Source: a phage
Length of the DNA stretch: 64,000 nt
Sequence record: PZ019084.1
Direction: 5' to 3' (one strand)
Shown: positions 1 to 64,000 of the stretch, piece after piece
How positions within the stretch are numbered: position 1 is the first letter of the stretch
Layout of the letters: each line of letters begins with the position of its first letter
Translations under genes and position numbers: made by a program
Notes under the pieces: model-generated
Databases searched by the model: none
What the model was told of the DNA's origin: nothing
Seen by the model: only the letters and a program-made list of their open reading frames with translations

Positions 1-366
1 AACGAAGATGTCGCTGAGACTCTGCTAACCCTGAGCGGTCAAATTCATCAATAACGATTACTTTTTGACGACCATCAAATGAAGCTGCACTAGCAAAATT
101 AGTCAAAGGACCACGAACGAAATCAATTTTACAGTCTGATCCATTCACAAACATCATATCAGCATTTACATCATGACACAATGCTTTTGCTACAGTCGTT
201 TTACCTGTTCCTGGAGAAGGAGAATGAAGAATAATATGTGGAATCTTACCTTTACTTGTAATAGATTTAAAGGTTTCTTTATCAAAGGCGGGAAGAATAC
301 ATTCATCGATAGTAGATGGACGATATTTCTGTTCAAGAATGTGTTCTTTTTCATTTACAGTAATCA
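1..366 (-). CDS. 44: Clamp loader large subunit gp44, N-terminal part (gene runs off the window start)
   Basis: Minus-strand translation from ATG at 366-364 reads MITVNEKEH...; P-loop SPSPGTGKT encoded near 200-230; sits immediately downstream of gene 45 as in T4. Confidence 0.85.
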
Positions 367-399
367 TAATTTCCTCATTCAAGTTTTAGTGTAAATTTA

Positions 400-411
400 A
401 GGGCCGAAGCC
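400..411 (-). terminator. UUCG-loop GC hairpin between genes 45 and 44
   Basis: Minus strand gggcTTCGgccc in the 50 nt spacer between the 45 stop and 44 start. Confidence 0.45.
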
Positions 412-416
412 CTTTA

Positions 417-1103
417 TTAAAAGTCGTGGGTAGAATCAGCTTCAAGAGCTACTACATAATTCGCATGTTCACCTTCAAATTTAGCAGCGCCTTGTTTACC
501 TTTTGCCCAGAGCAGAAGTTTATAATTTCCTGGTTGCATTTTCATATTTGCCATATTGATAATGAAATTAAATGTATTTTCACCATCATAATCACCAAGA
601 GTCAAAGAATATTTAACACGGGTCAAAGCAGAATCTTCCACTTTATTAAAACCGTTAATTACAATTTTACCTTCTTTTACTGTGATAGCAATTGTATCAA
701 TCTGCAGACCACGAGATACACGCAACAGCTGTTGAAGGTCTTCAGCTTTAATTTCAGTAACAACAGATGCTACCGGGAATGGAATTGGTTTATTAGGAGC
801 AACTACTGTGCTCGGATCAGCTGCTGGCCAAAAAATTGTTGAACGGGCATCAGCAATTTTAATATTTCCATCTTCTGACTGGGAAATTTCTGCATCGTCA
901 TTAACTAAGGACAGAATACCGAGAAAACCGTTCAAATCGTAAATCGCTACATCAAAATCAATAGTGTCAGAAATATTTGCTTCCGCATAAGTTGTACCAT
1001 TAACTGCGCGAGTCATAATAAATTGACCGGATTTAAGCATAATACCGGAGTTAATAGTAGCGAAATTTTTAAGCAGAGCAGTAGTATCTTTAGACAGTTT
1101 CAT
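417..1103 (-). CDS. 45: Sliding clamp gp45
   Basis: 228 aa; sequence MKLSKDTTALLKNFATINSGIMLK... matches the T4 gp45 I remember almost residue for residue. Confidence 0.95.
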   Translation of the reverse strand: MKLSKDTTALLKNFATINSGIMLKSGQFIMTRAVNGTTYAEANISDTIDFDVAIYDLNGFLGILSLVNDDAEISQSEDGNIKIADARSTIFWPAADPSTVVAPNKPIPFPVASVVTEIKAEDLQQLLRVSRGLQIDTIAITVKEGKIVINGFNKVEDSALTRVKYSLTLGDYDGENTFNFIINMANMKMQPGNYKLLLWAKGKQGAAKFEGEHANYVVALEADSTHDF

Positions 1104-1158
1104 GTAATTTCCTTCAATTCAAATGAGATTTAATTTTATAACTAATTTAATAAAGCAA

Positions 1159-1548
1159 TTAACGATTAAAATCAGCAGCAATTGTTTCCGCAACAATTTG
1201 AGCAGCAACAATTAGACGTTCATCTGCATTACCGCAATAATCATCTTCAAGGCGTTCACCACATGAAGTCATAATAAATTTAGCACCAGCATTTAGAGAT
1301 TCTGCCGTATGTTTGCGCATCAGTTCAATCCATTTATCACTCACTTCACGATCGATGGCTTCATAATACGCATGACGAGCAGGTGCAGATTTAATTTTGC
1401 TCTGAATAACTTCCATTGCGTTATCAGAAAGAGACAAAACCCATGCTCGACGAATTTTATTTTGGTTTTGTGGATTTGAATCAGAACGCACGTGTTTTGG
1501 CTGAATATCTTTTACATCAACAGTATAATTCACAGTAATTTTAGTCAT
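1159..1548 (-). CDS. rpbA: RNA polymerase-binding protein RpbA
   Basis: 129 aa ORF directly upstream of gene 45; length and position match T4 rpbA. Confidence 0.75.
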
Positions 1549-1557
1549 AATACACCT

Positions 1558-1749
1558 TTAGTCATAATAATCAGTAACAGTCCAAGCTTCATTCCTGTTG
1601 GACATTATTTTCGTATATTCTGATTTAAATGCATTCTTAAGCATAGATTCAGTAACTATATGCTCTTCATTAGAAAAATTATTTCTCAGAATATATCGTT
1701 TTATTTCAGGAATAGTTAATAGATGCTGTCCAGTTGAATATTCTGCCAC
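1558..1749 (-). CDS. Small early protein (position of T4 45.2)
   Basis: 63 aa ORF between rpbA and gene 46 region; assignment by position and length only. Confidence 0.45.
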   Translation of the reverse strand: MAEYSTGQHLLTIPEIKRYILRNNFSNEEHIVTESMLKNAFKSEYTKIMSNRNEAWTVTDYYD

Positions 1750-1759
1750 AGTTCCTCCG

Positions 1760-1767
1760 TATAAATA
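1760..1767 (+). promoter_or_regulatory. Late promoter (TATAAATA) for the HNH endonuclease gene
   Basis: Exact TATAAATA 34 nt upstream of the HNH ATG, followed by AAAGGA RBS. Confidence 0.65.
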
Positions 1768-1800
1768 TGTTTATCACTCGCTGTATCAAAAGGATATGTT

Positions 1801-2517
1801 ATGAATTATAAACTAATTTATGAAAAGTTAATCTCTAATGCTAAATCTCGAAAACTTGATTGCTATACTGAATCTCATCACATTATACCACGCTGTTTAA
1901 ATGGTAGCGATGACGCTTCAAACTTAGTAGATTTAACACCAGAAGAGCACTATGTAGCTCATCAACTTTTAGTAAAAATTTATCCTTCTGAACCAAAATT
2001 AGTCTATGCTGCTAACATGATGACAGTTTCTACGAAATACGCTAAACGTAACAATAAAACTTTCGGCTGGATTCGTCGTAAACTCTGGGAAATAGAAAAG
2101 AATAAAGAGTTCTCCCAAGAGACACGAAAGAAAATGTCCGACGCAGTAGCTAATAAAGCAAGACTAACTTGTCCACATTGCGGTAAGTCTGGATTAAGCG
2201 GGAATATGAATCGATGGCATTTTGATAACTGCCCAAATCACCCCAATCCTAAAGTTAGACCGCCAATGTCTAAAGAACACAGAAATAATATCTCAAACGG
2301 GCTTAAAGCAATCGTTCTTGAAGAAACATCATGCGAATTCTGCGGAATGATAGGCAAGAAATGCGTTATCGCAGCGCATAGAAATTTCTGCAAGAAAAAT
2401 CCAAATGGACGCAAGAAAACTGAAAAGACTGGTACTTGCGTCCATTGTGGTAAAGTTACCACGTTCGGAAATTTATCAAGATGGCATAATGATAATTGTA
2501 AATATAAACCTAGCTAA
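1801..2517 (+). mobile_element. Free-standing HNH homing endonuclease gene with C-terminal Cys/His zinc-finger repeats
   Basis: 238 aa; HNH motif ESHHIIPRCLNGSDDASNLVDLTPEEH; repeats CPHCGKSG...RWHFDNC and CVHCGKVT...RWHNDNC; only plus-strand gene in a minus-strand block; TATAAATA at 1760-1767. Confidence 0.8.
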
Positions 2518-4198
2518 TCTTAGCTAAACTAAATCTACCAACTTTTTCCATTTGAATGTGCTGACCATATTCCTGTGGGTCATGGTCTTTATGCGAAATT
2601 ATGAAGAAGTTGGTATCCTTCAAACCATCTAAAATTTTAGCCACATTTTTAATACCTTCAGCATCAAATGCACCGTCATACACTTCATCAAGAAATAAAC
2701 AACTTATTTTAACACCTGAAACTTTTTCAGCAATATCACGCCAAGTAAATAAAAGAGCAATATCAATTCGTGCTTTTTCACCTTGACTAAATGAAGCATA
2801 ACTAAAATCTTCACGACCACGGGATTTAATTGTCTCATTAAATTCTTCATCTAATGTAAACACATAATCCGCTTCCATTATTTTAAGATAATGATTAATC
2901 TGCTTATTAAATAATGGAATGTACTTTTTAATAATAGCACCTTTAATACCAGAATCTTTGAGCATATCAGTCAAAATTCCTCTATGGTATTTTTCCATTA
3001 CTAAATTAGTTTTTGTCTTAACAATTTTATCAAGTTCTTCTTGAAGCAGTGCTATTTCATCAGCATGGTCAATAAACTCAGATGATGCTTTTTCTATAGC
3101 TGCTTTAACTTTTTTAGCTTTATCTACAGTCGTGATTAGAGATTGCTTTTTATTGCGAATATCATTCGCCAACGTCTGCTGGGTTTTAATATTATCTCGG
3201 TATTCATCAACGAGAACTTTTAAATTATCACGATGTGTTGAAAGCTGTTCAAACGAATGCGTGCATTCAGAAACTTTATCTTTAATTTTAGAAACAACTT
3301 TATCACCGGAACTTAATTGTGACAAACAGGTTGGACATAATCCACCTTCGTGATACATATTAATGACTTTATTATACGAGTCAATTTTTGATTTAATTAA
3401 AAATGCTTCTTGACCGATTTTATTAAATGCATCAGTCGGGTCTTCATCCAAAACAATATTAACTAATCTTTCATTAGCTTCTTCTATTTCCGATTTTAGC
3501 GTTCTAGCTTCTTTTGCCAAATCATCATACATATTCTGCAGACGAGTAAGGTTATCACCGGTTAATTTTTTCTGACGTTCAACGTTATCATTATATATTT
3601 TAATTTGTTGGATAATACTATCTTTTTTAACATCAAGCACTTGGTTTTGTGAATTTAATTCACGTATTAGTGCTTTATTAAGCTTATCCATTTCAGCTAA
3701 TGTTCCTACCTCGAGTAGGTCTTCGACAAGCTTTCTTCTTGCAGGAGTGGATAAGCCCATAAAAGGGGTATATCCAGCCGTGCCGAGTACGACGATCTGT
3801 TTGAAACTGGCGTATGACATTCCGATAAGCTGTTCAAATTCTGCTTGGAAATCTTTACTGCTGGCAGATTCATTAAGACGTGTACCGTTAACGGTGATTT
3901 CGAAAACGTTTGGTTTTTGTCCTCTTTTGATATAGTACTTTTTCTCATCATATTCCATCCACAGTTCAACTAAAAGTTCTTTCTTATTTGTACTGTTTAT
4001 TAATTGGCCTTTCTTTACATCACGAAATGGCTTGCCAAAAAGCCCAAATGTGATGGCTTCTAACATAGTAGACTTACCACCGCCATTTCGCCCAGTAATA
4101 AGAGTTTTTTGAACCTTATCTAGTTGAATGTCAATAGGATTTCCACCTACTGACATTATATTTTGATACCTAACTCGGTTTAGTTTAAAATTCTTCAC
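2510..4198 (-). CDS. 46: Recombination endonuclease subunit gp46 (Rad50/SbcC-like ATPase)
   Basis: 562 aa; Walker A GRNGGGKST near N-terminus, long coiled-coil middle, Cys motif CPTC, C-terminal Walker B region LFLDEV; size matches T4 gp46. Confidence 0.9.
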   Translation of the reverse strand: MKNFKLNRVRYQNIMSVGGNPIDIQLDKVQKTLITGRNGGGKSTMLEAITFGLFGKPFRDVKKGQLINSTNKKELLVELWMEYDEKKYYIKRGQKPNVFEITVNGTRLNESASSKDFQAEFEQLIGMSYASFKQIVVLGTAGYTPFMGLSTPARRKLVEDLLEVGTLAEMDKLNKALIRELNSQNQVLDVKKDSIIQQIKIYNDNVERQKKLTGDNLTRLQNMYDDLAKEARTLKSEIEEANERLVNIVLDEDPTDAFNKIGQEAFLIKSKIDSYNKVINMYHEGGLCPTCLSQLSSGDKVVSKIKDKVSECTHSFEQLSTHRDNLKVLVDEYRDNIKTQQTLANDIRNKKQSLITTVDKAKKVKAAIEKASSEFIDHADEIALLQEELDKIVKTKTNLVMEKYHRGILTDMLKDSGIKGAIIKKYIPLFNKQINHYLKIMEADYVFTLDEEFNETIKSRGREDFSYASFSQGEKARIDIALLFTWRDIAEKVSGVKISCLFLDEVYDGAFDAEGIKNVAKILDGLKDTNFFIISHKDHDPQEYGQHIQMEKVGRFSLAKIS

Positions 4199-4458
4199 AA
4201 AAGATTCCTTTTAATGTATCTTTTAGACCATTCTATCATATCATCATAATCTAAAAAGTATTCATCAAATTCAGCCATGCAAACAACACCTTGTGCTGCT
4301 TTTGATGTAATATAAATTATTCCAACATATCTAGAATCTTCTTCGGTGTAATCAATATTTGCTATGAATTCATCGTTAATGTCAAATGTCGAAAACTTCA
4401 CAGTATGCATCCTTAATACAAGATACAGCCATATCTTGTAATGATTTAGGTGTGTCAT
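4195..4458 (-). CDS. Small acidic protein; true start probably the internal ATG at 4410
   Basis: Stop overlaps gene 46 start (ATGA coupling). The longest-ORF start overlaps the upstream ORF by 77 nt, so the internal Met (MHTVKFSTFD...) is more likely. Confidence 0.35.
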   Translation of the reverse strand: MTHLNHYKIWLYLVLRMHTVKFSTFDINDEFIANIDYTEEDSRYVGIIYITSKAAQGVVCMAEFDEYFLDYDDMIEWSKRYIKRNLL

Positions 4459-4645
4459 TATCTAAAATGTTGAAGTTAAAAGATACAGCCCAGTCAGTGC
4501 AGACCGTGACCTTTTTAATACAATTATCTTCAACCTCTAGCGGTTCAAACCAATATTCAATAATTTCTTTATGCCCAATATCATCTTTTACTTCGCATTC
4601 AAAATGCTGACTCATCATAACATTTTTAAATTCATCAAAAGTCAT
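4382..4645 (-). CDS. Small acidic protein between genes 47 and 46
   Basis: 87 aa; start ATG overlaps gene 47 stop (ATGA), suggesting translational coupling. Confidence 0.4.
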   Translation of the reverse strand: MTFDEFKNVMMSQHFECEVKDDIGHKEIIEYWFEPLEVEDNCIKKVTVCTDWAVSFNFNILDNDTPKSLQDMAVSCIKDAYCEVFDI

Positions 4646-5661
4646 TGTGTTGCCTCTACATATAACTGATTTGCATATTGAATAAGTGCTTCGCGGTCAG
4701 AATCAGTGATGTCTGGAATTGTATTAATGTATTCTTCCATCAACGTCTGAAGAGATTGAACTTCAACTTCTTCACTATCATCTGACTCGATAGAGTTATC
4801 AATCTTTGACACAACTCGTAATGAATGCACAACTTTTTCTAGTTCAGATTCGAACTTCGTTAGATTTTTGTCTACCTCAGTTACTATAACACGTACTGAT
4901 AGATTTGTAAAATCTTTATAGTCAATTTTTCCCTTAAATGGATACTGAATTCGACGGTGCCAAGTAGTGTTGTTTGGAATAAATTCCATTCGTTCTGTTT
5001 CTGTATCAAACATCCAGAACCCGCGAGGGTCATTCTCGTCACCTGCAGTTAGTGTCCATGGTGTCCCAATATATCTGACGTTAGCAGCCTCAGAGATAGT
5101 ATGGAAGTGACCAGACCACACCTCTTTATAAGTCTTAAGGAAATCAGGTTCAAGACCGTGAGATTTCATTCCTTTATAAAAATAAAATCCATTCAGTTCC
5201 CAGTGACCAACACAAAAAGAAGCAGATGAAGTTTTGATGTGTTCAAGAATTTCACCAGTATTTTCTTCGCACATCCAAGGAATTAAATCAATCAAACATC
5301 CGTCAAAATCTACTGTAGTAGGCTTATCATATACTTTAACATTAGGATATTTAGCCAAAAGCTCAGTAGAAGCATTTGGAGTTAAAGTATTTTTAAAGTG
5401 CATATCATGGTTTCCTACAACAGTATGTAGGGTAATACCAGCATCATCAAGCATTTGAACTATTTCACGAGCGAACTCCATAGTTTTATGCGTGATTGCT
5501 TTTCGCACATCAAAAATATCGCCGTATTGAATCCATGTAGTAATTCCGTTTTTCTTAGAATATTCTATTGCTTGTTTAATTCCATCCAACTGAATGGATT
5601 GAACCCACTCATCATCGGCTTTAACACCTAAATGCCAATCACCTAAATTTAAAATTTTCAT
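4642..5661 (-). CDS. 47: Recombination endonuclease subunit gp47 (Mre11/SbcD-like phosphoesterase)
   Basis: 339 aa; calcineurin-like phosphoesterase motifs (MKILNLGDWHLG, GDIFD, GNHD, GH.H); same size as T4 gp47. Confidence 0.9.
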   Translation of the reverse strand: MKILNLGDWHLGVKADDEWVQSIQLDGIKQAIEYSKKNGITTWIQYGDIFDVRKAITHKTMEFAREIVQMLDDAGITLHTVVGNHDMHFKNTLTPNASTELLAKYPNVKVYDKPTTVDFDGCLIDLIPWMCEENTGEILEHIKTSSASFCVGHWELNGFYFYKGMKSHGLEPDFLKTYKEVWSGHFHTISEAANVRYIGTPWTLTAGDENDPRGFWMFDTETERMEFIPNNTTWHRRIQYPFKGKIDYKDFTNLSVRVIVTEVDKNLTKFESELEKVVHSLRVVSKIDNSIESDDSEEVEVQSLQTLMEEYINTIPDITDSDREALIQYANQLYVEATQ

Positions 5662-5821
5662 ATATCAAGAACCGTCATTGAAATGCAAAATAAAATTATT
5701 GAAATAAATCCGTCCGGAGTGCTAAAGAACCCAATCCAACATGCTCTAGTGAATAGATAAAATGCGAGAAAAAGTATCACATATCCAAGAAATATCATTA
5801 TATCAAACTCCGTATAAAGCT

Positions 5822-5840
5822 AAAGGGCCGAAGCCCTTTA
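5822..5840 (-). terminator. UUCG-loop GC hairpin at the a-gt stop
   Basis: Minus strand taaagggcTTCGgccctttag overlapping the a-gt stop codon, followed by T-rich sequence. Confidence 0.5.
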
Positions 5841-7040
5841 TTTTGTAATAATGTCAAACTGTTCTTTAAAGCAGAAGCTTGAATCTTGATGCTGATACAA
5901 AAATTCATAAGCTTTTTCGCGTTCACGGTCATAAAGAGCTCGGTCAGATGACAGTTCTTTAATACGCTCAAATGTTGATTCCATGTCATTTTCATCAAAC
6001 CAAACGATACCGCTATCATGAGAAATTAACGGAGTATTATCAACACGGAATTTTAAATTTTCGCCAGTAGATTTCCAAAATACTGGAATTGTTCCACATG
6101 CACCAAGCTCGAGATGAGTATATTCTAAAGAACGTTGTAGATATTTTTTGTCCAACTTACTCAGCTGATAACCAAATCCAGATTTACTCATGCGTTCAAG
6201 CATTTCGCTATTTACATAACGGTCAAGAATTTGCGTTGGCAAATTAGGAGCAATTTTAATTTGGTCTACTTGATGAAGACGATAATACTCGTATGGAATT
6301 CCTTTTTCTTTAATAGGAATGAACGCTGGAGAACGTTCCAGACCTTCCATAATAGTACTTAACCCTGCAGGTTTAAGATGTTTTTCGTGAAAATCAAACA
6401 TCTGATAAAAACCTTTCCATGTAGTAGTACGACCAATCCAACGGTTGATATTCATGTTAATTTCAGAAACATCTTTCCAGTAAGTTGATCGAACCTTCGC
6501 AATATCCATAGGAGGCTGAAAGTTGTATACAGTCGGTGCTTCTTCAATATCATCAAACAGTGAAACAGTTTCTGGATACCATTCTTTCATCAGAACTTTA
6601 TTAAAATCACCATTATCAGAATGACTAAAAATAACATCAGCTCGGCGAACAGTTTCTTCTAATCCCAAATTTCGACGCAAAGAAAGAGAAGAATGGTCAT
6701 GTTGATAAACTACAACACGAACCGAAGGTTTAATGTTATCAATAATTTTTTTATAGTTATTAATAGTGTCTTCTTCGACTGAAGTAGCAGGAACTGAATT
6801 GATAACTAGAATATCACAATCATTTACCAGCTTAAGCGTTTTATCGTATTCTTTTGCCAATAAAACCGGAATTGAAAATGATTTATAATCATGCGCGCAA
6901 TTACGTGTAAATGATTTATCTTTAGCATAAACCAAAGTTACTTCATGACCATTTTTAATAAACCAATCACGCTGCTCAAGAGAAAATTTAGTTACGCCAC
7001 AACCTTCAAGACCTCGAGCCATAAAAATGCATACTTTCAT
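5838..7040 (-). CDS. a-gt: DNA alpha-glucosyltransferase
   Basis: 400 aa, same as T4 AGT; N-terminus CIFMARGLEGCGVTKFSLEQRDWF matches remembered T4 AGT. Confidence 0.85.
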   Translation of the reverse strand: MKVCIFMARGLEGCGVTKFSLEQRDWFIKNGHEVTLVYAKDKSFTRNCAHDYKSFSIPVLLAKEYDKTLKLVNDCDILVINSVPATSVEEDTINNYKKIIDNIKPSVRVVVYQHDHSSLSLRRNLGLEETVRRADVIFSHSDNGDFNKVLMKEWYPETVSLFDDIEEAPTVYNFQPPMDIAKVRSTYWKDVSEINMNINRWIGRTTTWKGFYQMFDFHEKHLKPAGLSTIMEGLERSPAFIPIKEKGIPYEYYRLHQVDQIKIAPNLPTQILDRYVNSEMLERMSKSGFGYQLSKLDKKYLQRSLEYTHLELGACGTIPVFWKSTGENLKFRVDNTPLISHDSGIVWFDENDMESTFERIKELSSDRALYDREREKAYEFLYQHQDSSFCFKEQFDIITK

Positions 7041-7061
7041 TTAATATCCTCATTGTTTTGG

Positions 7062-7089
7062 TTTATTTTACCAAAAATTTATAAAGCAA
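7062..7089 (-). promoter_or_regulatory. Candidate middle (MotA-dependent) promoter for a-gt
   Basis: Minus strand reads attGCTTTAtaaatttttggTAAAAT: MotA-box-like TGCTTTA followed about 12 nt later by TAAAAT, about 25 nt upstream of the a-gt ATG. Confidence 0.4.
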
Positions 7090-7090
7090 T

Positions 7091-7110
7091 ATAGGAGCCG
7101 AAGCTCCTAT
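7091..7110 (-). terminator. UUCG-loop hairpin upstream of a-gt promoter
   Basis: Minus strand ataggagcTTCGgctcctat. Confidence 0.45.
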
Positions 7111-7283
7111 CCGCATAATACGCCATACAAAGGCTCGTTAGAGCTTCTAAATTTTATGCGCTTATATGTTATAGTTCCTTCTGCTTTAGCTTTATCGTGA
7201 GCCTCTTTAAAGCGTCTCATCATTTCTACTTTAGAGGAACGAATTTTATTATAATCTATTTCAGAAGTCTGGGTGTTCATCTT

Positions 7284-7490
7284 TCACAATTGCCACCATT
7301 TTTTGACTTGATAAGAATCAACCCACACTTTCATGTTAGGGTCTGCTCTTACAATAGGAGGATTAACTTCTTTAATTGAACTATCATGGTATTCTTTTTC
7401 AGAAATTTTCACACAAAGATGACCATTCAAAGATTCAGTAAATCCTGCATTAATTTTAAGACGCTTGAATTTTACGTGTGTAAGCATCAA
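7284..7490 (-). CDS. Hypothetical small protein
   Basis: 68 aa ORF in the 55 to a-gt interval; coding strand consistent with neighbours. Confidence 0.3.
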   Translation of the reverse strand: MMLTHVKFKRLKINAGFTESLNGHLCVKISEKEYHDSSIKEVNPPIVRADPNMKVWVDSYQVKKWWQL

Positions 7491-7773
7491 TCATATCCTC
7501 AATCTGCGATCTAGTAGTCTTCCAAAGAATACTAATGAGTTCATCGTTATATGGCTGTTTTAGAATATCCCGACTTTTCTTGATAGCATATTCGTATTGA
7601 GCAAAATTATTGTTTTCAGCTGCAATCTGAGCGTGCTTATAAAGACGGTTCAGTTCGCGTTTATTTTTAGACAATAACTTATTTGCTTTTCTTTCTGCTT
7701 CAAGACGGTTCTTTTCTTCAATAGAAGAAATAAGCTTTTCCACTTCATCATTAATTTCGGGTTTATCAGTCAT
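7456..7773 (-). CDS. Hypothetical protein, predicted coiled coil
   Basis: 105 aa, charged and helical-looking (EKNRLEAERKANKLLSKNKRELNRL). Confidence 0.45.
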   Translation of the reverse strand: MTDKPEINDEVEKLISSIEEKNRLEAERKANKLLSKNKRELNRLYKHAQIAAENNNFAQYEYAIKKSRDILKQPYNDELISILWKTTRSQIEDMIDAYTRKIQAS

Positions 7774-7774
7774 A

Positions 7775-7993
7775 TTATTTCTCTAATATAAAATAAAAAT
7801 CATCATCTGTTAAATGATACCGATAGTTTAATTCTACACCATTAGATTTAAAAGCGGTATCATACGGATTTTCTGGATCAATATCAATGTCAAGAGCTAA
7901 AACTTCCCTGAGATACATTTTAAGTAAATAGGGAATAGCTTCAACTTCAGGTATTTCTTCCAAGAATCCGGAGAGGTTAATCGTTAGCCTCAT
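7775..7993 (-). CDS. Hypothetical small protein
   Basis: 72 aa ORF, stop 1 nt before next gene start. Confidence 0.4.
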
Positions 7994-8534
7994 ATAAAAA
8001 ATCCAAACTAGGAGAATCGTCTACAACACTTTTCTTTTCAGCCCCCGGTGTTCTATAGGTTGATTCTTCGTAATGCGTCATTTTATCGTAGATGTCTTGA
8101 ATAAAAGTTTCATCTACTAACGCAACCATATCGTCGTCACGACTGTCATAGACATTGTGAACGAAGTAACTGTATTTCTTTGCAACTTCCTTACGTTCTT
8201 TTTTAATACGTTGGACGAATGCATTAAAACAAGCTTGAGTTATATATGCATGTGGGTTTTTATATTTCGTTTCATCAAAATTATGAAGCCCCTTAATAGA
8301 AGCTTCTATACCATCTGCAATCATTTCTTGTTTCCAGGATTGGGTGTATCCTGAAAAGTTGAAACGTTTAGATAAGCCTTCTGCAATAAGCATAATGGCC
8401 AATCCGATAGTATCATTCTGACGAACTACTTTATTTGGGTCTTTATTATTTGCTAATTCTGTTTTCCAATCAATAATAGCTTGTAAAAGCTCTTTATTGT
8501 TTACGTAATTATATTTAGGCTTAGTTTCTGACAT
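7977..8534 (-). CDS. 55: Late-transcription sigma factor gp55
   Basis: Translation ...[33 protein letters not shown]... matches remembered T4 gp55; start set at the MSETKPKY Met. Confidence 0.85.
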
Positions 8535-8612
8535 TTTCACCTCTTAGCTCAATTCATAGATCTATTATATCATAATATTTGAAGATCTATCTTAAAGCAT
8601 AGAGGATATCAG

Positions 8613-8882
8613 TTATCTAAGTAAGCAGTATGCTTGGAACACTTTCTCCATCATCTTTTTAAATTCATGAATATCTATGTAATGACTAGTTAAATCAGCA
8701 TGATATAAAAAGTCTAAAAACTTTTCATGCGTGCTAACATATTCAATTTCATTTAATTCAGAAACATGGCTTTCCCAATATCCAACACCAGTCTTATTTG
8801 GGAAAAATGAAATTTTCATATATTGGTCAACATAGAAAATTCCATAATTTTCAATAGTAATAGAAATATTAATAAATTTCAT
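8613..8882 (-). CDS. Hypothetical small protein
   Basis: 89 aa ORF in the 55-to-nrdH block of small early genes. Confidence 0.4.
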   Translation of the reverse strand: MKFINISITIENYGIFYVDQYMKISFFPNKTGVGYWESHVSELNEIEYVSTHEKFLDFLYHADLTSHYIDIHEFKKMMEKVFQAYCLLR

Positions 8883-9094
8883 ACATTCATCAACTTAGCC
8901 GCTTCAAGAGCTGCATCTAGTGAATCAAATTGGTCAACGTATTCAATCAATTTGCCGTAATTAGCGTATAACCACCATTGGCTAAATTCATACTCAAGAA
9001 TGAATCCATTTCCTTCAATTTGAGTTAAACCAATGCCGTTTGTATTTACTTCATATCCGGCAAGACGTAAATCGTTAATAAGAGCTTCATTCAT
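8879..9094 (-). CDS. Hypothetical small protein
   Basis: 71 aa; start/stop overlap with neighbours (operon-like packing). Confidence 0.4.
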   Translation of the reverse strand: MNEALINDLRLAGYEVNTNGIGLTQIEGNGFILEYEFSQWWLYANYGKLIEYVDQFDSLDAALEAAKLMNV

Positions 9095-9096
9095 AA

Positions 9097-9423
9097 TTAT
9101 GCCTTAGTAATTTTCAGATCAGCAAATTTTTTCTTGCGTTGATTTTTCATACGACGAATAGTTTTATCGGAAATTTCATGCTTTTGATAAGCTTTAGATT
9201 CTACACCAAAAGCTTTAACATCAAATTCTGACAAGATATATTGAACCAACAATTCACGGATAGTATTTCGTCCAATTTTTTGATCATTCTGTTTCATCGT
9301 CTGATGAAGCTCTTTTTCCCATTTATCCAAAATTTGAGGAGTTACAATATCGCCTTTTTCTAGCAGAGAAACTACTTTATCATATGCATAAGAATTGATG
9401 GCGTTTTTAATTTGAATAGTCAT
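9097..9423 (-). CDS. Hypothetical small basic protein
   Basis: 108 aa ORF; lysine/arginine-rich C-terminus. Confidence 0.4.
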   Translation of the reverse strand: MTIQIKNAINSYAYDKVVSLLEKGDIVTPQILDKWEKELHQTMKQNDQKIGRNTIRELLVQYILSEFDVKAFGVESKAYQKHEISDKTIRRMKNQRKKKFADLKITKA

Positions 9424-9461
9424 ACATTATCCTCAATTACGTTAAAATTTTATTATCCAAA

Positions 9462-9477
9462 AAGGGCCGAAGCCCTT
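9462..9477 (-). terminator. GC hairpin with UUCG loop followed by U-run (intrinsic terminator)
   Basis: Minus strand reads aagggcTTCGgcccttTTTTgg. Confidence 0.6.
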
Positions 9478-9676
9478 AGCTAAACTGTTTGGCACCCTTC
9501 CAGCCTTCGTACATCATTGCAGCTGATATTAATATTGCTCCTGCGCATTTTGAATATTTGTGATTCCAAAACCAGTTCAGAAAAACTTCGTCATCAATAC
9601 CTTGGGCTATCATATTTTCAAAGAACTGGCGACGAGCTTCAGCAATTCGTTGCGATAATTTAGATTCAGGATTCAT
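9476..9676 (-). CDS. Hypothetical small protein
   Basis: 66 aa ORF ending at the terminator hairpin. Confidence 0.4.
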   Translation of the reverse strand: MNPESKLSQRIAEARRQFFENMIAQGIDDEVFLNWFWNHKYSKCAGAILISAAMMYEGWKGAKQFS

Positions 9677-9892
9677 TTAAATTTTCCAGTTACCGTTTTC
9701 ATCAATGAATTTAATCCAGTCATTTACTGACCACTTGGTGGTATCGCCTTTTGGAGCAATATTTAAAGTGTATAATCCTTGTTTAAAAAGCATGCGTTTG
9801 ATATTCATATTTTCCTCAGCTGTAACGATAGCACTCGTTTGATTTACGCTTAGCAACTCGTTGAGAAGTATTGTAATCAAAATCATCGTCAA
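9677..9892 (-). CDS. Hypothetical small protein; start may be the internal ATG at 9808
   Basis: ORF-finder start overlaps upstream ORF by 77 nt; internal Met at 9808 has GAGGA-type RBS. Confidence 0.3.
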   Translation of the reverse strand: MTMILITILLNELLSVNQTSAIVTAEENMNIKRMLFKQGLYTLNIAPKGDTTKWSVNDWIKFIDENGNWKI

Positions 9893-10109
9893 TGTAAACT
9901 GATTTTTTCAACTTTCTTACTTCACCACGCAATTGACGATTTAGCTCATCTTTAACTTCTGAATCAATGCCTTTCATTCTACGCCATTTATCAGAGCGAA
10001 AAATGTTTTCAACCATATCTTTATGACTTACACCATCAGGAGCTTTACGCTTTCCGAAATAGTCATAATCACGAACTTTCAAGTCTTTACGACGATACGT
10101 TTTACCCAT
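9816..10109 (-). CDS. Hypothetical basic protein
   Basis: Start set at MGKTYRRKDLK with AAGGAAA RBS 9 nt upstream; longer ORF-finder start would overlap the upstream gene. Confidence 0.4.
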   Translation of the reverse strand: MGKTYRRKDLKVRDYDYFGKRKAPDGVSHKDMVENIFRSDKWRRMKGIDSEVKDELNRQLRGEVRKLKKSVYIDDDFDYNTSQRVAKRKSNECYRYS

Positions 10110-10284
10110 GGAGTTTAATTTCCTTAGCAACTGAACTAAATACAGCACGATCGCAAATCATCTGTTTATGTAACTTGAGTATAAGATAATAAACTTCAAA
10201 ACCGTTTACATAAGTAACACGAACAACATTACCATTAATAAAATAATATTGTCCCTTTTTAATTTCTTTATCAACCACAACCAT
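10102..10284 (-). CDS. Hypothetical small protein
   Basis: 60 aa ORF immediately downstream of an early promoter. Confidence 0.35.
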   Translation of the reverse strand: MVVVDKEIKKGQYYFINGNVVRVTYVNGFEVYYLILKLHKQMICDRAVFSSVAKEIKLHG

Positions 10285-10311
10285 ATCAAATCCTCAAAGG
10301 CAATTCATGTG

Positions 10312-10344
10312 TTAATAATACCACAGTTTGAACTTCTTGTAAAC
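10312..10344 (-). promoter_or_regulatory. T4-type early promoter
   Basis: Plus strand shows -10 complement ttaataatacca, then gtaaac (-35 GTTTAC) and the recurrent aactttgtgaaa upstream element. Confidence 0.55.
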
Positions 10345-10424
10345 AACTTTGTGAAAATTATTTTAGGGAATGATAAGAAGGGAACGATAGCTTAGAATGG
10401 TAATATACAGAATGTGAGAAAGAA

Positions 10425-10439
10425 AGGCCCAGAGGGCCC
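10425..10439 (-). terminator. GC hairpin plus T-rich tract downstream of nrdH
   Basis: Minus strand reads cgggccctctgggccTTTCTTTC directly after the nrdH stop. Confidence 0.45.
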
Positions 10440-10442
10440 GTC

Positions 10443-10751
10443 TTAGTCTTCTATGATATCTCTATCATATCCAAGTGAAATGAGAGTTTCTTTGAAGTGT
10501 TTAATGTTCTTTTGTCTAGAATCATTGATGAAAATGACTGGATAACGAATGTTAAGAGATGTGAATCCAGCGCGTTTAGCAAGAGATACAATCAGTGGAC
10601 GATCATACTCAATCTTACCATTATTTGTAAGAACTTTATAGAAAGTAAAAGGAGCATTGAGCTCCTTTAGAAGTTTTGTAACTGATTGACATCCAGGACA
10701 ACGACCTACTTCATCTGGAATTCCATAGACTTCAATCTTGTTTTGTTTCAC
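10443..10751 (-). CDS. nrdH: Glutaredoxin-like protein NrdH
   Basis: 102 aa with CPGC redox motif (GRCPGCQSV); adjacent to nrdG/nrdD. Confidence 0.7.
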   Translation of the reverse strand: MKQNKIEVYGIPDEVGRCPGCQSVTKLLKELNAPFTFYKVLTNNGKIEYDRPLIVSLAKRAGFTSLNIRYPVIFINDSRQKNIKHFKETLISLGYDRDIIED

Positions 10752-10753
10752 AA

Positions 10754-10966
10754 CTATTCCTTACTAAGAGCAGCATTCAGCTTGTTAGTAATTTTATCCA
10801 GACGCTCATTGAACTCGCTAGAAGATAGTCCTTTTTCTGGAGAAATTAAGCTAATCACGAAAAATATAGCAATAAAAGGAATAAGGAAAATAGCTCCAAC
10901 TGCCATAAACAAAAAGAATGTTACAGTTGTAAGAAAATCAGCTAAACCTTTACGAAATTTATACAT
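10754..10966 (-). CDS. Small membrane protein
   Basis: 70 aa with one long hydrophobic segment (FLTTVTFFLFMAVGAIFLIPFIAIFFVISLI). Confidence 0.4.
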   Translation of the reverse strand: MYKFRKGLADFLTTVTFFLFMAVGAIFLIPFIAIFFVISLISPEKGLSSSEFNERLDKITNKLNAALSKE

Positions 10967-11081
10967 ATTTTACCCTTAATTGATTAACCAAGCATTGATA
11001 AGCACTAAACTATATTGCGAATAAAATTCTGGACCAAAATGAAAAATCATATCATTTATAGTGTCCATAATATAATTCAAT

Positions 11082-11552
11082 TTAATCATGTTTCCACACC
11101 CCATCGGTATTTGACCAAAGTCGCTGATTATCTGATCCTCGCCACAGCTTTTTAGTCGGAAGATTTTTCTCATACTTCCCATCAATAATAACATCAACAT
11201 ATTTAAGCATTTCTAGTTGTTTAATATCTTCAAACTTGTATCCTGTCCACAACCAAATGCTTTTATTTGGATAAAGATTTTTTACCGTTTGAACAATACA
11301 ATGAACAACATCCCGGTTATCAGGATAAAGAGGGTCTCCTCCAGTTATAGTTAATCCTTCTATATAATCATTATTCAAACATTCAATTAATTGTTCTAGT
11401 GTTTCACCAGTGAATGGAACGCCATTTCTAGCATTCCATGTTGATTTATTATAACATCCTTCACATTTATGCAAACACCCCGTAACGAAAAGAACGACCC
11501 TGCATCCAGGGCCATTCACAAAATCACAGGGATAAAATCTATCGTAATTCAT
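11082..11552 (-). CDS. nrdG: Anaerobic ribonucleotide reductase activating protein NrdG (radical SAM)
   Basis: 156 aa; cysteine cluster GCLHKCEGCYNK; same size as T4 NrdG; directly downstream of nrdD. Confidence 0.9.
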   Translation of the reverse strand: MNYDRFYPCDFVNGPGCRVVLFVTGCLHKCEGCYNKSTWNARNGVPFTGETLEQLIECLNNDYIEGLTITGGDPLYPDNRDVVHCIVQTVKNLYPNKSIWLWTGYKFEDIKQLEMLKYVDVIIDGKYEKNLPTKKLWRGSDNQRLWSNTDGVWKHD

Positions 11553-13366
11553 TGGTGTTTAACCCTATGCATGATTTCTTTATTTTTGCCGAGATTAAAT
11601 CCACGTTCATTCGGATTTCCCAAATAACCACAAGTTCTTCTTATTGTGTTCATCTTTTTAGGATCAGTTTCTCCACAAATAGAACAAACAAACCCGTTTT
11701 CAGTAGGAGTCATTTCATGAGTACTTCCGCATGTAAAACATTTATCTACTGGCATATTAACACCAAAATAATCTAAATGTTGTGCAGCATAATCCCAGAC
11801 AGCCTCAAGACCTTTTAGGTTATTTTTCATATCAGGAAGTTCAACATAAGAAATGTGACCACCTGTCGCAATGAAATGATATGGGGCTTCGCGAGAAATC
11901 TTTTCAAACGGGGTGATATTTTCTTCTACTGAAACGTGGAAACTGTTAGTGTACCAGCCTTTATCAGTAACATCCTTTACACTTCCATATTTCTCAGTAT
12001 CAAGTTTACAGAAGCGATAGCACAGGTTTTCAGCAGGAGTAGAATACAAGCTAAAAGCAAAACCGGTTCTTTCAGTCCACTGCTTAAGACGAGCATTCAT
12101 TTTAGTTAAAATTTCCTGTCCAATATCACGACCGACAAGAATATTCAATTCGTGAATACCAATGTATCCTAGGGACACTGAACTTCTACCATTTTTAAAT
12201 AACTCAATTATGTCATCATCAGGTTTAAGACGAACCCCGAATGCACCTTCTTGGTAAAGAATAGGAGCAACAGTCGCTTTAACTCCTTTTAAGGAACTAA
12301 TTCTACACATCAAAGCTTCAAAACACAAATCCATTCGTTCATTGAACAATTCGGCAAATTTCTGTTCATTGAATTGTGTTCCAATATAAGAATCTAACGC
12401 AATACGAGGAAGATTCAGTGTTACAACACCAAGATTATTACGTCCATCAAGAATTTCATTACCAGTCGAATCTTTCCATACGCTCAAGAAACTGCGGCAA
12501 CCCATTGGAGAAACAGGAATAGATGAACCTGTGATAGCTTTATTATTCTTAACTGAAATAATATCAGGATACATTCTTTTGCTTGCGCATTCTAGAGCAA
12601 GCTGCTTAATATCATAGTTCGGATCGTCTTTATAAAGATTGACACCCTCTTCAATGAACATAACAAGTTTAGGGAAAATAGGAGTTATCCCATCACGACC
12701 AAGACCTTTAATACGATTTTTCAGAATTGCCTTCTGAATCATTCGTTCAGTCCAGTCAGTTCCCGTGCCAAACGTAATTGTTACAAAAGGCGTTTGTCCG
12801 TTTGAACTAAAGAGAGTATTTACTTCATATTCATAAGCTTGGAATGCATCGTATACGTCTTTTTCTGTTTTAGATTGGGCATAATTCAAAGCATCAGCGA
12901 TTTGCCATTTTTCTGCATCCTCAATATGTTTTGCATAGGTGCGTTTAACATAAGGAGAAAGTACTTTATCTACATTAGCAAAAGTCGTTCCGCCATACTG
13001 ATGTGAAGCAACCTGTGCGGTAATTTGTGCCATAATTGCAGTAGCAACACCAATCGATTTAGGCGTTTCAATTTGAGCATTACCTAGCTTAAATCCTTTT
13101 TCAAGCATTCCTTTTAAATCTACTAAACAGCAATTAGTAAATGGAAGAGCAGGGGAATAATCAATATCATGAAAATGGATAATTCCGCTTTCATGTGCTT
13201 TCATAATAAAAGACGGGACCATATTTTTGGCAATGTGCTTAGACACAATACCAGCCATAAGGTCCCGTTGAGTTGGAAAAACACGAGAATCTTTATTAGC
13301 ATTCTCGTTTAAAAGGTCTTTATTAGTTTTATGAATCAATCCTTCAATTTCTTTTTCAATTGTCAT
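11549..13366 (-). CDS. nrdD: Anaerobic ribonucleoside-triphosphate reductase NrdD, uninterrupted
   Basis: 605 aa continuous ORF; C-terminal glycyl-radical motif RRTCGYLG and zinc-ribbon cysteines (CFTCGS...CSICG). Confidence 0.9.
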   Translation of the reverse strand: MTIEKEIEGLIHKTNKDLLNENANKDSRVFPTQRDLMAGIVSKHIAKNMVPSFIMKAHESGIIHFHDIDYSPALPFTNCCLVDLKGMLEKGFKLGNAQIETPKSIGVATAIMAQITAQVASHQYGGTTFANVDKVLSPYVKRTYAKHIEDAEKWQIADALNYAQSKTEKDVYDAFQAYEYEVNTLFSSNGQTPFVTITFGTGTDWTERMIQKAILKNRIKGLGRDGITPIFPKLVMFIEEGVNLYKDDPNYDIKQLALECASKRMYPDIISVKNNKAITGSSIPVSPMGCRSFLSVWKDSTGNEILDGRNNLGVVTLNLPRIALDSYIGTQFNEQKFAELFNERMDLCFEALMCRISSLKGVKATVAPILYQEGAFGVRLKPDDDIIELFKNGRSSVSLGYIGIHELNILVGRDIGQEILTKMNARLKQWTERTGFAFSLYSTPAENLCYRFCKLDTEKYGSVKDVTDKGWYTNSFHVSVEENITPFEKISREAPYHFIATGGHISYVELPDMKNNLKGLEAVWDYAAQHLDYFGVNMPVDKCFTCGSTHEMTPTENGFVCSICGETDPKKMNTIRRTCGYLGNPNERGFNLGKNKEIMHRVKHQ

Positions 13367-13836
13367 TTTAAACTCTTTCTAAGCTGCTTCTTAAATGAAG
13401 CTATTAATTGTGTTTTGGTGTCAGATTCATTATATTCAAATCCTCTTTGAAGCATCTCAGCCATCATTTCCTCTTTTCCTAAACGAGAAAATTCCTTTGA
13501 TTTATCTCCAACGAAGTTAGGGTGAATATTATTTTGGGTGTAATCGGATTTTAAATAAGTAAGTAAATTTTCTAACCATTCAAGATAATCAACGCCTTGT
13601 CCCTTTAAGCCAGAACGATTAAATTTGTGCTTCATTTGACCTTCTGCAGCATTACACAGATTACATAGCAACCCACGTACCTTTCCTGCTTTTGGTCCAT
13701 TTAATTCATGGTCATGGTCAAGGTGATTAGCTTGAACATCAGGATTTAGTTCTCGTTGGCAAATTAAGCATTTACCGTTTTGTGCATTATAAAATTTCTG
13801 TTTTTCTTCTTTGTATAATTTGCCAGTCAATAACAT
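13363..13836 (-). CDS. 49: Endonuclease VII (Holliday junction resolvase) gp49
   Basis: 157 aa; MLLTGKLYKEEKQKFY...CLICQREL...HLDHDHELNG matches remembered T4 endo VII nearly exactly. Confidence 0.95.
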   Translation of the reverse strand: MLLTGKLYKEEKQKFYNAQNGKCLICQRELNPDVQANHLDHDHELNGPKAGKVRGLLCNLCNAAEGQMKHKFNRSGLKGQGVDYLEWLENLLTYLKSDYTQNNIHPNFVGDKSKEFSRLGKEEMMAEMLQRGFEYNESDTKTQLIASFKKQLRKSLK

Positions 13837-13885
13837 AATAAAACCCTTACCTTGAATAGATAAGGGTATTTATTATTTTCAAGTA

Positions 13886-14350
13886 TTAAAATGCTCGGCC
13901 AGAAAAAGAATTTTGAGTTTCAAGCCATTCAATATATTCTGCTGCAGCTTGCATTAAATTTCCTTCATAGCCATCGTTATTTTCTTGTGCAGCTAATTTA
14001 GCTAATGCATATGAAATACGTTCACCTTGAAAAGCGGCTTTAGGTTTATGAATAGCTTGATCAACTCGTTCTACAACTTCTTCAATCTCGCCATTTTCTA
14101 CTGATTCAGTATTCCACAAGCACCAATACGTAATTGGCTTATCATAGATGTTAATAACCTTTCCGTCAGAAAGTTCAATTTCAATAATTCCAGTATCAGG
14201 TTCTATATCATCTTCGCATTCTTTTGCAAGTTCACGAACTTTAAAGACAGTACCTGCACTAAGTTCCGGCCAGTAATTACACAGCCCTTTATCAGCACGA
14301 TTAATTCTAAACCACTTATCTACTGTAATCATGTCCCATCTCCATATCAA
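13886..14350 (-). CDS. Hypothetical acidic protein (position of T4 pin/49.x; not confirmed)
   Basis: 154 aa ORF; assignment by position only. Confidence 0.4.
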   Translation of the reverse strand: MIWRWDMITVDKWFRINRADKGLCNYWPELSAGTVFKVRELAKECEDDIEPDTGIIEIELSDGKVINIYDKPITYWCLWNTESVENGEIEEVVERVDQAIHKPKAAFQGERISYALAKLAAQENNDGYEGNLMQAAAEYIEWLETQNSFSGRAF

Positions 14351-14455
14351 TTAAGTCATTTATTGTTGGTTCATTATATACTGTTTCTTCATCAGTGTAA
14401 ACCGGTTCTTCCGGCTCTGGCTCTACTGTTTCCCATCTAGCCGCCCACCAAGGTT

Positions 14456-14776
14456 TTATAGCGTAATCCATTCTCGTATTGTCTGAGTTACTACACGTTC
14501 ACGGGGCTCGACTAGTTCAACAGTCGGAACTGCATAATACCAGTCAGAATGGTAAGAACCTGAGCGAGATTCATTTACAGACACATGAACGTTATGTTTT
14601 GGACTAAAATAAACGCACTGCCGATATTGGCATTTGCCATCTTGTACCCAATCTTCTATTTCGACAGGTTTAAGATAATCCGAAAAATCGAAATCATAAT
14701 TTTCTGAAAATGCATCATGGTCTTCGATGATTTCACTCAGAACTGCATCAACATCTAATTTATTTTCAATAGTCAT
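14456..14776 (-). CDS. Hypothetical acidic protein
   Basis: 106 aa ORF. Confidence 0.4.
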   Translation of the reverse strand: MTIENKLDVDAVLSEIIEDHDAFSENYDFDFSDYLKPVEIEDWVQDGKCQYRQCVYFSPKHNVHVSVNESRSGSYHSDWYYAVPTVELVEPRERVVTQTIREWITL

Positions 14777-14786
14777 TTGTCACCAA

Positions 14787-14996
14787 TTAATTTCGCAATT
14801 TATTAAGTTCTTCATAATCAATCCAGGATTCTAATCCTGATGGCAAATCAGATTCAATTTCCCAAAGAAGTTCTTCAATTTTCTGAAGACGATCTAATTC
14901 TTCGGCAGGAATAGTAACCATTGACGGAGTTCTTGATACACTAATATCGTAAATCATATTTACCCCAGTTTGACCATGCAATCGCCATATTTCCAT
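14787..14996 (-). CDS. Hypothetical small protein
   Basis: 69 aa ORF. Confidence 0.35.
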   Translation of the reverse strand: MEIWRLHGQTGVNMIYDISVSRTPSMVTIPAEELDRLQKIEELLWEIESDLPSGLESWIDYEELNKLRN

Positions 14997-15175
14997 TTAG
15001 AAATAGACTTTTCACCGTTAGAATAATAAACTTCGAGTTTAGCACGATTATTTTTAATTTGAATAACCTTGGCTGTCATCAAAGTTCCATACCCGTAATA
15101 AACTGCAACCTCATCACCTACATATACCGCGCTTCCGCGGTAGTCATGGATATAATCAGTTCCTTCGAGCATCAT
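14960..15175 (-). CDS. Hypothetical small protein
   Basis: 71 aa ORF; stop overlaps next start. Confidence 0.35.
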   Translation of the reverse strand: MMLEGTDYIHDYRGSAVYVGDEVAVYYGYGTLMTAKVIQIKNNRAKLEVYYSNGEKSISKWKYGDCMVKLG

Positions 15176-15435
15176 TTAAAGTATTCCCGCAATTGGTCAA
15201 ATCCACCAATATGACTTCCATCAGGAGCAAATACTTGTGGCATTGTCAAACCAATTTGAGTATCACGACCTAGTTTAGTCAGAAGCTCAGCGATTTTCTC
15301 ATCATCAAAAACACCTTTTTCTGGCATAATGTTGATAAATTCAAATGGCTGTTTCTTCACAGTCAAGAGACGTTTTGCATTATCGCAATACACACATTTA
15401 TGGATGTTGCTATCATAACCATATACTTTAAACAT
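15172..15435 (-). CDS. nrdC: Glutaredoxin/thioredoxin NrdC
   Basis: 87 aa; MFKVYGYDSNIHKCVYCDNAKRLL... matches remembered T4 NrdC including the CVYC active site. Confidence 0.95.
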   Translation of the reverse strand: MFKVYGYDSNIHKCVYCDNAKRLLTVKKQPFEFINIMPEKGVFDDEKIAELLTKLGRDTQIGLTMPQVFAPDGSHIGGFDQLREYFK

Positions 15436-15436
15436 A

Positions 15437-15679
15437 TTATTCCTTAATTCCTAGTACTTGTTTAAAAGTCTCGTCGTAATCAAGACTTTGACCTGTTTGT
15501 TCTTTATGTTTGTATATAATATCACTTACTTCTGATAGCATATTTTTATATGAACGAGTTAAAGCAGATTTAAGCACGCTGTATCTATCAGGAAATTTAC
15601 CATGTTCATTATAATACGCTATTGCTAATTCACGGACTGCCCTTTCAGCAGTCTCCATATATTCTTTACGCTTTGTCAT
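15437..15679 (-). CDS. Hypothetical small protein
   Basis: 80 aa ORF. Confidence 0.4.
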
Positions 15680-15962
15680 TTTCTTCTCGGTTAAATCGGT
15701 GTTTGCAATGACGGCATTTATAACGAAGATTACTAGTCTGCCAATGGACTAATTGAACCTGTTCAGTACCGCATTCAGGACAATTAGGAACGTTTTTAGA
15801 AGCCCTTTCGCGACGTTCAACCATAGCCATAATGGCATCCCAAGCTGGAGGTTTAAAATCTAAATCGTCAGTAACTAGCAGTCCTTTATCAAACCCAGCG
15901 CATGGAGTCCATTCAGGAAAATCTGAAGCTTCGGCAATATCTTCTAATAGACGCTTTTTCAT
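15666..15962 (-). CDS. Small zinc-ribbon protein
   Basis: 98 aa; paired Cys motifs CPECGTE...CRHCKH. Confidence 0.45.
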
Positions 15963-16888
15963 TTCAATACCTCAATAGCATTACGTAAACCATTTGCTTT
16001 TGCATTAAGAGCTTTTAACAATTTAGTGTGTTCGGCAATCTGGGCTTCAACTTCAATCAAACGAGCATTGAGATATTCGCGTTCTTCGCTCAGGCTATCA
16101 ACCTTTTCTACTTTAGGTTCTTTTACAATTGGCTTGTATGTATTAGGGTTCTTCAGTTTAATTAGAATGCGTGAGCTGTATAACATTGAACCATTATCTT
16201 CGGTTTCGTCATACATTTCTACTACGTCCATGATTTTTAACATCATGCGGAGTTTATAAGACAACGAACGAATAGTTTTGTTGTGCTTATTAATTTCTCT
16301 AGCTGTCATGGTGCCGAGATTACGTGAGTAATAATAAGGAACCTGGATATTAATTAATACTGATGAACCACCTGGCTTGTGTGTTACTTCATCAGCAATA
16401 ACCCAGTCCTTAACATGAACTGTATTTGTACGGTCATCACCCGCGGTAAACAGTTTGCGAGCATGCTTAAAAAGCATATTCACTTGGTCATTGAATTGAC
16501 AAGCAAATTTATCAGCAAATTTAGTTTCAGGAATGGTAGATAACCAATCAGCCAAATGGGTCTTTTTAACATCGTTAACAATAGTAAATTCAACCAAATC
16601 GGTTATAGATGTCGCAGATTTAATGAAGCTCGGCTTCATAAAGTTTTTAATGTTATCACTAGCTACAGTAGAAGATAACAGACGAGAACGTTTAAACCAT
16701 TGAAGCAAATTGCCTAACGAATGAGAATAAGCGTTTTGAGTATCTTTACAGATATGATTTTCCTGGCCAACATATTGAAGGAAATCACGAAGAATATTAT
16801 TGATTATTGCTCTGTGCCCAATCTGATAATTACGATGTTTAGTAATAAGACTGTCAAAATAATCAATATAATGTTTACGAGTTTTCAT
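15959..16888 (-). CDS. Early protein, member of a tandem paralog family with C-terminal coiled coil
   Basis: 309 aa; starts MKTRKHYIDYFD; C-terminal heptad-like helix ([33 protein letters not shown]). Confidence 0.5.
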   Translation of the reverse strand: MKTRKHYIDYFDSLITKHRNYQIGHRAIINNILRDFLQYVGQENHICKDTQNAYSHSLGNLLQWFKRSRLLSSTVASDNIKNFMKPSFIKSATSITDLVEFTIVNDVKKTHLADWLSTIPETKFADKFACQFNDQVNMLFKHARKLFTAGDDRTNTVHVKDWVIADEVTHKPGGSSVLINIQVPYYYSRNLGTMTAREINKHNKTIRSLSYKLRMMLKIMDVVEMYDETEDNGSMLYSSRILIKLKNPNTYKPIVKEPKVEKVDSLSEEREYLNARLIEVEAQIAEHTKLLKALNAKANGLRNAIEVLK

Positions 16889-16940
16889 GTTCTTCTCACT
16901 TGGTTAATGATTTATACTCCGAGCCATCCTTGGCTTTAAA

Positions 16941-17942
16941 TTACTTAATTAACTGTAAAGCTTGTTCAAGACGATCCAGACGATTAACAGATTCTTCCCA
17001 AATCCTTTTAGCCTGCTCATATTCTTTCTGCGCTTTATTAGAAATTTCTAGAGCTTCTTTATAAGCTTTTTCTAGTGCAATAACTTCTGGACGAATTTCT
17101 ACATGTTCAGGCGAATCATCAAGATTATCCATTAGTTCCTCAAGTGTAATTTCTTCTTTAGGAGTATTCACAATTTCATCACATTTTTGTTGGTAAATTT
17201 CTTTATCAGTCGGTAAATAAGCACATTTCACTTCACGAAGACTAACTACAATTTTATATCCTTCCCAACCGCATATATTCTTAAAAGGATACGTATGAAT
17301 ATTTTCTACTGTTTCCATACAAAGTAATGCGGTTTCTAATTGACGAGTTATAGTGCTAGCAATTGAGAAAAATTTATTAATGTTCTTTTGGTTAGTTTCT
17401 GGTGTAAAAAATCCATAATTCACAAAAATAGATACTTTATTTTTATCAAGTTCATATTCTTTTATGATAATCATATCAGAAGCCAAAGGATGAATTTGAC
17501 GATAATCGCCATAACATAATTTAGAAGCTGATTTTAGAATCTGTCCTTTGAAAAGTCTGAAATTACTAATCCAACGACGAGTAAAAATATTCTCAGGGTC
17601 TTCTTTATTATTAAGATGATAAGAATTAACATCACCGAACCAATTATATCCTACTACATCTTTGGTTCGTTTAATTTCTTTCCCAAAATTACCAAGAATA
17701 TCCCGATTAACCAAATATGAAAGAAGACGAGACTCTTTAAAGGTTTTCTTGATAACATCTTTATCTACACGGCTAGAAATTTTACGAATTTCATGAATAA
17801 ATTTAGTAGAAGAAACAATACCTGCATCAACACTATTGAGCCATTGATTGATAATAGAAATAACGCTATTTTGACCAAACATCGGTATAGCTTTATCATC
17901 AATAACGCTGTTGAATGATTTGATATATTCGTTACGAGTCAT
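16941..17942 (-). CDS. Early protein, paralog family member
   Basis: Start set at MTRNEYIKSF (GAGGAG RBS; longer ORF start lies inside the promoter); C-terminal coiled coil. Confidence 0.5.
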   Translation of the reverse strand: MTRNEYIKSFNSVIDDKAIPMFGQNSVISIINQWLNSVDAGIVSSTKFIHEIRKISSRVDKDVIKKTFKESRLLSYLVNRDILGNFGKEIKRTKDVVGYNWFGDVNSYHLNNKEDPENIFTRRWISNFRLFKGQILKSASKLCYGDYRQIHPLASDMIIIKEYELDKNKVSIFVNYGFFTPETNQKNINKFFSIASTITRQLETALLCMETVENIHTYPFKNICGWEGYKIVVSLREVKCAYLPTDKEIYQQKCDEIVNTPKEEITLEELMDNLDDSPEHVEIRPEVIALEKAYKEALEISNKAQKEYEQAKRIWEESVNRLDRLEQALQLIK

Positions 17943-17970
17943 AATAATCTCCTCAGTAGAAAGTAAGAAC

Positions 17971-18000
17971 ATTATACCACATCCTTGTGGCGAAGTAAAC
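17971..18000 (-). promoter_or_regulatory. T4-type early promoter with spacer stem-loop (PeSL-like)
   Basis: Plus strand cattataccacATCCTTgtggcgaagtaaac: -10 complement, hairpin ccaca/tgtgg around ATCCTT, and gtaaac (-35). Confidence 0.55.
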
Positions 18001-19028
18001 TAGTTTAGTGCATTTAGTGCATTGTTTAGTTTAGAACGTTGCTTCGTGAGATTTTTGACTTTTTCTTGAGCTTTTTCTAGCATCTTTTCAGCTTCTAACA
18101 CTTCATTAGTTGCTTTAACGAGTTCATCATCTACTGCCTTGATAGACTTCTCAATCGCATCGGCATGCCATTTTTCAACAGGTTTAAGACTCGGATTTTC
18201 AACAGGAAGAAAATTCACTTTATTGAATTTCCATGCATCATTATTACCTGAACTATACATCCAAAATTTAGGATCGTTTGATGAGTAATTGGATAAATTT
18301 AAATTTAAGTTATCTTGCACTTCTTGCTTTTTCTCTTGTGTAACTTCGTCCTTTCTCAAAAATTCATATTTAAATGAAACGATCATATCAAGTTCATACG
18401 TTGTTGTATGTTCCCAATTTCGCTCAAAACGAGGTAAAATCTTAGACTGAACTGCAGCAACAACATCCATATACTTAAATGCTTCTGTCAACTGCGATTT
18501 AAGGCATTCGCAAATTGAAAGAGAATTTTTTGTATTAGGTTTAAAGCTAATTCGTGCAGTTCTGTTATTTTCTTTTAATGGTCTTACTTCCATCTGAAGA
18601 GTATAACCATCAAATTTCAGATTCTTTAAGTTAATATCAGAACCTTTTAATCGACTCGCAGTTGATAAAATTTGCTTTAATTGTCTACGGAACAGAGCAA
18701 TAAATCTCCATTCAATACGATAATGATTTGGATTGAAAAATCCAGATAATAAATCGACCTTACTTTGACCAACGCCTTGAACAAATAGAGGATTTTTATA
18801 ATCAATAGTTTTACAGAAATCTGTGAGCTGCTCACGAGCCGTCATTTGTGTAATATACCCCGCTTTACTAAAATTACTCACCCATTCACTGCTATTTAGA
18901 TATTTAAAATGATGAATAGCACGATTAACTTTATCAGGGTCTAAATTATTTTGACACAAAAATGTCATAACATCACGAGTATAGCTGGCATTACGAACCA
19001 TATCTTCAATTTGAGAACGAGTTTTCAT
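18000..19028 (-). CDS. Early protein, paralog family member
   Basis: 342 aa; starts MKTRSQIEDMV; C-terminal coiled coil (EKMLEKAQEKVKNLTKQRSKLNNALNALN). Confidence 0.5.
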   Translation of the reverse strand: MKTRSQIEDMVRNASYTRDVMTFLCQNNLDPDKVNRAIHHFKYLNSSEWVSNFSKAGYITQMTAREQLTDFCKTIDYKNPLFVQGVGQSKVDLLSGFFNPNHYRIEWRFIALFRRQLKQILSTASRLKGSDINLKNLKFDGYTLQMEVRPLKENNRTARISFKPNTKNSLSICECLKSQLTEAFKYMDVVAAVQSKILPRFERNWEHTTTYELDMIVSFKYEFLRKDEVTQEKKQEVQDNLNLNLSNYSSNDPKFWMYSSGNNDAWKFNKVNFLPVENPSLKPVEKWHADAIEKSIKAVDDELVKATNEVLEAEKMLEKAQEKVKNLTKQRSKLNNALNALN

Positions 19029-19036
19029 GGTGTTCC

Positions 19037-19948
19037 TTAAGATTTAAGTAAATCAACAATTTTAATTAACTTTTCACGCTCAGATTTAGCTTTACTACTC
19101 AATCCAGATAGTCTGAAAATTTCATCGTCATATTGTTGAATAGAAATATTCAGCTCTTCAATCTGCTTATTAAAATAATCAATTTGTTCAGAATGTTTTT
19201 CGTTACTACGAACTGGTACAGGTTTTGTAGGCAATGTAGTTGAACTGGATTCATCCGGGCGATAAATTAAAATACAGCTTGAACCAATAGGGCATTTTTC
19301 ACCAGATGAATATTCTAATGTTCCAGCTTCTTTTAAAACTTCAAAAGCTAAACAGAGATGATGACCCATATTAACATAATCTGTAGAGTGAGCTCTGATG
19401 TAATAATCATCTCCACGAATACTAAATTTAAAGCATTTAAGGTCTTCTGTATTATTGGTCTTAAAAATCATTTGTTTATCTAGACCTTTAGCTAATCGAG
19501 CGCCTAATGCTAATAGTCGTCGTTGATTTTCCCACAAATCTGCGATCATTTGATCGAATGATAATTTTGGCATCAGTCGACCATAAAGGTCATATCCTTT
19601 ATTGTAATTACGAAGAATTTCACTCGCGTTAATACGAGACAATGCTCCAATTTTATTAAGGGCTTTCATAATGCGATTAGATAAACTCATTCCAGACCCA
19701 TTTGTTCGCTGTAAATGTTTTTCTAATCCAAATCCAATATCAACTTTAAACTTATCTAAAATTTCTGCATGAACATCTCTGTCGATAACATTCAAATCCA
19801 AAGTTGAGTTAAATCTATGAAAAAATTTATCTGGCTCTCCACGACGAAGTACAGTCCATTCATTCATCATTTTTTTATTAACTAAAGATTTAATTACTGC
19901 ATTGACATTATTAATTACTACTGACATATTTTCCTCACTCAATTTCAA
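19037..19948 (-). CDS. Early protein with C-terminal coiled coil (possible fourth family member)
   Basis: 303 aa; similar size and C-terminal helix, but N-terminus differs (MKLSEENMSV). Confidence 0.45.
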   Translation of the reverse strand: MKLSEENMSVVINNVNAVIKSLVNKKMMNEWTVLRRGEPDKFFHRFNSTLDLNVIDRDVHAEILDKFKVDIGFGLEKHLQRTNGSGMSLSNRIMKALNKIGALSRINASEILRNYNKGYDLYGRLMPKLSFDQMIADLWENQRRLLALGARLAKGLDKQMIFKTNNTEDLKCFKFSIRGDDYYIRAHSTDYVNMGHHLCLAFEVLKEAGTLEYSSGEKCPIGSSCILIYRPDESSSTTLPTKPVPVRSNEKHSEQIDYFNKQIEELNISIQQYDDEIFRLSGLSSKAKSEREKLIKIVDLLKS

Positions 19949-20342
19949 TTTTACTAAATATACAGAATAAGATGGAACAGACTATATAAGCACCACACAC
20001 AGATTGAACTAATACCATTCCAAAGAACCAAACAATATTATCAAACAATGTCTGTTTTACGTCGAAAGGACGTAAACTTACAGTAATATTATCACCTTTT
20101 TCTATTGAAGAATACATCTCTGGGGAAATATATTCACTAAATCTATAACCATCTTTGAGTTCATATACGGCAATAAACGATAAACTAGACCCTTTTCCTT
20201 GTGTTCCTGTAATGGTATTAACTACAGTAACATCATAATCTTTATAATGCATATAATCATTAATTGCGTAATAACCATATGCAACTACTACACATAAACA
20301 ACATATCAATAAATTCAATCTTTTAATTATCAACTGTTTCAT
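19935..20342 (-). CDS. Membrane protein
   Basis: 135 aa; hydrophobic N-terminal and C-terminal segments. Confidence 0.45.
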   Translation of the reverse strand: MKQLIIKRLNLLICCLCVVVAYGYYAINDYMHYKDYDVTVVNTITGTQGKGSSLSFIAVYELKDGYRFSEYISPEMYSSIEKGDNITVSLRPFDVKQTLFDNIVWFFGMVLVQSVCGAYIVCSILFCIFSKIEIE

Positions 20343-20370
20343 AATAATCTCAATTAAAAGGGCTTAGAAC

Positions 20371-20396
20371 CATTATACCATCCTTGGTATAAAGCG
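20371..20396 (-). promoter_or_regulatory. Early promoter -10 region with spacer stem-loop (weak -35)
   Basis: Plus strand cattataccATCCTTggtataaagc: TGGTATAATG on coding strand; hairpin tacca/tggta around ATCCTT. Confidence 0.4.
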
Positions 20397-20397
20397 G

Positions 20398-20925
20398 TTA
20401 TGCGAGTACCGTCTTTAACCGTTCTTCAAACTTCCGAAGAGTATTTTGGCGTTCAGCTCTTTGCTTTTTGTAAGTTTCAATACGCTCTGAAATGAGAGTG
20501 TATCGTTCATTTACTGATTCTTTCATAAAATCAGGAATTTCACGAGAAGCTTTAATCTCGTCAAATTTATCAATAACAGCTTGCTCTTCAGCAATTAAGT
20601 TATCATACATTAAAATATCTTTCTTGATGAACTCAATATCTTCTTGAGTTACACGAGATAATTTAGATGCTTTATCCTTTTTGTACTGTTCATTAGTATC
20701 ACGAGACCAGTGTAATGTACGATTTTTATTCGTATTTTTGTAAATTTCTACAATACCAATCTCATCAATAATAACGATCCAATTCCAACGGGATTTGTAA
20801 ATTTGTCCTCCATCAACAGTGATTTCACCTCCGATTGAGATGTCGTTAAAGAACTTGCTTTGTGCTTCAGATTTAAATTTACCATCGTTGTAATTTACCA
20901 AGTTGAAAATATCTTTAGCGTTCAT
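20398..20925 (-). CDS. Hypothetical protein
   Basis: 175 aa ORF downstream of an early promoter. Confidence 0.45.
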   Translation of the reverse strand: MNAKDIFNLVNYNDGKFKSEAQSKFFNDISIGGEITVDGGQIYKSRWNWIVIIDEIGIVEIYKNTNKNRTLHWSRDTNEQYKKDKASKLSRVTQEDIEFIKKDILMYDNLIAEEQAVIDKFDEIKASREIPDFMKESVNERYTLISERIETYKKQRAERQNTLRKFEERLKTVLA

Positions 20926-20952
20926 TTTGTGTTCCTCCGTAGTTGATAGTTG

Positions 20953-20983
20953 TATAGTACCACAGAGGAACAGTCTTGTAAAC
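20953..20983 (-). promoter_or_regulatory. T4-type early promoter
   Basis: Plus strand tatagtacca...(spacer)...gtaaac; coding strand GTTTACA N18 TACTATA with TGG upstream. Confidence 0.6.
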
Positions 20984-20985
20984 TA

Positions 20986-21300
20986 CTAAAAGAAACTTCT
21001 TTCACAATTTTTTCCACTGAACCATGCGCTCACTACTTTCTTAGTCTCAGGAGCAGTGTTATCCATAAACCATTCAAAGGCAGCCTTTTTATGATTCTGG
21101 AGGGCTTCTCGGGCTTTAATCTGCTCGCGGTCTATTAACACTAACATATGAGCCTTTCTTGTCACCATGGGCTTCTTATGATTTTTTGAATACTCCCAGT
21201 CATTTGTCCATCGCATTGTCGTTGCGAACTGAAATACTGCTTCTTTAATTTTAGTTTCGTAAATTTCACGAGCCTTTGAGTATAACATCACTACCTCCAT
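20986..21300 (-). CDS. Hypothetical protein
   Basis: 104 aa ORF. Confidence 0.4.
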   Translation of the reverse strand: MEVVMLYSKAREIYETKIKEAVFQFATTMRWTNDWEYSKNHKKPMVTRKAHMLVLIDREQIKAREALQNHKKAAFEWFMDNTAPETKKVVSAWFSGKNCERSFF

Positions 21301-21389
21301 TCACCAGTTTAATTCTAGTCATCTTTTTAATGGCAGTCCATATAATCTATTTCTGAACTGCCTTTTTGTCATAGAAGTCCTCTTATGAA

Positions 21390-22358
21390 TTATTTCAGAA
21401 GAGTAACCTCAGCGATTTCTTCCCAACCGTTTTTATCGGTCATAATAAAGTCAGCAAGATAAAGAGCAGTACGCAGTGAAACATTGCGTAAACGATTAAC
21501 ATTAACTTTCATCCATGATAATGCTTTATAAGTTTCTTCATCAGAAAGACCGCGCTTTTGCATCATGTCAGTTGAAAGAATAACATCTTCAACCCTGACC
21601 ATAATTTCTTCATTAGTGTGAACACCCAAATCCAAATAAACCGAGCGGGACACTAATGCTTGTAAATGTGGAGCAAGTTTAGTACCACGGTCTAATTCGC
21701 GGTCAATGTCAACGTTTGTGATAAAAACAATCGTTCCTTTAAATTCAAACTCACGGTCAATGCCTTTTTCTTCTAAGTAAGAAGACGCAGTGCTCCAGCA
21801 GACTTTACGGGTCTCTCCAGTGTCCAGAGCGGCTTTTAGAAGATTAAGAATGTCCATATCAGAGAAAACATCCACATCATCAATCAAAAGGACAGAATTC
21901 TCTTCACGATTATTCCAAAGCTGCTCATAAAGACCAATACCAGAGATTTTACCATTAATACTTTTATATTCAATGTATCCAATATCATTTGCTTTATTTA
22001 AAGCTTTATCTAAAGAATACGTTTTACCAATACCTGCTGCGCCAGAGATAATCAATGAACGAATATTTCCGTTAATAATACCATTCGTCATCATTCCCAT
22101 AACATTAAATCTTTTATTAATGCGGGTTTTCATATCTTCATACGATTCTTTAACTTCCTCAACTTTTACACCATCATATGAAATATCTGATTTGTAAACC
22201 CAAACACCGCGACGTTTACCGTCAATTTCAACAAAAACTTTACCATCTCCTTGTGCATCTACCGGAGCATTATCTGGGAACCATTCGCCTAAGAGCTCAA
22301 AAGTTCCAGAGATTTCTTTACCGAAGTAGATACCCTTATTGATAGTTACAGTTTTCAT
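21390..22358 (-). CDS. P-loop ATPase (AAA-like)
   Basis: Walker A GAAGIGKTY and Walker B-like LLIDDVD; start set at MKTVTINKG (GGAG RBS) just downstream of the early promoter. Confidence 0.6.
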   Translation of the reverse strand: MKTVTINKGIYFGKEISGTFELLGEWFPDNAPVDAQGDGKVFVEIDGKRRGVWVYKSDISYDGVKVEEVKESYEDMKTRINKRFNVMGMMTNGIINGNIRSLIISGAAGIGKTYSLDKALNKANDIGYIEYKSINGKISGIGLYEQLWNNREENSVLLIDDVDVFSDMDILNLLKAALDTGETRKVCWSTASSYLEEKGIDREFEFKGTIVFITNVDIDRELDRGTKLAPHLQALVSRSVYLDLGVHTNEEIMVRVEDVILSTDMMQKRGLSDEETYKALSWMKVNVNRLRNVSLRTALYLADFIMTDKNGWEEIAEVTLLK

Positions 22359-22391
22359 TTTATTCTCCAAATCCGTATCAGTTGATAGTTG

Positions 22392-22422
22392 TATAGTACC
22401 ATAAAGCTTTATGCTTGTAAAC
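22392..22422 (-). promoter_or_regulatory. T4-type early promoter
   Basis: Plus strand tatagtacca...gtaaaccgttttgtgaaaaaa. Confidence 0.6.
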
Positions 22423-22453
22423 CGTTTTGTGAAAAAATTTTGAAATAAAAAAA

Positions 22454-22471
22454 GGGAGCCCGAAGGCTCCC
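22454..22471 (-). terminator. UUCG-loop GC hairpin with U-run (intrinsic terminator)
   Basis: Minus strand gggagccTTCGggctcccTTTTTTT directly after the stop of the 337 aa ORF. Confidence 0.65.
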
Positions 22472-22473
22472 TA

Positions 22474-23487
22474 TCATTTATAATAACTTCGGTGGTTTTC
22501 AAGATAAACCCTCTCAAGGAAGTCATCCCAGAAACCCATGTCTACTTTTTGCTGCATACCGTTCTTAGAAGCTTCAATGGATGCTGCTTCTACTTGATCG
22601 ACCACATCTTCCAAAAACTCTTGAACAGTTTTAAATGGATGTTTACCCAGCTTCACGTCGAGAATAAATGGAGCGTCTTGAAGTGGATAGACTAAGTCAC
22701 CAGTTTTGTAAATTTCCAATAGTTGGAGTCCACCACGACAAGCATGACTCAGAGCTTTCCAGTCAATGCCCTCATTCGCTTCAGCCTTACGAGCACGTTC
22801 GCCATATTCAGCATCTAATTTATTCAGTGACTGTTTAAGCTCGATAAGAGAAAGCGTTGTTTGATATTTACGACCCAACACAGTGTAGAACGTTTGTGGG
22901 CCTGTTTTCTCATGATTATGGAATACCCATTCACAGAATTCGTTCTCTGGAAGACGATGCTTAATATCTTCAACTTTAGTTCGACGAAGTCTATCAGGGA
23001 TTCCTTCTTGATAATCAACCCACTGATCGGGGATTTGATTAACTACTTTCAATACATCACGCAATGCGGCCAAACGAGAACCCTTGACGCCGTATTTAGA
23101 AGCTTGCTTGCGAACATATCCTAAATAGGATTTCATGTTAGTCGTATAAAAACGAGAACGATTGTCTTGAATAAACTTCCATACATCAGGCAAATCAGAT
23201 TTAACTACCAGTTCAGGTGGAGTGTGAAGCATATCCAATGCTACAGTTTCACCATCTGCTGCTAATTTAAAGAAATATTTAAGACTATATAGTTCATGGT
23301 CAATATCATCTTTAGTGTTTTTAGATGATGTATTGTTAGTGTTTTTGCTCATATGCTCTTTAACATTTCCGATAAGAATATCGCGAGCAGGAGGAACAAA
23401 GATTTCTTTAAAATCTACATCAGATTCTGGAGTAGAAGTTCCATAAAGATGACTACCAAAATAGCTTTTCATTACTGTTTTCATCAT
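22474..23487 (-). CDS. Predicted nucleotidyltransferase-fold protein (Pol-beta-like NTase motif)
   Basis: 337 aa; N-terminal FGSHLYGTSTPESDVDF fits the hG[GS]x(9-13)DhD NTase signature; helical C-terminal region. Confidence 0.5.
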   Translation of the reverse strand: MMKTVMKSYFGSHLYGTSTPESDVDFKEIFVPPARDILIGNVKEHMSKNTNNTSSKNTKDDIDHELYSLKYFFKLAADGETVALDMLHTPPELVVKSDLPDVWKFIQDNRSRFYTTNMKSYLGYVRKQASKYGVKGSRLAALRDVLKVVNQIPDQWVDYQEGIPDRLRRTKVEDIKHRLPENEFCEWVFHNHEKTGPQTFYTVLGRKYQTTLSLIELKQSLNKLDAEYGERARKAEANEGIDWKALSHACRGGLQLLEIYKTGDLVYPLQDAPFILDVKLGKHPFKTVQEFLEDVVDQVEAASIEASKNGMQQKVDMGFWDDFLERVYLENHRSYYK

Positions 23488-23945
23488 TCAGCCTTATATT
23501 CAATAACAGGACATACTTTAGCTTTACGCGCTTTTAAAAATTCGACGATAATAGATTTCTTGGGTTGAATAGGAGGTAAACCCTTATACGCCCTATCAAT
23601 ATTTTCTACATGTAAAGCATAATCCTTTTTCCATTTATAATCTTTATATTTTTCATGCAGTTGTGCAGGAATAACAAATGAACCAATAATAAGTAAAACA
23701 AGCAAAATGGCAAGTATAAATGCTGATGGAATAAGAGTCCATAAACTACCAAAAATAAGCCATTTCTGTATGATTTCTGCGCAGATAATAGTTAGACCTG
23801 CGAGCATAGTACATCCGAATAAAGAAACGAAAAATGTAGGGATAACAATAGACCAAAAATACGCGCACAGTGTCTTAGGTCGTTTCCATTCGTCGTTAAA
23901 CATTTTGAATAATTTATAATGCCAAGAGTTTTCATTAATAATCAT
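23484..23945 (-). CDS. Membrane protein
   Basis: 153 aa with at least three hydrophobic spans. Confidence 0.45.
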   Translation of the reverse strand: MIINENSWHYKLFKMFNDEWKRPKTLCAYFWSIVIPTFFVSLFGCTMLAGLTIICAEIIQKWLIFGSLWTLIPSAFILAILLVLLIIGSFVIPAQLHEKYKDYKWKKDYALHVENIDRAYKGLPPIQPKKSIIVEFLKARKAKVCPVIEYKAE

Positions 23946-23947
23946 AA

Positions 23948-24469
23948 TTATCCTTTCATTGAAGGTGTAACAGTTGTTAAATACTTAATCATAGCTTCAG
24001 CTTCTGATTTTGATAATGAAATTTCTCCACTGTTTTGACGAATAGAAATAAAATCCGGATGACGGTCACCACCAGCTTTTAAAACACACATATAAGTATC
24101 AGTTTCATCTTCAATATCTGAAATGATTGAAGCAGTTCCGCATGAATGCGGTTTTTGATAAATCAATGCAGCTTTTCTTCCACCGTTTGACTGTTCATAA
24201 ACTTTTAACACATCAAACAAATCACTTCTTTTATCAATAGCTAAGATGTTGTTTTCATCTTCAATGTTAAATCCTTCGGATACTTCATAAAGTGTCACCC
24301 ATAAATCACCTATATCGATAGTAGCATTTACTTTTCCATGGCTTTCAAGAGCATGACAAATTTTCTTGATTTCGTCATAACTCATTTTAATAATATCATC
24401 TCCTTGAATAAGGAAGATGTCATTTTTAAATTCAACACGAATTAAACCACTTTCACTTGAAATAAACAT
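23948..24469 (-). CDS. Hypothetical protein, paralog of the next gene
   Basis: 173 aa; C-terminal region resembles that of ORF 24476-25033 (SKSEAEAMIKYLTTVTPSM vs TKDEAIALKTYLDSVIPTM). Confidence 0.45.
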   Translation of the reverse strand: MFISSESGLIRVEFKNDIFLIQGDDIIKMSYDEIKKICHALESHGKVNATIDIGDLWVTLYEVSEGFNIEDENNILAIDKRSDLFDVLKVYEQSNGGRKAALIYQKPHSCGTASIISDIEDETDTYMCVLKAGGDRHPDFISIRQNSGEISLSKSEAEAMIKYLTTVTPSMKG

Positions 24470-24475
24470 ATTTCC

Positions 24476-25033
24476 TCACTTTGAAATCATAGTTGGAATG
24501 ACAGAATCAAGATAAGTCTTTAGCGCAATAGCTTCGTCTTTGGTAAATGTGACAATATGTGATCGAAAATCGTCAATTTGGCGAATAGTTAAGACATCTC
24601 CCTCTTCATAACATTTTGATACATTTAAAAGAGTTTCATCATTCTGATTGCAAGCGTTAGTAATAATAGCATTGCAATTTTTGAGCCATTTTAAACTATG
24701 TTTTCTTTCATTAGAATAATAAAAATATTTAATCTTAGCTATAAAACTATCCCAATGGATAACTGATAAACACATTGACTCACTGTTAATATTAAATCCT
24801 GGGCATGAAGAATAAAAATGAATTTTGTGCTCATCATTGATGCTTACTATTTTATCAGTATAAGGATATTCAATTTGGGTTAAATGAATGATTTCACTAG
24901 GCGTAAAATATAGCATATCGTCTTCTTGCGTCAAACGATACATGTTATTTACTTTTTCTATAGCCAATTCACCAAAAAGTGGACTAACTTCTAATACCAA
25001 TCGTTTCATATTGATTCTCTTCGACTCACTCAC
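24476..25033 (-). CDS. Hypothetical protein, paralog of the previous gene
   Basis: 185 aa; shared C-terminal motif with ORF 23948-24469. Confidence 0.45.
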   Translation of the reverse strand: MSESKRINMKRLVLEVSPLFGELAIEKVNNMYRLTQEDDMLYFTPSEIIHLTQIEYPYTDKIVSINDEHKIHFYSSCPGFNINSESMCLSVIHWDSFIAKIKYFYYSNERKHSLKWLKNCNAIITNACNQNDETLLNVSKCYEEGDVLTIRQIDDFRSHIVTFTKDEAIALKTYLDSVIPTMISK

Positions 25034-25167
25034 AATTACATACTCCTTTGAATAGTATCAATAATGTTGTTCACCAGATTATAAGTAAACATTGGATAAT
25101 TATATTGAATCATCACATACACAACAAACAAAACTTTCATTCTCTTCTCCTTGGCAGTTGACAAGAT

Positions 25168-25198
25168 TACTATACCATAACCTTGCCAACTTGTAAAC
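25168..25198 (-). promoter_or_regulatory. T4-type early promoter
   Basis: Plus strand tactatacca...ttgtaaacaa. Confidence 0.5.
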
Positions 25199-25200
25199 AA

Positions 25201-25374
25201 TTAAATGACGTTTTCAATAAAATTCTGAAGCTTTGTGTGAGCATCAACCATGATTTTCATTTCTTCCTTTGCGAAAGCTGTACCTCTTTCTCGAGCAGAA
25301 TACTCATAGTCAGAAACTGCATTAGCATATTCTTCAATTAGCTTCATTAAAAACATCTGCTTTTCAGTTTTCAT
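25201..25374 (-). CDS. Small protein (57 aa), not in ORF track
   Basis: Minus-strand ATG at 25374 preceded by AGGTGG RBS; translates MKTEKQMFLMKLIEEYANAVSDYEYSARERG... to TAA at 25201. Confidence 0.3.
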   Translation of the reverse strand: MKTEKQMFLMKLIEEYANAVSDYEYSARERGTAFAKEEMKIMVDAHTKLQNFIENVI

Positions 25375-25558
25375 TATTCCACCTAATCATTTCAAGATAT
25401 TGAACTAACTTAGCTTTGGATTTATCCAAATCCTTTTTAGCTGCTTCTATACCATCGTACGAATATCCTTCACAGTGCTCAACTGCCAATTGGTATGAAT
25501 CTATTTCAATATCACGTGCTAATTTAATGATTTTTTCAAACTGTTCACGTGTTAGCAT
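25364..25558 (-). CDS. Hypothetical small protein
   Basis: 64 aa ORF. Confidence 0.35.
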   Translation of the reverse strand: MLTREQFEKIIKLARDIEIDSYQLAVEHCEGYSYDGIEAAKKDLDKSKAKLVQYLEMIRWNNEN

Positions 25559-25560
25559 AC

Positions 25561-25800
25561 TTAAACTCTCGTATTATGATCGATAATTTCATCAAGAAAC
25601 ATATCTAAAGCTTCTACAGCATTATCAACTTTAGCTTCAAGTTCTTCAGCACCTTTATTTGCAATGCCTGACGAAAACCAAGCAAAGTCACTAAGTTCCT
25701 CATCTGCTTTGCGAATTAAAGCTACCAATTCTTTAATTTTATCTGCTTGTTCAATGCTAATCATTATTCCACCACATATGAAAGAGAGAATATTGCACAC
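25561..25800 (-). CDS. Hypothetical small acidic protein
   Basis: 79 aa ORF. Confidence 0.35.
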
Positions 25801-25952
25801 GCCATGTGAGTTGCAGCTTCATCACACATATCATAACGTTTCTTAAGAAGTTCTACAAGTTCTTCACTAGTAACGTCATCCATGTTGACGAAAAAATCAC
25901 CATTAATGATGACGTAGATATTTCCTTCTTGATTAAGTGCTTCAATTTTCAT
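25764..25952 (-). CDS. Hypothetical small protein
   Basis: Start set at [10 protein letters not shown] with GAGGAG RBS; longer ORF start lies inside the promoter. Confidence 0.35.
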
Positions 25953-25979
25953 GATGTTCTCCTCTTTATCCGATGGTTG

Positions 25980-26010
25980 TATAGTATCACAGCTCAAATG
26001 GAAAGTAAAC
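25980..26010 (-). promoter_or_regulatory. T4-type early promoter
   Basis: Plus strand tatagtatcac...gaaagtaaac. Confidence 0.55.
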
Positions 26011-26025
26011 CGGTAAAATGAAAAA

Positions 26026-26043
26026 AGTCTCCCGAAGGAGACT
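26026..26043 (-). terminator. UUCG-loop GC hairpin with U-run (intrinsic terminator)
   Basis: Minus strand agtctccTTCGggagacTTTTTT. Confidence 0.65.
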
Positions 26044-26047
26044 ATTG

Positions 26048-26434
26048 TTATTCGAGGGAAAGAAGATACTTACTCTGGTAAAACATTCCAGTAATATCAT
26101 CTATCGTGCTTTGAATGGCTGGAGGCATTTCTTTATAAATGCTGTTAGATTGGTCTAGTATGCGATCAATCATTTTAACTGTATCAGTAGGAAGTTTACT
26201 AGCATCTGGAATTGAAGGTGTGTATTTTCTACCAGAATACCCCAAATATTGCTCACCAAATTTATCAATCAAATCTGGCAACTCAGAGAAAATAAAATCG
26301 TATGCTTTGTGTCTAGCATAACTTTTAGTTTCAAAATGCGCAGAATGAAAATAAGCTTGTGCAGCCATTAATAAACCTAAGTATTCATCTGCCTTTGAAG
26401 GTTTTCCGCTTTGTGAAAAGTCGCTGAATTTCAT
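26048..26434 (-). CDS. Hypothetical protein (position of T4 rI.1)
   Basis: 128 aa ORF immediately downstream of rI. Confidence 0.45.
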
Positions 26435-26724
26435 TCAGTCTCCAATTTAATGTTCATAATTCTAGCGTATGATTGTGCCATCTCCGCGCCTCGTTCTATG
26501 CATTCAAAATCAGAAGAGCACGGGTCATTTTTATAGGTCGTTCGCATGAAACTATAGAACTGTTTAGATGATTCTACGCTTTTATTTTCAAAAAGCGTAT
26601 AAACATGTCTAATACCAGATTCCATAAATTTATCAAAATGAGGATCAACATTCGCTTCAATCGGCGGAGATAAAACAAATGCTAATCCTAGCATGGCGAA
26701 TAATGCCGCTGCTTTTAAGGCCAT
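26431..26724 (-). CDS. rI: Lysis inhibition regulator RI (signal-anchored periplasmic protein)
   Basis: 97 aa; MALKAAALFAMLGLAFVLSPPIEANVDPHFDKFMESG... matches remembered T4 RI. Confidence 0.9.
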   Translation of the reverse strand: MALKAAALFAMLGLAFVLSPPIEANVDPHFDKFMESGIRHVYTLFENKSVESSKQFYSFMRTTYKNDPCSSDFECIERGAEMAQSYARIMNIKLETE

Positions 26725-26736
26725 AAAGGCCTCCTA

Positions 26737-26949
26737 TCATTTTTGTCCTGTATTTACTTTATGCCGATGCACGGCCTTAACTTTATCAAGGTATTTTTCA
26801 AAATTTCGCAATCTAGTATAGTCTGCCGGAGATTGGTTGAGTGATACTTCTCGACGCAAAGCTGAAATGATATTTCCAACTTCCCTACGAATTTCATCTA
26901 ATTGAAGAACAGTAAGATTGCGAAGTTGCTTTTCAGTTAATTGTAGCAT
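26737..26949 (-). CDS. Hypothetical small protein
   Basis: 70 aa ORF between tk and rI. Confidence 0.4.
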
Positions 26950-26997
26950 ATATACATATACCCCTTTAGTTAGATAAACCTATTTATAACTTTTGCA

Positions 26998-27579
26998 CTA
27001 ACCGAGCTTTTTAGTTAATTCATTCCAATGTTTTCTACACAAAGAAACATAAATTTCATCACCAATACAGATTTGATTACCTTCTTTAACTGGTGTTCCA
27101 TCTTCCATTAATCGAGCTGTCATAATAGCTTTTTTACCACAATGACAAACTGCTTTTAGTTCAATAAGTTTATCTGCAATCGCCAAAAGTTCTTTAGAAC
27201 CTTCAAATAATTTTCCGGCGAAATCAGTCCTTAACCCATAAGCCATAACAGGAACATTATATGTATCAACAATTCGGCTTAATTGATGCACCTGTTCAGT
27301 TTTTAAAAACTGAGCTTCATCTACAAATACACAATGAATATCTTTTTGTGCTTCAGCCCATTTATAGAACTCAAAAATATCCATATTATCCGTAATAATA
27401 TTCGCTTCCTGTTTAATTCCAATGCGAGAAACGACTTCACAGACAGAATCGCGAGTATCAATAGCAGGCTTAAGAACTAATACACCCATTCCACGTTCTT
27501 TATAATTATGCGCAGCAGTCAAAAGAGAAGCAGATTTTCCAGCATTCATTGCTGCATAAGTAAAAATTAAACTCGCCAT
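26998..27579 (-). CDS. tk: Thymidine kinase
   Basis: 193 aa; P-loop AAMNAGKS, zinc-ribbon cysteines near C-terminus; same length as T4 Tk. Confidence 0.9.
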   Translation of the reverse strand: MASLIFTYAAMNAGKSASLLTAAHNYKERGMGVLVLKPAIDTRDSVCEVVSRIGIKQEANIITDNMDIFEFYKWAEAQKDIHCVFVDEAQFLKTEQVHQLSRIVDTYNVPVMAYGLRTDFAGKLFEGSKELLAIADKLIELKAVCHCGKKAIMTARLMEDGTPVKEGNQICIGDEIYVSLCRKHWNELTKKLG

Positions 27580-27580
27580 C

Positions 27581-27769
27581 TTAGTCCTTAGTTAAATTTT
27601 CTAAATATGTTTCTAAATCATTTTCAGCTTTATCGATAGATTTTACTAATTCGTAATATGTTTCGGCATCTCCATAATCTGAAGCCGCTTCAAAAGATAA
27701 ATCTCGTTCTAAACTAACAATTTCGCTGATTAAAAATCGTATTTCATTCTTTTGTTCGCGAGTAATCAT
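27581..27769 (-). CDS. Hypothetical small acidic protein
   Basis: 62 aa ORF. Confidence 0.35.
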   Translation of the reverse strand: MITREQKNEIRFLISEIVSLERDLSFEAASDYGDAETYYELVKSIDKAENDLETYLENLTKD

Positions 27770-27972
27770 AAGGAATTTATATAATCAATAAGTTCTTGTT
27801 CTTTATCGTCGAAATCTTTACACAGTTCTTCGTATTCATCGGTATTAAAAGGACCGCATTCATCACAAACTTTTTCTAATTCATTGTTTTTATCCATAAC
27901 TTCGTGAATAAGAGAAAATAGTCTGTCTTTTTGTTCTTTACTCAGACTCATAACCATGTAACCTTTAAGCAA
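27766..27972 (-). CDS. Hypothetical small acidic protein
   Basis: 68 aa ORF. Confidence 0.35.
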   Translation of the reverse strand: MLKGYMVMSLSKEQKDRLFSLIHEVMDKNNELEKVCDECGPFNTDEYEELCKDFDDKEQELIDYINSL

Positions 27973-28160
27973 TATTCTTCTACGTGCTGTTTACGACCTT
28001 TCTTATCAATAAAGGTATATTCAACGAATGTTCCAATATAGTCTTTATCTACATTATGTGGACTATTAATTGGGCATTTAGTACTGCAAATGCGTTCCCA
28101 TTGACGAATAATTTCCACTTTGTTTTTAGGATCAAACGGATGCGGGTAATGTACTTTCAT
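27948..28160 (-). CDS. Hypothetical small protein
   Basis: 70 aa ORF. Confidence 0.35.
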   Translation of the reverse strand: MKVHYPHPFDPKNKVEIIRQWERICSTKCPINSPHNVDKDYIGTFVEYTFIDKKGRKQHVEEYCLKVTWL

Positions 28161-28611
28161 AATCCACCACTATTAAATCAATATCAGGAGTAAACATGTC
28201 AATTAATTTAGAAACCTTATCCCAATCACCACCAGCAATACCGCAACCTATGCGTGGAATGTAAATTACTGGTTTAAACAAAAGGGTTTCTGCCTGTAGA
28301 TTTAATTCTATCATGCAGTTTACTAAAGCACCATAATCAAGATTAGGACCCGGTTCGTATTGCGTATACAGGTTATAGCATATACCAAATCCTGTAGGAC
28401 TATGTTTAAAAACAATAGACATATCGCCTAATTTATCACGAGAACCGTACTCGGTAGTGGTTTTATCTATTTCTAAAATTTTGGGATAGGCTCTTGCTAA
28501 TTGACCTGCTACGCCAGAGCCCATTGTGTGGAAGCAATTGCACCCGTGCGCAATAATATTACCTTGAAGAAATAGGGCGACAATATCGCCCTTGATATAT
28601 TTTACAATCAT
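28132..28611 (-). CDS. Macro-domain protein (ADP-ribose binding/processing fold)
   Basis: 159 aa; IIAHGCNCFHTMGSGVAGQLA resembles the macro-domain NAAN...GGGVxG motif; later glycine-rich IGCGIAGGDWD segment. Confidence 0.55.
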   Translation of the reverse strand: MIVKYIKGDIVALFLQGNIIAHGCNCFHTMGSGVAGQLARAYPKILEIDKTTTEYGSRDKLGDMSIVFKHSPTGFGICYNLYTQYEPGPNLDYGALVNCMIELNLQAETLLFKPVIYIPRIGCGIAGGDWDKVSKLIDMFTPDIDLIVVDYESTLPASV

Positions 28612-28955
28612 CTAGTACTCAATCCTCGATTATAAGAATCTACCAAACGGTCAACCATTGAATGACAAGCGGCTTTATCTTTCTCCTCCGCAACTGAACA
28701 TTCTAAGGTATTCCACTTTTTAGCATATCGTTTTAATAAAGTATCGTTCTTGTATCTACTTGTTTTATCTCTTTCTCCGTCTTTATATGCATATATTAAT
28801 TTCTGCGCAAATTCAGCTTGGCATGCTTTATTTTTCCCACAATAATCCGCGGCAGTACGGTTTACATACTCTCTAACTTCAGAATATGATATATCTGCTG
28901 ATGCAGAAGCAGAAAATGAAATTAATCCTATACATAAAACCAAAATTTTAGTCAT
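28608..28955 (-). CDS. Secreted protein with signal peptide (position and size of T4 vs; identity unconfirmed)
   Basis: 115 aa; N-terminal signal peptide MTKILVLCIGLISFSASASA. Confidence 0.4.
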   Translation of the reverse strand: MTKILVLCIGLISFSASASADISYSEVREYVNRTAADYCGKNKACQAEFAQKLIYAYKDGERDKTSRYKNDTLLKRYAKKWNTLECSVAEEKDKAACHSMVDRLVDSYNRGLSTR

Positions 28956-29493
28956 TTACTATTTCCAAAAGTTTATTATTTTTAAGGTAGTTAGCCTTTT
29001 CTAGGACTTCAGAAGCATATTTAGAACCTGCTTTAACATTCCATCCCGAATTATAAGAGGATATTGCTTTTCTTATATCACCCTTATGTATATTTAACCA
29101 ATAAGAAAGTTCAATGTACGCCCAGGAAGCTGAATTGGACCGTTTATTCAACATTCTTTTTATTTCAGCATCAGTCATATTATAACCAAGTTCCTTAACT
29201 CTTGCTCGCATAGTTGGCAAATAATTTTGGAACATTCCATAGGCATGATGCTTTGGTTTAGATTTTAAATTAACTCCGGCAGAGCTTTCTTGCCATAAAA
29301 TAGCAGCCATTATATGACCTAATCCGCTCTTGTGGATGTTTTTGTGTGTTTTATATTTTCCATCCTTAGAAAATTGTTCCCCGAATTGATACGCGTAACG
29401 CATGTTATCGAGTTGGACATTACTGAAAGTATGCTCGGAGCTATGCGCCATCATTGAAATGGCCAATAGACCAGCGAGTAGTGCTTTTCTCAT
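28948..29493 (-). CDS. Secreted lytic-transglycosylase-like protein
   Basis: 181 aa; signal peptide MRKALLAGLLAISMMAHS; SLT-like segment AAILWQESSAGVN...YGMFQ. Confidence 0.5.
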   Translation of the reverse strand: MRKALLAGLLAISMMAHSSEHTFSNVQLDNMRYAYQFGEQFSKDGKYKTHKNIHKSGLGHIMAAILWQESSAGVNLKSKPKHHAYGMFQNYLPTMRARVKELGYNMTDAEIKRMLNKRSNSASWAYIELSYWLNIHKGDIRKAISSYNSGWNVKAGSKYASEVLEKANYLKNNKLLEIVND

Positions 29494-29500
29494 GCTTACC

Positions 29501-29962
29501 TCATTGAGTTTTAATTACTGCTTTAGAAGCCTTTCCCGGTAAACGACGACTGTTGATAATTGCCATCCTGCATTGAAGCGACGGGTCTTTGAACTTCGCA
29601 TTAGGTTTACAAACTGTAAATCCAAGCCAAAGATTTCCATCTGTGATTTCTAAACGCCCAGGACGATATTCAACCCCATCAATAAAATCCTCGTCAATGT
29701 CAGGACGCGGAGGCATACTCAGGAATTCATTAACTTCTAAAACATGGTCTTTTATTTTGTGGAATAATTCAAAAACATATGTCTCATCAATCTCCCGTTG
29801 AATTGCACGATCAAGGAGATGCTGAGAATATTTTAGATGAAACGATGAGACCCCTGCTGCTTTTGATGCCTCACGAATCTCATTGTTAATTTGACGAAAC
29901 TCCGACTCAAAGTGACGACGAAGCTTATTTCGACGGATAAAAACTTCTGTGTTGATAGTCAT
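29501..29962 (-). CDS. regB: Endoribonuclease RegB
   Basis: 153 aa, same length as T4 RegB; GAGGAG RBS; early promoter immediately upstream. Confidence 0.85.
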   Translation of the reverse strand: MTINTEVFIRRNKLRRHFESEFRQINNEIREASKAAGVSSFHLKYSQHLLDRAIQREIDETYVFELFHKIKDHVLEVNEFLSMPPRPDIDEDFIDGVEYRPGRLEITDGNLWLGFTVCKPNAKFKDPSLQCRMAIINSRRLPGKASKAVIKTQ

Positions 29963-29989
29963 GTTATTCTCCTCTTAACTGATAGAAAA

Positions 29990-30019
29990 ATTATACCACA
30001 GTCAAGAGGAAAAGTAAAC
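29990..30019 (-). promoter_or_regulatory. T4-type early promoter (regB)
   Basis: Plus strand attataccaca...aaagtaaac. Confidence 0.55.
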
Positions 30020-30021
30020 AG

Positions 30022-30342
30022 TTATTCTTTAAATCTAATCAATTTATTCATAGACTTTGTAACTTCTGCACGAACCTCATGTAAGTTTTTAAGCTGTTCA
30101 AGACGCTGCTCGTAGTAAGCAATTTCATCTTCTTCGAGACAGTCTTGTGAATCTTCTTTAAGATAACGTGCATAATCCTGGAAAGCTTTACGGACTACTT
30201 CTTGGAAGTCATCAAGACTTTGAATTTTCTTAGGAGCAACAGATACACGACGAGGGGCAGTATAATACTCATAACCAAACCCTGCGCTTAATTGAGCCAT
30301 TAATATTTTTCCTCTGGTTGGAACACAGCACGACAAGCCCAC
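30022..30342 (-). CDS. Hypothetical protein
   Basis: 106 aa ORF. Confidence 0.4.
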
Positions 30343-30566
30343 ATACTAGCTTCTTTGAGTTTCGTTTTAGCAATAGTTAACTGATCGAGGCTTTCAGCAT
30401 AATTCTTTGCGAATTCGCAGTCTTCACAATTATCTAGTGCTTCCCAGAATTCGTCATATAAAGCGTCAAAGATAAGTCCTAAACGAACTTCAGCGTCTTT
30501 GATAGCATTCACTTTACCGATTTTCTCTTCAGTGTGCGGCTTATAACCTTTAATGTCTTCAATCAT
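30300..30566 (-). CDS. Hypothetical small acidic protein (positional candidate for T4 vs.4)
   Basis: 88 aa ORF; assignment by gene order only. Confidence 0.4.
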
Positions 30567-30780
30567 ATTCTACTTCCTCACCAGTACATAAATCATATTC
30601 AACTAAACGAATAGGTTCATGAATGCCATATCCTTGAACAGAAATTTCTGTCGTAGGATAAATTCCATCAATATCACCCATGGTCCACGCTTCATTAAAT
30701 TGCTGTTCGCCTGAATTACTAAACCACTCGGCGAAAGCATTTAACACATCTTTAGAACCTTCAATAATTATCTTTGCCAT
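30559..30780 (-). CDS. Hypothetical small protein
   Basis: 73 aa ORF. Confidence 0.4.
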   Translation of the reverse strand: MAKIIIEGSKDVLNAFAEWFSNSGEQQFNEAWTMGDIDGIYPTTEISVQGYGIHEPIRLVEYDLCTGEEVEYD

Positions 30781-31142
30781 TACAAGCTCTCAGTAAAGGT
30801 ACGAGCGATAACGTCGCGCTGCTGTTCCGGAGTCAGAGAGTTAAAGCGAACTGCATAACCGGATACACGGATGGTCAGCTGCGGATATTTTTCCGGATGC
30901 TTAACTGCATCTTCCAGAGTTTCACGACGCAGAACGTTAACGTTCAGGTGTTGACCACCTTCAATTTTAACTGTAGGCTGTTGTTCAATTTCAATTTCAC
31001 GGGTGTGCAAACCGTAGAAAATTTCTGGGTCTACAAAAGAGTCCTCTTTAAAAGTTTTAGAGACAATAATTCGTGCCTGAATACCATCTTCAAAATAAAT
31101 AGTACCTTTATGTGTGCCTTCAAGAATTTGATATGCTTTCAT
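30780..31142 (-). CDS. Autonomous glycyl-radical cofactor (GrcA/YfiD-like)
   Basis: 120 aa; C-terminal [60 protein letters not shown] matches my memory of E. coli GrcA, including the RVSGY radical motif. Confidence 0.85.
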
Positions 31143-31148
31143 ATAACC

Positions 31149-31481
31149 TCAATTAGAAAATAAATTTATCCAAGACTGTTCTTTAATTAAAAATGGCTCA
31201 GAATCATATGCCATTAAACTTTGGGTGATTAGTCCTTTAAAAGGCCCATCAATAAATTCCATGGTAAAATATGGAATTTTATTCATTAATCTTGCATTAG
31301 GAGCAGTGCACAAAACTCTGCATCCTTTGAATACGCCTTTTTGTAATTTGTATTGCTTAGGATAAAATTCGCTCAAGACGTTGTTATTTGCCAAAATTTC
31401 AAAATGATTCACCAATTTATTTTTAATAGTTTTTGGCGAAAAATAAAGATATTCGAAAAGTTGCGTATCTGTCATCATTGC
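31149..31481 (-). CDS. Hypothetical protein
   Basis: Start set at internal MMTDTQLFEYL to avoid a 55 nt overlap with the upstream gene. Confidence 0.35.
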   Translation of the reverse strand, partial: AMMTDTQLFEYLYFSPKTIKNKLVNHFEILANNNVLSEFYPKQYKLQKGVFKGCRVLCTAPNARLMNKIPYFTMEFIDGPFKGLITQSLMAYDSEPFLIKEQSWINLFSN

Positions 31482-32062
31482 ATTCCAATTACGAAAAACT
31501 GTGGACGAGTAATACCACCAATGCAACATTTACTATTGCAGCAGTGTTGCACAGTTTCAATATGAATATCGTAAATTTTATCCATATCAGGAGATTTAAC
31601 AGGCTCATCGATTATATACAAGATTCGAGAAAGCGATAAACCTCTGAACTTGCTACCTCTATTACCAACAAAACTACGGACAGAATCGGTAAATAAGCGA
31701 AATCGAATATCATCGCTAGAATAACGAGAAAATTCTTTTTTAATGTGGCCCGCAGAAATTTTAGCGTAAGCTGAAGTATTAGAAAGAACAATAACTGTTC
31801 CACCGTCATACAGCCAATTAGCAGCAAAATTAGTCACAGCAGTTGATTTACCAGATTGGCGTCCACCATCTAGTCGAAGTGTACAATATTGTTTAAGCAA
31901 GTCTTCAAATGGTGGGATATAATCGTTTTTACAAATTTCTTCTACTCTAGCATCAGAATGGTGTGTAAAAGCATTCATCAGGGATAGATAAGGACCAGTT
32001 AAAAATGTTCTCATTTTATTCTCTCTAAATTTGGGCCATTCCATGGCGCATGAATTGTCCAT
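31475..32062 (-). CDS. Small P-loop NTPase
   Basis: Walker A GGRQSGKST and Walker B LYIIDEP; true start may be the MRTFLTG Met at 32014 (GAGAGAA RBS). Confidence 0.5.
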   Translation of the reverse strand: MDNSCAMEWPKFRENKMRTFLTGPYLSLMNAFTHHSDARVEEICKNDYIPPFEDLLKQYCTLRLDGGRQSGKSTAVTNFAANWLYDGGTVIVLSNTSAYAKISAGHIKKEFSRYSSDDIRFRLFTDSVRSFVGNRGSKFRGLSLSRILYIIDEPVKSPDMDKIYDIHIETVQHCCNSKCCIGGITRPQFFVIGMQ

Positions 32063-32167
32063 TTCTGTATTTACCCATTACCGCACTTGGGCTCGACCTT
32101 ATTACAGGTTGGCGGGAATCCCTCATAGAATCATGAGGTCCAGCTTGTTCCCATATTTCTTATTTGC

Positions 32168-32641
32168 TTATTTGAATGATTTGACGTACTGAATAGAGCC
32201 TTTGCTATTCACGAAAGCGATTTTACCATTTTTATTATACATGGTAGCAGTACGCTGATAACCATAAGTTTGCTTACCAGATTGATAACCAACTAATGCA
32301 AAATTATCTTCACCCATTTTATTCTGTTTAGCGCGGATGCGTTCATGACCGTGTGCCATAAGAACCTTAGCGTCGCCAGTTGCAATGGATCTACGAGTTT
32401 TTTCATCTTCAACTGTATTAACAAAATCGTCAAATGAATCAAATTTAGCATGGGATTTATTATACAGTTTTCCATCTACTGCATAATTATATCCTTGTAC
32501 ATCCATCTCAACTTCTGTACCGTCATCCAATACAGCAGTGATTTTTTGACCTTTTTTAAATTTCAAAAGATCAGTAAAAGATTCAGCAATAATTTGAGAA
32601 TTAATAGCTGCTTCAGTAATAAATTCTTGGTATGTTTTCAT
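32168..32641 (-). CDS. Internal protein with capsid targeting sequence (ipII locus)
   Basis: 157 aa; N-terminus MKTYQEFITEA is the T4 CTS pattern; located between ipIII and the position where denV would be. Confidence 0.6.
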   Translation of the reverse strand: MKTYQEFITEAAINSQIIAESFTDLLKFKKGQKITAVLDDGTEVEMDVQGYNYAVDGKLYNKSHAKFDSFDDFVNTVEDEKTRRSIATGDAKVLMAHGHERIRAKQNKMGEDNFALVGYQSGKQTYGYQRTATMYNKNGKIAFVNSKGSIQYVKSFK

Positions 32642-32747
32642 GTATATCCTTTAAATGTAAATAATTTTATTCTTTAAGTTTGGGACAATTCACACATGAA
32701 TTGTCCATTTCTGTATTTATCTATTACCGAGTTCGGACTTGGCTTTA

Positions 32748-33326
32748 TTAATTACCACGGGCTGCATTAGCAACGGCGTAAGCATACTGAACATTAGCGT
32801 CCTTAAACGTACCTTTAGAGGTATCTATTTCTGCCTTAAAGCCGCCTTTAGCCATAACATCAGCAAATTCTTTACGGAAGGCCATTGCATCAAGACCTTT
32901 CCATGATGATTTATGCTTGGCGAATTCAAGACCAGCGTAGTTGACAGCCTTAGCTAATTTATTATCAATAACCCATTTACCAGCTTTAGGCACAAACACC
33001 GGGCCTTTCTGTTTAGAGAATAGTTTTAAATTCCAGCGACGAAGGTCACCGTCAGCTTTAACAAAAGCTGCATCCAAGTTACTAGCAACAACATCTTGAA
33101 TATGGCCAAATTTAAGCCCATCAACTTCAATATTTAGATCAGTACGCCAGCGAAGTCCTTCCCAAGCGAAAGCTTTAAAGTCGGAAGCTTTTGTGGCTAG
33201 ATATCGTTCAAGTGGAGCAGTTTTAGGGTCAAAGCCGTTTCCACCACGATAGTTCCACTCGTCCTTATTAATGCCTTTGGCCTTTTCCGCAGAAGCTTCA
33301 GCGATAAATTCTTTATACGTTTTCAT
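32748..33326 (-). CDS. ipIII: Internal protein III
   Basis: 192 aa; N-terminal CTS MKTYKEFIAEA; position next to e and size match T4 IPIII. Confidence 0.75.
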   Translation of the reverse strand: MKTYKEFIAEASAEKAKGINKDEWNYRGGNGFDPKTAPLERYLATKASDFKAFAWEGLRWRTDLNIEVDGLKFGHIQDVVASNLDAAFVKADGDLRRWNLKLFSKQKGPVFVPKAGKWVIDNKLAKAVNYAGLEFAKHKSSWKGLDAMAFRKEFADVMAKGGFKAEIDTSKGTFKDANVQYAYAVANAARGN

Positions 33327-33361
33327 GTGTTTCCTTTAAATATTTTAATTAGTAACTATGA

Positions 33362-33393
33362 ATATACTATCACAGTTCTAGGAGAAAGTAAAC
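33362..33393 (-). promoter_or_regulatory. T4-type early promoter
   Basis: Plus strand atatactatcaca...aaagtaaacaac. Confidence 0.55.
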
Positions 33394-33397
33394 AACT

Positions 33398-33928
<531 letters not shown>

Positions 33929-34384
33929 TTAAAAGAGGCTGTTCATTATTCGGTAAAGTGAAGGACCCATCACATATTGCCATTGAGCACGAGGAATAAG
34001 AGCAAAAGCATCCATCTCTGGAATCATAACGCCATCTTTATTTTCAAAATAAGACTCGCAATAGCAATTTCTAAACATCTCATGCTCTACTGGAATCGTA
34101 TAATAAAATAACTGTAAGTCTTTATTACTAGAATATTTAAATACACCTAGGTCTTCTAGAAGGTCTGGATTATAATTGCTAAAACCGGTCTCTTCTAAGC
34201 ATTCTCTTCGTGCTGCATCTAGTGCGCTCAAATCAGAATTTTCTACACGGCCTTTTGGAATATCCCAGCGATGTGCCATCATTCCAGGCTTACGAGAACC
34301 AGTAACTCGTCCCATAAATAAATCTTTATCTTCTGTCATAAAGATAATACCAGCTGATAGTGTTTTCATTTTAATTTCCTGCAT
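33929..34384 (-). CDS. Nudix hydrolase
   Basis: 151 aa; Nudix box GRVENSDLSALDAARRECLEETG. Confidence 0.7.
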   Translation of the reverse strand: MQEIKMKTLSAGIIFMTEDKDLFMGRVTGSRKPGMMAHRWDIPKGRVENSDLSALDAARRECLEETGFSNYNPDLLEDLGVFKYSSNKDLQLFYYTIPVEHEMFRNCYCESYFENKDGVMIPEMDAFALIPRAQWQYVMGPSLYRIMNSLF

Positions 34385-34854
34385 TCAGTGATAAAGTTAT
34401 TTAAATTTTGAGCATATTTCTTTTCATCAAAAATCTTTTGCTGCCTACGTAAACGCCATGGCATTTCAATGAACACGCACCATATTCCTGATAGTACTGC
34501 TGCTGTAAAAATATTAACAAGTATGATTAAAAGAATCCAATCTCCCGTTCTGCCTACTGGACTTTCTCCAAAGAAGCAAAATACAAATGATGTCACAGGA
34601 AAACTAATAATATACCACAGAATCATAATCTTATCTGTGAACCAATCAGCGTTCGTTAATTTAGCGCGACCATTATGAATACACACGAATTTATCATCTG
34701 TTGCAGTAGATGGCTTAACTGGTTGATATCCCATTCTAAACTCCCTAATCAGCAAATTTTTCATATCTTCGGAACAGCCATTCCAGTCAACTCTATCAAC
34801 TGAAATGCCATCGTCCCCATCATCTAAATCATACCAGCGAGTTTTTAAAATCAT
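34366..34854 (-). CDS. Membrane protein
   Basis: 162 aa with two long hydrophobic helices. Confidence 0.4.
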   Translation of the reverse strand: MILKTRWYDLDDGDDGISVDRVDWNGCSEDMKNLLIREFRMGYQPVKPSTATDDKFVCIHNGRAKLTNADWFTDKIMILWYIISFPVTSFVFCFFGESPVGRTGDWILLIILVNIFTAAVLSGIWCVFIEMPWRLRRQQKIFDEKKYAQNLNNFITECRKLK

Positions 34855-35225
34855 TTAATTTTCCTACAATCACTCACAAACTCTTCCATTGATTCTTTTT
34901 CAATATAAGACATGTAGTTATTATATTCCTTTAATTGTATTTTGTAATCCTTTTTTCTTTGCCAATTTATTTTAAAATTATCATAATGAAAATATAACAT
35001 GGTACCAAAGAATGAAAATAATGAAATTGCTATAGTATAACGAAGTTCACTCCAAACTTCTATTATATCTACTATACCGCTGACATTACTGCGGATGTTT
35101 AAAATAATACAATCAATCATTAATCCAATAAGACTACCAGCAAGAGCTGCAGCCAACGCCACAGCAAAAATTAAAAATGACTCAGAAAAAGAATATTTAA
35201 CTTTATTTAGTTTTGGCTTTTGCAT
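34851..35225 (-). CDS. Membrane protein
   Basis: 124 aa with two hydrophobic helices. Confidence 0.4.
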   Translation of the reverse strand: MQKPKLNKVKYSFSESFLIFAVALAAALAGSLIGLMIDCIILNIRSNVSGIVDIIEVWSELRYTIAISLFSFFGTMLYFHYDNFKINWQRKKDYKIQLKEYNNYMSYIEKESMEEFVSDCRKIK

Positions 35226-35620
35226 CGTGATTCCTTAACAAATTTCATAATTTCATTAAATTCATGCATATCTAATTTAAGCTGGTGTTCCTTTTTAATC
35301 TTTTTACACTGAGCTTTCCATTCGCGTACACGTTTACGATAATGTCTTCCTTGATACCAATATCCTACCCAATTTACAGGTACCAATAAAAATGGAACTA
35401 CTAATGGAAGAATTAATACTAACAAAAATATTACGCCAGATTCAATATCAGTCATAAAGTCTATAACCATTCCAATAATCAATAGAATTACAAATGATAT
35501 AGCTGTCACAGGACCTATTAATACATCAGTAGGAATTAGCTGGCGCTTTAATTCATACTTCACAGGTTTACTTGGAAGGTATAGTGATGGCTTTAACATA
35601 TTCTCTACATTCCTTAACAA
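35207..35620 (-). CDS. Membrane protein
   Basis: 137 aa with two hydrophobic helices; start may be an internal Met. Confidence 0.4.
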   Translation of the reverse strand: MLRNVENMLKPSLYLPSKPVKYELKRQLIPTDVLIGPVTAISFVILLIIGMVIDFMTDIESGVIFLLVLILPLVVPFLLVPVNWVGYWYQGRHYRKRVREWKAQCKKIKKEHQLKLDMHEFNEIMKFVKESRCKSQN

Positions 35621-36176
35621 ATTTTTCTAATAATAAATCGCTTTCAAAACTAGGATTTTCCACGAATTTATCAAAAAGATCATCAACAATATTCAAGATA
35701 TTCCTTTTACTAAGAATACGTTTATTTTCATGTTTCGTTTCAGAATCAACTATAAGAGTAAAGAAATATTTCTTTCCCTGAAATTTTACTGTAGTATCAA
35801 TATAGAATAAATTTGACTTTTGTAAGTTACGTTTAAACCATGCGTCACTTAAACTATAAACACCGAGATAATCAAAATCGTCGTTTAAATAACATACTGT
35901 CCATTCAGGAGAAATGAAATCAGTAAATTCAACATCAAAATCACACGTCAATGAATGAATTGATTCAATACTGTTAATAAGTATTCCAGGGCGTATTAAA
36001 GACTTTTTACCTCTAGAAAATCTTCCAGAAAGACTTTCATCAGTTTCATATGAAGACCCCCAATAGTAATTACGTCCTTCTGCCATACGTTTAAGAGCAT
36101 TTAGTAATTGGTCTGGAACATCAACCTGTCTTTGGAACTCTTCAAACATTGAATTGAAATCACTTTGCATTTTCAT
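35568..36176 (-). CDS. Hypothetical protein
   Basis: 202 aa ORF. Confidence 0.4.
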   Translation of the reverse strand: MKMQSDFNSMFEEFQRQVDVPDQLLNALKRMAEGRNYYWGSSYETDESLSGRFSRGKKSLIRPGILINSIESIHSLTCDFDVEFTDFISPEWTVCYLNDDFDYLGVYSLSDAWFKRNLQKSNLFYIDTTVKFQGKKYFFTLIVDSETKHENKRILSKRNILNIVDDLFDKFVENPSFESDLLLEKFVKECREYVKAITIPSK

Positions 36177-36197
36177 TCCTATTTACTCCAAGTAATA

Positions 36198-36211
36198 GGG
36201 GCCGAAGCCCC
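36198..36211 (-). terminator. UUCG-loop GC hairpin
   Basis: Minus strand ggggcTTCGgcccc between two ORFs. Confidence 0.45.
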
Positions 36212-36217
36212 TTATCA

Positions 36218-36811
36218 TTATTTCAGAGAATTAATATATTCCTGAACATCGGCAGAGGTAGTTTCAACCCCGGAAATATTACCGTTAAAGGTTTCAACTC
36301 GAGCAAGGGTATCTTCAATATCAACCTTAGTCAGCGCTGCGATTTCAACTACATCATCGGCAGTACTAATTCCAAGGGCATTTGCTGCACGAGTTTCACG
36401 GATATATTCCAATTTAACTGCAAGTTCTTGGCGAGCATCATCTAATTCAACTACTTTCTTGGCGATTTCAATTCGCATTTCAGCATAACCGTCAGCTTTA
36501 GTAGTCAACTGCTCAGCTGTTCGACGATATAGTAAACCGAGTTTAGCATGCATTGTTACATCTTGACCTTCAGAAAGAAGTTTACGAATTTCACGCTCTT
36601 TTGATTCGGCTTGTCGATTCTTTTCGACAATAAGTTCACGAATACGTTTTTCTTCATTAATAGATTTAACAGAAGCAGTTTTTAGATCTTTAATTTTATC
36701 AAGCAGTTTTGCTGCTGCAGCAGTATACTGTTCTTCAACAGATAGATTTTTAGCCATAGCAGAACCAAGTTTAGTGCGAATAAACTCAACAATTTTCTTC
36801 AGTGTGTTCAT
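36218..36811 (-). CDS. Coiled-coil protein (PspA/IM30-like features; tentative)
   Basis: 197 aa, almost entirely helical/charged with alanine-rich heptads; resemblance to PspA family judged by eye only. Confidence 0.35.
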
Positions 36812-36854
36812 AGTATTTCCTTAGGTTAATTGAGATTTAAAATCCGTGGGAGTA

Positions 36855-37031
36855 TTATACTCCAAAGAGTTTATAAACTATTTCGACATCGCCTTTTGCT
36901 GCTTTATAACCTTCAGCCCAGGATACAACCGAATTTTTATCTGAAGATTCAAACTCTGGCATTGGGCTTTCACCAATATTCACGCAGTATGTTTCTTCAT
37001 TCTCGTCAAACCAAATAATTAAAGTAGTCAT
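36855..37031 (-). CDS. Small protein (58 aa), not in ORF track
   Basis: Minus-strand ATG at 37031 preceded by GGAGAAATAA RBS; translates MTTLIIWFDENEETYCVNIGESPMPEF... Confidence 0.3.
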   Translation of the reverse strand: MTTLIIWFDENEETYCVNIGESPMPEFESSDKNSVVSWAEGYKAAKGDVEIVYKLFGV

Positions 37032-37065
37032 TTATTTCTCCGTTTCTGTATTTGTTTTGATAAGT

Positions 37066-37095
37066 CTATAATAACACCATCCTTGGTGTTTGTAC
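37066..37095 (-). promoter_or_regulatory. Early promoter-like element with spacer stem-loop
   Basis: Plus strand ctataataacaccATCCTTggtgtttgtaca: hairpin cacca/tggtg around ATCCTT next to a TATTATAG -10-like box. Confidence 0.4.
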
Positions 37096-37105
37096 ATCAT
37101 TATTT

Positions 37106-37438
37106 TTAATTTTTCCAACTTAACAACTTGTAGTGTCCTTCATTCATACGTGGTTTATCCCAAGAAATACTAATATATGATTCACTGTCAATAGAAGTCG
37201 CCGGGTTTTTCTCTACCGTAAGACCTTCACTTTCCAGCCATTCAATAGTATTTGCGCATAAATCGGAAGAACACCTCATCGGAAACCGGCAAGATTTTTC
37301 ACCTTTAGATGCAGCGTTATACATCTTTTCTAAAATACGCTTTTGCACGTTTTTAAAAATAGTTTCAGCGGATTCTTCAGATTTTTTATTCAGTTCAATA
37401 TAAAGACTCATAACATTCTTCTCATTAATAGGGCTCAT
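37106..37438 (-). CDS. Hypothetical protein
   Basis: 110 aa ORF. Confidence 0.4.
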   Translation of the reverse strand: MSPINEKNVMSLYIELNKKSEESAETIFKNVQKRILEKMYNAASKGEKSCRFPMRCSSDLCANTIEWLESEGLTVEKNPATSIDSESYISISWDKPRMNEGHYKLLSWKN

Positions 37439-37466
37439 AATATCTCAATCATGAGCCTGTGTAAAC

Positions 37467-37742
37467 TTATTTCATATTATTGAAATATTCTTCTGCGATT
37501 TCGTCGTTATCATGGTAAACTTTAGAAGACAGTTTAACATAACCTTCAGCAGTGAACATGTTAATCACAACCTTTACAGTATACCACTGACCGTCTTCAT
37601 TACCCATTACTGCGTAAGTTTCAAACATCGGATGGTCAGGACCGATAACTTTAATATCATTCACTGTACGACCGAAATCTTCTGAAACGCATTTCATAAA
37701 GAAGTTGAACAGTTCGCCGTAATTATCCATTTTATTCTCCAA
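37467..37742 (-). CDS. Hypothetical protein
   Basis: 91 aa ORF downstream of an early promoter. Confidence 0.4.
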   Translation of the reverse strand: MENKMDNYGELFNFFMKCVSEDFGRTVNDIKVIGPDHPMFETYAVMGNEDGQWYTVKVVINMFTAEGYVKLSSKVYHDNDEIAEEYFNNMK

Positions 37743-37773
37743 GTTGTTTTCAGTATCAGTAGTTGATAGTTGT

Positions 37774-37804
37774 ATAGTACCATGGAAGAACAGAGATGTA
37801 AACC
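37774..37804 (-). promoter_or_regulatory. T4-type early promoter
   Basis: Plus strand tatagtacca...gatgtaaaccgttttgtgaaaaaa. Confidence 0.6.
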
Positions 37805-37941
37805 GTTTTGTGAAAAAATTTTAAAAATTTTTAGGGAATTCTAGGGCAGGGAGGGGCAATTAAAAGATAGGATAATATATTATAAAGGGTAGAAACTAAA
37901 TGATGCCTAGAGAGGTCCAGAAAGGCCTAGATGCCAAAAAG

Positions 37942-37960
37942 CCCTATCATTTAGATAGGG
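37942..37960 (-). terminator. Hairpin plus U-run (intrinsic terminator)
   Basis: Minus strand ccctatctaaatgatagggcTTTTTgg just downstream of ORF 37969-38532. Confidence 0.55.
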
Positions 37961-37968
37961 ATTTAAAA

Positions 37969-38532
37969 TTATTTATCTAGTTTAGTTATTATAGCTTCTG
38001 CGGCAGCTTTTAGCTTAGATGCGGTGTTAATACGATTTTTAATTTCAGTATACGCATCGCCAAGAACATCAAGGCTATCAGAATAAACACTTACACTATT
38101 GCGTTCGCTATTTGAAATAGAACCTTTAGTTTTACGATCAAAATCGGTGTACACGTCTTGAAGATCACGGGCTGCCTTCTTTGCATCATCCAATGCGTCA
38201 AGAGCTTTATTCAAAGCATTAACGTATTTTTTAGTGTCAAACATATTCTTAGAAATTTTAACAGGTGCGCGTTCAGGAGTAGCTAATGCAGATTTAGGAA
38301 CCTGAGCGCCAGATGCCAATTTCTTAGAAATTTTGAAAAACGCTTTATTGAATTTATTTTCTTGACTCATCGTAAAAGAACTATTATCGATGTTGTACAT
38401 TTCAATAGCTTTAGCTTTCCACTTAAGAAAATTGCCGCGGTCTTTTGGGTCCAAGTGGAAGAATACTTTAGTAAGATCTGCTTCAGATGGTAATTTTGCT
38501 GCTTCGGTTAAAAATTCGGCATAGGTTTTCAT
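37969..38532 (-). CDS. Candidate capsid-targeted internal protein (CTS-like N-terminus)
   Basis: 187 aa; N-terminus MKTYAEFLTEAAK resembles the CTS of ipII/ipIII; lysine/alanine-rich. Confidence 0.5.
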   Translation of the reverse strand: MKTYAEFLTEAAKLPSEADLTKVFFHLDPKDRGNFLKWKAKAIEMYNIDNSSFTMSQENKFNKAFFKISKKLASGAQVPKSALATPERAPVKISKNMFDTKKYVNALNKALDALDDAKKAARDLQDVYTDFDRKTKGSISNSERNSVSVYSDSLDVLGDAYTEIKNRINTASKLKAAAEAIITKLDK

Positions 38533-38627
38533 TTAAAATCCTTGAAATAATTTATCAGTTGGTTATTAATTATTTATTACTTTGTTATTATCCGTAACAG
38601 CATTCTCTATGTGATTCAAACTAAAAA

Positions 38628-38650
38628 GCCCCAACCTTTCGGTCGGGGCT
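38628..38650 (-). terminator. Hairpin plus U-run (intrinsic terminator)
   Basis: Minus strand agccccgaccgaaaggttggggcTTTTTag. Confidence 0.6.
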
Positions 38651-38657
38651 AAGAATG

Positions 38658-39131
38658 TTATTTGATTTGTTTAGCAGACCAAATGCGGTCTTTAATAATT
38701 TTTTGGATGTCTTCAACATACTCAAGAGAGTGAACATGTGGATTATCTTTGAAACTATAAGCACGGGCTAACTTTTGGCCTTCGGTTTTGATTACTAAAA
38801 GCTCTTTAAGGATAGCTTCATATTTAGCGATAATTCCTTTAACGATATTTTTTTCTTGTGCAGCTTTAGGATCTGCTTTAGGAGCAGGTTTACCCGAAGC
38901 CTTTGCAAAAGCAGCACCAGTAGCAACTAAACTTTTCCAGGCCATACTAACCGCATTTCCCGTAAATCCTTCTGCTTTCATGTCGCGAGCAAATTGGAAT
39001 CGTGATTCGTCAGAAGCATCTTTATAGGAATATTTACCCGCTGCAATGGCTGCTTTTGCGACAGCTTGAATTTCGGTGCTAGATGCTTCATTTAACACCG
39101 CTTCATTTAAAAATTGAGCATATGATTTCAT
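38658..39131 (-). CDS. Candidate capsid-targeted internal protein (CTS-like N-terminus)
   Basis: 157 aa; N-terminus MKSYAQFLNEAVLNEA resembles the CTS; late promoter TATAAATA 40 nt upstream. Confidence 0.5.
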   Translation of the reverse strand: MKSYAQFLNEAVLNEASSTEIQAVAKAAIAAGKYSYKDASDESRFQFARDMKAEGFTGNAVSMAWKSLVATGAAFAKASGKPAPKADPKAAQEKNIVKGIIAKYEAILKELLVIKTEGQKLARAYSFKDNPHVHSLEYVEDIQKIIKDRIWSAKQIK

Positions 39132-39171
39132 CTTATTTCCTGTTTTAATTCGTAGATTTAATATACTACTA

Positions 39172-39179
39172 TATTTATA
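39172..39179 (-). promoter_or_regulatory. Late promoter (TATAAATA)
   Basis: Plus strand tatttata = TATAAATA on coding strand, between terminator hairpin and ORF 38658-39131. Confidence 0.6.
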
Positions 39180-39186
39180 CTAAAAA

Positions 39187-39208
39187 GCCCCGACCTTTCG
39201 GTCGGGGC
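39187..39208 (-). terminator. Hairpin plus U-run (intrinsic terminator)
   Basis: Minus strand gccccgaccgaaaggtcggggcTTTTTa, downstream of the stable-RNA/tRNA region. Confidence 0.6.
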
Positions 39209-39258
39209 TAAGCCTTGCGGCAACCTTGTCGGGGTTCCACCTGCTAAGGCAAGTGTTT

Positions 39259-39420
39259 GTACGAAACGCCGGGATTCGAACCCGGTTATTAAGCAGTTGA
39301 CGCTACTCAATATTTTTAAAAGGCCATATCTCGACCATATCCGAACGTTCCGTCAAAAACGCTACTCGGCTTACGGCAAAGATATTTCCTCGAATCGATA
39401 ATTCTGTGCGCCGTTTCTGC
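39259..39420 (-). ncRNA. Candidate stable RNA with tRNA-like 3-prime domain (T4 species 1/2-like)
   Basis: Minus strand contains ACCGGGTTCGAATCCCGG (T-arm-like) followed by CGTTTCG pairing with AGAAACG about 150 nt upstream; too long for a tRNA, no ORF. Confidence 0.35.
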
Positions 39421-39426
39421 TGTGAT

Positions 39427-39475
39427 GTAAGGGGACATTAACAGATCGTAAAGATTTGTTAATGCCAGTCCTTAC
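39427..39475 (-). ncRNA. Extended imperfect hairpin, possible second small stable RNA
   Basis: Nested inverted repeats gtaagg/ccttac and cattaaca/tgttaatg in a non-coding stretch upstream of the tRNA-like RNA. Confidence 0.3.
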
Positions 39476-39520
39476 CCAGGGAACATCAGTCCGACGACTT
39501 ACCGGTAGCGACCCGGTTTC

Positions 39521-39871
39521 TTAATATTCTTTTAAAGCATTAATCTGTTCACGACGTTTACGCCATAAATCAATTACTTCATACGCAGATTCAGCATTTC
39601 GAATTGGACGGCATTTATATAAAGACTTATGATTTTGATATTGTGTAGATAACGGAATTTTATCTAAAAGGTCTTTACGTTCAAAGTATTCGTAACCATC
39701 TAAGCCAAATGAACGATTTTTGAGAAATTGCCAATGACCAAATTCGTTTTGAATATAAATATAATCCGCGTGTTGATAAAGTAAATTAATTTCACGAAAT
39801 GAGATATGTTTTTCATATTCATTGAAGTAAAATGTTAAATCATGAACTACTAAATAAACATTACCTTTCAT
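39521..39871 (-). CDS. Hypothetical protein embedded in the tRNA/stable-RNA region
   Basis: 116 aa ORF between tRNA-Arg and the stable-RNA region; no recognisable motif. Confidence 0.4.
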   Translation of the reverse strand: MKGNVYLVVHDLTFYFNEYEKHISFREINLLYQHADYIYIQNEFGHWQFLKNRSFGLDGYEYFERKDLLDKIPLSTQYQNHKSLYKCRPIRNAESAYEVIDLWRKRREQINALKEY

Positions 39872-39889
39872 ATTTTCCTCACTTATAAT

Positions 39890-39965
39890 TGGTCGAGGCA
39901 GTAGGGATCGAACCTACGACCTAGGACTTAGAAGGTCCTTGCTCTTCCTTCTGAGCTATGCCCCG
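39890..39965 (-). tRNA. tRNA-Arg (anticodon TCT)
   Basis: Minus strand folds as cloverleaf: acceptor CGGGGCA/TGCCTCG, anticodon loop CTTCTAA, T-arm GGTTCGATCC, CCA encoded. Confidence 0.8.
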
Positions 39966-40046
39966 TAATTGGGGTGACCGATGGGAGTCGAACCCATGAC
40001 TACGAGAATCACAATCTCGAGTTCTACCAACTGAACTACGGCCACA
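39966..40046 (-). tRNA. tRNA-His (anticodon GTG)
   Basis: Acceptor GTGGCCG/CGGTCAC, D-arm GTTCAGTTGGTAGAAC, anticodon loop TTGTGAT, T-arm GGGTTCGACTCCC, CCA encoded; no encoded G-1. The tRNA itself is approximately 39971-40046. Confidence 0.6.
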
Positions 40047-40159
40047 TTAATACCTACTCCAACAATCAAGATGTCTTCACACGAAATTAAGAGAAGAGTG
40101 ATCAGTTCAACCCCTATAATCGCGTCAAGTAGATATTAATGTGACAGTTGTCACAAATT

Positions 40160-40234
40160 TGGCGGACGTGATAGGATTCGAACCTATAACCAATCGCTTA
40201 ACAGGCGATCGCTCTGCCATTGAGCTACACATCC
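40160..40234 (-). tRNA. tRNA-Asn (anticodon GTT)
   Basis: Acceptor GGATGTG/CACGTCC, anticodon stem ATCGC/GCGAT with loop CTGTTAA, T-arm AGGTTCGAATCCT, CCA encoded. Confidence 0.7.
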
Positions 40235-40238
40235 AAAT

Positions 40239-40325
40239 TGGTGGGGAGTGATGGAGTCGAACCACCCGAGTCGCAATGACAATGGATTTACAGTCCACAC
40301 CGCTACCTCTACGGGATAACTCCCC
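40239..40325 (-). tRNA. tRNA-Tyr (anticodon GTA), long variable arm
   Basis: Acceptor GGGGAGT/ACTCCCC, anticodon loop CTGTAAA, long variable arm, T-arm GGTGGTTCGACTCCATC, CCA encoded. Confidence 0.65.
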
Positions 40326-40338
40326 TTAATTCTTAATT

Positions 40339-40413
40339 TGGTGGCCCTGGGTGGAATTGAACCACCATCTGGCGATTATGAGTCGCTTGCTTGAACCTTC
40401 CAGCTACAGGGCC
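40339..40413 (-). tRNA. tRNA with CAT anticodon (Ile, as in T4, or Met)
   Basis: Acceptor GGCCCTG/CAGGGCC, anticodon loop CTCATAA, T-arm GGTGGTTCAATTCCACC, CCA encoded; position matches T4 tRNA-Ile. Confidence 0.65.
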
Positions 40414-40414
40414 T

Positions 40415-40490
40415 TGGTGCTGATTGACGGAATCGAACCGCCGACCTTCTCATTACAAGTGAGTTGCTCTACCTACTGAGCTAAATCAGC
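40415..40490 (-). tRNA. tRNA-Thr (anticodon TGT)
   Basis: Acceptor GCTGATT/AATCAGC, D-arm GCTCAGTAGGTAGAGC, anticodon loop CTTGTAA, T-arm GGCGGTTCGATTCCGTC, CCA encoded. Confidence 0.8.
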
Positions 40491-40495
40491 AAAAC

Positions 40496-40585
40496 TGGCG
40501 GAGGCGATAGGATTTGAACCTATGAGTCGCCGGAGCGACTGCCGGTTTTCAAGACCGGTGCATTAAACCACTCTGCCACGCCTCC
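40496..40585 (-). tRNA. tRNA-Ser (anticodon TGA), long variable arm
   Basis: Acceptor GGAGGCG/CGCCTCC, anticodon stem CCGGT/ACCGG with loop CTTGAAA, long variable arm, T-arm AGGTTCAAATCCT. Confidence 0.8.
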
Positions 40586-40587
40586 AG

Positions 40588-40661
40588 TCTCCATACAAGG
40601 ATTTGAACCTTGGACCTCCTGATCCCAAATCAGGCGCTCTACCAAACTGAGCTACACGGAG
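40588..40661 (-). tRNA. tRNA-Pro (anticodon TGG), CCA not encoded
   Basis: Acceptor CTCCGTG/TATGGAG, anticodon stem CCTGA/TCAGG with loop TTTGGGA, T-arm AAGGTTCAAATCCTT. Confidence 0.75.
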
Positions 40662-40671
40662 TAAATTAAAT

Positions 40672-40745
<74 letters not shown>

Positions 40746-40750
40746 AAATT

Positions 40751-40837
40751 TGGTGCGAGAAGTGGGACTCGAACCCACAAGGAAATCATTCCGCAGCATT
40801 TTAAGTGCTGTGCCTTTACCAATTTGACCATTCTCGC
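40751..40837 (-). tRNA. tRNA-Leu (anticodon TAA), long variable arm
   Basis: Acceptor GCGAGAA/TTCTCGC, anticodon loop CTTAAAA, long variable arm, T-arm GGGTTCGAGTCCC, CCA encoded. Confidence 0.8.
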
Positions 40838-40838
40838 G

Positions 40839-40911
40839 CTGGGAATAAAGGACTTGAACCTTTGCATCCTGGAATCAAAATCCAGTGCCTTACCAACTTG
40901 GCTAATTCCCA
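40839..40911 (-). tRNA. tRNA-Gln (anticodon TTG), CCA not encoded
   Basis: Acceptor TGGGAAT/ATTCCCA, anticodon stem CTGGA/TCCAG with loop TTTTGAT, T-arm AAGGTTCAAGTCCTT. Confidence 0.75.
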
Positions 40912-41008
40912 ATTATTAACAAAGGCTCTCAAACAAGAACCCTTGATGATAGAGGGTATTAATCAGTGCGATATGAGTTAATAATAACAAATAATTCTTA
41001 AAGCATAT

Positions 41009-41296
41009 TTACCATTTATGATAATACATATTTACGATGCATTCAAGATCTAAAGGATTCTTGAAAATATCATATTCAAGAGGACCTTTTTCCGTTTCAA
41101 TAAAGAAATCAAAGTTAACTGTGTTAAATTTACGGTCTTCCTTCACTAATTTAACTTGAGAAGATGAACGGTCAATGTAAACCTTTTCAACTTCAAAATA
41201 TGTTAAAATGCCATAATCATCAATCAAGGCTTTAGCCGCGTCTTGATCATATTTATATCCATTTTCAATGGACGATACTTTCGCATAAAGAATCAT
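41009..41296 (-). CDS. Hypothetical protein
   Basis: 95 aa ORF upstream of the tRNA cluster. Confidence 0.4.
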   Translation of the reverse strand: MILYAKVSSIENGYKYDQDAAKALIDDYGILTYFEVEKVYIDRSSSQVKLVKEDRKFNTVNFDFFIETEKGPLEYDIFKNPLDLECIVNMYYHKW

Positions 41297-41298
41297 TA

Positions 41299-41709
41299 TT
41301 AACCTTTATCAACAATAGTATGAGTATGGGCATTTACAATTTGCCACCAGTCGAAACTATCGCCAAATCGTTTTGATTTATTGTCTTCAATAATTTGGCG
41401 TAATTCATCTTCTGTTTCAGCATACGCAATCAAATCATCATATCCACCGCAAGGATAGTAATTATCGCCTGCGAACAAAAGAAAATTTACTTTAGATGGG
41501 TCTACATAATAATGCTCTTTAGGATATTTAGTTCCTCTCCAATCAGTTACTTCAACATAACGATAAGAAAATCCATTTTTACTTTCAATCCAACTCCACG
41601 CTTCAAAAGGAGTATTAAAAACTTTATCAGGTATTAAATTACCTTCAAAATGAGAAGGATTTGCATAATCCCCAGCATAAACATAGTATTCGTTAATACT
41701 TACACTCAT
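41299..41709 (-). CDS. Hypothetical protein
   Basis: Start set at MSVSINEYYV (AGGTGA RBS); aromatic-rich. Confidence 0.4.
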   Translation of the reverse strand: MSVSINEYYVYAGDYANPSHFEGNLIPDKVFNTPFEAWSWIESKNGFSYRYVEVTDWRGTKYPKEHYYVDPSKVNFLLFAGDNYYPCGGYDDLIAYAETEDELRQIIEDNKSKRFGDSFDWWQIVNAHTHTIVDKG

Positions 41710-41710
41710 T

Positions 41711-41896
41711 CTATTCACCTTTAGAAATTTTATCCATAACAATAGCGATTAAACCAATTAAAAATGCTACTACAAGTGAAAAAACATTTTCTGCTGTAGT
41801 CAATAATCCGCATATAAATCCAACAAACATTGAAAAACTAAAAGCGGAAGCAGAAATTGCAATAGCAACATTTCGAATTAATTCACAACGTTTCAT
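41711..41896 (-). CDS. Small membrane protein
   Basis: 61 aa, two hydrophobic segments; downstream of early promoter. Confidence 0.4.
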   Translation of the reverse strand: MKRCELIRNVAIAISASAFSFSMFVGFICGLLTTAENVFSLVVAFLIGLIAIVMDKISKGE

Positions 41897-41922
41897 TTTA
41901 TTCTCCTCGGTAGTTGATAGGG

Positions 41923-41954
41923 TAATAGTATCACAACTAAAACCCTATGTAAAC
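41923..41954 (-). promoter_or_regulatory. T4-type early promoter with flanking inverted repeat
   Basis: Plus strand atagggtaatagtatcacaactaaaaccctatgtaaac: -10 complement inside inverted repeat ataggg/ccctat, then gtaaac. Confidence 0.55.
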
Positions 41955-41972
41955 AACTTTGTGAAATATTTA

Positions 41973-42260
41973 TTACAAAAGATTTTTAGCAATAATCTTG
42001 AGATATGCCGCAGAAATGTGTTTAGCTTTAAACAACGCAGTTTCTTCAGCAGGAGAGATAATGATTGTAGCACCATCCTTTTTAGCAGACCACCCATCAC
42101 CTAGGTAAACAGTACCTTTGATTTCTTCGCCATCAACCAAGCTAATCATTGGTTTACCTTCTCGTCCTTTATTTGCTTTAATAACTTCAGAAGTAAGAGT
42201 AGCTTCAGTAATAGTAGAAACCGGGGTAGTTGTAGAAGTAAATTCTTTGAAAGTTTTCAT
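41973..42260 (-). CDS. Internal protein at the ipI locus (CTS-like N-terminus)
   Basis: 95 aa (same as T4 IPI precursor length); N-terminus MKTFKEFTSTTT; located just upstream of 57B as ipI is in T4. Confidence 0.5.
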   Translation of the reverse strand: MKTFKEFTSTTTPVSTITEATLTSEVIKANKGREGKPMISLVDGEEIKGTVYLGDGWSAKKDGATIIISPAEETALFKAKHISAAYLKIIAKNLL

Positions 42261-42288
42261 TTTATTTTCCTAATTAATTTTGATGAGA

Positions 42289-42320
42289 TAATAGTATCAC
42301 TACCTCATCAGCATGTAAAC
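42289..42320 (-). promoter_or_regulatory. T4-type early promoter with flanking inverted repeat
   Basis: Plus strand gatgagataatagtatcactacctcatcagcatgtaaac: -10 complement within gatgag/ctcatc repeat, then gtaaac. Confidence 0.55.
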
Positions 42321-42332
42321 AACTTTGTGAAA

Positions 42333-43029
<697 letters not shown>

Positions 43030-43030
<1 letters not shown>

Positions 43031-43743
43031 TATAGTACCTTTAGTGTATTTTTAATTTTAGAAAAAAGTTCTTCAAGAGAACCATCGTTTGTAATTACTA
43101 AATCGCCATCACGAATTGGCAATCCAGCTTCTGTAATATGAGTATCATTGGATTTTTGACCAGGACGAACTACATGAATTACTGTAGCACCCATCGCCCT
43201 AGCCGCATCCATTTCATGATCTTGACGAGTATCAGGAACGATATAATAATCATAACCTGAGTTAAATTTATCAAGATAATCTAAAGCAAATAATTTTACC
43301 CAATACATGCGGTCGAAGTTATTAACAATCAAATCCGTACCTAGGGCTTGCATCAGACGACGGACTGACCATTGATCTTCAATATTATTTATAACGTCAG
43401 CAATCTTGTTAAATGCTACGAAATTAACTGCGTCATCAAAAACAAACACACCTTTAATTGGACTTTTACTATTAAGATAGCAAAATGCTTGTCCCATAAT
43501 CGTAATTACTTCTAATTTAGTCAGATTTAAATTAGTCTCACGATCATAGTCAATTCCTTCAAACTCTTTACGAGTTAAGCAAGGATAGTCAGTGTTTGCT
43601 GCAAATACACCCCATGCATAAGCCAATGCATCTTTAATAGGACCAGCAAGTTGATATTTAACTGCAGAATAATTATTCATAATAAAATCTGCAGTAGTAT
43701 CTTTTCCACTACGCTTTACACCACTTAAAAAGATTAGTTTCAT
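43030..43743 (-). CDS. 1: dNMP kinase gp1
   Basis: 237 aa; P-loop GVKRSGKDT near N-terminus; position between 57A and gene 3. Confidence 0.85.
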
Positions 43744-43792
43744 ATGTTTCTCCTCAAATTTAGTTAAGATTATAACACATGAAACTGAAGCA

Positions 43793-44323
43793 TTAAACTT
43801 CTGCTATAATTTTACCATCTTTTTCTACTTGAAAATACGTATAAGGAATCGTTGCTGTACATACTAAAGCCGGGTCTGAATCTTCCGTGTAGCTAAATTC
43901 TACTTCAGACAGGTCAGAAACCCAAGGCTTATAAAAATTTATTGACATCACGATTTCAGTTTTACTATTATCTAAAATGTAAAGCGTAATGTATTCAGGA
44001 CCTGTTTTTTGGGCAGTATTTTCGCCTGTAAGATAGTTACTAGTTCCTAGCATCCATTCATACATTCCTATCCACGACTTAAGTTCTTCATCAACTATAA
44101 ATCTCACGATGAGTGGGTCGTACTCAAATGTAACACCTGGACGTTGTGCTCGGCCTAGTCCAAACGGCCCAGTCACGGTATCAGTAACAGGTATCCTAAT
44201 TCCCGGAATAGGAACTGACTGAGCATTTAAAGTAAAAGCAGATGTAGTATTACTATGCGGTATTGATACTACAAAGTTAGTTGTATTTGCTTGGTTAAAA
44301 ATTTGTTGTAGTGCTTGCGACAT
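43793..44323 (-). CDS. 3: Tail completion/sheath stabiliser gp3
   Basis: Start set at MSQALQQIFNQ with GAGGA RBS, giving 176 aa (the T4 gp3 length as I remember it); the longer ORF-finder start lacks an RBS. Confidence 0.7.
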   Translation of the reverse strand: MSQALQQIFNQANTTNFVVSIPHSNTTSAFTLNAQSVPIPGIRIPVTDTVTGPFGLGRAQRPGVTFEYDPLIVRFIVDEELKSWIGMYEWMLGTSNYLTGENTAQKTGPEYITLYILDNSKTEIVMSINFYKPWVSDLSEVEFSYTEDSDPALVCTATIPYTYFQVEKDGKIIAEV

Positions 44324-44429
44324 ATATTCCTCATAATGCTTCATAAATGTTAGTGGTATAATGGGTCTAAGTCCCTTCCATTCAATTCCAATTAGAACAA
44401 ACAATAGAAAAGAATGGAAGATAATAGAA

Positions 44430-45254
44430 TTAGATATTTGACCAGACTTTGTTTGCAGAGAAACGTTTTCCTTTTGAAACGAACTGCTGAAGTGGCATTA
44501 ACACAACGTTCGCCCAGTCTTTCGGGGCGATTTCAACAAGGCTACCCATAATATTACCGGGTATATATGCCTTAATCATTTGGTCTGCACCCCTAAATCC
44601 TTTCACTTGACTCCAATCAATTTTTAATTTCGTTTTATTAGTAATAGTAGGCGTATTTGAATATTGCTTTAAAAGCTCTTCTAGAAATTGCTGACGAGCT
44701 TTAGGTGGAATATAGTGCAAGTTCAATCCGTACATTAAATTATGTTTACCTAAACCGAGGTAAATTATCAAAGGAAATTTATCCCAGTAAGGAAGAGTTT
44801 CTTTGTGTTTAGCATCATAAGCAAAAGCATATATTCGTCCCGGCTGAGGGCGAACAACTTTATGTCCTTTTACTTGCTTAATAGTTTCAGCAAACCACTT
44901 TCTGGTTTTATTATTAATTGCTGCACCTTCATTACGAATTTTATCACGCAATGTTTGCCTGAATGAATTTATCATAAGCAGTTGTCTTTCTTGCTTATTG
45001 AGTTTATTCATTGGTTTTGATTCAAGCTTTTGAATCTTTTCAGCCGTTTTAATTCCTGAAGCATATTTTGACATTGCCGAAGTAAACGTAGAGTATTTGA
45101 TTCCTCTTTCTTCAGCAAATTGCTTTCCTGTCATTCCTTTTGCTTTGGCCTTTCTGTATTCAAGACCTATCTGAATCCATTTCTTTTCGTTTAATGATTG
45201 CTTAACCTTTGGAACTTGGGGAGTGCTTTCATTAATTATTTGAAAAATAGCCAT
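44430..45254 (-). CDS. 2: DNA end protector gp2
   Basis: 274 aa, same as T4 gp2; position between genes 3 and 4. Confidence 0.8.
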
Positions 45255-45706
45255 TATGCCCCCTTAAAGCCAAGAGCTCGTAATCCATCTTCTGTTAGAA
45301 TTCTAAATTTTATTCCACGCTTTTCAGCTAAAGCTTGCGCTGCTTTCCATTTGTCAGTATTAACGGAATATGTATAAATTTCATTCATAAATCTTTTCTT
45401 CGCTGCAGTTGTTAGATGTGCTGGTTTAACTGGTGGTTGTGTTTCTTTTTTAGGTTTTATTTCAATAAAAAATTCTTGTCCAGAAGAATCTTTCATCCAA
45501 ATGTCCATGAAGTATCTACGTTTTTTCCCTTCTGCATTACAAAAATAAGGAATTACTGCTGTTTCACTACCCCATGCAATAATTTCTGGATTTTTATCTA
45601 ACCATTCAAAAAAGAATTTTTCCCAATTTGATCTATACGTAATTTTTTTAGGGTCACCTCTATATTTTGATATATTTTTAGGAACCCATTTTCCAGAATA
45701 TGCCAT
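45254..45706 (-). CDS. 4: Head completion protein gp4
   Basis: 150 aa, same as T4 gp4; late promoter directly upstream. Confidence 0.8.
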
Positions 45707-45717
45707 TGGATTCTCCT

Positions 45718-45740
45718 TATAAATAGATAATATATTTATA
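45718..45740. promoter_or_regulatory. Divergent late promoters for gene 53 (plus) and gene 4 (minus)
   Basis: TATAAATA on plus strand at 45718-45725; tatttata (TATAAATA on minus) at 45733-45740. Confidence 0.7.
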
Positions 45741-45753
45741 AACAGGAGGGCCC

Positions 45754-46344
45754 ATGCTCTTTACATTTTTTGATCCGATTGAATATGCGGCCAAAACGGT
45801 GAATAAAAACGCGCCGACTATTCCTATGACAGATATTTTTAGAAACTATAAAGACTATTTTAAACGCGCTCTTGCGGGATACCGCTTACGTACTTACTAT
45901 ATCAAAGGTTCACCACGCCCGGAAGAATTAGCAAATACTATATATGGAAATCCACAGTTGTATTGGGTTTTATTGATGTGTAATGATAATTATGATCCGT
46001 ATTATGGATGGATTACTTCGCAAGAAGCTGCTTATCAAGCATCTATACAAAAATATAAAAATGTAGGTGGAGACCAAATAGTATATCACGTGAATGAGAA
46101 TGGTGAAAAATTTTATAATTTAGTATCATACGATGATAATCCATATGTTTGGTATGACAAAGGCGATAAAGCTAGAAAATATCCTCAATATGAAGGAGCA
46201 CTTGCTGCTGTTAATACGTATGAAGATGCTGTTCTTGAAAATGAAAAACTTCGTCAAATAAAAATAATAGCAAAATCAGACATCAATTCATTTATGAACG
46301 ACCTTATACGTATAATGGAGAAATCTTATGGAAATGATAAGTAA
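45754..46344 (+). CDS. 53: Baseplate wedge protein gp53
   Basis: 196 aa, same as T4 gp53; first gene of the plus-strand baseplate module. Confidence 0.8.
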   Translation: MLFTFFDPIEYAAKTVNKNAPTIPMTDIFRNYKDYFKRALAGYRLRTYYIKGSPRPEELANTIYGNPQLYWVLLMCNDNYDPYYGWITSQEAAYQASIQKYKNVGGDQIVYHVNENGEKFYNLVSYDDNPYVWYDKGDKARKYPQYEGALAAVNTYEDAVLENEKLRQIKIIAKSDINSFMNDLIRIMEKSYGNDK

Positions 46345-48055
46345 TAACCTTAATTGGTTTGTCGGTGTTGTTGAAGATAGAATGGACCCATTAAAATTAG
46401 GTCGTGTTCGTGTTCGTGTGGTTGGTCTGCATCCACCACAAAGAGCACAAGGTGATGTAATGGGTATTCCAACTGAAAAATTACCATGGATGTCAGTTAT
46501 TCAACCTATAACTTCTGCAGCAATGTCAGGAATTGGAGGTTCTGTTACTGGACCGGTAGAAGGAACTAGAGTTTATGGTCATTTTTTAGACAAATGGAAA
46601 ACTAACGGAATTGTCCTTGGCACGTATGGTGGAATAGTTCGCGAAAAACCGAATAGACTTGAAGGATTTTCTGACCCAACTGGGCAGTATCCTAGACGTT
46701 TAGGAAATGATACTAACGTATTAAACCAAGGCGGAGAAGTAGGATATGATTCCTCTTCTAATATTATCCAAGATAGTAACTTAGACACCGCAATAAATCC
46801 TGATGATAGACCACTATCAGAGATTCCAACCGATGATAATCCAAATATGTCAATGGCTGAAATGCTTCGCCGTGATGAAGGATTAAGATTAAAAGTTTAT
46901 TGGGATACTGAAGGATATCCGACAATTGGTATTGGTCATCTTATCATGAAGCAGCCAGTTCGTGATATGGCTCAAATTAATAAAGTTTTATCGAAACAAG
47001 TTGGTCGTGAAATTACTGGAAACCCAGGTTCTATTACAATGGAAGAAGCGGTAACTTTATTTGAACGTGATTTAGCTGATATGCAACGTGACATTAAATC
47101 ACATTCTAAAGTTGGCCCAGTTTGGAAAGCAGTTAATCGTTCTCGTCAAATGGCGTTAGAAAATATGGCATTTCAGATGGGTGTTGGTGGTGTAGCTAAA
47201 TTTAACACAATGTTAACTGCTATGTTAGCCGGAGATTGGGAAAAAGCATATAAAGCTGGTCGTGATTCATTATGGTATCAACAAACAAAAGGCCGTGCAT
47301 CCCGTGTTACCATGATTATTCTTACGGGAAATTTGGAATCATACGGTGTTGAAGTGAAAACCCCAGCTAGGTCTCTATCAGCAATGGCTGCTACTGTAGC
47401 TAAATCTTCTGACCCTGCTGACCCTCCTATTCCAAATGACTCGAGAATTTTATTCAAAGAACCAGTTTCTTCATATAAAGGCGAATATCCTTATGTGCAT
47501 ACAATGGAAACTGAAAGTGGACATATTCAGGAATTTGATGATACCCCTGGGCAAGAACGATACAGATTAGTTCATCCAACTGGAACTTATGAAGAAGTAT
47601 CACCGTCAGGAAGAAGAACAAGAAAAACTGTTGATAATTTGTATGATATAACCAACGCTGATGGTAATTTTTTGGTAGCTGGCGATAAAAAGACTAACGT
47701 CGGTGGATCAGAAATTTATTACAACATGGATAATCGTCTTCACCAAATAGATGGAAGCAATACAATATTTGTACGTGGCGATGAAACTAAGACGGTTGAA
47801 GGTAATGGAACTATCCTAGTCAAAGGTAATGTTACTATTGTAGTTGAAGGTAATGCTGACATTACAGTTAAAGGAGATGCTACCACTTTAGTTGAAGGTA
47901 ATCAAACTAATACAGTAAATGGAAATCTTTCTTGGAAAGTTGCTGGGACGGTTGATTGGGACGTTGGCGGTGATTGGACAGAAAAAATGGCATCTATGAG
48001 TTCTATTTCATCTGGTCAATACACAATTGATGGATCGAGGATTGACATTGGCTAA
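46328..48055 (+). CDS. 5: Baseplate hub/cell-puncturing protein gp5 with lysozyme domain
   Basis: 575 aa; internal lysozyme domain (EGLRLKVYWDTEGYPTIGIGHL) resembling gene e product; C-terminal VEGN/VKGN beta-helix repeats. Confidence 0.9.
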   Translation: MEMISNNLNWFVGVVEDRMDPLKLGRVRVRVVGLHPPQRAQGDVMGIPTEKLPWMSVIQPITSAAMSGIGGSVTGPVEGTRVYGHFLDKWKTNGIVLGTYGGIVREKPNRLEGFSDPTGQYPRRLGNDTNVLNQGGEVGYDSSSNIIQDSNLDTAINPDDRPLSEIPTDDNPNMSMAEMLRRDEGLRLKVYWDTEGYPTIGIGHLIMKQPVRDMAQINKVLSKQVGREITGNPGSITMEEAVTLFERDLADMQRDIKSHSKVGPVWKAVNRSRQMALENMAFQMGVGGVAKFNTMLTAMLAGDWEKAYKAGRDSLWYQQTKGRASRVTMIILTGNLESYGVEVKTPARSLSAMAATVAKSSDPADPPIPNDSRILFKEPVSSYKGEYPYVHTMETESGHIQEFDDTPGQERYRLVHPTGTYEEVSPSGRRTRKTVDNLYDITNADGNFLVAGDKKTNVGGSEIYYNMDNRLHQIDGSNTIFVRGDETKTVEGNGTILVKGNVTIVVEGNADITVKGDATTLVEGNQTNTVNGNLSWKVAGTVDWDVGGDWTEKMASMSSISSGQYTIDGSRIDIG

Positions 48056-48584
48056 TATACTTCCAATGAGCGCTGATTTAGGAGAATCCATGGAAGGTTC
48101 TTCTATCGACGTCACCTTTACCGCTCAATTAGAAACAGGTGAAACGTTAGTATCTATAAATATAACTAGTTACGAAGAAACTCCTGGGGTTTTAGTAGAA
48201 GAAAATCGTTTATATGGAACGTATGAATCTGTATTTGGATTTGGAAATGATGCGTTGAAATATCGTTTAGATAATGAATTTAAAACCGCTGCTTCATGGG
48301 AAGACCTTCCAACTGATTCTAATACTCAGTTATATCTATGGAAAGCTCCTCAAAACCTCCAGAAGACATTCACTTACGAAGTAACATTAATATATGACTA
48401 CCAAGAACAAGGTGAATCTGGAGGTTCTGGCAGTAATTCTAGGTCATCTTCTGATACTACTGAACCAACGAATCCTCCGGCTCCAATAAGAAAAACTCTT
48501 GTTAAAAATTACACAAAAACTATAGTTGGAAATTGGAGTCGTTGGGCTAATAAATTGAGAAGCTACGTGTATGAGAGGCCATAA
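48027..48584 (+). CDS. gp5.1-like protein
   Basis: 185 aa ORF overlapping the gp5 stop; true start may be the Met at 48066. Confidence 0.5.
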
Positions 48585-48878
48585 ATGTCAGGATTAAGTT
48601 ATGATAAGTGTGTTACTGCCGGCCATGAAGCATGGCCTCCAACGGTTGTGAATGCTACACAAAGTAAAGTATTCACCGGAGGAATTGCTGTTCTTGTAGC
48701 AGGCGATCCAATTACAGAACATACAGAAATTAAAAAGCCATATGAAACACATGGCGGAGTGACACAACCTAGAACTTCTAAGGTATATGTCACTGGAAAG
48801 AAAGCTGTTCAAATGGCTGATCCAATATCATGCGGTGATACTGTGGCTCAGGCATCATCTAAAGTATTCATTAAATAG
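48585..48878 (+). CDS. 5.4: PAAR-repeat spike tip protein gp5.4
   Basis: 97 aa, same as T4 gp5.4; position right after gp5/5.1. Confidence 0.7.
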
Positions 48879-48886
48879 GATTTAAA

Positions 48887-50869
48887 ATGGCAAATACCCC
48901 TGTAAATTATCAATTAACAAGAACAGCAAATGCTATTCCCGAGATATTCGTCGGGGGTACGTTTGCTGAAATAAAACAAAACCTCATTGAATGGCTTAAT
49001 GGCCAAAATGAATTTTTGGATTATGATTTTGAAGGCTCAAGATTAAACGTTCTGTGTGACCTTTTGGCTTATAATACGCTGTACATTCAGCAGTTTGGTA
49101 ATGCTGCTGTGTATGAAAGCTTTATGCGTACTGCTAACTTACGTAGTTCAGTAGTTCAAGCGGCACAAGATAATGGATATTTACCTACTTCAAAATCAGC
49201 TGCTCAAACTGAAATTATGCTAACTTGTACAGACGCATTGAATAGAAATTACATTACTATTCCTCGCGGTACTCGCTTTTTAGCATATGCAAAAGATACT
49301 TCAGTTAATCCTTACAACTTTGTATCTACTGAAGATGTTATTGCTATTCGTGATAAAAATAACCAATATTTTCCACGTTTAAAATTGGCCCAGGGACGTA
49401 TAGTAAGAACTGAAATCATTTATGATAAATTAACACCTATTATCATTTATGACAAAAATATTGATAGAAACCAGGTTAAATTATATGTTGATGGAGCGGA
49501 ATGGATTAACTGGACAAGAAAGTCAATGGTTCATGCTGGTTCAACATCAACGATTTACTATATGCGTGAAACTATTGATGGAAACACTGAATTCTATTTT
49601 GGCGAAGGTGAAATTTCTGTTAATGCTTCTGAAGGAGCTTTGACCGCTAATTATATCGGAGGTCTTAAACCTACCCAGAACTCTACGATTGTTATTGAGT
49701 ACATCAGTACTAACGGCGCAGATGCGAATGGCGCAGTCGGATTTTCATATGCAGATACATTAACAAATATAACTGTCATCAATATTAACGAAAACCCAAA
49801 TGATGACCCAGATTTTGTTGGGGCAGATGGCGGCGGCGATCCAGAAGATATTGAACGTATTCGCGAATTGGGTACTATTAAACGCGAAACCCAGCAACGC
49901 TGCGTAACTGCGACTGACTATGATACATTCGTTTCAGAGAGATTTGGTTCTATTATTCAAGCAGTTCAGACGTTCACTGATTCTACTAAACCTGGTTATG
50001 CATTTATTGCTGCTAAACCTAAATCAGGGCTATATTTAACTACTGTACAGCGCGAAGATATTAAAAATTATCTCAAAGACTATAATTTAGCTCCTATTAC
50101 GCCATCAATTATTTCTCCTAATTATCTTTTTATTAAGACTAATTTAAAAGTCACATATGCTTTAAATAAGCTACAAGAATCCGAACAGTGGCTCGAAGGT
50201 CAAATAATTGATAAAATTGATCGTTATTATACCGAAGACGTAGAAATTTTTAACTCATCTTTCGCTAAATCTAAGATGTTGACATATGTAGATGATGCAG
50301 ATCACTCTATCATTGGCTCATCAGCGACAATTCAAATTGTTCGTGAAGTACAAAACTTCTATAAAACGCCTGAAGCAGGTATTAAATACAATAATCAAAT
50401 AAAAGATCGTTCTATGGAATCTAATACGTTTTCATTTAATTCTGGACGAAAGGTTGTGAATCCTGATACTGGTTTAGAAGAAGATGTATTATATGACGTT
50501 CGTATAGTATCAACAGACCGAGATTCTAAAGGAATTGGTAAAGTTATTATTGGTCCATTTGCTTCTGGCGATGTTACAGAAAATGAAAACATTCAGCCGT
50601 ATACAGGCAACGATTTTAACAAATTAGCAAATTCTGATGGACGCGACAAATACTATGTTATCGGTGAAATAAATTATCCAGCTGATGTGATTTATTGGAA
50701 TATCGCTAAAATTAATTTAACATCTGAAAAATTTGAAGTTCAGACCATCGAATTATATTCTGACCCAACCGATGATGTTATCTTTACTCGCGACGGTTCA
50801 CTGATTGTATTTGAAAATGACTTACGTCCACAATACTTAACTATCGATTTGGAGCCTATATCACAATGA
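48887..50869 (+). CDS. 6: Baseplate wedge protein gp6
   Basis: 660 aa, same as T4 gp6; gene order. Confidence 0.85.
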   Translation: MANTPVNYQLTRTANAIPEIFVGGTFAEIKQNLIEWLNGQNEFLDYDFEGSRLNVLCDLLAYNTLYIQQFGNAAVYESFMRTANLRSSVVQAAQDNGYLPTSKSAAQTEIMLTCTDALNRNYITIPRGTRFLAYAKDTSVNPYNFVSTEDVIAIRDKNNQYFPRLKLAQGRIVRTEIIYDKLTPIIIYDKNIDRNQVKLYVDGAEWINWTRKSMVHAGSTSTIYYMRETIDGNTEFYFGEGEISVNASEGALTANYIGGLKPTQNSTIVIEYISTNGADANGAVGFSYADTLTNITVININENPNDDPDFVGADGGGDPEDIERIRELGTIKRETQQRCVTATDYDTFVSERFGSIIQAVQTFTDSTKPGYAFIAAKPKSGLYLTTVQREDIKNYLKDYNLAPITPSIISPNYLFIKTNLKVTYALNKLQESEQWLEGQIIDKIDRYYTEDVEIFNSSFAKSKMLTYVDDADHSIIGSSATIQIVREVQNFYKTPEAGIKYNNQIKDRSMESNTFSFNSGRKVVNPDTGLEEDVLYDVRIVSTDRDSKGIGKVIIGPFASGDVTENENIQPYTGNDFNKLANSDGRDKYYVIGEINYPADVIYWNIAKINLTSEKFEVQTIELYSDPTDDVIFTRDGSLIVFENDLRPQYLTIDLEPISQ

Positions 50870-53800
50870 CAGTAAAAGCACCTTCAGTCACTAGTCTCAG
50901 AATTTCCAAGTTATCCGCAAATCAGGTGCAAGTACGCTGGGATGACGTTGGTGCTAATTTCTACTATTTTGTAGAAATCGCTGAGACAAAAACAAACTCG
51001 GGGGAAAATCTCCCGAGTAATCAATATAGATGGATTAACTTAGGATATACTGCAAATAACAGCTTCTTTTTTGATGATGCTGACCCGTTGACATCATACA
51101 TTATCAGAGTAGCTACTGCTGCGCAAGATTTTGAGCAGTCTGATTGGATTTATACCGAAGAGTTTGAAACTTTTGCTACAAATGCTTATACATTTCAAAA
51201 CATGATTGAAATGCAATTAGCTAATAAATTCATTCAGGAAAAATTTACTCTTAATAATTCTGATTATGTCAATTTTAATAATGACACTATAATGGCTGCA
51301 TTAATGAATGAATCATTTCAGTTCAGCCCATCATATGTTGACGTTTCATCAATAAGCAATTTTATTATTGGTGAAAATGAGTATCATGAAATACAGGGTT
51401 CTATTCAGCAAGTATGTAAGGATATTAACCGAGTTTATTTGATGGAATCAGAAGGGATTCTATACCTTTTTGAGCGTTATCAACCTGTAGTTAAAGTATC
51501 CAATGATAAAGGACAAACTTGGAAAGCTGTAAAGCTCTTCAATGACCGCGTAGGATATCCTTTATCTAAGACAGTATATTACCAATCTGCGAACACAACA
51601 TACGTTCTAGGATACGACAAGATTTTCTATGGCCGCAAATCGACTGATGTTAGATGGTCAGCTGACGATGTCAGATTTAGTTCGCAGGATATAACATTCG
51701 CTAAACTTGGCGACCAATTACATTTAGGATTTGATGTAGAAATTTTTGCCACTTACGCGACTTTACCAGCGAATGTATATCGCATTGCAGAAGCTATTAC
51801 TTGCACCGATGATTACATTTACGTTGTCGCCAGAGACAAAGTTAGATACATAAAAACGAGCAATGCACCTATAGATTCTGATCCATTATCTCCAACATAT
51901 TCGGAAAGGCTTTTTGAACCTGATACGATGACTATAACCGGAAATCCTAAAGCAGTATGCTATAAAATGGATTCTATCGGTGATAAAGTTTTTGCTCTTA
52001 TTATTGGTGAAGTTGAAACATTAAATGCTAATCCTAGAACATCAAAAATAATTGATTCTGCTGATAAAGGAATATATGTTTTAAATCATGACACAAAAAC
52101 ATGGAAAAGAGTTTTTGGCAATACTGAAGAAGAAAGAAGACGTATTCAACCGGGGTATGCGAATATGTCAACTGATGGTAAATTAGTTTCTCTATCATCG
52201 AGTAATTTTAAATTTTTAAGTGATAATATTGTTAATGACCCTGAAACTGCAGTAAAATATCAGTTAATCGGTGCTGTTAAATATGAATTTCCTCGTGAAT
52301 GGTTAGCTGATAAGCATTATCATATGATGGCATTTATAGCAGATGAAAAGTCTGATTGGGAAACTTTTACTCCTCAGCCGATGAAATACTATGCAGAACC
52401 ATTCTTTAACTGGTCTAAAAAATCTAACACACGTTGTTGGATAAACAACTCTGATAGGGTTGTAGTAGTTTATGCTGATTTGAAATACACTAAGGTTATA
52501 GAAAATATTCCTGAAACATCACCAGATAGATTAGTTCATGAATACTGGGATGATGGCGATTGCACTATAGTAATGCCAAATGTTAAATTCACTGGATTTA
52601 AAAAATATGCGTCTGGGATGCTTTTCTATAAAGCCTCTGGCGAAATAATTTCTTACTATGATTTTAACTATCGTGTTAGAGACACTGTCGAAATTATTTG
52701 GAAGCCAACTGAAGTATTTTTAAAAGCATTTTTACAAAACCAAGAGCATGAAACTCCTTGGTCGCCTGAAGAAGAGCGTGGATTAGCTGACCCTGATTTA
52801 AGACCGTTGATTGGCACAATGATGCCTGATTCTTATTTGTTACAGGATTCGAATTTTGAGGCATTTTGCGAAGCATATATTCAGTATCTTTCTGATGGAT
52901 ATGGAACCCAGTATAATAATTTACGAAATTTAATTCGTAACAAATATCCACGAGAAGAGCATGCATGGGAATATTTGTGGTCAGAGATATATAAAAGAAA
53001 CATTTATTTAAATGCTGACAAACGCGATGCTGTTGCAAGATTTTTCGAATCACGTAGCTATGATTTTTATTCTACTAAAGGAATTGAAGCATCATACAAA
53101 TTTCTTTTTAAAGTTCTTTATAATGAAGAGGTTGAAATTGAAATTGAATCTGGGGCTGGTACTGAATATGATATAATCGTTCAATCTGATTCTTTGACTG
53201 AAGACTTAGTAGGACAAACGATTTATACAGCCACAGGAAGATGTAATGTTACTTATATAGAAAGAAGCTATTCTAATGGTAAATTGCAATGGACCGTAAC
53301 TATTCATAATCTTTTGGGAAGATTGATTGCCGGTCAAGAAGTTAAAGCAGAAAGACTTCCTAGTTTTGAAGGCGAAATTATTCGTGGCGTTAAAGGAAAG
53401 GATTTGCTTCAAAACAATATAGACTATATTAATAGAAGTAGATCATACTATGTAATGAAAATTAAATCCAATTTACCTTCTTCCCGCTGGAAATCTGACG
53501 TTATTCGTTTTGTTCATCCAGTAGGATTTGGATTTATAGCAATTACCCTTTTAACAATGTTTATTAATGTTGGTTTAACTCTTAAACATACAGAGACTAT
53601 AATTAATAAATACAAAAACTATAAATGGGATTCTGGATTGCCTACTGAATACGCTGATAGAGTAGCTAAATTGACTCCAACTGGAGAAATTGAGCATGAT
53701 TCAGTAACAGGCGAAGCAATTTATGAGCCTGGCCCAATGGCTGGCGTAAAATATCCTCTTCCTGATGACTATAATGCTGAAAATAATAATTCAATATTTC

Positions 53801-53964
53801 AAGGTCAATTGCCGTCTGAACGACGTAAATTAATGAGTCCTTTATTTGATGCATCTGGAACAGCATTTGCACAATTTAGGGATTTAGTTAATAAACGTCT
53901 AAAAGATAATATAGGAAATCCAAGAGACCCTGAAAATCCAACACAGGTTAAAATAGATGAATGA
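50866..53964 (+). CDS. 7: Baseplate wedge protein gp7
   Basis: 1032 aa, same as T4 gp7; gene order. Confidence 0.85.
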   Translation: MTVKAPSVTSLRISKLSANQVQVRWDDVGANFYYFVEIAETKTNSGENLPSNQYRWINLGYTANNSFFFDDADPLTSYIIRVATAAQDFEQSDWIYTEEFETFATNAYTFQNMIEMQLANKFIQEKFTLNNSDYVNFNNDTIMAALMNESFQFSPSYVDVSSISNFIIGENEYHEIQGSIQQVCKDINRVYLMESEGILYLFERYQPVVKVSNDKGQTWKAVKLFNDRVGYPLSKTVYYQSANTTYVLGYDKIFYGRKSTDVRWSADDVRFSSQDITFAKLGDQLHLGFDVEIFATYATLPANVYRIAEAITCTDDYIYVVARDKVRYIKTSNAPIDSDPLSPTYSERLFEPDTMTITGNPKAVCYKMDSIGDKVFALIIGEVETLNANPRTSKIIDSADKGIYVLNHDTKTWKRVFGNTEEERRRIQPGYANMSTDGKLVSLSSSNFKFLSDNIVNDPETAVKYQLIGAVKYEFPREWLADKHYHMMAFIADEKSDWETFTPQPMKYYAEPFFNWSKKSNTRCWINNSDRVVVVYADLKYTKVIENIPETSPDRLVHEYWDDGDCTIVMPNVKFTGFKKYASGMLFYKASGEIISYYDFNYRVRDTVEIIWKPTEVFLKAFLQNQEHETPWSPEEERGLADPDLRPLIGTMMPDSYLLQDSNFEAFCEAYIQYLSDGYGTQYNNLRNLIRNKYPREEHAWEYLWSEIYKRNIYLNADKRDAVARFFESRSYDFYSTKGIEASYKFLFKVLYNEEVEIEIESGAGTEYDIIVQSDSLTEDLVGQTIYTATGRCNVTYIERSYSNGKLQWTVTIHNLLGRLIAGQEVKAERLPSFEGEIIRGVKGKDLLQNNIDYINRSRSYYVMKIKSNLPSSRWKSDVIRFVHPVGFGFIAITLLTMFINVGLTLKHTETIINKYKNYKWDSGLPTEYADRVAKLTPTGEIEHDSVTGEAIYEPGPMAGVKYPLPDDYNAENNNSIFQGQLPSERRKLMSPLFDASGTAFAQFRDLVNKRLKDNIGNPRDPENPTQVKIDE

Positions 53965-54961
53965 TTCAAGTGTTATCTATCGTGCGATAGTTACTTCAAA
54001 ATTTAGAACAGAAAAAATGTTGAATTTTTATAATTCAATTGGAAGTGGTCCGGATAAAAACACTATCTTTATCACATTTGGAAGATCAGAACCATGGTCA
54101 TCAAATGAAAATGAGGCGGGCTTTGCCCCGCCTTATCCCACTGATTCTGTATTAGGTGTAACTGATATGTGGACACATATGATGGGAACAGTAAAGGTTC
54201 TTCCATCAATGCTTGATGCTGTTATTCCTCGCAGAGATTGGGGAGATACTAGATATCCGGATCCATACACATTTAGAATTAACGATATTGTAGTGTGTAA
54301 CTCAGCTCCTTACAATGCTACTGAATCAGGCGCAGGCTGGCTAGTATATCGTTGTTTAGATGTTCCTGATACTGGAATGTGTTCAATAACATCTTTAACT
54401 GATAAGGATGAATGCCTCAAATTAGGTGGAAAATGGACTCCTTCTGCTAGGTCAATGACTCCTCCTGAAGGTCGAGGAGACGCGGAAGGAACAATCGAAC
54501 CCGGCGACGGATATGTTTGGGAATATCTTTTTGAGATTCCGCCTGATGTATCTATAAATAGATGCACGAATGAATATATCGTGGTTCCTTGGCCTGAGGA
54601 ATTAAAAGAAGACCCGGCTAGATGGGGGTATGAAGATAATCTCACTTGGCAACAAGATGATTTTGGATTAATTTACCGTGTTAAGGCAAATACTATCCGT
54701 TTTAAAGCATATTTAGATTCAGTTTATTTTCCTGAAGCTGCATTGCCGGGAAATAAAGGATTTAGACAAATATCAATAATCACGAATCCTCTTGAAGCTA
54801 AAGCTAATCCAAATGACCCAAACGTTAAAGCTGAAAAGGATTATTATGATCCGGAAGATTTAATGAGGCATTCGGGCGAAATGATTTATATGGAAAATAG
54901 GCCACCTATTATCATGGCAATGGATCAAACAGAAGAAATCAATATTCTGTTTACATTTTAA
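53957..54961 (+). CDS. 8: Baseplate wedge protein gp8
   Basis: 334 aa, same as T4 gp8; followed by terminator hairpin. Confidence 0.85.
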   Translation: MNDSSVIYRAIVTSKFRTEKMLNFYNSIGSGPDKNTIFITFGRSEPWSSNENEAGFAPPYPTDSVLGVTDMWTHMMGTVKVLPSMLDAVIPRRDWGDTRYPDPYTFRINDIVVCNSAPYNATESGAGWLVYRCLDVPDTGMCSITSLTDKDECLKLGGKWTPSARSMTPPEGRGDAEGTIEPGDGYVWEYLFEIPPDVSINRCTNEYIVVPWPEELKEDPARWGYEDNLTWQQDDFGLIYRVKANTIRFKAYLDSVYFPEAALPGNKGFRQISIITNPLEAKANPNDPNVKAEKDYYDPEDLMRHSGEMIYMENRPPIIMAMDQTEEINILFTF

Positions 54962-54966
54962 CTTAA

Positions 54967-54984
54967 GGGAGCCCATGGGCTCCC
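54967..54984 (+). terminator. GC hairpin plus T-run (intrinsic terminator after gene 8)
   Basis: gggagcccatgggctccc followed by tttttcttt. Confidence 0.6.
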
Positions 54985-54992
54985 TTTTTCTT

Positions 54993-55000
54993 TATAAATA
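54993..55000 (+). promoter_or_regulatory. Late promoter (TATAAATA) for gene 9
   Basis: Exact TATAAATA about 25 nt upstream of the gp9 ATG. Confidence 0.7.
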
Positions 55001-55024
55001 CTATAAACTCATAAGGAAACCGCT

Positions 55025-55891
55025 ATGTTCATTCAAGAACCAAAGAAATTGATTGATACCGGCGAAATTGGTAACGCTTCTACTGGTGATATCTTATTCG
55101 ACGGTGGTAATAAAATTAATAGTGATTTTAACGCAATTTATAATGCGTTTGGCGATCAACGCAAAATGGCAGTAGCAAATGGCACTGGAGCAGATGGCCA
55201 AATTATCCATGCTACTGGATATTATCAAAAACACTCTATTACAGAGTACGCAACTCCAGTAAAAGTTGGCACTAGGCATGATATTGATACCTCTACTGTA
55301 GGTGTTAAAGTTATCATTGAAAGAGGCGAACTCGGCGATTGTGTTGAATTCATTAACTCAAATGGATCAATATCAGTTACTAATCCTTTAACAATTCAAG
55401 CTATTGATTCAATTAAAGGTGTTTCGGGTAATTTAGTAGTAACTAGTCCATATAGTAAAGTTACTTTACGCTGTATTTCATCTGATAATTCTACATCGGT
55501 TTGGAACTATTCTATTGAAAGTATGTTTGGGCAAAAGGAATCACCAGCTGAAGGTACATGGAATATTTCTACATCCGGATCAGTTGATATTCCACTATTT
55601 CATCGCACTGAATACAATATGGCTAAATTGTTAGTTACATGCCAATCGGTAGATGGAAGAAAAATTAAAACAGCAGAAATAAATATTCTTGTGGATACTG
55701 TTAATTCAGAGGTAATTTCTTCTGAATATGCTGTCATGCGAGTTGGTAATGAAACCGAAGAAGACGAAATCGCTAATATTGCATTTAGTATTAAAGAAAA
55801 TTATGTAACGGCGACTATAAGTTCTTCAACTGTCGGTATGAGAGCAGCAGTTAAAGTTATCGCTACGCAGAAAATCGGGGTGGCTCAATAA
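55025..55891 (+). CDS. 9: Baseplate protein gp9 (long tail fibre socket)
   Basis: 288 aa, same as T4 gp9; gene order. Confidence 0.85.
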   Translation: MFIQEPKKLIDTGEIGNASTGDILFDGGNKINSDFNAIYNAFGDQRKMAVANGTGADGQIIHATGYYQKHSITEYATPVKVGTRHDIDTSTVGVKVIIERGELGDCVEFINSNGSISVTNPLTIQAIDSIKGVSGNLVVTSPYSKVTLRCISSDNSTSVWNYSIESMFGQKESPAEGTWNISTSGSVDIPLFHRTEYNMAKLLVTCQSVDGRKIKTAEINILVDTVNSEVISSEYAVMRVGNETEEDEIANIAFSIKENYVTATISSSTVGMRAAVKVIATQKIGVAQ

Positions 55892-57699
55892 TGAAACAAA
55901 ATATTAATATCGGTAATGTTGTAGATGATGGTACCGGTGACTACCTGCGTAAAGGTGGTATAAAAATAAATGAAAACTTTGATGAGCTTTATTATGAGCT
56001 CGGTGATGGAGATGTTCCATATTCAGCCGGTGCCTGGAAAACTTATGATGCTTCATCTGGCCAAACATTAAAAGCTGAGTGGGGGAAATCATACGCTATT
56101 AATACCTCTTCTGGAAGAGTAACTATAAATCTTCCAAAAGGAACTGTCAATGATTACAACAAGGTAATTAGAGCTAGAGACGTATTTGCTACATGGAACG
56201 TCAACCCAGTTACATTAGTAGCTGCTTCCGGCGATACGATTAAAGGGTCTGCAGTACCAGTTGAAATTAATGTTCAATTCAGCGATTTGGAATTAGTGTA
56301 TTGCGCCCCAGGACGTTGGGAATATGTCAAAAATAAGCAAATTGACAAAATTACCAGTTCAGACATTAGTAATGTAGCTCGTAAAGAATTTTTAGTCGAA
56401 GTCCAAGGACAAACAGACTTTTTAGATGTTTTCCGTGGAACTAGTTATAATGTAAATAACATCAGAGTAAAACATCGTGGTAACGAATTGTATTACGGCG
56501 ATGTATTTAGTGAAAACAGCGATTTTGGCTCTCCGGGCGAAAACGAAGGTGAATTAGTTCCTCTTGATGGATTTAATATTCGATTAAGACAGCCTTGTAA
56601 TATTGGTGATACTGTTCAAATTGAAACATTTATGGATGGCGTATCACAGTGGAGAAGTTCATATACAAGACGTCAAATTAGATTGTTAGATTCAAAATTA
56701 ACGTCAAAAACTTCTCTAGAAGGAAGTATTTACGTTACTGATTTATCAACAATGAAATCAATTCCATTTTCTGCTTTTGGATTAATTCCAGGAGAACCTA
56801 TTAATCCTAACTCTCTTGAAGTTCGTTTTAATGGAATTTTACAGGAATTGGCTGGCACAGCTGGAATGCCATTATTTCATTGTGTTGGTGCCGATTCAGA
56901 CGATGAAGTAGAATGCTCTGTTTTAGGTGGAACTTGGGAACAATCTCATACCGATTATTCAGTTGAAACTGATGAAAACGGCATACCAGAAACATTGCAC
57001 TTCGATAGAGTATTTGAGCATGGCGACATTATCAATATCACCTGGTTTAATAATGATTTAGGTACATTATTAACAAAAGATGAGATTATTGATGAAACCG
57101 ATAATCTCTATGTATCGCAAGGGCCGGGAGTAGATATTTCTGGTGATGTAAATTTAACAGACTTCGATAAAATTGGTTGGCCAAATGTAGAAGCAGTTCA
57201 ATCTTATCAACGCGAATTTAATGCTGTTTCAAATATCTTTGATACGATTTATCCTATTGGAACTATATATGAAAACGCTGTTAATCCAAATAACCCTGTT
57301 ACATATATGGGATTCGGCTCATGGAAATTATTTGGGCAAGGAAAAGTTTTAGTTGGATGGAATGAAGATATTTCGGACCCTAACTTTGCTCTAAATAACA
57401 ACGATTTAGATTCGAGCGGAAATCCTTCGCATACTGCAGGTGGAACAGGTGGTTCTACTTCTGTTACATTGGAAAATGCTAATCTTCCTGCAACTGAAAC
57501 AGATGAAGAAGTTCTAATAGTTGATGAAAATGGATCAGTCATTGTTGGTGGGTGTCAATACGATCCAGATGAATCCGGTCCAATTTACACTAAATACCGT
57601 GAAGCTAAAGCATCTACTAACTCTACTCACACTCCGCCAACATCAATAACTAACATTCAACCATATATTACAGTTTATCGTTGGATAAGGATTGCATAA
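55891..57699 (+). CDS. 10: Baseplate wedge protein gp10
   Basis: 602 aa, same as T4 gp10; gene order. Confidence 0.85.
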
Positions 57700-58358
57700 T
57701 GAGTTTACTTAATAATAAAGCGGGAGTTATTTCCCGCTTAGCCGATTTTCTTGGTTTTAGACCTAAAGCTGGTAATATAGACGTAATGAATCGTCAATCA
57801 GTTGGGTCAGTGACAATTTCTCAATTAGCGAAAGGATTTTATGAACCTAACGTAGAATCAGCTATTAATGATGTTCATAATTTTTCTATAAAAGACGTTG
57901 GTACAATTATTACTAATAAAACTGGTGTTTCTCCTGAGGGTGTTTCTCAAACTGATTATTGGGCATTTTCAGGAACTGTGACAGATGATTCGCTTCCTCC
58001 TGGTTCTCCTGTTACTGTATTAGTATTTGGTCTTCCAGTTTCAGCAACAACCGGAATGACAGCTATCGAGTTTGTTGCCAAAGTTCGCGTTGCACTGCAA
58101 GAAGCTATTGCGTCATTTACTGCTATCAACTCATATAAAGACCATCCAACAGATGGTAGTAAATTAGAAGTTACTTATTTAGATAATCAAAAACATGTAT
58201 TAAGCACATATTCTACATATGGAATAACTATTTCGCAGGAAATTATTTCTGAGTCTAAACCTGGCTATGGTACATGGAATTTATTAGGCGCACAAACTGT
58301 AACTTTAGATAATCAGCAGACTCCTACAGTATTTTATCATTTTGAGAGAACAGCATGA
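57699..58358 (+). CDS. 11: Baseplate wedge protein gp11 (short tail fibre attachment)
   Basis: Start set at [10 protein letters not shown] (TAATG overlap with gp10 stop), giving 219 aa as in T4. Confidence 0.85.
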
Positions 58359-59938
58359 GTAATAATACATATCAACACGTTTCTAATGAATCTCGTTATG
58401 TAAAATTTGATCCTACCGATACAAATTTTCCACCAGAGATTACTGATGTTCAGGCTGCTATAGCAGCCATTTCTCCTGCTGGCGTAAATGGAGTTCCTGA
58501 TGCATCGTCAACAACAAAGGGAATTTTATTTCTTGCCACTGAACAGGAAGTTATAGATGGAACTAATAATACCAAAGCAGTTACACCAGCAACGTTGGCA
58601 ACAAGATTATCATATCCAAACGCAACTGAAACTGTTTACGGATTAACAAGATATTCAACCGATGATGAAACCATTGCTGGAGTTAATAATGAATCTTCTA
58701 TAACTCCTGCTAAATTTACTGTCGCCCTTAATAATGCCTTTGAAACTCGTGTTTCAACTGAATCATCAAATGGGGTTATTAAAATTTCATCTCTACCGCA
58801 AGCATTAGCTGGCGCAGATGATACTACTGCAATGACTCCATTAAAAACACAACAGTTAGCTGTTAAATTGATTGCGCAAATTGCTCCTTCTAAAAATGCT
58901 GCTACAGAATCTGAACAAGGCATAATTCAGTTAGCTACAGTAGCACAGGCTCGTCAGGGAACTTTAAGAGAAGGATACGCAATTTCTCCTTATACGTTTA
59001 TGAATTCTACTGCTACTGAAGAATATAAAGGCGTAATTAAATTAGGAACACAGTCAGAAGTTAACTCGAATAATGCTTCTGTTGCGGTTACTGGCGCAAC
59101 TCTAAATGGTCGTGGTTCTACGACGTCAATGAGAGGCGTAGTTAAATTAACTACAACCGCCGGTTCACAGAGTGGAGGCGATGCTTCATCAGCCTTAGCT
59201 TGGAATGCTGACGTTATCCACCAAAGAGGCGGTCAAACTATTAATGGAACACTTCGCATTAATAACACACTTACAATAGCTTCAGGTGGAGCAAATATTA
59301 CCGGAACAGTTAACATGACTGGCGGTTATATTCAAGGTAAGCGTGTCGTAACACAAAATGAAATTGATAGAACTATTCCTGTCGGAGCTATTATGATGTG
59401 GGCCGCTGATAGTCTTCCTAGTGATGCTTGGCGTTTTTGCCACGGTGGAACTGTTTCAGCGTCAGATTGTCCATTATATGCTTCTAGAATTGGAACAAGA
59501 TATGGCGGAAGCTCATCAAATCCCGGATTACCTGACATGCGTGGTCTTTTTGTTCGTGGTTCTGGTCGTGGCTCTCACTTAACAAATCCAAATGTTAATG
59601 GTAATGACCAATTTGGTAAGCCTAGATTAGCTGTAGGTTGTACCGGCGGATATGTTGGCGAAGTACAAAAACAGCAGATGTCTTATCATAAACATGCTGG
59701 CGGATTTGGTGAATGGGATGATGCTGGAGCATTTGGTAATACCCGCAGATCAAATTTTGTCGGTACACGCAAAGGACTTGACTGGGATAACCGTTCATAC
59801 TTCACTAATGACGGATATGAAATTGACCCAGCATCACAACGAAATTCCAGATATACATTAAATCGTCCCGAATTAATTGGAAATGAAACACGTCCATGGA
59901 ACATTTCTTTAAACTACATAATTAAGGTAAAAGAATGA
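58355..59938 (+). CDS. 12: Short tail fibre protein gp12
   Basis: 527 aa, same as T4 gp12; gene order. Confidence 0.85.
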
Positions 59939-61398
59939 CAGATATTGTACTGAATGACTTACCATTCGTTGACGGCCCTCCTGCAGAGGGCCAGAGCCGC
60001 ATTTCCTGGATTAAAAACGGCGAAGAAATATTAGGAGCTGACACACAATATGGAAGTGAAGGCTCAATGAATAGACCTACAGTTTCTGTACTAAGAAATG
60101 TTGAAGTTCTTGATAAAAACATTGGAATACTTAAAACATCTTTAGAAACCGCAAATAGTGATATTAAAACAATTCAGGGCATCTTAGATGTATCTGGTGA
60201 TATTGAAGCTTTGGCCCAAATAAGTATCAATAAAAAGGATATTTCTGACCTCAAAACGCTAACCAGTGAACACACAGAAATATTAAATGGAACTAATAAT
60301 ACGGTTGACAGTATTCTTGCCGATATTGGTCCATTTAACTCCGAGGCCAACTCTGTATACAGAACAATCAGAAATGATTTACTGTGGATAAAGCGTGAAC
60401 TTGGACAATACACTGGTCAAGATATTAATGGTCTTCCTGTTGTAGGAAATCCTAGTAGTGGAATGAAGCATCGCATTATTAATAATACCGATGTCATTAC
60501 TTCACAGGGAATACGTTTAAGCGAATTAGAAACAAAATTTATTGAATCTGATGTAGGTTCTTTGACTATTGAAGTTGGTAATCTCCGTGAAGAGCTTGGA
60601 CCTAAACCACCGTCATTTTCACAAAACGTTTATAGCCGCTTAAATGAAATTGACACTAAACAGACAACAGTTGAGTCTGACATTAGCGCTATTAAGACCT
60701 CAATAGGATATCCAGGAAATAATTCGATTATCACGAGTGTTAATACAAACACTGATAATATTGCATCTATTAATTTAGAGCTAAATCAAAGTGGAGGTAT
60801 TAAACAGCGTTTAACCGTTATTGAAACTTCTATTGGTTCAGATGATATTCCTTCGAGTATTAAAGGTCAAATCAAAGATAATACGACTTCAATTGAAGCT
60901 CTAAATGGAATCGTCGGTGAAAACACTTCATCCGGTTTAAGAGCGAATGTTTCGTGGTTAAACCAAATTGTTGGAACTGATTCTAGCGGTGGACAGCCTT
61001 CTCCTCCTGGGTCTCTTTTAAACCGAGTTTCTACAATTGAAACTTCTGTTTCAAGCTTGAACAACGATGTTCAGAACCTACAAGTAGAGATTGGTAATAA
61101 CAGCACAGGAATTAAAGGGCAAGTTGTAGCATTAAATACTTTAGTAAATGGAACTAATCCAAACGGTTCAACTGTTGAAGAACGCGGATTAACCAATTCA
61201 ATAAAAGCTAACGAAACCAACATTGCATCAGTTACACAAGAAGTGAATACAGCCAAAGGTAGTATATCTTCTCTGCAAGGTGATGTTCAAGCTCTACAAG
61301 AAGCAGGTTATATTCCTGAAGCTCCAAAAGATGGTCAAGCTTACGTTCGTAAAGACGGCGAATGGGTATTACTTTCTACCTTTTTATCACCAGCATAA
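59935..61398 (+). CDS. wac: Fibritin (whisker) wac
   Basis: 487 aa; long coiled coil; C-terminal foldon [27 protein letters not shown] matches remembered T4 fibritin foldon. Confidence 0.9.
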
Positions 61399-61401
61399 CA
61401 T

Positions 61402-61417
61402 GGGGCCGCAAGGCCCC
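61402..61417 (+). terminator. GNRA-loop GC hairpin after wac (terminator or RNA-stability hairpin)
   Basis: ggggccGCAAggcccc; only a weak T-tract follows. Confidence 0.4.
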
Positions 61418-61430
61418 AAAGGATTTTTAA

Positions 61431-63132
<1,702 letters not shown>

Positions 63133-63173
63133 TAAATATTATAAACTAATTAAAGCCCAGATTAGGAGAAATC

Positions 63174-63992
63174 ATGTTTGGTTATTTTTATAATTCGTCT
63201 TTTAGACGATATGCTACCTTGATGGGCGATTTGTTTTCAAATATCCAAATCAAACGTCAGTTAGAATCTGGTGATAAGTTTATACGTGTTCCTATTACGT
63301 ATGCATCAAAGGAACACTTCATGATGAAATTAAATAAATGGACATCGATAAATTCACAAGAAGATGTAGCTAAAGTTGAAACTATTCTACCTCGTATAAA
63401 TTTACATTTAGTTGATTTTAGCTATAATGCTCCATTTAAAACAAACATTTTAAATCAGAATTTACTGCAAAAAGGCGCAACTTCCGTAGTATCGCAGTAT
63501 AATCCATCTCCTATTAAAATGATTTATGAATTGAGTATCTTTACTCGCTACGAAGATGATATGTTTCAAATAGTTGAACAGATTCTTCCATATTTTCAAC
63601 CTCATTTTAATACAACTATGTACGAGCAGTTTGGAAATGATATTCCATTTAAAAGGGATATTAAAATTGTACTGATGTCTGCTGCTATAGACGAAGCTAT
63701 AGATGGGGATAATTTATCTCGTCGTAGAATTGAATGGTCATTAACATTTGAAGTAAATGGATGGATGTATCCTCCAGTAGATGATGCAGAAGGATTAATT
63801 CGTACTACTTATACAGATTTTCACGCCAATACAAGAGATTTGCCTGATGGCGAAGGTGTTTTTGAATCTGTTGATAGTGAAGTTGTTCCTCGAGATATTG
63901 ACCAAGAAGACTGGGATGGAACAGTAAAACAAACTTTCACTAGCAATGTAAATAGACCAACACCGCCAGAACCTCCTGGCCCAAGAACATAG
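63174..63992 (+). CDS. 15: Tail sheath stabiliser/terminator gp15
   Basis: 272 aa, same as T4 gp15; gene order. Confidence 0.8.
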   Translation: MFGYFYNSSFRRYATLMGDLFSNIQIKRQLESGDKFIRVPITYASKEHFMMKLNKWTSINSQEDVAKVETILPRINLHLVDFSYNAPFKTNILNQNLLQKGATSVVSQYNPSPIKMIYELSIFTRYEDDMFQIVEQILPYFQPHFNTTMYEQFGNDIPFKRDIKIVLMSAAIDEAIDGDNLSRRRIEWSLTFEVNGWMYPPVDDAEGLIRTTYTDFHANTRDLPDGEGVFESVDSEVVPRDIDQEDWDGTVKQTFTSNVNRPTPPEPPGPRT

Positions 63993-64000
63993 AGGTTATT

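Follow-up and report, generated by a model that had tools for sequence, protein, structure and literature searches.

The window, that is the whole stretch of 64,000 nucleotides of sequence record PZ019084.1 that was analysed, belongs to a T4-like genome (Tequatrovirus). Near its beginning genes 45, rpbA, 45.2 and 46 follow one another on the minus strand, with 45.2 and gene 46 at positions that agree with the T4 and RB32 annotations, and beyond gene 46 the order continues as 46.1, 46.2, 47 and a-gt (Table 1). A free-standing ORF of the opposite orientation, equipped with its own Shine-Dalgarno (SD) sequence, lies between 45.2 and 46. The original prediction, made from the sequence alone, had described it as the only plus-strand gene in 45 kb of minus-strand genes, and so it proved to be: if a spurious antisense ORF in gene 45 is left aside, it is the sole plus-strand ORF of at least 90 amino acids between position 1 and about 45.7 kb, and in the annotated, near-identical phage N2 the corresponding endonuclease gene is the sole plus-strand CDS across the same stretch.

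Table 1. Genes and sequence features at the 45.2/46 locus (positions are those of the window).
Feature	Position	Strand	Remarks
Gene 45	417-1103	-	
rpbA	1159-1548	-	
45.2	1558-1749	-	GTG start, extra Ala codon and SD come from the cassette; ATG in T4
Cassette	1744-2529		786 bp; T4 has 72 bp between 45.2 and 46 instead; blastn against T4
Late-promoter motif TATAAATA	1760-1767	+	Exact T4 late-promoter consensus, 41 nt before ATG; putative promoter
Promoter-adjacent conserved element TTTATCACTCGCTGTATCAAAAGG	1770-1793	+	24 nt; candidate operator
SD sequence AAGGA	1790-1794	+	6 nt before ATG
Endonuclease ORF	1801-2517	+	238 aa, ATG start; HNH, very probably Mob family
HNH catalytic core	1870-1962	+	aa 24-54 (E24, H26, H27, N41, H50, H54); invariant columns
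CCHC zinc finger 1	2170-2232	+	aa 124-144; regex, model
CCHC zinc finger 2	2332-2391	+	aa 178-197; regex, model
CCHC zinc finger 3	2437-2499	+	aa 213-233; regex, model
Tail-to-tail overlap of endonuclease ORF and gene 46	2510-2517		8 nt
Gene 46	2510-4198	-	562 aa; Rad50/SbcC-like recombination nuclease subunit
Endonuclease-linked divergent tract, 3' end of gene 46	2518-2703	-	29% mismatches with T2, ends at 2703
Own allele of the predicted homing site	2660-2683	-	Codons V-Y-D-G-A-F-D-A

The gene is not a new discovery; it had been annotated before and is uncharacterised. Its counterpart in RB32, RB32ORF054w (ABI94878.1), encodes a protein with 99.6% amino acid identity, occupies the same place in the same orientation, likewise overlaps gene 46 by 8 nt, and was recorded in 2006 as 'putative site-specific intron-like DNA endonuclease, similar to mobB'. 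Equivalent CDSs called 'homing endonuclease' are found in RB33, N2, slur07 and other phages, RefSeq uses that name in many genomes, and a 2010 survey of T4-related genomes counted two mob-like genes in RB32. Our literature search found no functional characterisation of the RB32ORF054w-type gene. Mob and Seg endonucleases are abundant in T-even phages, and the gene itself is an ordinary one. What is unusual about it is its orientation combined with a conserved late-promoter motif of its own.

The encoded protein matches PHROG 655 'homing endonuclease' with an E value of 8.6e-69. Its N-terminal ~120 amino acids are 42-44% identical to T4 MobB and MobE, and the identity to T4 MobC is 37% in the same domain (these comparisons span 110-140 amino acids). 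The sequence conforms to the pattern of the Mob-type N-terminal HNH domain (MNYxxIY...HHIIPxCxGG...NLVxLTxxEH), and in an alignment of 40 sequences E24, H26, H27, P30, G35, N41, H50 and H54 are all invariant, so the HNH motif of the original prediction has its catalytic His (H26/H27) and Asn (N41) residues in place. A profile match (E 5.6e-4) pairs the HNH segment with the corresponding domain of EcoKMcrA (6ghc), and the AlphaFold2 model of the protein (mean pLDDT 91.9) contains a beta-beta-alpha core made up of strands 24-27 and 42-45 and helix 47-60. The protein missed the threshold of Pfam PF01844 (16.9 bits vs the cut-off of 21.4 bits, E 0.0072), in NCBIfam it gave merely a sub-threshold match to the HNH region of IscB, and fold searches with the whole model were uninformative. 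Judged by its sequence, the HNH domain is a divergent one of the Mob type.

Two or three Cys/His zinc-finger repeats had been noted besides the HNH motif; using the regular expression C-x2-C-x10-13-H-x3-C we located three CCHC repeats, each of which is modelled by AlphaFold2 as a beta-hairpin followed by a helix. The Cys and His residues of finger 3 (C213, C216, H229, C233) are invariant across the wider family of 40 sequences, and in the middle region of many relatives NUMOD3 repeats take the place of the fingers. The gene is intact. Between the window and RB32 the ORF differs by 17 synonymous changes and one conservative non-synonymous change, which indicates that the protein is under purifying selection. 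We have little doubt that the ORF is a Mob-family homing endonuclease gene, and the PHROG match and the similarity to MobB and MobE bear out its earlier description as a homing-endonuclease cassette.

The borders of the cassette are sharp. In the blastn comparison homology to T4 is lost after position 1743 and comes back at 2530 (junctions 1743/1744 and 2529/2530), and both neighbouring genes are altered. The start codon of 45.2 (GTG, the reverse complement of 1747-1749) and the complement of its SD sequence (1753-1759) are found in the cassette, and the MotA-box/-10 middle-promoter-like sequence which precedes 45.2 in T4 has been lost through the replacement. On the other side the cassette encodes the C-terminus of gp46, which ends in ...SLAKIS where T4 has ...TVMV. 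Overlaps of the endonuclease gene with gene 46, ranging from 4 to 23 nt, occur in five of six lineages. A search for an intrinsic terminator 3' of the endonuclease ORF found none.

The exact late-promoter motif announced in the original prediction is present. It must be noted that in this AT-rich window the octamer TATAAATA is found 13 times against 10.65 expected, thus the motif alone is not rare, and its weight comes from its conservation: it is kept at -41 to about -46 before the homologues of 57-65% identity, which belong to three other genera (Dhakavirus, Mosigvirus and the lineage of Klebsiella phage Roth04). The homologues of 42-47% identity have only a partial late-promoter match, (C/T)TAAATA. 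SD-like sequences are located at the same place in the homologues as in the window.

Alignment with the T-even genomes shows that the gene is not shared by all of them. T4, T2 and T6 are empty, with an intergenic region of 55-72 bp at the 45.2/46 junction, and the cassette is carried by about 60 of the ~650 Tequatrovirus records (~9%). In at least six genera of the Straboviridae, homologues of 42-65% identity are located at the 3' end of gene 46 and converge with it; these lineages are Mosigvirus, Dhakavirus, Klebsiella phage Roth04, Slopekvirus, Pseudotevenvirus and two metagenomic lineages. The convergent placement is kept in eight lineages, and the upstream neighbour varies. The association between the endonuclease and gene 46 is, with homologues so placed in at least six genera, old rather than recent. 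Since the divergence of the endonuclease roughly follows that of gp46 across genera and the GC content of the cassette is native (36.4% vs 35.3% for the window), the description of the cassette as 'recently acquired' could not be upheld; the composition gives no hint of a recent foreign origin, and between the window and RB32 the cassette differs about as much (2.5%) as the flanking genes (3.2-6.9%).

The strong purifying selection and the long-lived association with a single locus, with a divergence roughly tracking that of gp46, could also be accounted for if the gene were no longer mobile and had been kept for the benefit of the phage, for instance because the enzyme cuts gene 46 of competitors and so excludes them, or because it serves mainly as a DNA-binding regulator of the 45.2-rpbA-45 / gene 46 region. 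The cassette moreover provides the start and SD sequence of 45.2 and the C-terminus of gp46, thus its deletion would be costly. We nevertheless regard such a role as quite improbable, because the gene is infrequent among Tequatrovirus records and always accompanied by a private allele of gene 46, which is the signature of gene conversion and not of a generally useful gene. Besides, exclusion of competitors and homing are not mutually exclusive.

This private allele points to gene 46 as the homing target, in line with the original prediction. Past the end of the divergent tract (2703) the window and T2 differ by just 5 mismatches in 300 nt; in comparison with T4 the differences in gene 46 extend to about 2785. 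The divergence is confined to the gene 46 side, there is no comparable tract on the side of 45.2. A segment of 231 nt of gene 46 (2530-2760) has at least 95% identity in exactly 60 records, and in 59 records a spanning query covers the end of the endonuclease gene and the tract contiguously. In the other sampled Tequatrovirus records the identity of this segment is at most 81.4%, leaving the band of 90-95% empty, and the T2-type version is a discrete haplotype found in 203 records. The same picture was obtained in four genera: carriers and empty relatives are ~30% divergent over ~190-240 nt of gene 46 adjoining the endonuclease, then the divergence drops abruptly to near zero, 15-70 nt past a group of codons for V(F/Y)DxxxD. 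The distance between this site and the end of the tract is 20 nt for the carrier/empty pair window/T2, 15 nt for Roth04/Roth01, 70 nt for 04086/CLB_P2, and at most 30 nt for Cronuts compared with EkoM5VN and D6b. Because the DNA between a homing endonuclease gene and the cleavage site must be co-converted, the break would be expected at the far edge of the linked tract.

The 24 nt coding for V(F/Y)DxxxD, which we call the D-loop site, directly follow Walker B, and in the KP15 record the corresponding place carries annotations for the D-loop and Walker B. The T2 allele codes for VFDSATDV here. DSATD is the coding of the empty alleles in three genera and DGA(F/V)D that of the carriers, with the exception of the Mosigvirus carrier, whose own site codes for DSATD. 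At the nucleotide level the carrier allele differs from the T2-type allele at 12 of the 24 positions. The T4/T6 allele is like the carrier allele at 18 of 24, thus T4 may be naturally immune. A search for single nucleotides diagnostic of carriers vs empty phages yielded only about four positions, and these fail for the Dhakavirus carrier. From these comparisons we think it probable that the target lies in the final ~250 nt of gene 46, and we slightly favour the D-loop codons as the recognition site.

The enzyme might instead recognise the 45.2/46 junction of empty phages or the very 3' end of gene 46, and the tract would then be donor DNA that hitch-hiked with the gene. Such a target would fit Slopekvirus, where phT4A (carrier) and KP15 (empty) differ at only one of the 24 positions of the D-loop site; their differences are concentrated in the ~60 nt adjoining the endonuclease, and the last scattered mismatch falls inside the D-loop site. 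It would also fit the replacement of the entire T4 spacer and of the last gp46 codons by the cassette. We consider a target at either place unlikely, because the tract ends 15-70 nt from the same site in four genera, and because the upstream neighbour, hence the sequence of the junction, varies by genus whereas the endonuclease gene always has the same place with respect to gene 46. Recognition of the D-loop codons remains the reading we prefer, and it receives further support from a conserved element next to the promoter.

This element, TTTATCACTCGCTGTATCAAAAGG, has the core TATC-N3-CGS-N2-TATCAAA, whose spacing is preserved in homologues down to 42% identity. In six of eight lineages it sits between TATAAATA (or the partial match) and the SD sequence; in lineage L100 it lies upstream of TATAAATA and overlaps it. 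The element resembles the predicted homing site. When it was scored in a fixed register against the whole of gene 46 on both strands (~3300 positions), the D-loop site was the rank-1 match in most pairings. The window element matches the T2 (empty) allele at 15 of 24 positions (rank 1) and the window's own allele at 10 of 24 (rank 123), the element of Dhakavirus 04086 matches the T2 allele at 17 of 24 (rank 1), and those of Cronuts and phT4A match the T4/T6-type allele at 18 and 19 of 24, respectively (both rank 1). Shuffling of the elements gave P values from about 1e-3 to below 5e-6 for this likeness, a signal which appeared only once the element had been defined by cross-genus conservation and scored in fixed register. 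An unguided scan of all 24-mers of 1753-1800 against gene 46 of T4, T2 and T6 gave best matches of 15-16 of 24, which is not significant (shuffle mean 15.9), and the degenerate motif TATCNNNCGSNNTATCAAA, with up to two mismatches allowed, found no site in T2, T6 or Roth01 (chance rate 1.4 per 128 kb).

In all five genera where the same-genus empty allele could be compared with the carrier's own allele, the empty allele was the better match to the element (15 v 10, 14 v 11, 14 v 12, 17 v 15 and 14 v 13), with an excess that is small, +1 to +2 of 24, in three of the five. For Cronuts (Pseudotevenvirus) the advantage of the empty allele was predicted before the empty genomes were fetched. Part of the similarity between element and site is due to the D...FD codons common to all alleles. 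If the target were at the junction or at the very end of gene 46, the element would have to be left over, for instance from an old duplication of part of the gene 46 end, or be a chance resemblance brought about by the GAT...TTTGAT codons, and it is true that the own allele is not always a poor match (for Cronuts 15 of 24, rank 1). The similarity is, however, limited to about 24 nt with the spacing fixed down to 42% protein identity, which suggests constraint rather than decay.

The likeness to a site predicted for the same enzyme raises the possibility that the element is an autoregulatory operator, a suggestion we put forward tentatively, at somewhat less than even odds. An element acting in RNA, as a 5' leader control of translation or stability, would be another way to explain its conservation. 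In the six lineages with the usual arrangement it would be part of the late transcript's 5' leader, and for homing endonucleases of T4 the gating of translation by RNA structures is known (PMC2988022). The predicted fold of the leader is not significant (-7 kcal/mol, z = -0.81), thus an SD-sequestering hairpin like those of mobE and I-TevI is unsupported, and in lineage L100 the element would be outside of the predicted transcript. Control at the RNA level would also leave the resemblance to gene 46 unexplained, and we deem it rather improbable. The placement in L100 and the leader without significant fold favour a role of the element at the DNA level.

The anatomy of the locus, the family of the gene, its scattered occurrence among relatives and its close linkage with a divergent segment at the 3' end of gene 46 are best explained by a free-standing Mob (HNH) homing endonuclease gene which would home into gene 46; we give this reading as a whole a probability of roughly 0.7. 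Late in infection the gene would be transcribed from the TATAAATA promoter in front of it, in the opposite direction to all the early genes around it. When an empty relative infects the same cell, the three zinc fingers would bind the 3' part of the relative's gene 46, at or near the V(F/Y)DxxxD codons that directly follow Walker B, some 150 nt away from the stop codon, and the HNH domain would nick or cut the DNA at the D-loop codons. Recombinational repair would then copy the endonuclease gene into the recipient and, with it, the ~190 nt of gene 46 that separate it from the break. The carrier itself would be immune since at half of the positions its allele, with DGAFD codons, departs from the sensitive DSATD allele of T2. 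More speculatively, the copy of the sensitive site at 1770-1793 could be used as an operator for self-repression, in the manner of I-TevI.

Taken further, these elements would make up a free-standing Mob-type endonuclease that represses itself through a copy of its own homing site, the Walker-B/D-loop codons of gp46, placed by its late promoter, with the gene 46 haplotypes as footprints of an arms race between at least two specificity groups. We offer this extended scenario with reserve, as something that may well turn out to be wrong. On an arms-race reading the haplotypes, which are ~20% diverged at the 3' end of gene 46, would be a T2-type with DSATD, a T4-type with DGSFD and a carrier-type with DGAFD. 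The comparison suggests a group A, whose elements mimic DSATD alleles, and a group B, whose elements mimic DG(S/P)xD; the second group is suggested by the T4/T6 allele, which resembles group B elements best.

What this work adds to the earlier annotations is a testable prediction of a homing site in gene 46, with putative sensitive and immune alleles, and possibly of a target-mimic operator. A 2010 review listed the targets of MobB, MobC and MobD as unknown. Most Mob enzymes are without a known target, and MobE could not be assayed in vitro. Comparative data alone led here to a 24-bp candidate site with presumably sensitive (T2-type) and immune (carrier) alleles, and hinted at a second specificity group. 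With site and alleles so defined, a few substrates or a single phage cross would suffice for a test. If homing is directed to the D-loop codons, the target lies in the gene for gp46, a component of the nuclease by which the breaks needed for homing are processed. This would explain why phages that are otherwise ~97% identical have sharply distinct haplotypes at the 3' end of gene 46, which matters for the use of gene 46 as a marker and for the engineering of T-even phages. To our knowledge, target-mimic self-repression has so far been described for intron-encoded T4 endonucleases only, and experimentally for I-TevI only; our literature search found no autorepression by free-standing endonucleases. 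If the promoter-adjacent copy is an operator, this kind of control would extend from an intron-encoded GIY-YIG enzyme to free-standing HNH enzymes.

It is instructive to compare the locus with the homing systems already known. MobE of T4, whose HNH domain is 42.5% identical to that of the window endonuclease over 120 amino acids, nicks the adjacent nrdB gene 122-126 nt in, at a polymorphic site (Wilson and Edgell 2009, PMC2790892). Both genes are free-standing beside an essential gene, MobE nicks inside its neighbour some 120 nt away from the junction, where a polymorphic site adjoins conserved codons, a setting like the one predicted here, and the MobE system has the same type of CCHC finger, which in T4 is encoded by a separate ORF, nrdB.1. 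They differ in that mobE lacks its own promoter and, pointing the same way as nrdA, is transcribed along with it, in that MobE has NUMOD3-type linkers and one finger and the window endonuclease three fingers, and in their targets, nrdB for MobE and, by our prediction, gene 46 for the window endonuclease. The N-terminal domain of T4 MobB is 43.7% identical over 126 amino acids, and mobB too has its own upstream promoter. However, the C-terminal half of MobB is unrelated and has no CCHC fingers, and mobB, which is absent from the window, lies between a-gt and a-gt.2 and is co-oriented with its neighbours. Of the T4 homing endonuclease genes, segD alone points the opposite way to the genes around it, as the window gene does, but it encodes a GIY-YIG enzyme and no promoter of its own was found for it, unlike the conserved late-promoter motif here.

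I-HmuI of phage SPO1 is an HNH nicking endonuclease of solved structure, with the modular layout of an N-terminal HNH domain and a C-terminal DNA-binding region. The window endonuclease is built likewise, with zinc fingers in place of the NUMOD3 and helix-turn-helix modules with which I-HmuI binds DNA; I-HmuI was not recovered by our sequence search of solved structures or by the fold searches. For the putative regulation the closest parallel is I-TevI, whose operator has 15 of 20 nt in common with its homing site and overlaps a late promoter (PMC2988022). The window has a similar arrangement, a late-promoter motif before the ORF and, adjacent to or overlapping it, a sequence like the predicted homing site, with matches of 15-19 of 24. 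I-TevI differs in being a GIY-YIG enzyme encoded in an intron of the T4 td gene, and in that its operator binding and repression are experimental results, whereas those proposed here for a free-standing HNH enzyme are predictions.

Endonuclease insertion seems to have a common hot spot at the 3' end of gene 46. At the 45.2-like/46 junction of the Klebsiella phage Matisse there is a 160-aa HNH endonuclease which, though located at the same junction, is distinct from the endonuclease of the window, and it has the same orientation as its neighbours. When gene 46 of Matisse was compared with that of KP15, a separate diverged tract of about 250 nt was found to accompany this ORF. Gene 46 of phage N2 is flanked by homing endonucleases on both sides, the second annotated one lying between genes 46 and 46.1. 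T2 (L086) and T6 (L085) have an ORF, from 3185 onwards, at the same 46/46.1 position, which is annotated only as 'hypothetical protein'. This ORF is absent from the window, where gene 46 is directly adjoined by 46.1 (4195-4458).

Endonuclease-related features in other phages (coordinates are those of the compared loci)
Feature	Locus	Coordinates	Strand	Remark
160-aa HNH endonuclease, Klebsiella phage Matisse	L093	2145-2627	-	45.2-like/46 junction, Slopekvirus
Second annotated homing endonuclease, phage N2	L089	4214-5068	-	between genes 46 and 46.1
nrdB.1 of T4	L091	1217-1468	-	encodes ...CPHCGKKVNKGNALRWHYDKCKFK, a CCHC finger typical of the window endonuclease family

Among Tequatrovirus records the 3' end of gene 46 (window 2530-2760; 1501-1720 in the T2 locus, L086) occurs as discrete haplotypes. 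The type found in phages with the endonuclease cassette (carrier type) was present in 60 records and the T2 type in 203, and a further 206 records were 80-90% identical to the carrier type; those sampled from this last set, T4 and T6 among them, were of the T4 type. The haplotypes differ by about 20% and intermediates are nearly absent, in contrast to the remainder of gene 46, which is approximately 97% identical.

Two database records deserve comment. The RefSeq record of phage ST0 (NC_041990, L096) contains an intact 238-aa copy of the endonuclease family (about 470-1186, plus strand) within a 790-bp 45.2/46 gap that carries no annotation. PV654520.1, labelled as a Pseudomonas aeruginosa phage ('Pseudomonas phage vB_PSGBLB0006'), has at 19295-20794 T4-like DNA that is 99.0% identical to window 1400-2900 and encodes an endonuclease 100% identical to that of the window; the host label of this record looks doubtful.

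In T4 a MotA box and a -10 element (ATGCTTTA-N11-TATAAT) are located directly upstream of 45.2 (L001 9263-9288, minus strand). Window 1744-1800 lacks this sequence, its place being taken by the cassette, and the one stretch of the window's minus strand that matches it comparably (2310 to 2285) falls within the endonuclease ORF.

The target-like element, the conserved 24 nt beside the predicted late promoter of the endonuclease, follows the late-promoter box TATAAATA, or a partial TAAATA match, in the six other lineages examined, and in a metagenomic lineage with a 48% identical endonuclease (L100) it lies at 150-173, upstream of and overlapping TATAAATA. In many Mob-like endonuclease ORFs found in unrelated contexts in viral metagenome contigs, TATAAATA or (G/C)ATAAATA stands merely 4-15 nt before the ATG. 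A survey of the 70 nt preceding Mob-like ORFs (loci L005-L084) detected an exact TATAAATA at 14 of the 87 starts examined, two close relatives of the window included. Expression from late promoters may be customary throughout the Mob-like endonuclease family.

The CCHC finger of T4 nrdB.1 is encoded shortly downstream of the 141-aa mobE, in a different reading frame, thus T4 mobE looks as if it had been separated from its C-terminal finger by a split. A motif scan of window 1-64000 identified no further Mob-type HNH, CCHC-finger or GIY-YIG ORFs, and tblastn with the endonuclease protein found no paralogue in the 64 kb. The window phage is poor in homing endonucleases within these 64 kb; the equivalent region of T4 contains mobB, mobC and I-TevII.

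Follow-up and report, generated by a model that had tools for sequence, protein, structure and literature searches.

Do the two small overlapping open reading frames between genes 47 and 46 of this phage represent two genes, or a single gene split by a frameshift? An earlier note, made from the letters of this DNA, had offered both readings. The window, meaning the whole 64,000-nucleotide stretch of record PZ019084.1 that we analyzed, is a T4-type (Tequatrovirus) genome and shares 94.8–99.7% DNA identity with T4-type phages that annotate genes 46.2 and 46.1 at the same positions. All genes and sites described below are on the minus strand.

The 47-46 interval holds T4 genes 46.2 and 46.1

Gene 47 (4642..5661, with its TGA stop at 4644..4642) encodes the Mre11/SbcD-like nuclease subunit, a protein of 339 aa that matches Pfam Metallophos and is gp47 in T4 and its relatives. 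Gene 46 (2510..4198) encodes the Rad50/SbcC-like ATPase subunit (562 aa; Pfam SMC_N and AAA_23) and begins with a GTG codon at 4198..4196, the same position as in the T4 annotation. As the earlier note had described, the ORF list shows the interval 4195..4645 filled by two ORFs that overlap in different frames, the downstream one lying in the +1 frame of the upstream one. These "two small genes" of the note are T4 genes 46.2 and 46.1. Gene 46.2 (4382..4645) runs from an ATG at 4645..4643 to a TGA at 4384..4382 and encodes 87 aa, while gene 46.1 (4195..4401) runs from a GTG at 4401..4399 to a TGA at 4197..4195 and encodes 68 aa. The acidity ascribed to both products holds, with a pI of 4.2 for each. 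We consider it very likely that the region consists of these T4 genes, present as independent genes for small acidic proteins inside the 47-to-46 (Mre11-to-Rad50) junction.

Judged by their sequences, the two frames are more than chance ORFs, and each has its own Pfam family and its own PHROG. The 46.2 product scores 147.8 bits against PF25721 (T4_Y03C), with residues 1-84 aligned to profile positions 1-84 of 85, and matches phrog_2192 with E = 1.4e-48. In its longest open form, the 46.1 product scores 162.7 bits against PF17589 (DUF5487), where profile positions 1-66 of 66 fall on residues 20-85; for both Pfam families the gathering cut-off is 27 bits. The match of 46.1 to phrog_2327 has an E-value of 7e-39 for the long form and 3.6e-39 for a 71-aa form. 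ORFs of at least 87 aa number 91 in the window and 6.3 in shuffled sequence.

Both genes have long been annotated in T4. T4 gp46.2 (Y03C_BPT4, UniProt P13330) has the same 87-aa length and is 98% identical to the product encoded here, from which it differs at two residues (E16K and Q70R) and in nothing structural; its gene lies at the corresponding position and, as here, overlaps gene 47 by ATGA and 46.1 by 20 nt. T4 gp46.1 (Y03B_BPT4, UniProt P32268) differs at one residue, A35T, and shares the GTG start, the 68-aa length, and the GTGA overlap with gene 46. When 1.84 billion proteins were searched for the wider family of 46.2, just 8 clusters (50% identity) were recovered. Seven of these are small proteins of 69-87 aa, and the eighth is a weak match to a protein of 1714 aa.

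Gene 46.1 starts at GTG 4401

With ATG 4458 as its first codon the second ORF has 87 aa and a 77-nt overlap, but this is only the greatest length over which the frame stays open. The evidence instead supports GTG 4401, giving the 68-aa protein and a 20-nt overlap with 46.2 (4382..4401), as annotated in T4. In alignments, this codon falls exactly where Mosigvirus and Dhakavirus have the ATG that starts 46.1, and residue 20 of the 87-aa form is where the Pfam and PHROG profiles for 46.1 begin. Six sites are polymorphic in the 57-nt extension (4402..4458): all six are non-synonymous when read as 46.1, and five are synonymous when read as 46.2. The profile boundaries, the aligned start codons, and the polymorphism patterns together led us to reject the 87-aa form.

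We also considered ATG 4410, which gives 71 aa and is used in some annotations. Here the AAGGA element directly abuts the start, and we rejected this codon as a by-product of conserved Asp-Ala codons of 46.2, although it may serve as a minor start of 46.1. Many automatic annotations call the 46.1 start differently, and some extend the gene to an upstream ATG to yield 87 or 71 aa.

The cistrons are chained by stop/start overlaps and embedded Shine-Dalgarno sites

The earlier note proposed that both ORFs are joined to the flanking genes by ATGA overlaps. This is correct for the 47/46.2 junction (4645..4642). Since the first codon of gene 46 is GTG, however, the 46.1/46 junction (4198..4195) reads GTGA; Mosig-, Dhaka-, Karam-, and Tegunavirus have ATGA there. 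With the 20-nt overlap between 46.2 and 46.1, every step from gene 47 to gene 46 has overlapping cistrons, and each start has a Shine-Dalgarno site inside the upstream ORF. For the 46.2 ATG this is a GAGG (4653..4656) among the final codons of gene 47, at a spacing of 7 nt. For the 46.1 GTG it is an AAGGA (4410..4414) within Lys-Asp-Ala codons of 46.2, at a spacing of 8 nt, and for the gene 46 GTG another AAGGA (4206..4210) among the final codons of 46.1, again 7 nt away.

These elements recur in related phages. The ATGA overlap with the gene 47 stop is present in every examined locus with a 46.2 homologue, and the same GAGG element serves gene 46 in phages that have no inserts. In most of the loci read, TTGAGGC is conserved ahead of whichever start comes first after gene 47; ZZ1, Slopekvirus, and Aeh1 differ there. 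In all genera (A/G)AGGATGC is conserved and is followed by the start of 46.1, or by that of gene 46 where 46.1 is absent. Phages with a homing-endonuclease insert have the 46.1 stop overlapping the endonuclease start instead.

From this layout we infer translational coupling along 47-46.2-46.1-46. A ribosome reaching the end of one cistron on the polycistronic early and middle mRNA would start the next, a hand-over that would favor co-production of the small proteins with gp47 and gp46. RNA structure at the three junctions was no more stable than in shuffled sequence (z = +1.74, -0.27, and -0.44), and a 10-bp hairpin at 4440..4417 lacks conservation even among T4-type phages. A scan for sigma-70 promoters and terminators returned hits at chance level. 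The T4 middle promoter P46 has its start site at T4 coordinate 35014 (table in PMC2988021). Moving this coordinate by the constant offset between T4 and the window places the putative promoter at 4228..4262, inside 46.1. The motif read from the sequence has a MotA box with its ACTT centre at 4259..4256 and a -10 element, TATGAT, at 4240..4235, with the start at approximately 4228.

Published T4 data on expression and dispensability

The earlier note suggested proteomics as a check on the two peptides, and published T4 mass spectrometry (MS) bears out one of them. Y03C (gp46.2) was quantified, rises with time, and is classed with gp47 as early RNA and middle protein, while gp46.1 had zero intensity in every sample. 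For ribosome profiling, also suggested, we found no T4 data set in the literature. A T4 transposon preprint reports insertions at 18 of 18 TA sites in 46.1 and at 23 of 24 in 46.2, compared with 2 of 149 in gene 46, which is essential (bioRxiv 10.1101/2025.11.20.689424). In that study, the transposon lacks a terminator and carries stops in all three frames, and the insertion counts in the two small genes are normal, making 46.2 and 46.1 non-essential in T4. Its essentiality table and one condition comparison give no phenotype for either gene, and the main text names neither.

Stop-bearing insertions are tolerated at 41 of 42 TA sites across 46.1 and 46.2 although gene 46 is essential, which argues against an obligatory coupling to gene 46. 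The term "translationally coupled" used in the earlier note thus stands as a description of the architecture, in which stop/start overlaps and embedded Shine-Dalgarno sites are conserved across genera, rather than of an obligatory dependency. Coupling would instead be facilitative, with a Shine-Dalgarno site of its own at every start, a gene 46 promoter inside 46.1, and chain-breaking insertions tolerated in T4. Combining the published proteomics with the transposon data in this way, to argue that gene 46 expression does not require the chain, is one use of the present analysis.

The 47-46 junction in related phages

We compared the junction across related phages, as the earlier note had proposed. 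The two-frame layout recurs, and each gene is also found alone. At the DNA level the layout is identical in 519 phage records, T4 strain records included, representing about 500 independent genomes. The 46.2 protein was found in 743 phage records, all of which (743/743) cover at least 80% of the query, and the 46.1 protein in 715, with 714 reaching that coverage. Both genes are present in Tequatro-, Mosig-, and some Dhakavirus; 46.2 occurs without 46.1 in Gaprivervirus and some Dhakavirus, the loci being VR25 and four Dhakavirus-like ones, and 46.1 without 46.2 in Karamvirus and Tegunavirus.

Other Straboviridae have neither gene. In Jiaodavirus and Gualtarvirus gene 47 is joined directly to gene 46 by GTGA, and in Aeh1 by TAATG. 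These phages share with the window the GAGG-containing end of gene 47 and the (A/G)TGA overlap logic; the window differs in having two extra cistrons threaded in, each of which re-creates the embedded Shine-Dalgarno site and the overlap. Phages that lack 46.2 and 46.1 join 47 to 46 directly by GTGA, and therefore the small genes are accessory cassettes added to an ancestrally coupled junction. Other genera (Acinetobacter, Slopekvirus, and Krischvirus phages) carry unrelated ORFs at this site, a phosphoesterase among them, and the small ORFs located there in ZZ1, Slopekvirus, and Krischvirus showed no relation to the 46.2 or 46.1 family. By these comparisons, the 47-46 junction of T4-like phages is a recurrent insertion site, with the look of a hot spot, and the cistrons added to it restore the chain of stops and starts. 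Each insertion kept the chain: a Shine-Dalgarno site sits among the final codons of the upstream ORF, whose stop either overlaps the next start or falls shortly after it.

Two protein-coding genes rather than one

The frameshift reading drew its appeal from two overlapping frames that jointly fill the whole 47-46 interval, as a single gene broken by a sequencing or assembly error in a homopolymer near 4380-4460 might do. No single uninterrupted ORF was present in 28 related loci inspected base by base. An artefact is also at odds with an identical layout in 519 records, with the near-complete recovery of each protein across its own set of records, with the occurrence of each gene alone in other genera, and with two families that show no sequence relation. 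We regard the artefact as refuted and give it essentially no credence. As a separate matter, paralogy of 46.2 and 46.1 was not supported by profile-profile comparison (hhalign probability 0.14%, E-value 0.41). A programmed +1 frameshift in T4-type phages, which would fuse 46.2 to 46.1, is a more specific idea and only marginally less improbable. At its stop, 46.2 reads ATT TGA C, which resembles the prfB site (AUU UGA C against CUU UGA C), 46.1 is in the +1 frame, and a +1 shift would read TTT GAC ATT, codons 6 onward of 46.1. However, the site lacks the features of a prfB-type shift, with no Shine-Dalgarno-like stimulator 3 nt upstream, and ATT TGA C is limited to T4-type phages, the corresponding context being GAC TGA T in Mosigvirus and GTA TAA A in Dhakavirus. 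Moreover, a conserved Shine-Dalgarno site and start codon belong to 46.1 itself, each half of the supposed fusion is found by itself, and T4 MS detected 46.2 with no 46.1 peptides.

With two genes in place, the remaining doubt concerns 46.1, whose sequence could be kept for the P46 promoter and the gene 46 ribosome-binding site without encoding a functional protein. The MotA-dependent promoter and the gene 46 Shine-Dalgarno site do lie within it, its product is absent from T4 MS, the gene is non-essential in T4, and it is missing from some Dhakavirus and all Gaprivervirus loci seen. We find this reading improbable, since promoter and Shine-Dalgarno site take up only the last ~70 nt of 46.1, while the ORF is intact in all but one of its records. 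The protein retains 27-41% identity across genera where the DNA has diverged to saturation, and dN/dS is below 1 (0.05-0.56, except for one pair with only 4 differences at 0.69). Polymorphisms show a third-position bias in the portion that does not overlap 46.2, and the predicted fold is confident (AlphaFold2 pLDDT 91.5). For 46.2, dN/dS is 0.06-0.30 and the pLDDT is 88.9. These substitution patterns indicate that both frames are under purifying selection, and we consider the pair settled as two genes, with 46.1 starting at its GTG.

Predicted folds and possible roles

As it stands the pair has little significance, as annotated T4 ORFs with their own Pfam families that are dispensable in the laboratory. 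No function for either gene was described in the literature searched. Sequence searches of the PDB gave nothing convincing (best E-values 0.25 and 0.098), and a BFVD fold search returned only family members as significant. PADLOC and NCBIfam models at E-values up to 1 gave no match, a weak test in that PADLOC models defence systems and not anti-defence proteins. The predicted models may resemble small phage-encoded inhibitors, namely phiKZ Dip (5ft0), AcrIF24 (7dtr), and T7 Gp1.2 (7u65), as well as, for gp46.2, the type III secretion chaperone / YbjN-like folds of ExsC (3kxy) and SycT (2bsj). Common to these proteins and to gp46.2 and gp46.1 would be small size, acidity, a four-stranded antiparallel sheet against a C-terminal helix, and the lack of catalytic motifs.

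The location of the genes raises the idea that one or both products belong to the gp47-gp46 (Mre11-Rad50) nuclease as dedicated subunits with a regulatory or adaptor role, made in a fixed ratio through the coupling chain. The small genes strictly keep their place between those of the two nuclease subunits, their stops and starts overlapping, gp46.2 is in the same T4 expression class as gp47, and both proteins are small and acidic with predicted folds of a protein-binding type. We think this unlikely. Each protein is missing from many phages that have closely related gp46 and gp47, the site holds unrelated ORFs elsewhere, including the phosphoesterase, as an insertion hot spot would, and the T4 Mre11-Rad50 complex has reportedly been reconstituted as active without either protein. 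In the T4 transposon data, both genes are non-essential with normal insertion counts, compared with an essential gene 46. Equally doubtful to us is a looser version, in which gp46.2, gp46.1, or both are lineage-specific partners of Mre11-Rad50, or else inhibit a nuclease or defence protein of the host that works on the same DNA ends, with coupling providing in-step production and the junction serving as a general docking site for modulators. We speculate, tentatively and with somewhat more confidence than for either of these ideas, that gp46.2 and gp46.1 could be compact sheet-plus-helix proteins without catalytic motifs that bind and modulate a host or phage protein in a role dispensable in the laboratory. 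Should modulation of the Mre11-Rad50 nuclease or of a host defence prove to be their role, the products would offer compact new tools.

Two small genes between genes 47 and 46

Around genes 47 and 46 the coding strand of the window is the minus strand. Gene 47 (4642..5661, 339 aa, Metallophos) and gene 46 (2510..4198, 562 aa, SMC_N/AAA_23, GTG start) flank two open frames on the same strand, at 4382..4645 and, in its long form, 4195..4458. The 651 bases around both frames had 80-99.7% identity to 519 phage records, almost all of them from Tequatrovirus (T4, T2, T6, the RB phages and numerous isolates), and T4 and its relatives annotate the frames as genes 46.2 and 46.1. The first matches Pfam family T4_Y03C (147.8 bits) and the second DUF5487 (162.7 bits; cut-off 27 bits for each), and they fall in two different PHROGs. 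Given this annotation and these profile matches, the finding is a re-discovery of two annotated T4 ORFs, and as a feature already known and annotated it is of low interest. The earlier note was right to propose two small genes here, as annotation, Pfam, PHROG and the discovery of each gene alone all indicate, and right to call both products acidic (pI 4.2 for gp46.2 and for gp46.1).

The same note allowed for one gene split by a frameshift, which comparison with other T-even 47-46 junctions refutes. In 28 loci, each read base by base, no single continuous ORF crosses the interval, and the two separate genes occur in varying combination: Tequatrovirus, Mosigvirus and some Dhakavirus carry both, Gaprivervirus VR25 and four Dhakavirus-like loci carry 46.2 only, and Karamvirus and Tegunavirus carry 46.1 only. 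A gene broken by sequencing artefact is refuted by these same loci. A programmed +1 frameshift at ATT TGA C would join the two products without any artefact, and 46.1 does lie in the +1 frame at the 46.2 stop, in a context similar to prfB. We nonetheless consider it extremely improbable: a stimulator is absent, the site is not kept beyond T4-type phages, the genes have independent starts, each half occurs alone, and 46.1 peptides were not found in the T4 proteome.

By tblastn, 743 phage records contain 46.2 and 715 contain 46.1; a single match falls short of 80% query coverage. Estimated by the Nei-Gojobori method, dN/dS ranges over 0.06-0.30 for 46.2 and 0.05-0.56 for 46.1 (one pair outside, at 0.69, has only four differences), values that are over-estimates for distant pairs because dS is saturated; judged from these ratios, purifying selection acts on both frames. 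Profile-profile comparison finds the two families unrelated (probability 0.14%). Both AlphaFold2 models are confident: that of gp46.2 has a helix, four strands and a long C-terminal helix (pLDDT 88.9), and that of gp46.1 has four strands followed by a C-terminal helix (pLDDT 91.5).

The 46.1 start and the stop/start chain

The mutual overlap described in the earlier note is present, but shorter than the 77 nt that result when the second ORF is taken, as there, from the earliest ATG in its frame (4458). The supported start is GTG 4401, from which 46.1 encodes 68 aa and overlaps 46.2 by 20 nt. ATG 4458 is disfavoured by the T4 annotation, where GTG 4401 is the 46.1 start; by the spacing of AAGGA, 8 nt upstream of this GTG; by the 46.1 ATG of Mosigvirus and Dhakavirus, which aligns exactly with GTG 4401; by the Pfam and PHROG profiles, which start at residue 20 of the long form; and by polymorphism. 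Across 11 T4-type sequences, six sites of the 57-nt extension (4402..4458) are polymorphic, five of them synonymous third positions in the 46.2 frame and all six non-synonymous in that of 46.1.

Shine-Dalgarno sites precede the 46.2 ATG (GAGG, 4656..4653, 7 nt), the 46.1 GTG (AAGGA, 4414..4410) and the gene 46 GTG (AAGGA, 4210..4206, 7 nt), all on the minus strand and each embedded in the preceding ORF. Of the ATGA overlaps claimed for both flanking junctions, that of 47/46.2 (4645..4642) stands, but 46.1/46 (4198..4195) reads GTGA, gene 46 starting with GTG here and in T4. In every genus the 46.1 Shine-Dalgarno falls in conserved Lys/Glu-Asp-Ala codons of 46.2; in phages without 46.1 the gene 46 start itself follows that site, and the closing 46.2 codons (DEDF-stop) overlap those for MKTFK in gene 46. 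The opening codons of 46.1 (MMKMYK, MMKTFEF, VKFSTF) resemble those of gene 46 (MKTFKL, VKNFKL), which suggests that a 46.1 cassette may have entered just past the gene 46 start and captured its initiation region.

In this window the 46.1 Shine-Dalgarno is closely preceded by a perfect 10-bp hairpin, UACAAGAUAU GGCU GUAUCUUGUA (4417-4440, minus strand). Fold predictions for T4 and other strains instead pair UGUAUCUU with the Shine-Dalgarno region AGGAUGCA, and Dhaka- and Gaprivervirus have a 5-bp GCAUC/GAUGC stem around the site. Every one of these stems falls within conserved codons.

In Jiaodavirus and Gualtarvirus, gene 47 is joined directly to 46 by GTGA, behind the same TTGAGGC element, and in Aeh1 by TAATG. 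Unrelated ORFs occupy the site in Acinetobacter phage ZZ1 (L030 2217-3100; 85-aa, hydrophobic 34-aa and 179-aa ORFs chained by 4-11-nt overlaps, the last a Metallophos_2-like phosphoesterase), a Slopekvirus (L032 2228-2515; a single ORF of 95 aa that shares 14 nt with gene 47 and 17 nt with gene 46) and a Krischvirus (L031 2281-2845; a gap after gene 47, then further small ORFs). The simplest reading is that direct coupling would be ancestral, that accessory cistrons were repeatedly inserted into it, and that the stop/start chain was rebuilt afterwards wherever junctions are readable.

Possible coupling of gene 46

The indirect evidence is mixed. The conservation of overlaps and embedded ribosome-binding sites between genera is an argument that the arrangement matters. 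Three results speak against strict dependence. Predicted folding at the three junctions is no more stable than that of shuffled sequence (z = +1.74, -0.27, -0.44). The mapped MotA-dependent middle promoter P46 starts inside 46.1, 30 nt before gene 46 (T4 35014; PMC2988021); by inference its start transfers to ~4228 (minus strand), with an unusual ACTT MotA box at 4259..4256. In a T4 transposon study (bioRxiv 10.1101/2025.11.20.689424), insertions hit 18/18 TA sites in 46.1 and 23/24 in 46.2, at read counts usual for non-essential genes, and were tolerated at 2/149 sites in gene 46. The transposon is described there as having no terminator and stops in all three frames at its ends, so a break in the chain upstream of gene 46 is compatible with growth. 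Taken together, translational coupling here would be facilitative at most.

An A/G polymorphism among T4-type phages at 4259 (minus strand) changes the MotA box centre from ACTT (window, T4) to consensus GCTT (L016 and L025, two relatives' loci) and also gp46.1 Tyr48 to Cys, placing one base under promoter and coding constraint. Upstream, gene 47.1 (5658-5798, minus strand; 46 aa), which T4 annotation lists as a predicted membrane protein, shares 4 nt with the start of gene 47. Middle promoter P47, mapped at T4 36576, transfers to ~5790, only 8 nt inside 47.1, and its transcripts are therefore unable to encode full-length gp47.1.

Expression and function

The proteomics check suggested earlier gave a divided answer in the time-resolved T4 proteome (PMC9697503, supplementary tables): Y03C (gp46.2) was quantified, rising through infection, with the same class as gp47 (early RNA, middle protein), but Y03B (gp46.1; RNA class early) had zero intensity in all samples. 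Thus 46.2 is a proven protein, and the case for 46.1 as a protein gene rests on conservation and a confident predicted fold.

Sequence searches for solved-structure relatives returned none convincing (best E-values 0.25 and 0.098), NCBIfam and PADLOC profiles gave no match to either gene, and a BFVD fold search found family members only, one from Edwardsiella phage PEi26. When 1.84 billion proteins are clustered at 50% identity, just 8 clusters belong to the 46.2 family. Each of the possible fold look-alikes (phiKZ Dip, AcrIF24, T7 Gp1.2, ExsC, SycT) is a small binder or inhibitor, but their topology is very common, so that the pair may bind and modulate another protein is a guess, and a tentative one. 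That they are dedicated Mre11-Rad50 partners, as their position between genes 47 and 46 might suggest, is unlikely; their patchy distribution and the unrelated ORFs at this site in other genera lead us to favour hitch-hiking accessory genes. It is possible but quite unlikely that 46.1 is a regulatory relic, holding P46 and the ribosome-binding site of gene 46, as it is conserved at the protein level across genera.

Homing endonucleases and mosaics

In PP01 (L003 2053-2922), T2, NRG-P0074 (L010 1648-2517) and others, a 284-aa homing endonuclease sits exactly at the gene 46 start, corresponding to window ~4198, and takes over the GTGA overlap with 46.1. Its ORF opens with GTG and the first six codons of T4-type gene 46 (VKNFKL), followed by 19 nt identical to 46.1 codons 6-12 (TTGACATTAATGATGAATT, DINDEF) and equally far from the start codon; the gene 46 behind it begins ATGAAATCA (MKSFKL), as in Mosigvirus. 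NRG-P0074 46.2 (L010 1201-1464) is a mosaic with a Mosigvirus-type N-half and a T4-type C-half, the 46.1 homologue P0036 likewise joins a Mosigvirus N-half to a T4-type C-half, and in L025 (1501-1957) a 46.2 of Gaprivervirus type stands beside a 46.1 of T4 type. The mosaics look like recombination or co-conversion tracts beside the homing-endonuclease site. At the other end, a 238-aa ORF (1801-2517, plus strand) with a weak HNH motif converges on gene 46, sharing 8 nt with the 3′ end of that gene. Annotations of other phages call it a homing endonuclease, and its presence in only 60 phage records marks it as a mobile insert that most T4-type genomes lack. Counting the 284-aa insert as well, each end of gene 46 is a site for homing endonucleases, though in different phages.

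Follow-up and report, generated by a model that had tools for sequence, protein, structure and literature searches.

Four tandem nrdC.3-nrdC.6 genes of a T4-like phage encode diverged proteins with C-terminal heptad-repeat helices and a probable counter-defence role

We analysed a 64,000-nucleotide stretch of phage DNA (PZ019084.1; the window), which is a Tequatrovirus (T4-like) genome. Consistently with an initial annotation that had described four consecutive genes over nearly 4 kb, positions 15959-19948 were filled in the open reading frame list by four consecutive ORFs, all on the minus strand. These are the T4 genes nrdC.3, nrdC.4, nrdC.5 and nrdC.6, arranged as in the T4 annotation, and the best megablast match of the region showed 97.6% identity with 100% of the region covered. 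After correction of two starts, the homologues of nrdC.3 (15959..16888, 309 aa), nrdC.4 (16941..17942, 333 aa), nrdC.5 (18000..19028, 342 aa) and nrdC.6 (19037..19927, 296 aa) were delimited. The sequence places the start of nrdC.4 at 17942 (MTRNEY...) instead of 17972, to which the ORF extends, because a GAGGAG Shine-Dalgarno lies ahead of the ATG at 17942, the upstream ATG falls within a promoter -10 box and nrdC.4 homologues are mostly 332-333 aa long; nrdC.6 starts at 19927 (MSVVINN...) instead of the TTG at 19948, where its ORF begins. The window nrdC.5 is 94% identical to T4 nrdC.5, equal in length and position, and nrdC.3 is a mosaic allele, with 61% identity to T4 nrdC.3 versus 78% to the Mosigvirus allele.

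Pfam and PHROGs place the four proteins in three separate families. The nrdC.5 product matched DUF7235 (PF23882) over residues 1-342, its full length, with 427.5 bits (cut-off 30), and the Pfam search returned no PF23882 match for nrdC.3, nrdC.4 or nrdC.6. Full-length profile matches to phrog_1435 were shared by nrdC.3 (E 1e-115) and nrdC.4 (E 1e-166); the newer Pfam family PF26897 is carried by all nrdC.4 homologues and also by a fusion protein that has nrdC.3 as its C-terminal portion. The nrdC.6 product matched phrog_2257 over its full length (E 1e-151), and its homologues bear PF26899. No PDB structure or named family matching the array proteins was found, nor did structural comparison reveal similarity to any known anti-defence protein. 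Many GenBank records label these genes thioredoxin or glutaredoxin, a label derived from the name of the neighbouring gene nrdC. We rejected this identity, as no thioredoxin or glutaredoxin match was obtained in Pfam or NCBIfam and the CxxC motif is absent from all four sequences.

The initial annotation had regarded the genes as tandem paralogues on the basis of similar termini. Plain BLASTP among the four proteins linked no pair except nrdC.3 and nrdC.4 (24% identity over 318 aa, E 2e-7), and the identity of nrdC.3, nrdC.4 and nrdC.6 to nrdC.5 and to each other was 17-26%. Using enriched profiles, hhalign joined nrdC.3 to nrdC.4 (P 98.6%, E 1e-15) and nrdC.4 to nrdC.5 (P 94.6%, E 6.5e-8, 236 collinear columns), while unrelated neighbours, used as controls, gave E 0.04-0.65. 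Single-copy homologues from Klebsiella and Enterobacter phages served as bridges, the Marfa/IME523 proteins matching nrdC.4 at E 3.7e-10 and nrdC.5 at E 5e-9. Judged from these alignments, nrdC.3, nrdC.4 and nrdC.5 are homologous across nearly their full length, the similarity being collinear over most of it and reaching beyond the termini.

The M(K)TR start that had been noticed in three of the proteins was found in nrdC.3 (MKTRKHY), nrdC.4 (MTRNEY) and nrdC.5 (MKTRSQI), with T2, R3, Y6 and I7 invariant in the nrdC.3/nrdC.4 alignment, and is absent from nrdC.6. All four proteins do end in an amphipathic helix: over the C-terminal 49 residues, the heptad a/d positions were 86-93% hydrophobic versus 17-29% elsewhere, a pattern matched by at most 5 of 2000 shuffles. 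On the minus strand, these helices are encoded at 15962..16108 for nrdC.3 (0.86 versus 0.29; 5/2000 shuffles), 16944..17090 for nrdC.4 (0.86 versus 0.26; 3/2000), 18003..18149 for nrdC.5 (0.93 versus 0.17; 0/2000) and 19040..19186 for nrdC.6 (0.86 versus 0.20; 0/2000), and AlphaFold2 predicted long terminal helices in nrdC.4 (residues 285-332) and nrdC.6 (243-272 and 278-295). When 23 sequences representing five groups were aligned, they showed a linker motif, P-x-h-h-P-h-E, followed by a heptad helix ending in L-x-x-A/I-h-x-h-L-K. Within orthologue groups the last 40 residues were more conserved than the body (for instance 60-70% versus 32-42% in nrdC.6), and between paralogues the tails were only 15-27% identical. 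The conserved positions of the superfamily alignment were hydrophobic or charge-class only, plus the terminal LK, with no invariant polar residue, which argues for a binder rather than an enzyme. Three of the four proteins have basic bodies (pI 9.2-9.5), which would also suit nucleic-acid binding.

Early promoters and stem-loops had been reported between the genes, a description that was partly confirmed. Upstream of nrdC.4 lies one clear promoter of the T4 early type (17971..17999, minus strand; TTTACT, 17 nt, TATAAT, with an upstream TG), and the pattern had four matches in the window versus 0.69 expected. The junction at 17999-17942 thereby contains promoter, Shine-Dalgarno and start, with a 5-bp hairpin, CCACA-AGGA-TGTGG (17990-17977), inside the promoter spacer (fold z -0.9). 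Upstream of nrdC.3 we found a weaker, putative promoter-like and hairpin module (16911..16932, minus strand; GCCAAGGATGGC ... TATAAA) with no good -35 box, and the same module (CAAGGATGG-TATAAT), again with no good -35 box, precedes nrdC.7 (20372..20386, minus strand). The latter probably drives nrdC.7, nrdC.6 and nrdC.5 together, since these genes overlap or lie 8 nt apart, and the 8-nt nrdC.6-nrdC.5 gap holds no promoter. A full promoter is present at only one of the three array junctions; hairpins in the array did not exceed 5-6 bp, and intergenic folding did not surpass that of shuffled sequences (z about -1). The arrangement partly resembles the promoter-early stem-loop (PeSL) elements of T4-like hyperplastic regions (Arbiol 2010, Comeau 2014) in its TTTACW-N17-TAYWAT promoter, small hairpin, Shine-Dalgarno and start codon, and intact or degraded PeSL copies are reported in the PST genome at about 43-51 kb, spanning the PST nrdC array. 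Before nrdC.10 of the window there is also a PeSL-like arrangement of a terminator-like hairpin (22472-22453) and a promoter-like site (22421-22393). Unlike in PeSL, the array hairpins sit within or beside the promoter spacer and not clearly upstream.

Comparison across T4-like genomes agreed with the proposal of a diversifying plasticity region. The locus, which lies upstream of nrdC.2-nrdC in enterobacterial phages, holds one to four copies according to lineage: four in Tequatrovirus, three in Gaprivervirus and Dhakavirus (nrdC.6-nrdC.5-nrdC.4) and in Mosigvirus (nrdC.6-nrdC.5-nrdC.3), two in Acinetobacter phage Acj61 and one in Marfavirus and Kanagawavirus. Natural deletion fusions and an internal duplication were also found. 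Between genera the array proteins were 22-50% identical versus 67-89% for the flanking nrdC, nrdC.8 and nrdC.10, and within Tequatrovirus their dN/dS was 0.10-0.23 versus 0.007-0.08 for nrdC, nrdC.1, nrdC.8, nrdC.9 and nrdC.10. With dN/dS below 1 for all four array genes, gene-wide positive selection was not seen, and these values speak for accelerated turnover.

Regarding function, host takeover or anti-defence had been suggested, and a counter-defence activity is published for T4 nrdC.5, which, supplied in trans, enables a deletion mutant to form plaques again on MG1655 with dsr1 from ECOR17 (Srikant, Guegler and Laub, eLife 2022, PMC9391042). The gene at 18000-19028 is the orthologue of this Dsr1 suppressor, and its 94% identity to the T4 protein suggests that the window nrdC.5 has anti-Dsr1 activity as well. 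Its neighbours nrdC.3, nrdC.4 and, most likely, nrdC.6 are remote homologues with the same architecture that, unlike T4 NrdC.5, fall in other Pfam/PHROG families, and all three are candidates for further immune-evasion factors. The TPR sensor of Dsr1 is reported to recognise phage major capsid proteins (2026 preprint, PMC12803255). DSAD1, the SPbeta-phage inhibitor of DSR2, blocks a defence-associated sirtuin NADase by binding to it, which offers a possible model of NrdC.5 action. An inhibitor of Dsr1 that is produced early would fit in time, as T4 makes its major capsid protein late in infection. The array also recalls the T4 Dmd/TifA/AdfA "anti-TA island" (PMC9391042) and the internal proteins IPI-IPIII (PMC4122927), which are non-essential, early or injected, clustered and variable among relatives, each tuned to one host system; those clusters consist of unrelated small proteins, whereas the nrdC array would be one tandem-expanded family with a common coiled-coil tail.

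We favour, with a probability of roughly 60%, the reading that duplication gave rise to a family of soluble early proteins whose role is to bind host defence proteins and neutralise them. The genes would descend, by ancient tandem duplication, from one gene that sits between nrdC and nrdC.10 in T4-related phages and, in the enterobacterial ones among these, directly upstream of nrdC.2-nrdC. Each gene encodes a soluble protein some 300-340 aa long, in which a helical bundle at the N-terminus is followed by a helix-helix-beta-beta-alpha-beta-beta core, then by a linker that contains proline and finally by the heptad-repeat helix. Transcription would be early, driven by promoters of the T4 early type, and counter-defence by binding would be the most likely function. 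The C-terminal helix, conserved within orthologue groups and different between paralogues, probably oligomerises the protein. The fast-evolving body would probably bind a host immune protein and neutralise it before it can be triggered. For nrdC.5 that immune protein would be the SIR2 NADase Dsr1; nrdC.3, nrdC.4 and nrdC.6 would act on other host factors.

The evidence linking nrdC.5 to Dsr1 is genetic, and nrdC.5 might instead affect the trigger or a later step. In a rival explanation, which we consider unlikely, the array proteins would serve host takeover or regulation, with nucleic acid or the transcription/replication machinery as their binding partner, and nrdC.5 would counter Dsr1 indirectly (for example through altered timing or trigger masking).

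The favoured reading of a duplicated counter-defence family includes nrdC.6, the copy that has diverged most and whose membership is the weakest link. Were only nrdC.3, nrdC.4 and nrdC.5 true paralogues, nrdC.6 would be unrelated to them, resembling them only in size and in its coiled-coil end, and both its missing M(K)TR start and the weak direct hhalign results of its profile against the other three (E 0.002-0.06, P 1-15%) would agree with this. Against a merged profile of nrdC.3, nrdC.4, nrdC.5 and the single-copy proteins, however, nrdC.6 scored P 75% and E 2.4e-5 across two shared motifs that follow each other in like order, while the unrelated controls remained at E 0.04 or worse; its profile scores are moderate (P 44-75%). 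A BLASTP bridge connected IME523 gp085 to VR7 nrdC.6 (24% over 192 aa, E 7e-7), and the linker and C-terminal end motifs of the 23-sequence alignment are common to nrdC.6 and the other paralogues. The AlphaFold2 models of nrdC.4 (pLDDT 81.9) and nrdC.6 (pLDDT 77.7) have an identical order of secondary-structure elements; the nrdC.4 model matched JS10 nrdC.6 in Foldseek (E 3e-5), and both models matched the same proteins of IME523, PM2, Acj9, Acj61, Mineola and fHe-Yen9-01, with probability 1.00 and reciprocal shared matches, at a whole-chain TM for nrdC.6 membership of only 0.37-0.42, which is low. These data strongly suggest that nrdC.6 shares the motifs and fold of the superfamily, and an unrelated origin appears quite improbable. 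Enriched profiles, bridging homologues and AlphaFold/Foldseek together join all four proteins in one proposed superfamily.

Exclusion of competing phages or mobile elements, in place of host counter-defence, is very improbable: T4 hyperplastic regions also hold exclusion genes, and nrdC.5 gave a sub-threshold match to the surface-exclusion domain NCBIfam TIGR04320 (E 0.0028, 17 bits versus a cut-off of 70), but the array proteins contain no membrane segments, PADLOC returned no significant match (its sole match, of coiled-coil type, was nrdC.4 to BrxC at E 0.0098, below cut-off) and what has been published for nrdC.5 is a counter-defence phenotype.

Going further than the favoured counter-defence reading, and rather doubtfully, NrdC.3-6 might form a dedicated immune-sensor inhibitor family, in which a conserved coiled coil serves as the oligomerisation handle for interchangeable fast-evolving bodies, each blocking a different host pattern-recognition protein (e.g. 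TPR sensors of the Dsr1/Avs7 type that respond to late phage proteins). New specificities would then arise through tandem duplication and through inter-genus exchange of cassettes at the promoter/hairpin junctions, of which the window, with its mosaic nrdC.3 allele, would provide an example. About 4 kb of the early region of T4, the best-studied phage, is annotated merely as hypothetical or wrongly as thioredoxin, and tying nrdC.3, nrdC.4 and nrdC.6 to nrdC.5 yields three concrete counter-defence candidates. The family would offer a simple case in which to follow the expansion and reshuffling of anti-immunity genes by a phage, and it may be relevant to the choice and engineering of T4-like therapeutic phages with broader host range.

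The window is T4-like (Tequatrovirus) DNA. Along the minus strand the genes run nrdC.10, nrdC.9, nrdC.8, nrdC.7, nrdC.6, nrdC.5, nrdC.4, nrdC.3, nrdC.2, nrdC.1 and nrdC, an order shared with the T4 annotation, and the 3,990-bp region holding nrdC.6 to nrdC.3 (the array) matched 657 phage records, the best with 97.6% identity over the full length. The four consecutive open reading frames of the initial annotation are present (nrdC.6, 19037-19948; nrdC.5, 18000-19028; nrdC.4, 16941-17972; nrdC.3, 15959-16888; all on the minus strand), but two starts need moving. We placed the nrdC.4 start at 17942 (MTRNEY, 333 aa), because a GAGGAG Shine-Dalgarno precedes it, the upstream ATG lies inside the promoter -10 box and most homologues have 332-333 aa; that of nrdC.6 moves to 19927 (MSVVINN, 296 aa). 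The label "thioredoxin", carried by nrdC.1 to nrdC.10 in many GenBank records, is a mistaken annotation that spread from the locus and gene names, and a thioredoxin signature (thioredoxin model matches, CxxC motif) was absent from the four array proteins. Further along the locus, the listed 378-aa frame (21390-22526) over-extends, since a strong terminator-like hairpin (22472-22453, minus strand; AGGGAGCC-TTCG-GGCTCCCT plus a T run) and, after it, a promoter-like site (22421-22393, minus strand; TTTACA-17-TACTAT) precede nrdC.10 within 22472-22393; the nrdC.10 start is probably at 22358, giving 322 aa with 99% identity to T4 nrdC.10.

The array genes themselves have long been known, and one carries a published counter-defence phenotype. 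T4 was evolved on toxIN-carrying cells (Srikant, Guegler, Laub, eLife 2022, PMC9391042), and an evolved clone with compensatory deletions lost infection of ECOR17 and regained it when dsr1, encoding a SIR2 NADase, was deleted from that host; plasmid-borne dsr1 shielded MG1655 from the T4 deletion mutant, and T4 nrdC.5 in trans restored plaquing (PMC9391042). In our literature searches, no study after this 2022 paper addressed the mechanism of nrdC.5 or of anti-Dsr1 proteins. The NrdC.5 protein of the window is 94% identical to that of T4. T4 makes its major capsid protein from a late gene. According to a 2026 preprint (PMC12803255), the TPR sensor domain that Dsr1 and Avs7 have in common detects the major capsid proteins of phages; an early-made inhibitor would already be in place before such a late trigger appears. 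Direct binding of Dsr1 by NrdC.5 would be the simplest mechanism, by analogy with DSAD1, which binds DSR2 and keeps it from being activated. We consider it unlikely that these proteins instead serve host takeover by binding nucleic acids, with an indirect effect of nrdC.5 on Dsr1. The anti-defence role suggested in the initial annotation thus draws its support from the published T4 nrdC.5 phenotype, and nrdC.3, nrdC.4 and nrdC.6, as candidates, may be tuned to other host factors. In Acinetobacter phage Acj61, adjacent nicotinamide phosphoribosyltransferase and ribose-phosphate pyrophosphokinase genes (locus L007, 1229-3938 in its own coordinates) lie ~30 kb from two nrdC.3-6-like genes and may form an NAD+ salvage module such as phages deploy against NAD-depleting defences.

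Plain pairwise BLASTP among the four proteins supported nrdC.3/nrdC.4 (24% over 318 aa, E 2e-7) and no other pair; PHROGs holds these two in one family and nrdC.5 and nrdC.6 each separately, and Pfam distributes the four over three families (PF26897, PF23882, PF26899). Since the first, low-diversity profiles joined nrdC.4 and nrdC.5 at only P 77%, we enriched the profiles with Gaprivervirus, Dhakavirus and Mosigvirus orthologues and with the single-copy homologues of Klebsiella phage Marfa and Enterobacter phage IME523. Enriched profile-profile comparison related nrdC.3 to nrdC.4 (P 98.6%, E 1e-15), nrdC.4 to nrdC.5 (P 94.6%, E 6.5e-8, 236 collinear columns), and both nrdC.4 and nrdC.5 to the single-copy proteins (E 3.7e-10 and 5e-9, respectively), while the unrelated-neighbour controls nrdC.8 and Marfa gp084 reached only E 0.04-0.65. 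PDB sequence searches returned no match or designed helical repeats only, and PADLOC and NCBIfam searches gave no match above cut-off.

The outlier is nrdC.6, and its weakness in direct profile comparisons would suit a protein unrelated to the other three, which we nonetheless judge unlikely given its match to the merged profile of the others (E 2.4e-5, P 75%), with two shared motifs [(S/A)R-x-L-S...A...L-x-N-F/Y and L-x-x-A-x-(K/R)-L...G-D/L], a BLASTP link between IME523 gp085 and VR7 nrdC.6 (E 7e-7 over 192 aa), and an element order identical to that of the nrdC.4 model. The AlphaFold2 models of nrdC.4 and nrdC.6 (pLDDT 81.9 and 77.7) share the succession helical bundle, helix-helix-short helix, beta hairpin, long helix, beta hairpin, linker and terminal helix. 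Searched against BFVD, the nrdC.4 model matched JS10 nrdC.6 (E 3e-5, probability 1.0), and both models retrieved one set of Foldseek matches, 300-335-aa proteins of T4-like phages of Enterobacter, Pectobacterium, Acinetobacter, Klebsiella and Yersinia. Whole-chain TM scores were low (0.37-0.48), plausibly because the position of the terminal helices against the body changes from model to model. Taken together, enriched profiles and structure models make homology of all four proteins very likely, as the proposed tandem paralogous family implied, the nrdC.6 link being strongly suggested. We rejected as a fifth member nrdC.8 (hhalign E 0.036-0.46), a 175-aa protein that also has an amphipathic helix at its C-terminal end, although a KPV15 protein of equal length (175 aa) did appear as a weak Foldseek match; Marfa gp084 and IME523 gp088 were rejected as unrelated.

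Once starts were corrected, the M(K)TR N-terminus was indeed common to three proteins: a TR-x-EY-I motif is invariant in the nrdC.3/nrdC.4 alignment (T2, R3, Y6, I7) and recurs in nrdC.5-like and single-copy relatives from other genera. The C-terminal amphipathic helix was found in all four, with a clean heptad pattern in the last 49 residues of each, where a/d positions were hydrophobic in 86-93% against 17-29% elsewhere (equalled by at most 5 of 2000 shuffles); long terminal helices were also predicted in the nrdC.4 and nrdC.6 models. Among the orthologues of each gene, conservation is higher over the last 40 residues than over the body (nrdC.6, 60-70% vs 32-42% identity; nrdC.4, 62% vs 43-48%), and between paralogues the tails share only 15-27%. 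The coiled coil would supply oligomerisation, and orthologue-specific tail conservation would be in keeping with homo-oligomers that pair with a target which is itself oligomeric.

The predicted diversification is borne out as faster divergence than in most flanking genes. Between genera, array proteins share 22-50% identity, against 67-89% for the flanking nrdC, nrdC.8 and nrdC.10; among six Tequatrovirus genomes, array dN/dS was 0.10-0.23, against 0.007-0.08 for nrdC, nrdC.1, nrdC.8, nrdC.9 and nrdC.10, with nrdC.7 as high as the array (0.22), and synonymous divergence also exceeded that of most flanks. This pattern reflects faster turnover, probably with allele exchange, and not gene-wide positive selection. 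The window nrdC.3 (15959-16888) is a mosaic allele whose first ~30 residues follow T4, while residues 61-300 are close to the Mosigvirus (RB69-like) allele (~90% identity) and far from that of T4 (33-60%); together with the tblastn identity classes of nrdC.3 across phages (roughly at least 92%, 75-79% and ~60%), this suggests cassette exchange between genera. Nearby, nrdC.9 (20986-21300) is hypervariable too (24-29% identity between genera), and nrdC.7 (19935-20342) encodes a predicted membrane protein, whose Mosigvirus copy is 35% identical and relocated between nrdC.2 and nrdC.

Copy number at the locus, between nrdC and nrdC.10 and, in enterobacterial phages, directly upstream of nrdC.2-nrdC, varies from one to four among phage lineages, which substantiates the suspected plasticity: Tequatrovirus has four copies, Gaprivervirus and Dhakavirus three (nrdC.6-nrdC.5-nrdC.4), Mosigvirus three (nrdC.6-nrdC.5-nrdC.3), Acj61 two adjacent structure-level relatives, and Marfavirus and Kanagawavirus one. 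By tblastn in a 50,697-record phage collection, nrdC.3 was found in 654 records, nrdC.4 in 554, nrdC.5 in 736 and nrdC.6 in 742, nearly all from Enterobacteriaceae phages. A search of 1.84 billion representative proteins with the nrdC.3/nrdC.4 profile gave only 10 matches, and the family is therefore narrow; this search did not reach nrdC.5 or nrdC.6. The Acj61 genes (gp120 and gp121, 330 and 304 aa; locus L008, 3452-5472 in its own coordinates) are adjacent between nrdC and nrdC.10. They are tied to the family only by Foldseek (against the nrdC.4 model, E 2e-7 and 1.3e-5; gp121 against the nrdC.6 model, E 3.5e-4), by synteny and size, and by an SR...L..FG motif that can be made out by eye; sequence similarity is barely detectable and establishes no link (best E 0.0018 in hhalign). 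The tandem pair in Twarogvirinae thus looks either independent in origin or ancient. Among proteins from public metagenome or phage records, P0056 joins the middle of nrdC.5 in frame to the C-terminal half of nrdC.3, a natural fusion at a KVN/QVN microhomology with nrdC.4 deleted, and P0122, from Shigella phage Sf25, carries a tandem duplication of ~80 aa inside nrdC.6; in some other phages nothing but a C-terminal remnant is left of nrdC.3, nrdC.4 or nrdC.6.

The promoters and stem-loops described between the genes held in part. One clear T4-type early promoter precedes nrdC.4 (17999-17971, minus strand; TTTACT, 17 nt, TATAAT with TG), and weaker CAAGGATGG...TATAA(T/A) modules precede nrdC.3 and nrdC.7, but the nrdC.6-nrdC.5 gap is 8 nt without a promoter, and the array hairpins are tiny (5-6 bp), with intergenic folds no better than shuffles. 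A generic sigma-70 scan showed no promoter enrichment (34 vs 33.6 in shuffles). The pattern CAAGGATG(N0-14)TATAA(A/T) has exactly three matches in the whole 64 kb, all intergenic on the minus strand, 5' of nrdC.7 (20372-20386), nrdC.4 (17971-17987) and nrdC.3 (16911-16932); each folds a small CCA(C)A-AGGA-TG(T)GG hairpin, and a GAGATTATTATG start region is common to nrdC.7 and nrdC.4. This three-copy module looks like a repeated regulatory cassette resembling the promoter-early stem-loop (PeSL) elements of T4/PST hyperplastic regions. Degraded PeSL copies are reported at ~43-51 kb in PST (PMC4122927), the interval within which we located the PST nrdC array.

The tandem array first noticed from sequence is thus real and its interpretation supported. 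Our analysis brings the three database families together as a single superfamily expanded in tandem, adds its copy-number history and a pattern of conserved tails on fast-evolving bodies, and provides, in nrdC.3, nrdC.4 and nrdC.6, three testable candidate counter-defence genes.

Follow-up and report, generated by a model that had tools for sequence, protein, structure and literature searches.

The window analysed here, the whole 64,000-nt stretch of PZ019084.1, derives from a Tequatrovirus and is approximately 92–97% identical to T4. Four of its intergenic regions each carry a short stem-loop on the minus (coding) strand (Table 1), and these hold all four CAAGGAYG octamers of the window. The original prediction, which had listed four hairpins with an ATCCTT core and complementary arms, proved exact in both coordinates and arm sequences. 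Read on the sense strand, the conserved unit is C-AAGGA(T/C)-G, a hexaloop with a C-G closing pair; the A-T 'pair' of that first description is absent from AAGGAC variants. AGGA lies in the loop at all four sites in both MFE and centroid structures. Each site falls between the upstream stop codon and the next Shine-Dalgarno sequence (SD) and ATG, with the loop 5–10 nt past the stop codon and 35–51 nt ahead of the next AUG. Hairpin #1 lies 5 nt past the nrdC.4 stop codon (16943-16941) and is identical in sequence to T4 49893-49906. At site #2 the loop GGA lies 32 nt ahead of the GGA in the nrdC.4 SD. Hairpin #4, whose homologue is RB69 72531-72544, has the stop codon of the 110-aa ORF at 37108-37106 on one side and the ATG of the 58-aa ORF at 37031 on the other.

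Table 1. Stem-loops, adjoining promoter elements and associated features of the window, with folding energies and covariance-model scores of the hairpins.
Feature	Position	Strand	Sequence and context	kcal/mol	z	Bits
Hairpin #1	16922..16935	-	AGCCA-AGGA-TGGCT; apical C-AAGGAU-G; nrdC.4/nrdC.3 intergenic	-6.8		24.2
Site #1 -10-like hexamer	16911..16916	-	TATAAA, 5 nt past hairpin #1; nrdC.3 ATG at 16888
Hairpin #2	17977..17990	-	CCACA-AGGA-TGTGG; nrdC.5/nrdC.4 intergenic	-7.2	-2.1	24.5
Site #2 early promoter	17971..18000	-	GTTTAC (18000-17995), 14 nt, GTGG, TATAAT (17976-17971)
nrdC.4 start	17940..17954	-	SD GAGGAG 17954-17949; ATG 17942-17940
Hairpin #3	20373..20392	-	TTATACCA-AGGA-TGGTATAA; nrdC.8/nrdC.7 intergenic	-10.9	-3.0	28.3
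Site #3 MotA-type middle promoter	20365..20395	-	Homologue of T4 PnrdC.7; MotA-box-like GCTTTA (20395-20390), 12 nt, TATAAT (20377-20372)
Hairpin #4	37073..37090	-	AACACCA-AGGA-TGGTGTT; between 110-aa ORF and 58-aa ORF	-8.9	-2.8	24.6
Site #4 probable RB69-type early promoter	37068..37096	-	TGTACA (37096-37091), 17 nt, TATTAT (37073-37068)
Mosaic segment around hairpin #4	36828..37407		Replaces e.7; without T4 homology

Promoters adjoining the stem-loops

Each hairpin either ends 0–5 nt ahead of a -10-like hexamer or overlaps it. The presence of such a hexamer beside every copy could signal a promoter-linked role rather than a saving of space. The predicted coincidence with promoters stands as far as a promoter-like -10 box is concerned, but site #1 has no usable -35 box (TTAAAG occupies the position) and the promoter scan made no call there. 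Compared with the RB69 cassette at 50985, site #1 looks like a decayed RB69-type promoter in which the hairpin has stayed intact. At site #2 the -35 box shares sequence with the TAG stop codon of nrdC.5 (18002-18000) and hairpin #2 fills the spacer; the scan returned TTTACT-17-TATAAT with TG, and the SA20RB annotation places an early promoter at the equivalent position. Site #3, where the 3' arm of the hairpin overlaps the -10 box, is identical in T4. There the promoter is PnrdC.7, a mapped MotA-dependent middle promoter with its TSS at 53325 (PMC2988021 Table 1), which would put the TSS in the window at about 20365. Hairpin #4 fills the spacer of what is probably an RB69-type early promoter, the RB69 homologue reading TGTACA-17-TACTAT. 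The designation 'early promoters' consequently suits site #2 and plausibly site #4 (TGTACA-17-TATTAT), but not the middle promoter at site #3 or site #1, which lacks a usable -35 box.

The hairpin is independent of promoter class and position. It accompanies early (#2), mapped middle (#3) and decayed (#1) promoters, the position of AGGA relative to the TSS ranges from -16 to -25, and the hairpin shifts by as much as 9 nt with respect to the -10 and -35 boxes, which argues for a separate module that makes no promoter contact. A general feature of T4 early promoters was rejected: the window has about 10 early promoters, only one of them with the hairpin, and of about 30 T4 GTTTAC promoters only 3 have it. 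The ATG within TATAATG at site #2 is in frame with nrdC.4 and is taken as its start in the SA20RB annotation. An upstream start codon or mini-ORF with AAGGA as its SD was likewise rejected, this ATG not being conserved at the other sites and the AAGGAC variants having no AUG.

Evidence for selection on stem and loop

The ATCCTT hexamer is merely mildly over-represented in the window (63 occurrences against 48.5 expected), and the signal thus resides in its flanks. Beyond the octamer, the four copies of CAAGGAYG in the window are extended by 3, 3, 5 and 6 further Watson-Crick pairs. As composition-matched controls we used 59 octamers in which a permuted AAGGAT is enclosed by C and G; at least two flanking pairs were seen at 5 of their 86 occurrences in the window and at 11 of 195 in T4. 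The possibility that complementary flanks occur at chance frequency is contradicted by these counts, with four of four octamers paired against about 6% of controls.

T4 carries the same hairpins as the window, and related hairpins occur in RB69 and other Mosigvirus, in Gaprivervirus and in Klebsiella Jiaodavirus, giving 12 different stems around an invariant loop. Across these 12 stems from Tequatro-, Mosig-, Gapriver- and Jiaodavirus, 94.4% of stem cells are paired compared with 63.4% in shuffles, a level reached by none of 500 shuffles, and the covariation score is 0.81 against 0.18. Pairing falls to 22–46% when the partner columns are slid, and 22 of 24 cells are paired in the two outer stem columns, which were unused for selection. 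All pairs but three are Watson-Crick, a composition that is also compatible with pairing at the DNA level; the three exceptions are G.U pairs on the sense strand. Loop position 3 is A throughout and position 6 is U or C in all 12 stems, never G. A relaxed CA.GGA.G scan of T4-like loci returned hairpins with at least 3 flanking pairs exclusively with CAAGGATG or CAAGGACG.

A covariance model built from the 12 distinct family members recovers exactly sites #1–#4 in the window, at 24.2–28.3 bits, with the next best match at 14.7 bits. Its 14 matches of at least 19.4 bits in 309 kb all lie on the sense strand. In unrelated viral contigs totalling 885 kb, each with CAAGGATG...TATAAT, arm pairing is at chance level and only 3 matches reach 19.4 bits. 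A loose pattern scan of IMG/VR gave mostly chance hits among the matches listed, and an NrdC.4-based search for related loci retrieved only 5. One possible family member (L148) belongs to a T4-like phage that is distant and non-enteric in lineage, which tells against the CsrA explanation proposed below. No Rfam family matched the hairpins, either at the gathering threshold or with E <= 10. The composition-matched controls, the shuffles, the slid columns and the score gap of the covariance model together reject a chance origin. The original reading of the covarying arms as a sign of selection on the structure is borne out by pairing far above chance, and we regard it as very probable that the hairpin is under selection.

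Promoter/stem-loop cassettes and other readings of the element

The elements had been likened to the promoter-early stem-loop (PeSL) cassettes described in T4-type phages (Arbiol et al. 2010, PMC2839356; Comeau et al. 2014, PMC4122927), of which a PmSL variant carries a Mot box. PeSLs combine an early promoter with a stem-loop that lies mostly between -35 and -10 or overlaps -10 (PMC2839356). Part of the likeness holds. The hairpins sit in or over the -10 end of intergenic sigma-70-like or MotA-type promoters, with stems of 5–8 bp and folding energies of -6.8 to -10.9 kcal/mol, and an SD and start codon follow at all four sites. Placement in the spacer or over the -10 box is the commonest PeSL arrangement in RB49 and phi1. 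The early-promoter pattern TTTACW-N17-TAYWAT is found at site #2 and is plausible at site #4; it is lacking at site #1 (TTAAAG...TATAAA), and site #3 has a MotA box.

The surroundings resemble those of a hyperplastic region, with cassettes that recur at distant loci and with variable neighbouring genes. T4 has 4–5 hairpin copies and RB69 at least 6; so low a number, 4–6 per genome, ahead of genes without assigned function, tells against the CsrA explanation proposed below. A T4 cassette at 2.4 kb is repeated at 50.9 kb with 31 of 32 nt identical, and a 71-nt RB69 cassette occurs at 8.9 kb and 51.0 kb. VR25 is missing nrdC.3 and nrdC.7 beside the elements, whereas RB69 has nrdC.7 at a different position. 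Over the mosaic segment that surrounds hairpin #4, identity to RB69 ORF145c/146c is 93%. The expectation that such elements delimit insertions and deletions relative to T4 found no support, since none is bounded by sites #1–#3 and site #4 is internal to the swapped module, off its edge.

What the PeSL comparison leaves unexplained is the fixed loop. PeSL stems have been described as Gn-loop-Cn in RB49 and phi1, A3-4G3-loop-C3T3-4 in nt-1 and AGNA-loop-TCNT in PST and T4, the latter upstream of the promoter (PMC4122927), and the reports describe no conserved loop. Here the C-AAGGAY-G loop is invariant in four genera while the stems are free, and one copy rests on a decayed promoter. The hairpins also lack the features of an intrinsic terminator, a GC-rich stem with a U-run, and this candidate was rejected: all four stems lack a T-run after them, and a terminator scan that detected the true UUCG terminator at 22472-22453 made no coding-strand call at the sites. 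On sequence comparison the hairpins are partly supported as a variant of the PeSL cassettes.

A plain PeSL would act as a sequence-nonspecific attenuator or terminator against read-through, with the cassette serving as recombination homology and the fixed loop a historical accident. We consider this possible, though short of probable. It would account for the position of the stem-loop, for the dispersed cassette repeats, for gene content that varies between genera around the elements, as in VR25 and RB69, and for the module holding site #4 being common to RB69. One PeSL stem-loop did terminate transcription in a reporter assay (PMC2839356), and the SA20RB annotation records a rho-independent terminator, along with the middle promoter, at site #3. 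These points are set against the missing T-runs and terminator calls, the short stems of modest folding energy and the absence of T4-relative indels at sites #1–#3. Above all, the stem now exists in 12 versions, yet the 8-nt apex has stayed constant in four genera, which argues for selection on the loop sequence, for which a generic terminator has no need.

A reader at the DNA level is unlikely. A phage or host protein, or RNA polymerase, might recognise CAAGGATG, or a cruciform, in the spacer and so modulate initiation at the embedded promoter, and the spacer and -10 box are the classical position of a repressor operator. Each copy has its -10-like hexamer within 0–5 nt, nearly all pairs are Watson-Crick so that both strands are foldable, and the consensus of T4 early promoters is said to carry additional information that is unexplained (PMC2988021). 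However, the 9-nt variation in position amounts to most of a helical turn, the element is common to sigma-70 early, MotA/AsiA middle and decayed promoters, and at site #1 it has been kept despite a degenerate promoter. Arms that vary about a conserved centre lacking symmetry are the reverse of what characterises a dimeric operator, and arm complementarity is needless for a reader of duplex DNA.

Still less likely is a Shine-Dalgarno mimic, in which the AAGGA loop would pair with the 3' end of 16S rRNA and hold ribosomes in standby or retention to the benefit of the next cistron. AAGGA does complement the anti-SD UCCUU, the distances from stop codon and next AUG would suit such a role, and similar hairpins on an unrelated contig (L016), without relative in the phage collection, are genuine SDs 8–9 nt ahead of start codons. 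In the phage family, by contrast, the real start codons have SDs of their own and lie too far from the loop, no conservation is seen for upstream or internal AUGs (AAGGAC variants), and the conserved closing C-G and first A are superfluous for anti-SD pairing. A G at loop position 6 would be needed to extend that pairing; the pyrimidine found there in every stem instead fits CsrA (GGAUG). Cleavage of the GGAU loop by the T4 endoribonuclease RegB, inactivating early mRNA, can be dismissed almost entirely: in early intergenic regions GGAG is a target of RegB, as are a few GGAU motifs (PMC3014915), but among the 30 intergenic GGAU motifs of T4 tested by Durand et al. only 55.2 and motB.2 were cut, on which grounds the candidate was rejected, and its site is an 11-nt single-stranded GGAGRAYARAA, with structured sites resistant and GGAC the worst substrate (PMC1702504), whereas GGAU or GGAC here lies in a hairpin followed by GUGG (GUGGUAU) or GGUA (GGUAUAA) with no A-rich tract.

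CsrA as a candidate ligand of the loop

The loop matches the sequence of CsrA sites. The SELEX consensus for CsrA, RUACARGGAUGU, presents its GGA in the loop of a hairpin (PMC4347634; PMC2896534). Hairpin #2 contains ACAAGGAUGU, which agrees with that consensus at 10 of 12 positions (PMC4347634); hairpin #1 agrees at 9 and hairpins #3 and #4 at 8 each, and the verified BS1 site of ColE7 cel at 9. C-A-A-GGA-U/C-G, present in every member, fits the CsrA motif (A/U)CA-N-GGA-N-G(U/A), and by folding GGA lies in a hairpin loop at four of four sites, the stem being backed by covariation. E. coli CsrB repeats include CACC-AGGAU-GGUG, CUUC-AGGAU-GAAG and GUC-AAGGAU-GAG, the first two resembling the phage hairpins CACC-AAGGAU-GGUG and CUUC-AAGGAU-GAAG. 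The leader hairpin of glgC, CACA-CGGAU-UGUG, stands 31 nt ahead of the SD GGA, a spacing close to the 32 nt of site #2. An SD GGA occurs at +29 to +41 in 12 of 17 family members and is lacking in five; sites #1 and #3 of the window lack it, and GGAG-type SDs are in any case common in T4.

Several features set the phage hairpins apart from known CsrA sites. Their loop has an extra A (AAGGAU), most CsrB repeats reading AGGAU. The ACA that SELEX shows as 100% conserved is confined to the CCACA class in phage, loop position 3 is strictly A although CsrA needs only R, and the sites lie between cistrons inside promoters rather than in 5' leaders. A precedent is ColE7 cel, where CsrA attaches to the GGA loop in T1, an intercistronic stem-loop, and to the SD of cel (PMC2896534). 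This too is an E. coli mobile element with a GGA-loop hairpin between cistrons and upstream of the next SD, and there too the hairpin doubles as an attenuator-like stem-loop; it differs in being a plasmid, not a phage, with a single site instead of a dispersed family and no embedding promoter. Resemblance in sequence thus makes CsrA a possible, if far from assured, ligand of the loop. The literature searched held no report of a link between CsrA and T4 transcripts or of the motif strings, and the match of the loop to CsrA sites appears to be unreported there.

CsrA binding to read-through mRNA is our preferred candidate mechanism. We read the four sites as copies of one conserved stem-loop module, a free complementary stem of 4–8 bp capped by an invariant C-AAGGA(U/C)-G. 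In these very short intergenic regions it occupies the sole DNA that is free of other constraints, from the upstream stop codon (or the -35 or MotA box) to the -10 box of the next gene's promoter. As the embedded promoter initiates downstream of the hairpin, the hairpin would be present only in read-through RNA from upstream genes, and we think it fairly probable that it acts as RNA. There it may serve as a protein-binding site, most likely for host CsrA. CsrA tethered 29–41 nt upstream of a GGA-containing SD could then reduce, or stabilise, what read-through mRNA yields from the downstream cistron, and transcripts from the embedded promoter would escape this control. T4 e, soc, 49 and I-TevI offer a parallel in which early read-through transcripts are translationally silent and promoter-proximal ones active (PMC3014915). 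There, likewise, the promoter-proximal transcript lacks an upstream RNA element of the read-through RNA, but that element pairs with the SD, whereas the phage hairpin excludes the SD and a trans-acting factor is postulated. Taken as a whole, a PeSL-type cassette module with an RNA-level site, most likely for CsrA, is the best explanation we can offer, and we hold it tentatively, at somewhat less than even confidence.

T4 is a reference model for phage gene regulation, and this hairpin family has apparently not been singled out before. Should the element be merely a PeSL stem, the definition of PeSLs would be refined to include middle and decayed promoters and stems without a terminator signature. 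Binding of the loop by CsrA would bring a global regulator of the host into the post-transcriptional control of T4, would explain why a hairpin occupies the single portion of a promoter that is free of constraint, and would make the unknown nrdC.x and rIIA.1 genes directly accessible to testing. More speculatively, T-even-type enterobacterial phages might plant CsrB-like hairpins of high affinity for CsrA between cistrons, within promoter spacers, so that CsrA discriminates read-through from promoter-proximal mRNA. If so, accessory early and middle genes (rIIA.1, nrdC.3, nrdC.4, nrdC.7, cef, motB.1 and others) would be coupled to the host Csr state, a previously undescribed use of a host post-transcriptional regulator by T4.

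Covarying hairpins with a constant apex

Four intergenic stem-loops on the minus (coding) strand of the window, hairpins #1–#4, share the apex C-AAGGA(U/C)-G, and the four hairpins with an ATCCTT core and complementary arms were confirmed where the original prediction had placed them. A -10-like hexamer lies 0–5 nt after each hairpin or is overlapped by it. The ATCCTT hexamer by itself is scarcely enriched in the window. The window's four CAAGGAYG octamers all lie on the coding strand with 3–6 further Watson–Crick pairs each, while even two further pairs occur in only ~6% of composition-matched control octamers, so that flank pairing exceeds chance. In 31–35 nt contexts the RNAs fold with -6.8 to -10.9 kcal/mol, and both MFE and centroid structures place AGGA in the loop. 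Scanning with the relaxed core CA.GGA.G returned hairpins with three or more flanking pairs for CAAGGATG or CAAGGACG and for no other sequence, and since the T/C variation abolishes the A–U 'pair', the most fitting description of the apex is an AAGGAY hexaloop with a C–G closing pair.

The claim that the arms covary held under statistical scrutiny of 12 distinct stems (AGCC, CCAC, TATACC, ACACC, CAACC, CATCC, TCC, ACTTC, TATC, ACCC and others). Paired cells amount to 94.4% of the alignment against 63.4% in shuffles (0/500 reach 94.4%), the covariation score is 0.81 against 0.18, and pairing falls to 22–46% in slid controls. The two outer columns, unused in sequence selection, are paired in 22 of 24 cells, and the sense strand has three G·U pairs. 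A covariance model searched against 309 kb (the window, T4 and RB69 0–76 kb) gave 14 matches of at least 19.4 bits, 14/14 on the sense strand, with the best remaining match at 14.7 bits; unrelated viral contigs (885 kb) that had been preselected for the core gave only three matches at or above 19.4 bits. T4 carries identical copies at 49893, 50950 and 53333 and one more at 2433, upstream of rIIA.1; site #4 is not present in T4. Related hairpins occur in RB69, JN02 and other Mosigvirus loci, VR25-type Gaprivervirus, a Klebsiella Jiaodavirus (cef promoter) and several IMG/VR T4-like contigs.

Hairpins and neighbouring features (window positions unless marked T4)
Feature	Position	Strand	Sequence or content
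Hairpin #1	16935-16922	-	AGCCA-AGGA-TGGCT
Hairpin #2	17990-17977	-	CCACA-AGGA-TGTGG
Hairpin #3	20392-20373	-	TTATACCA-AGGA-TGGTATAA
Hairpin #4	37090-37073	-	AACACCA-AGGA-TGGTGTT
GGA-loop hairpin, early-promoter spacer	T4 167061-167079		TACCAC-AAGGACC-GTGGTA
GGA-loop hairpin, early-promoter spacer	T4 137497-137511		CCACA-TGGAG-TGTGG
GGA-loop hairpin, early-promoter spacer	T4 7191-7207		ACTCT-TGGGACC-AGAGT
UUCG tetraloop hairpin (example)	22453-22472
Outer helix of hairpin #3	20366-20400	-	AACCG...UGGUU
Module replacing T4 e.7	36828-37407		110-aa ORF
ORF in DNA additional to T4	37969-38532		187 aa
tRNA cluster	39893-40911	-	11 tRNA genes (8 annotated in T4)

The outer helix of hairpin #3 extends it to ~13 pairs across both MotA box and -10 box. 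The T4 GGA-loop hairpins, with other loops, are perhaps a looser part of the C-AAGGAY-G family. Among stems of at least 5 bp, UUCG tetraloop hairpins are commonest, with 7 in the window and 17 in T4; of the other tetraloops containing G+C, AGGA stands out most, with 4 copies in the window.

Promoter setting and mosaicism

Hairpins #1–#3 lie in the nrdC.3–nrdC.8 block, whose genes are on the minus strand; positions 16000–21000 are 90–98% identical to hundreds of Tequatrovirus genomes. The window is collinear with T4 31.5–96.2 kb, known mobile-gene differences excepted. T4 mobB, mobC, the I-TevII intron and segC are missing (junctions near 7031, 11552, 12828 and 48586), and DNA is extra at 1743–2530, 8607–8868 and 37960–39177.

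Hairpin #2 lies within a textbook T4 early promoter (GTTTAC-N14-GTGG-TATAAT, TGn included), and #3 between a MotA-box-like GCTTTA and TATAAT, its T4 counterpart being the mapped middle promoter PnrdC.7 (TSS 53325; PMC2988021 Table 1). The elements at #4 are TGTACA-17-TATTAT (TGTACA-17-TACTAT in the RB69 homologue). At #1 TATAAA is present and the -35 box missing; aligned with the RB69 cassette GTTTACAACCAAGGATGGTTGGAGTATAAT it appears to be a decayed copy that retains an intact hairpin, a G–C pair having taken the place of A–T. The predicted 'early promoters' apply to #2 and plausibly to #4, but not as a specific label, given #3 and #1. Counted from the start site, AGGA falls anywhere between about -16 and -25, 5 or 9 nt past the -35 or MotA box, and the hairpin is found in only 1 of the window's ~10 early promoters and in 3 of ~30 in T4; this variable position and sparse occurrence mark it as an independent module. 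It fills sequence-unconstrained spacer in intergenic regions of ~55–75 bp, where the stop codon of the preceding gene and the -35 box already overlap.

Transcripts from the embedded promoter begin past the hairpin, so that read-through RNA alone would carry it, and there it may serve as a protein-binding site with the host RNA-binding regulator CsrA as putative and likeliest ligand. This account as a whole, whose functional steps we infer, is credible while falling somewhat short of probable. No terminator-like site was found between #1–#3 and the early promoters at 20983 and 22422.

The main rival is a plain promoter-early stem-loop (PeSL), the kind of cassette named in the original prediction, serving as attenuator and recombination cassette; to this we give a real but minor chance. 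PeSLs, found in hyperplastic regions, combine an early promoter with a stem-loop that mostly occupies the -35/-10 spacer or overlaps the -10 box, and their proposed roles are read-through attenuation and modular shuffling (PMC2839356). Repeated cassettes fit this reading: T4 loci at 2.4 kb (2433) and 50.9 kb (50950) have 31/32 nt in common, and RB69 loci at 8.9 kb and 51.0 kb (L197 8911–8930, L198 983–1002) share 71 nt (48 nt perfect) that begin ahead of the -35 box and reach the ATG, the whole intergenic cassette being duplicated. So do the absence of nrdC.3 and nrdC.7 from VR25 exactly beside such hairpins, the other position of nrdC.7 in RB69, and the location of #4 inside a 580-bp segment, 93% identical to RB69, in place of T4 e.7. 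However, the AGNA-loop-TCNT stems described upstream of promoters in T4/PST PeSLs differ from #1–#4 (PMC4122927), no T-run follows the four stems, and a coding-strand terminator scan that detected the UUCG terminator at 22472 did not call them. Hairpins #1–#3 bound none of the indels relative to T4, and a generic stem does not account for the constancy of the apex in four genera despite stem turnover. Composite cassettes and covarying stems thus stand from the PeSL reading, whereas the terminator signature is absent and the conserved loop is left unexplained by it. A DNA-level promoter or operator role is improbable, as hairpin position and promoter class vary and the arms must be complementary.

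The module replacing e.7 is not homologous to T4, its ORF lacks similarity to gp e.7, and its 93% identity is to RB69 ORF145c/146c, indicating mosaicism across genera; on the right the module ends within a conserved early promoter/5'UTR (~37408–37466). Other minus-strand GTTTAC early promoters, starting at 42320, 41954, 37466 and 30019, have different inverted repeats, those enclosing the -10 box being GATGAG/CTCATC, TAGGGT/ACCCTA and GGCTCAT/ATGAGCC. At 30019 the spacer CCTCTT pairs with AAGAGG of the downstream Shine-Dalgarno (SD), which would hide the SD in read-through RNA only. The ATG in TATAATG (17970–17972) shares the nrdC.4 reading frame and precedes the start annotated in T4 by 10 codons. 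It also lies upstream of the embedded promoter's expected TSS; the SA20RB annotation takes it as the nrdC.4 start.

Candidate ligands of the loop

Judged by sequence likeness, CsrA is the foremost candidate to bind the loop, an assignment that is possible but doubtful. Its high-affinity consensus, RUACARGGAUGU, places GGA in the loop of a hairpin (PMC4347634; PMC2896534). Hairpin #2 includes ACAAGGAUGU, a 10/12 match; #1, #3 and #4 match at 9, 8 and 8 positions, and the verified cel BS1 at 9. The phage CACC-AAGGAU-GGUG and CUUC-AAGGAU-GAAG are close to E. coli CsrB repeats (CACC-AGGAU-GGUG, CUCC-AGGAU-GGAG, CUUC-AGGAU-GAAG, GUC-AAGGAU-GAG). The #2 loop GGA lies 32 nt ahead of the nrdC.4 SD GGA, much as the hairpin CACA-CGGAU-UGUG of the glgC leader precedes its own SD GGA by 31 nt, and in 12/17 family members a GGA of the SD falls between +29 and +41 nt. 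In ColE7 cel, CsrA binds an intercistronic GGA-loop stem-loop together with the SD (PMC2896534), and CsrB is among the few host RNAs stable through T4 infection (PMC9697503). The literature searched yielded no paper linking CsrA to T4 transcripts and none mentioning the motif, and no Rfam family matched the hairpins.

That the loop mimics a Shine-Dalgarno is unlikely, since its position 6 is U or C throughout, never a G extending anti-SD pairing. A site for the T4 endoribonuclease RegB was rejected: RegB cuts GGAG and rarely GGAU, only 55.2 and motB.2 were cut when T4's 30 intergenic GGAU motifs were tested, and its site must be single-stranded and A-rich (PMC1702504).

On an IMG/VR contig that is not T4-like (3300020045_001688; L084 6227–6246; portal, major head and tail fibre genes), GGCCAAGGATGGCT directly 3' of the major head gene is followed by TATAAT, a GGAG SD and ATG, and another contig (L034) has the same architecture with ACAGCAAGGATGCTGT-ATAAT. 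The motif may extend beyond the T4-like phages.
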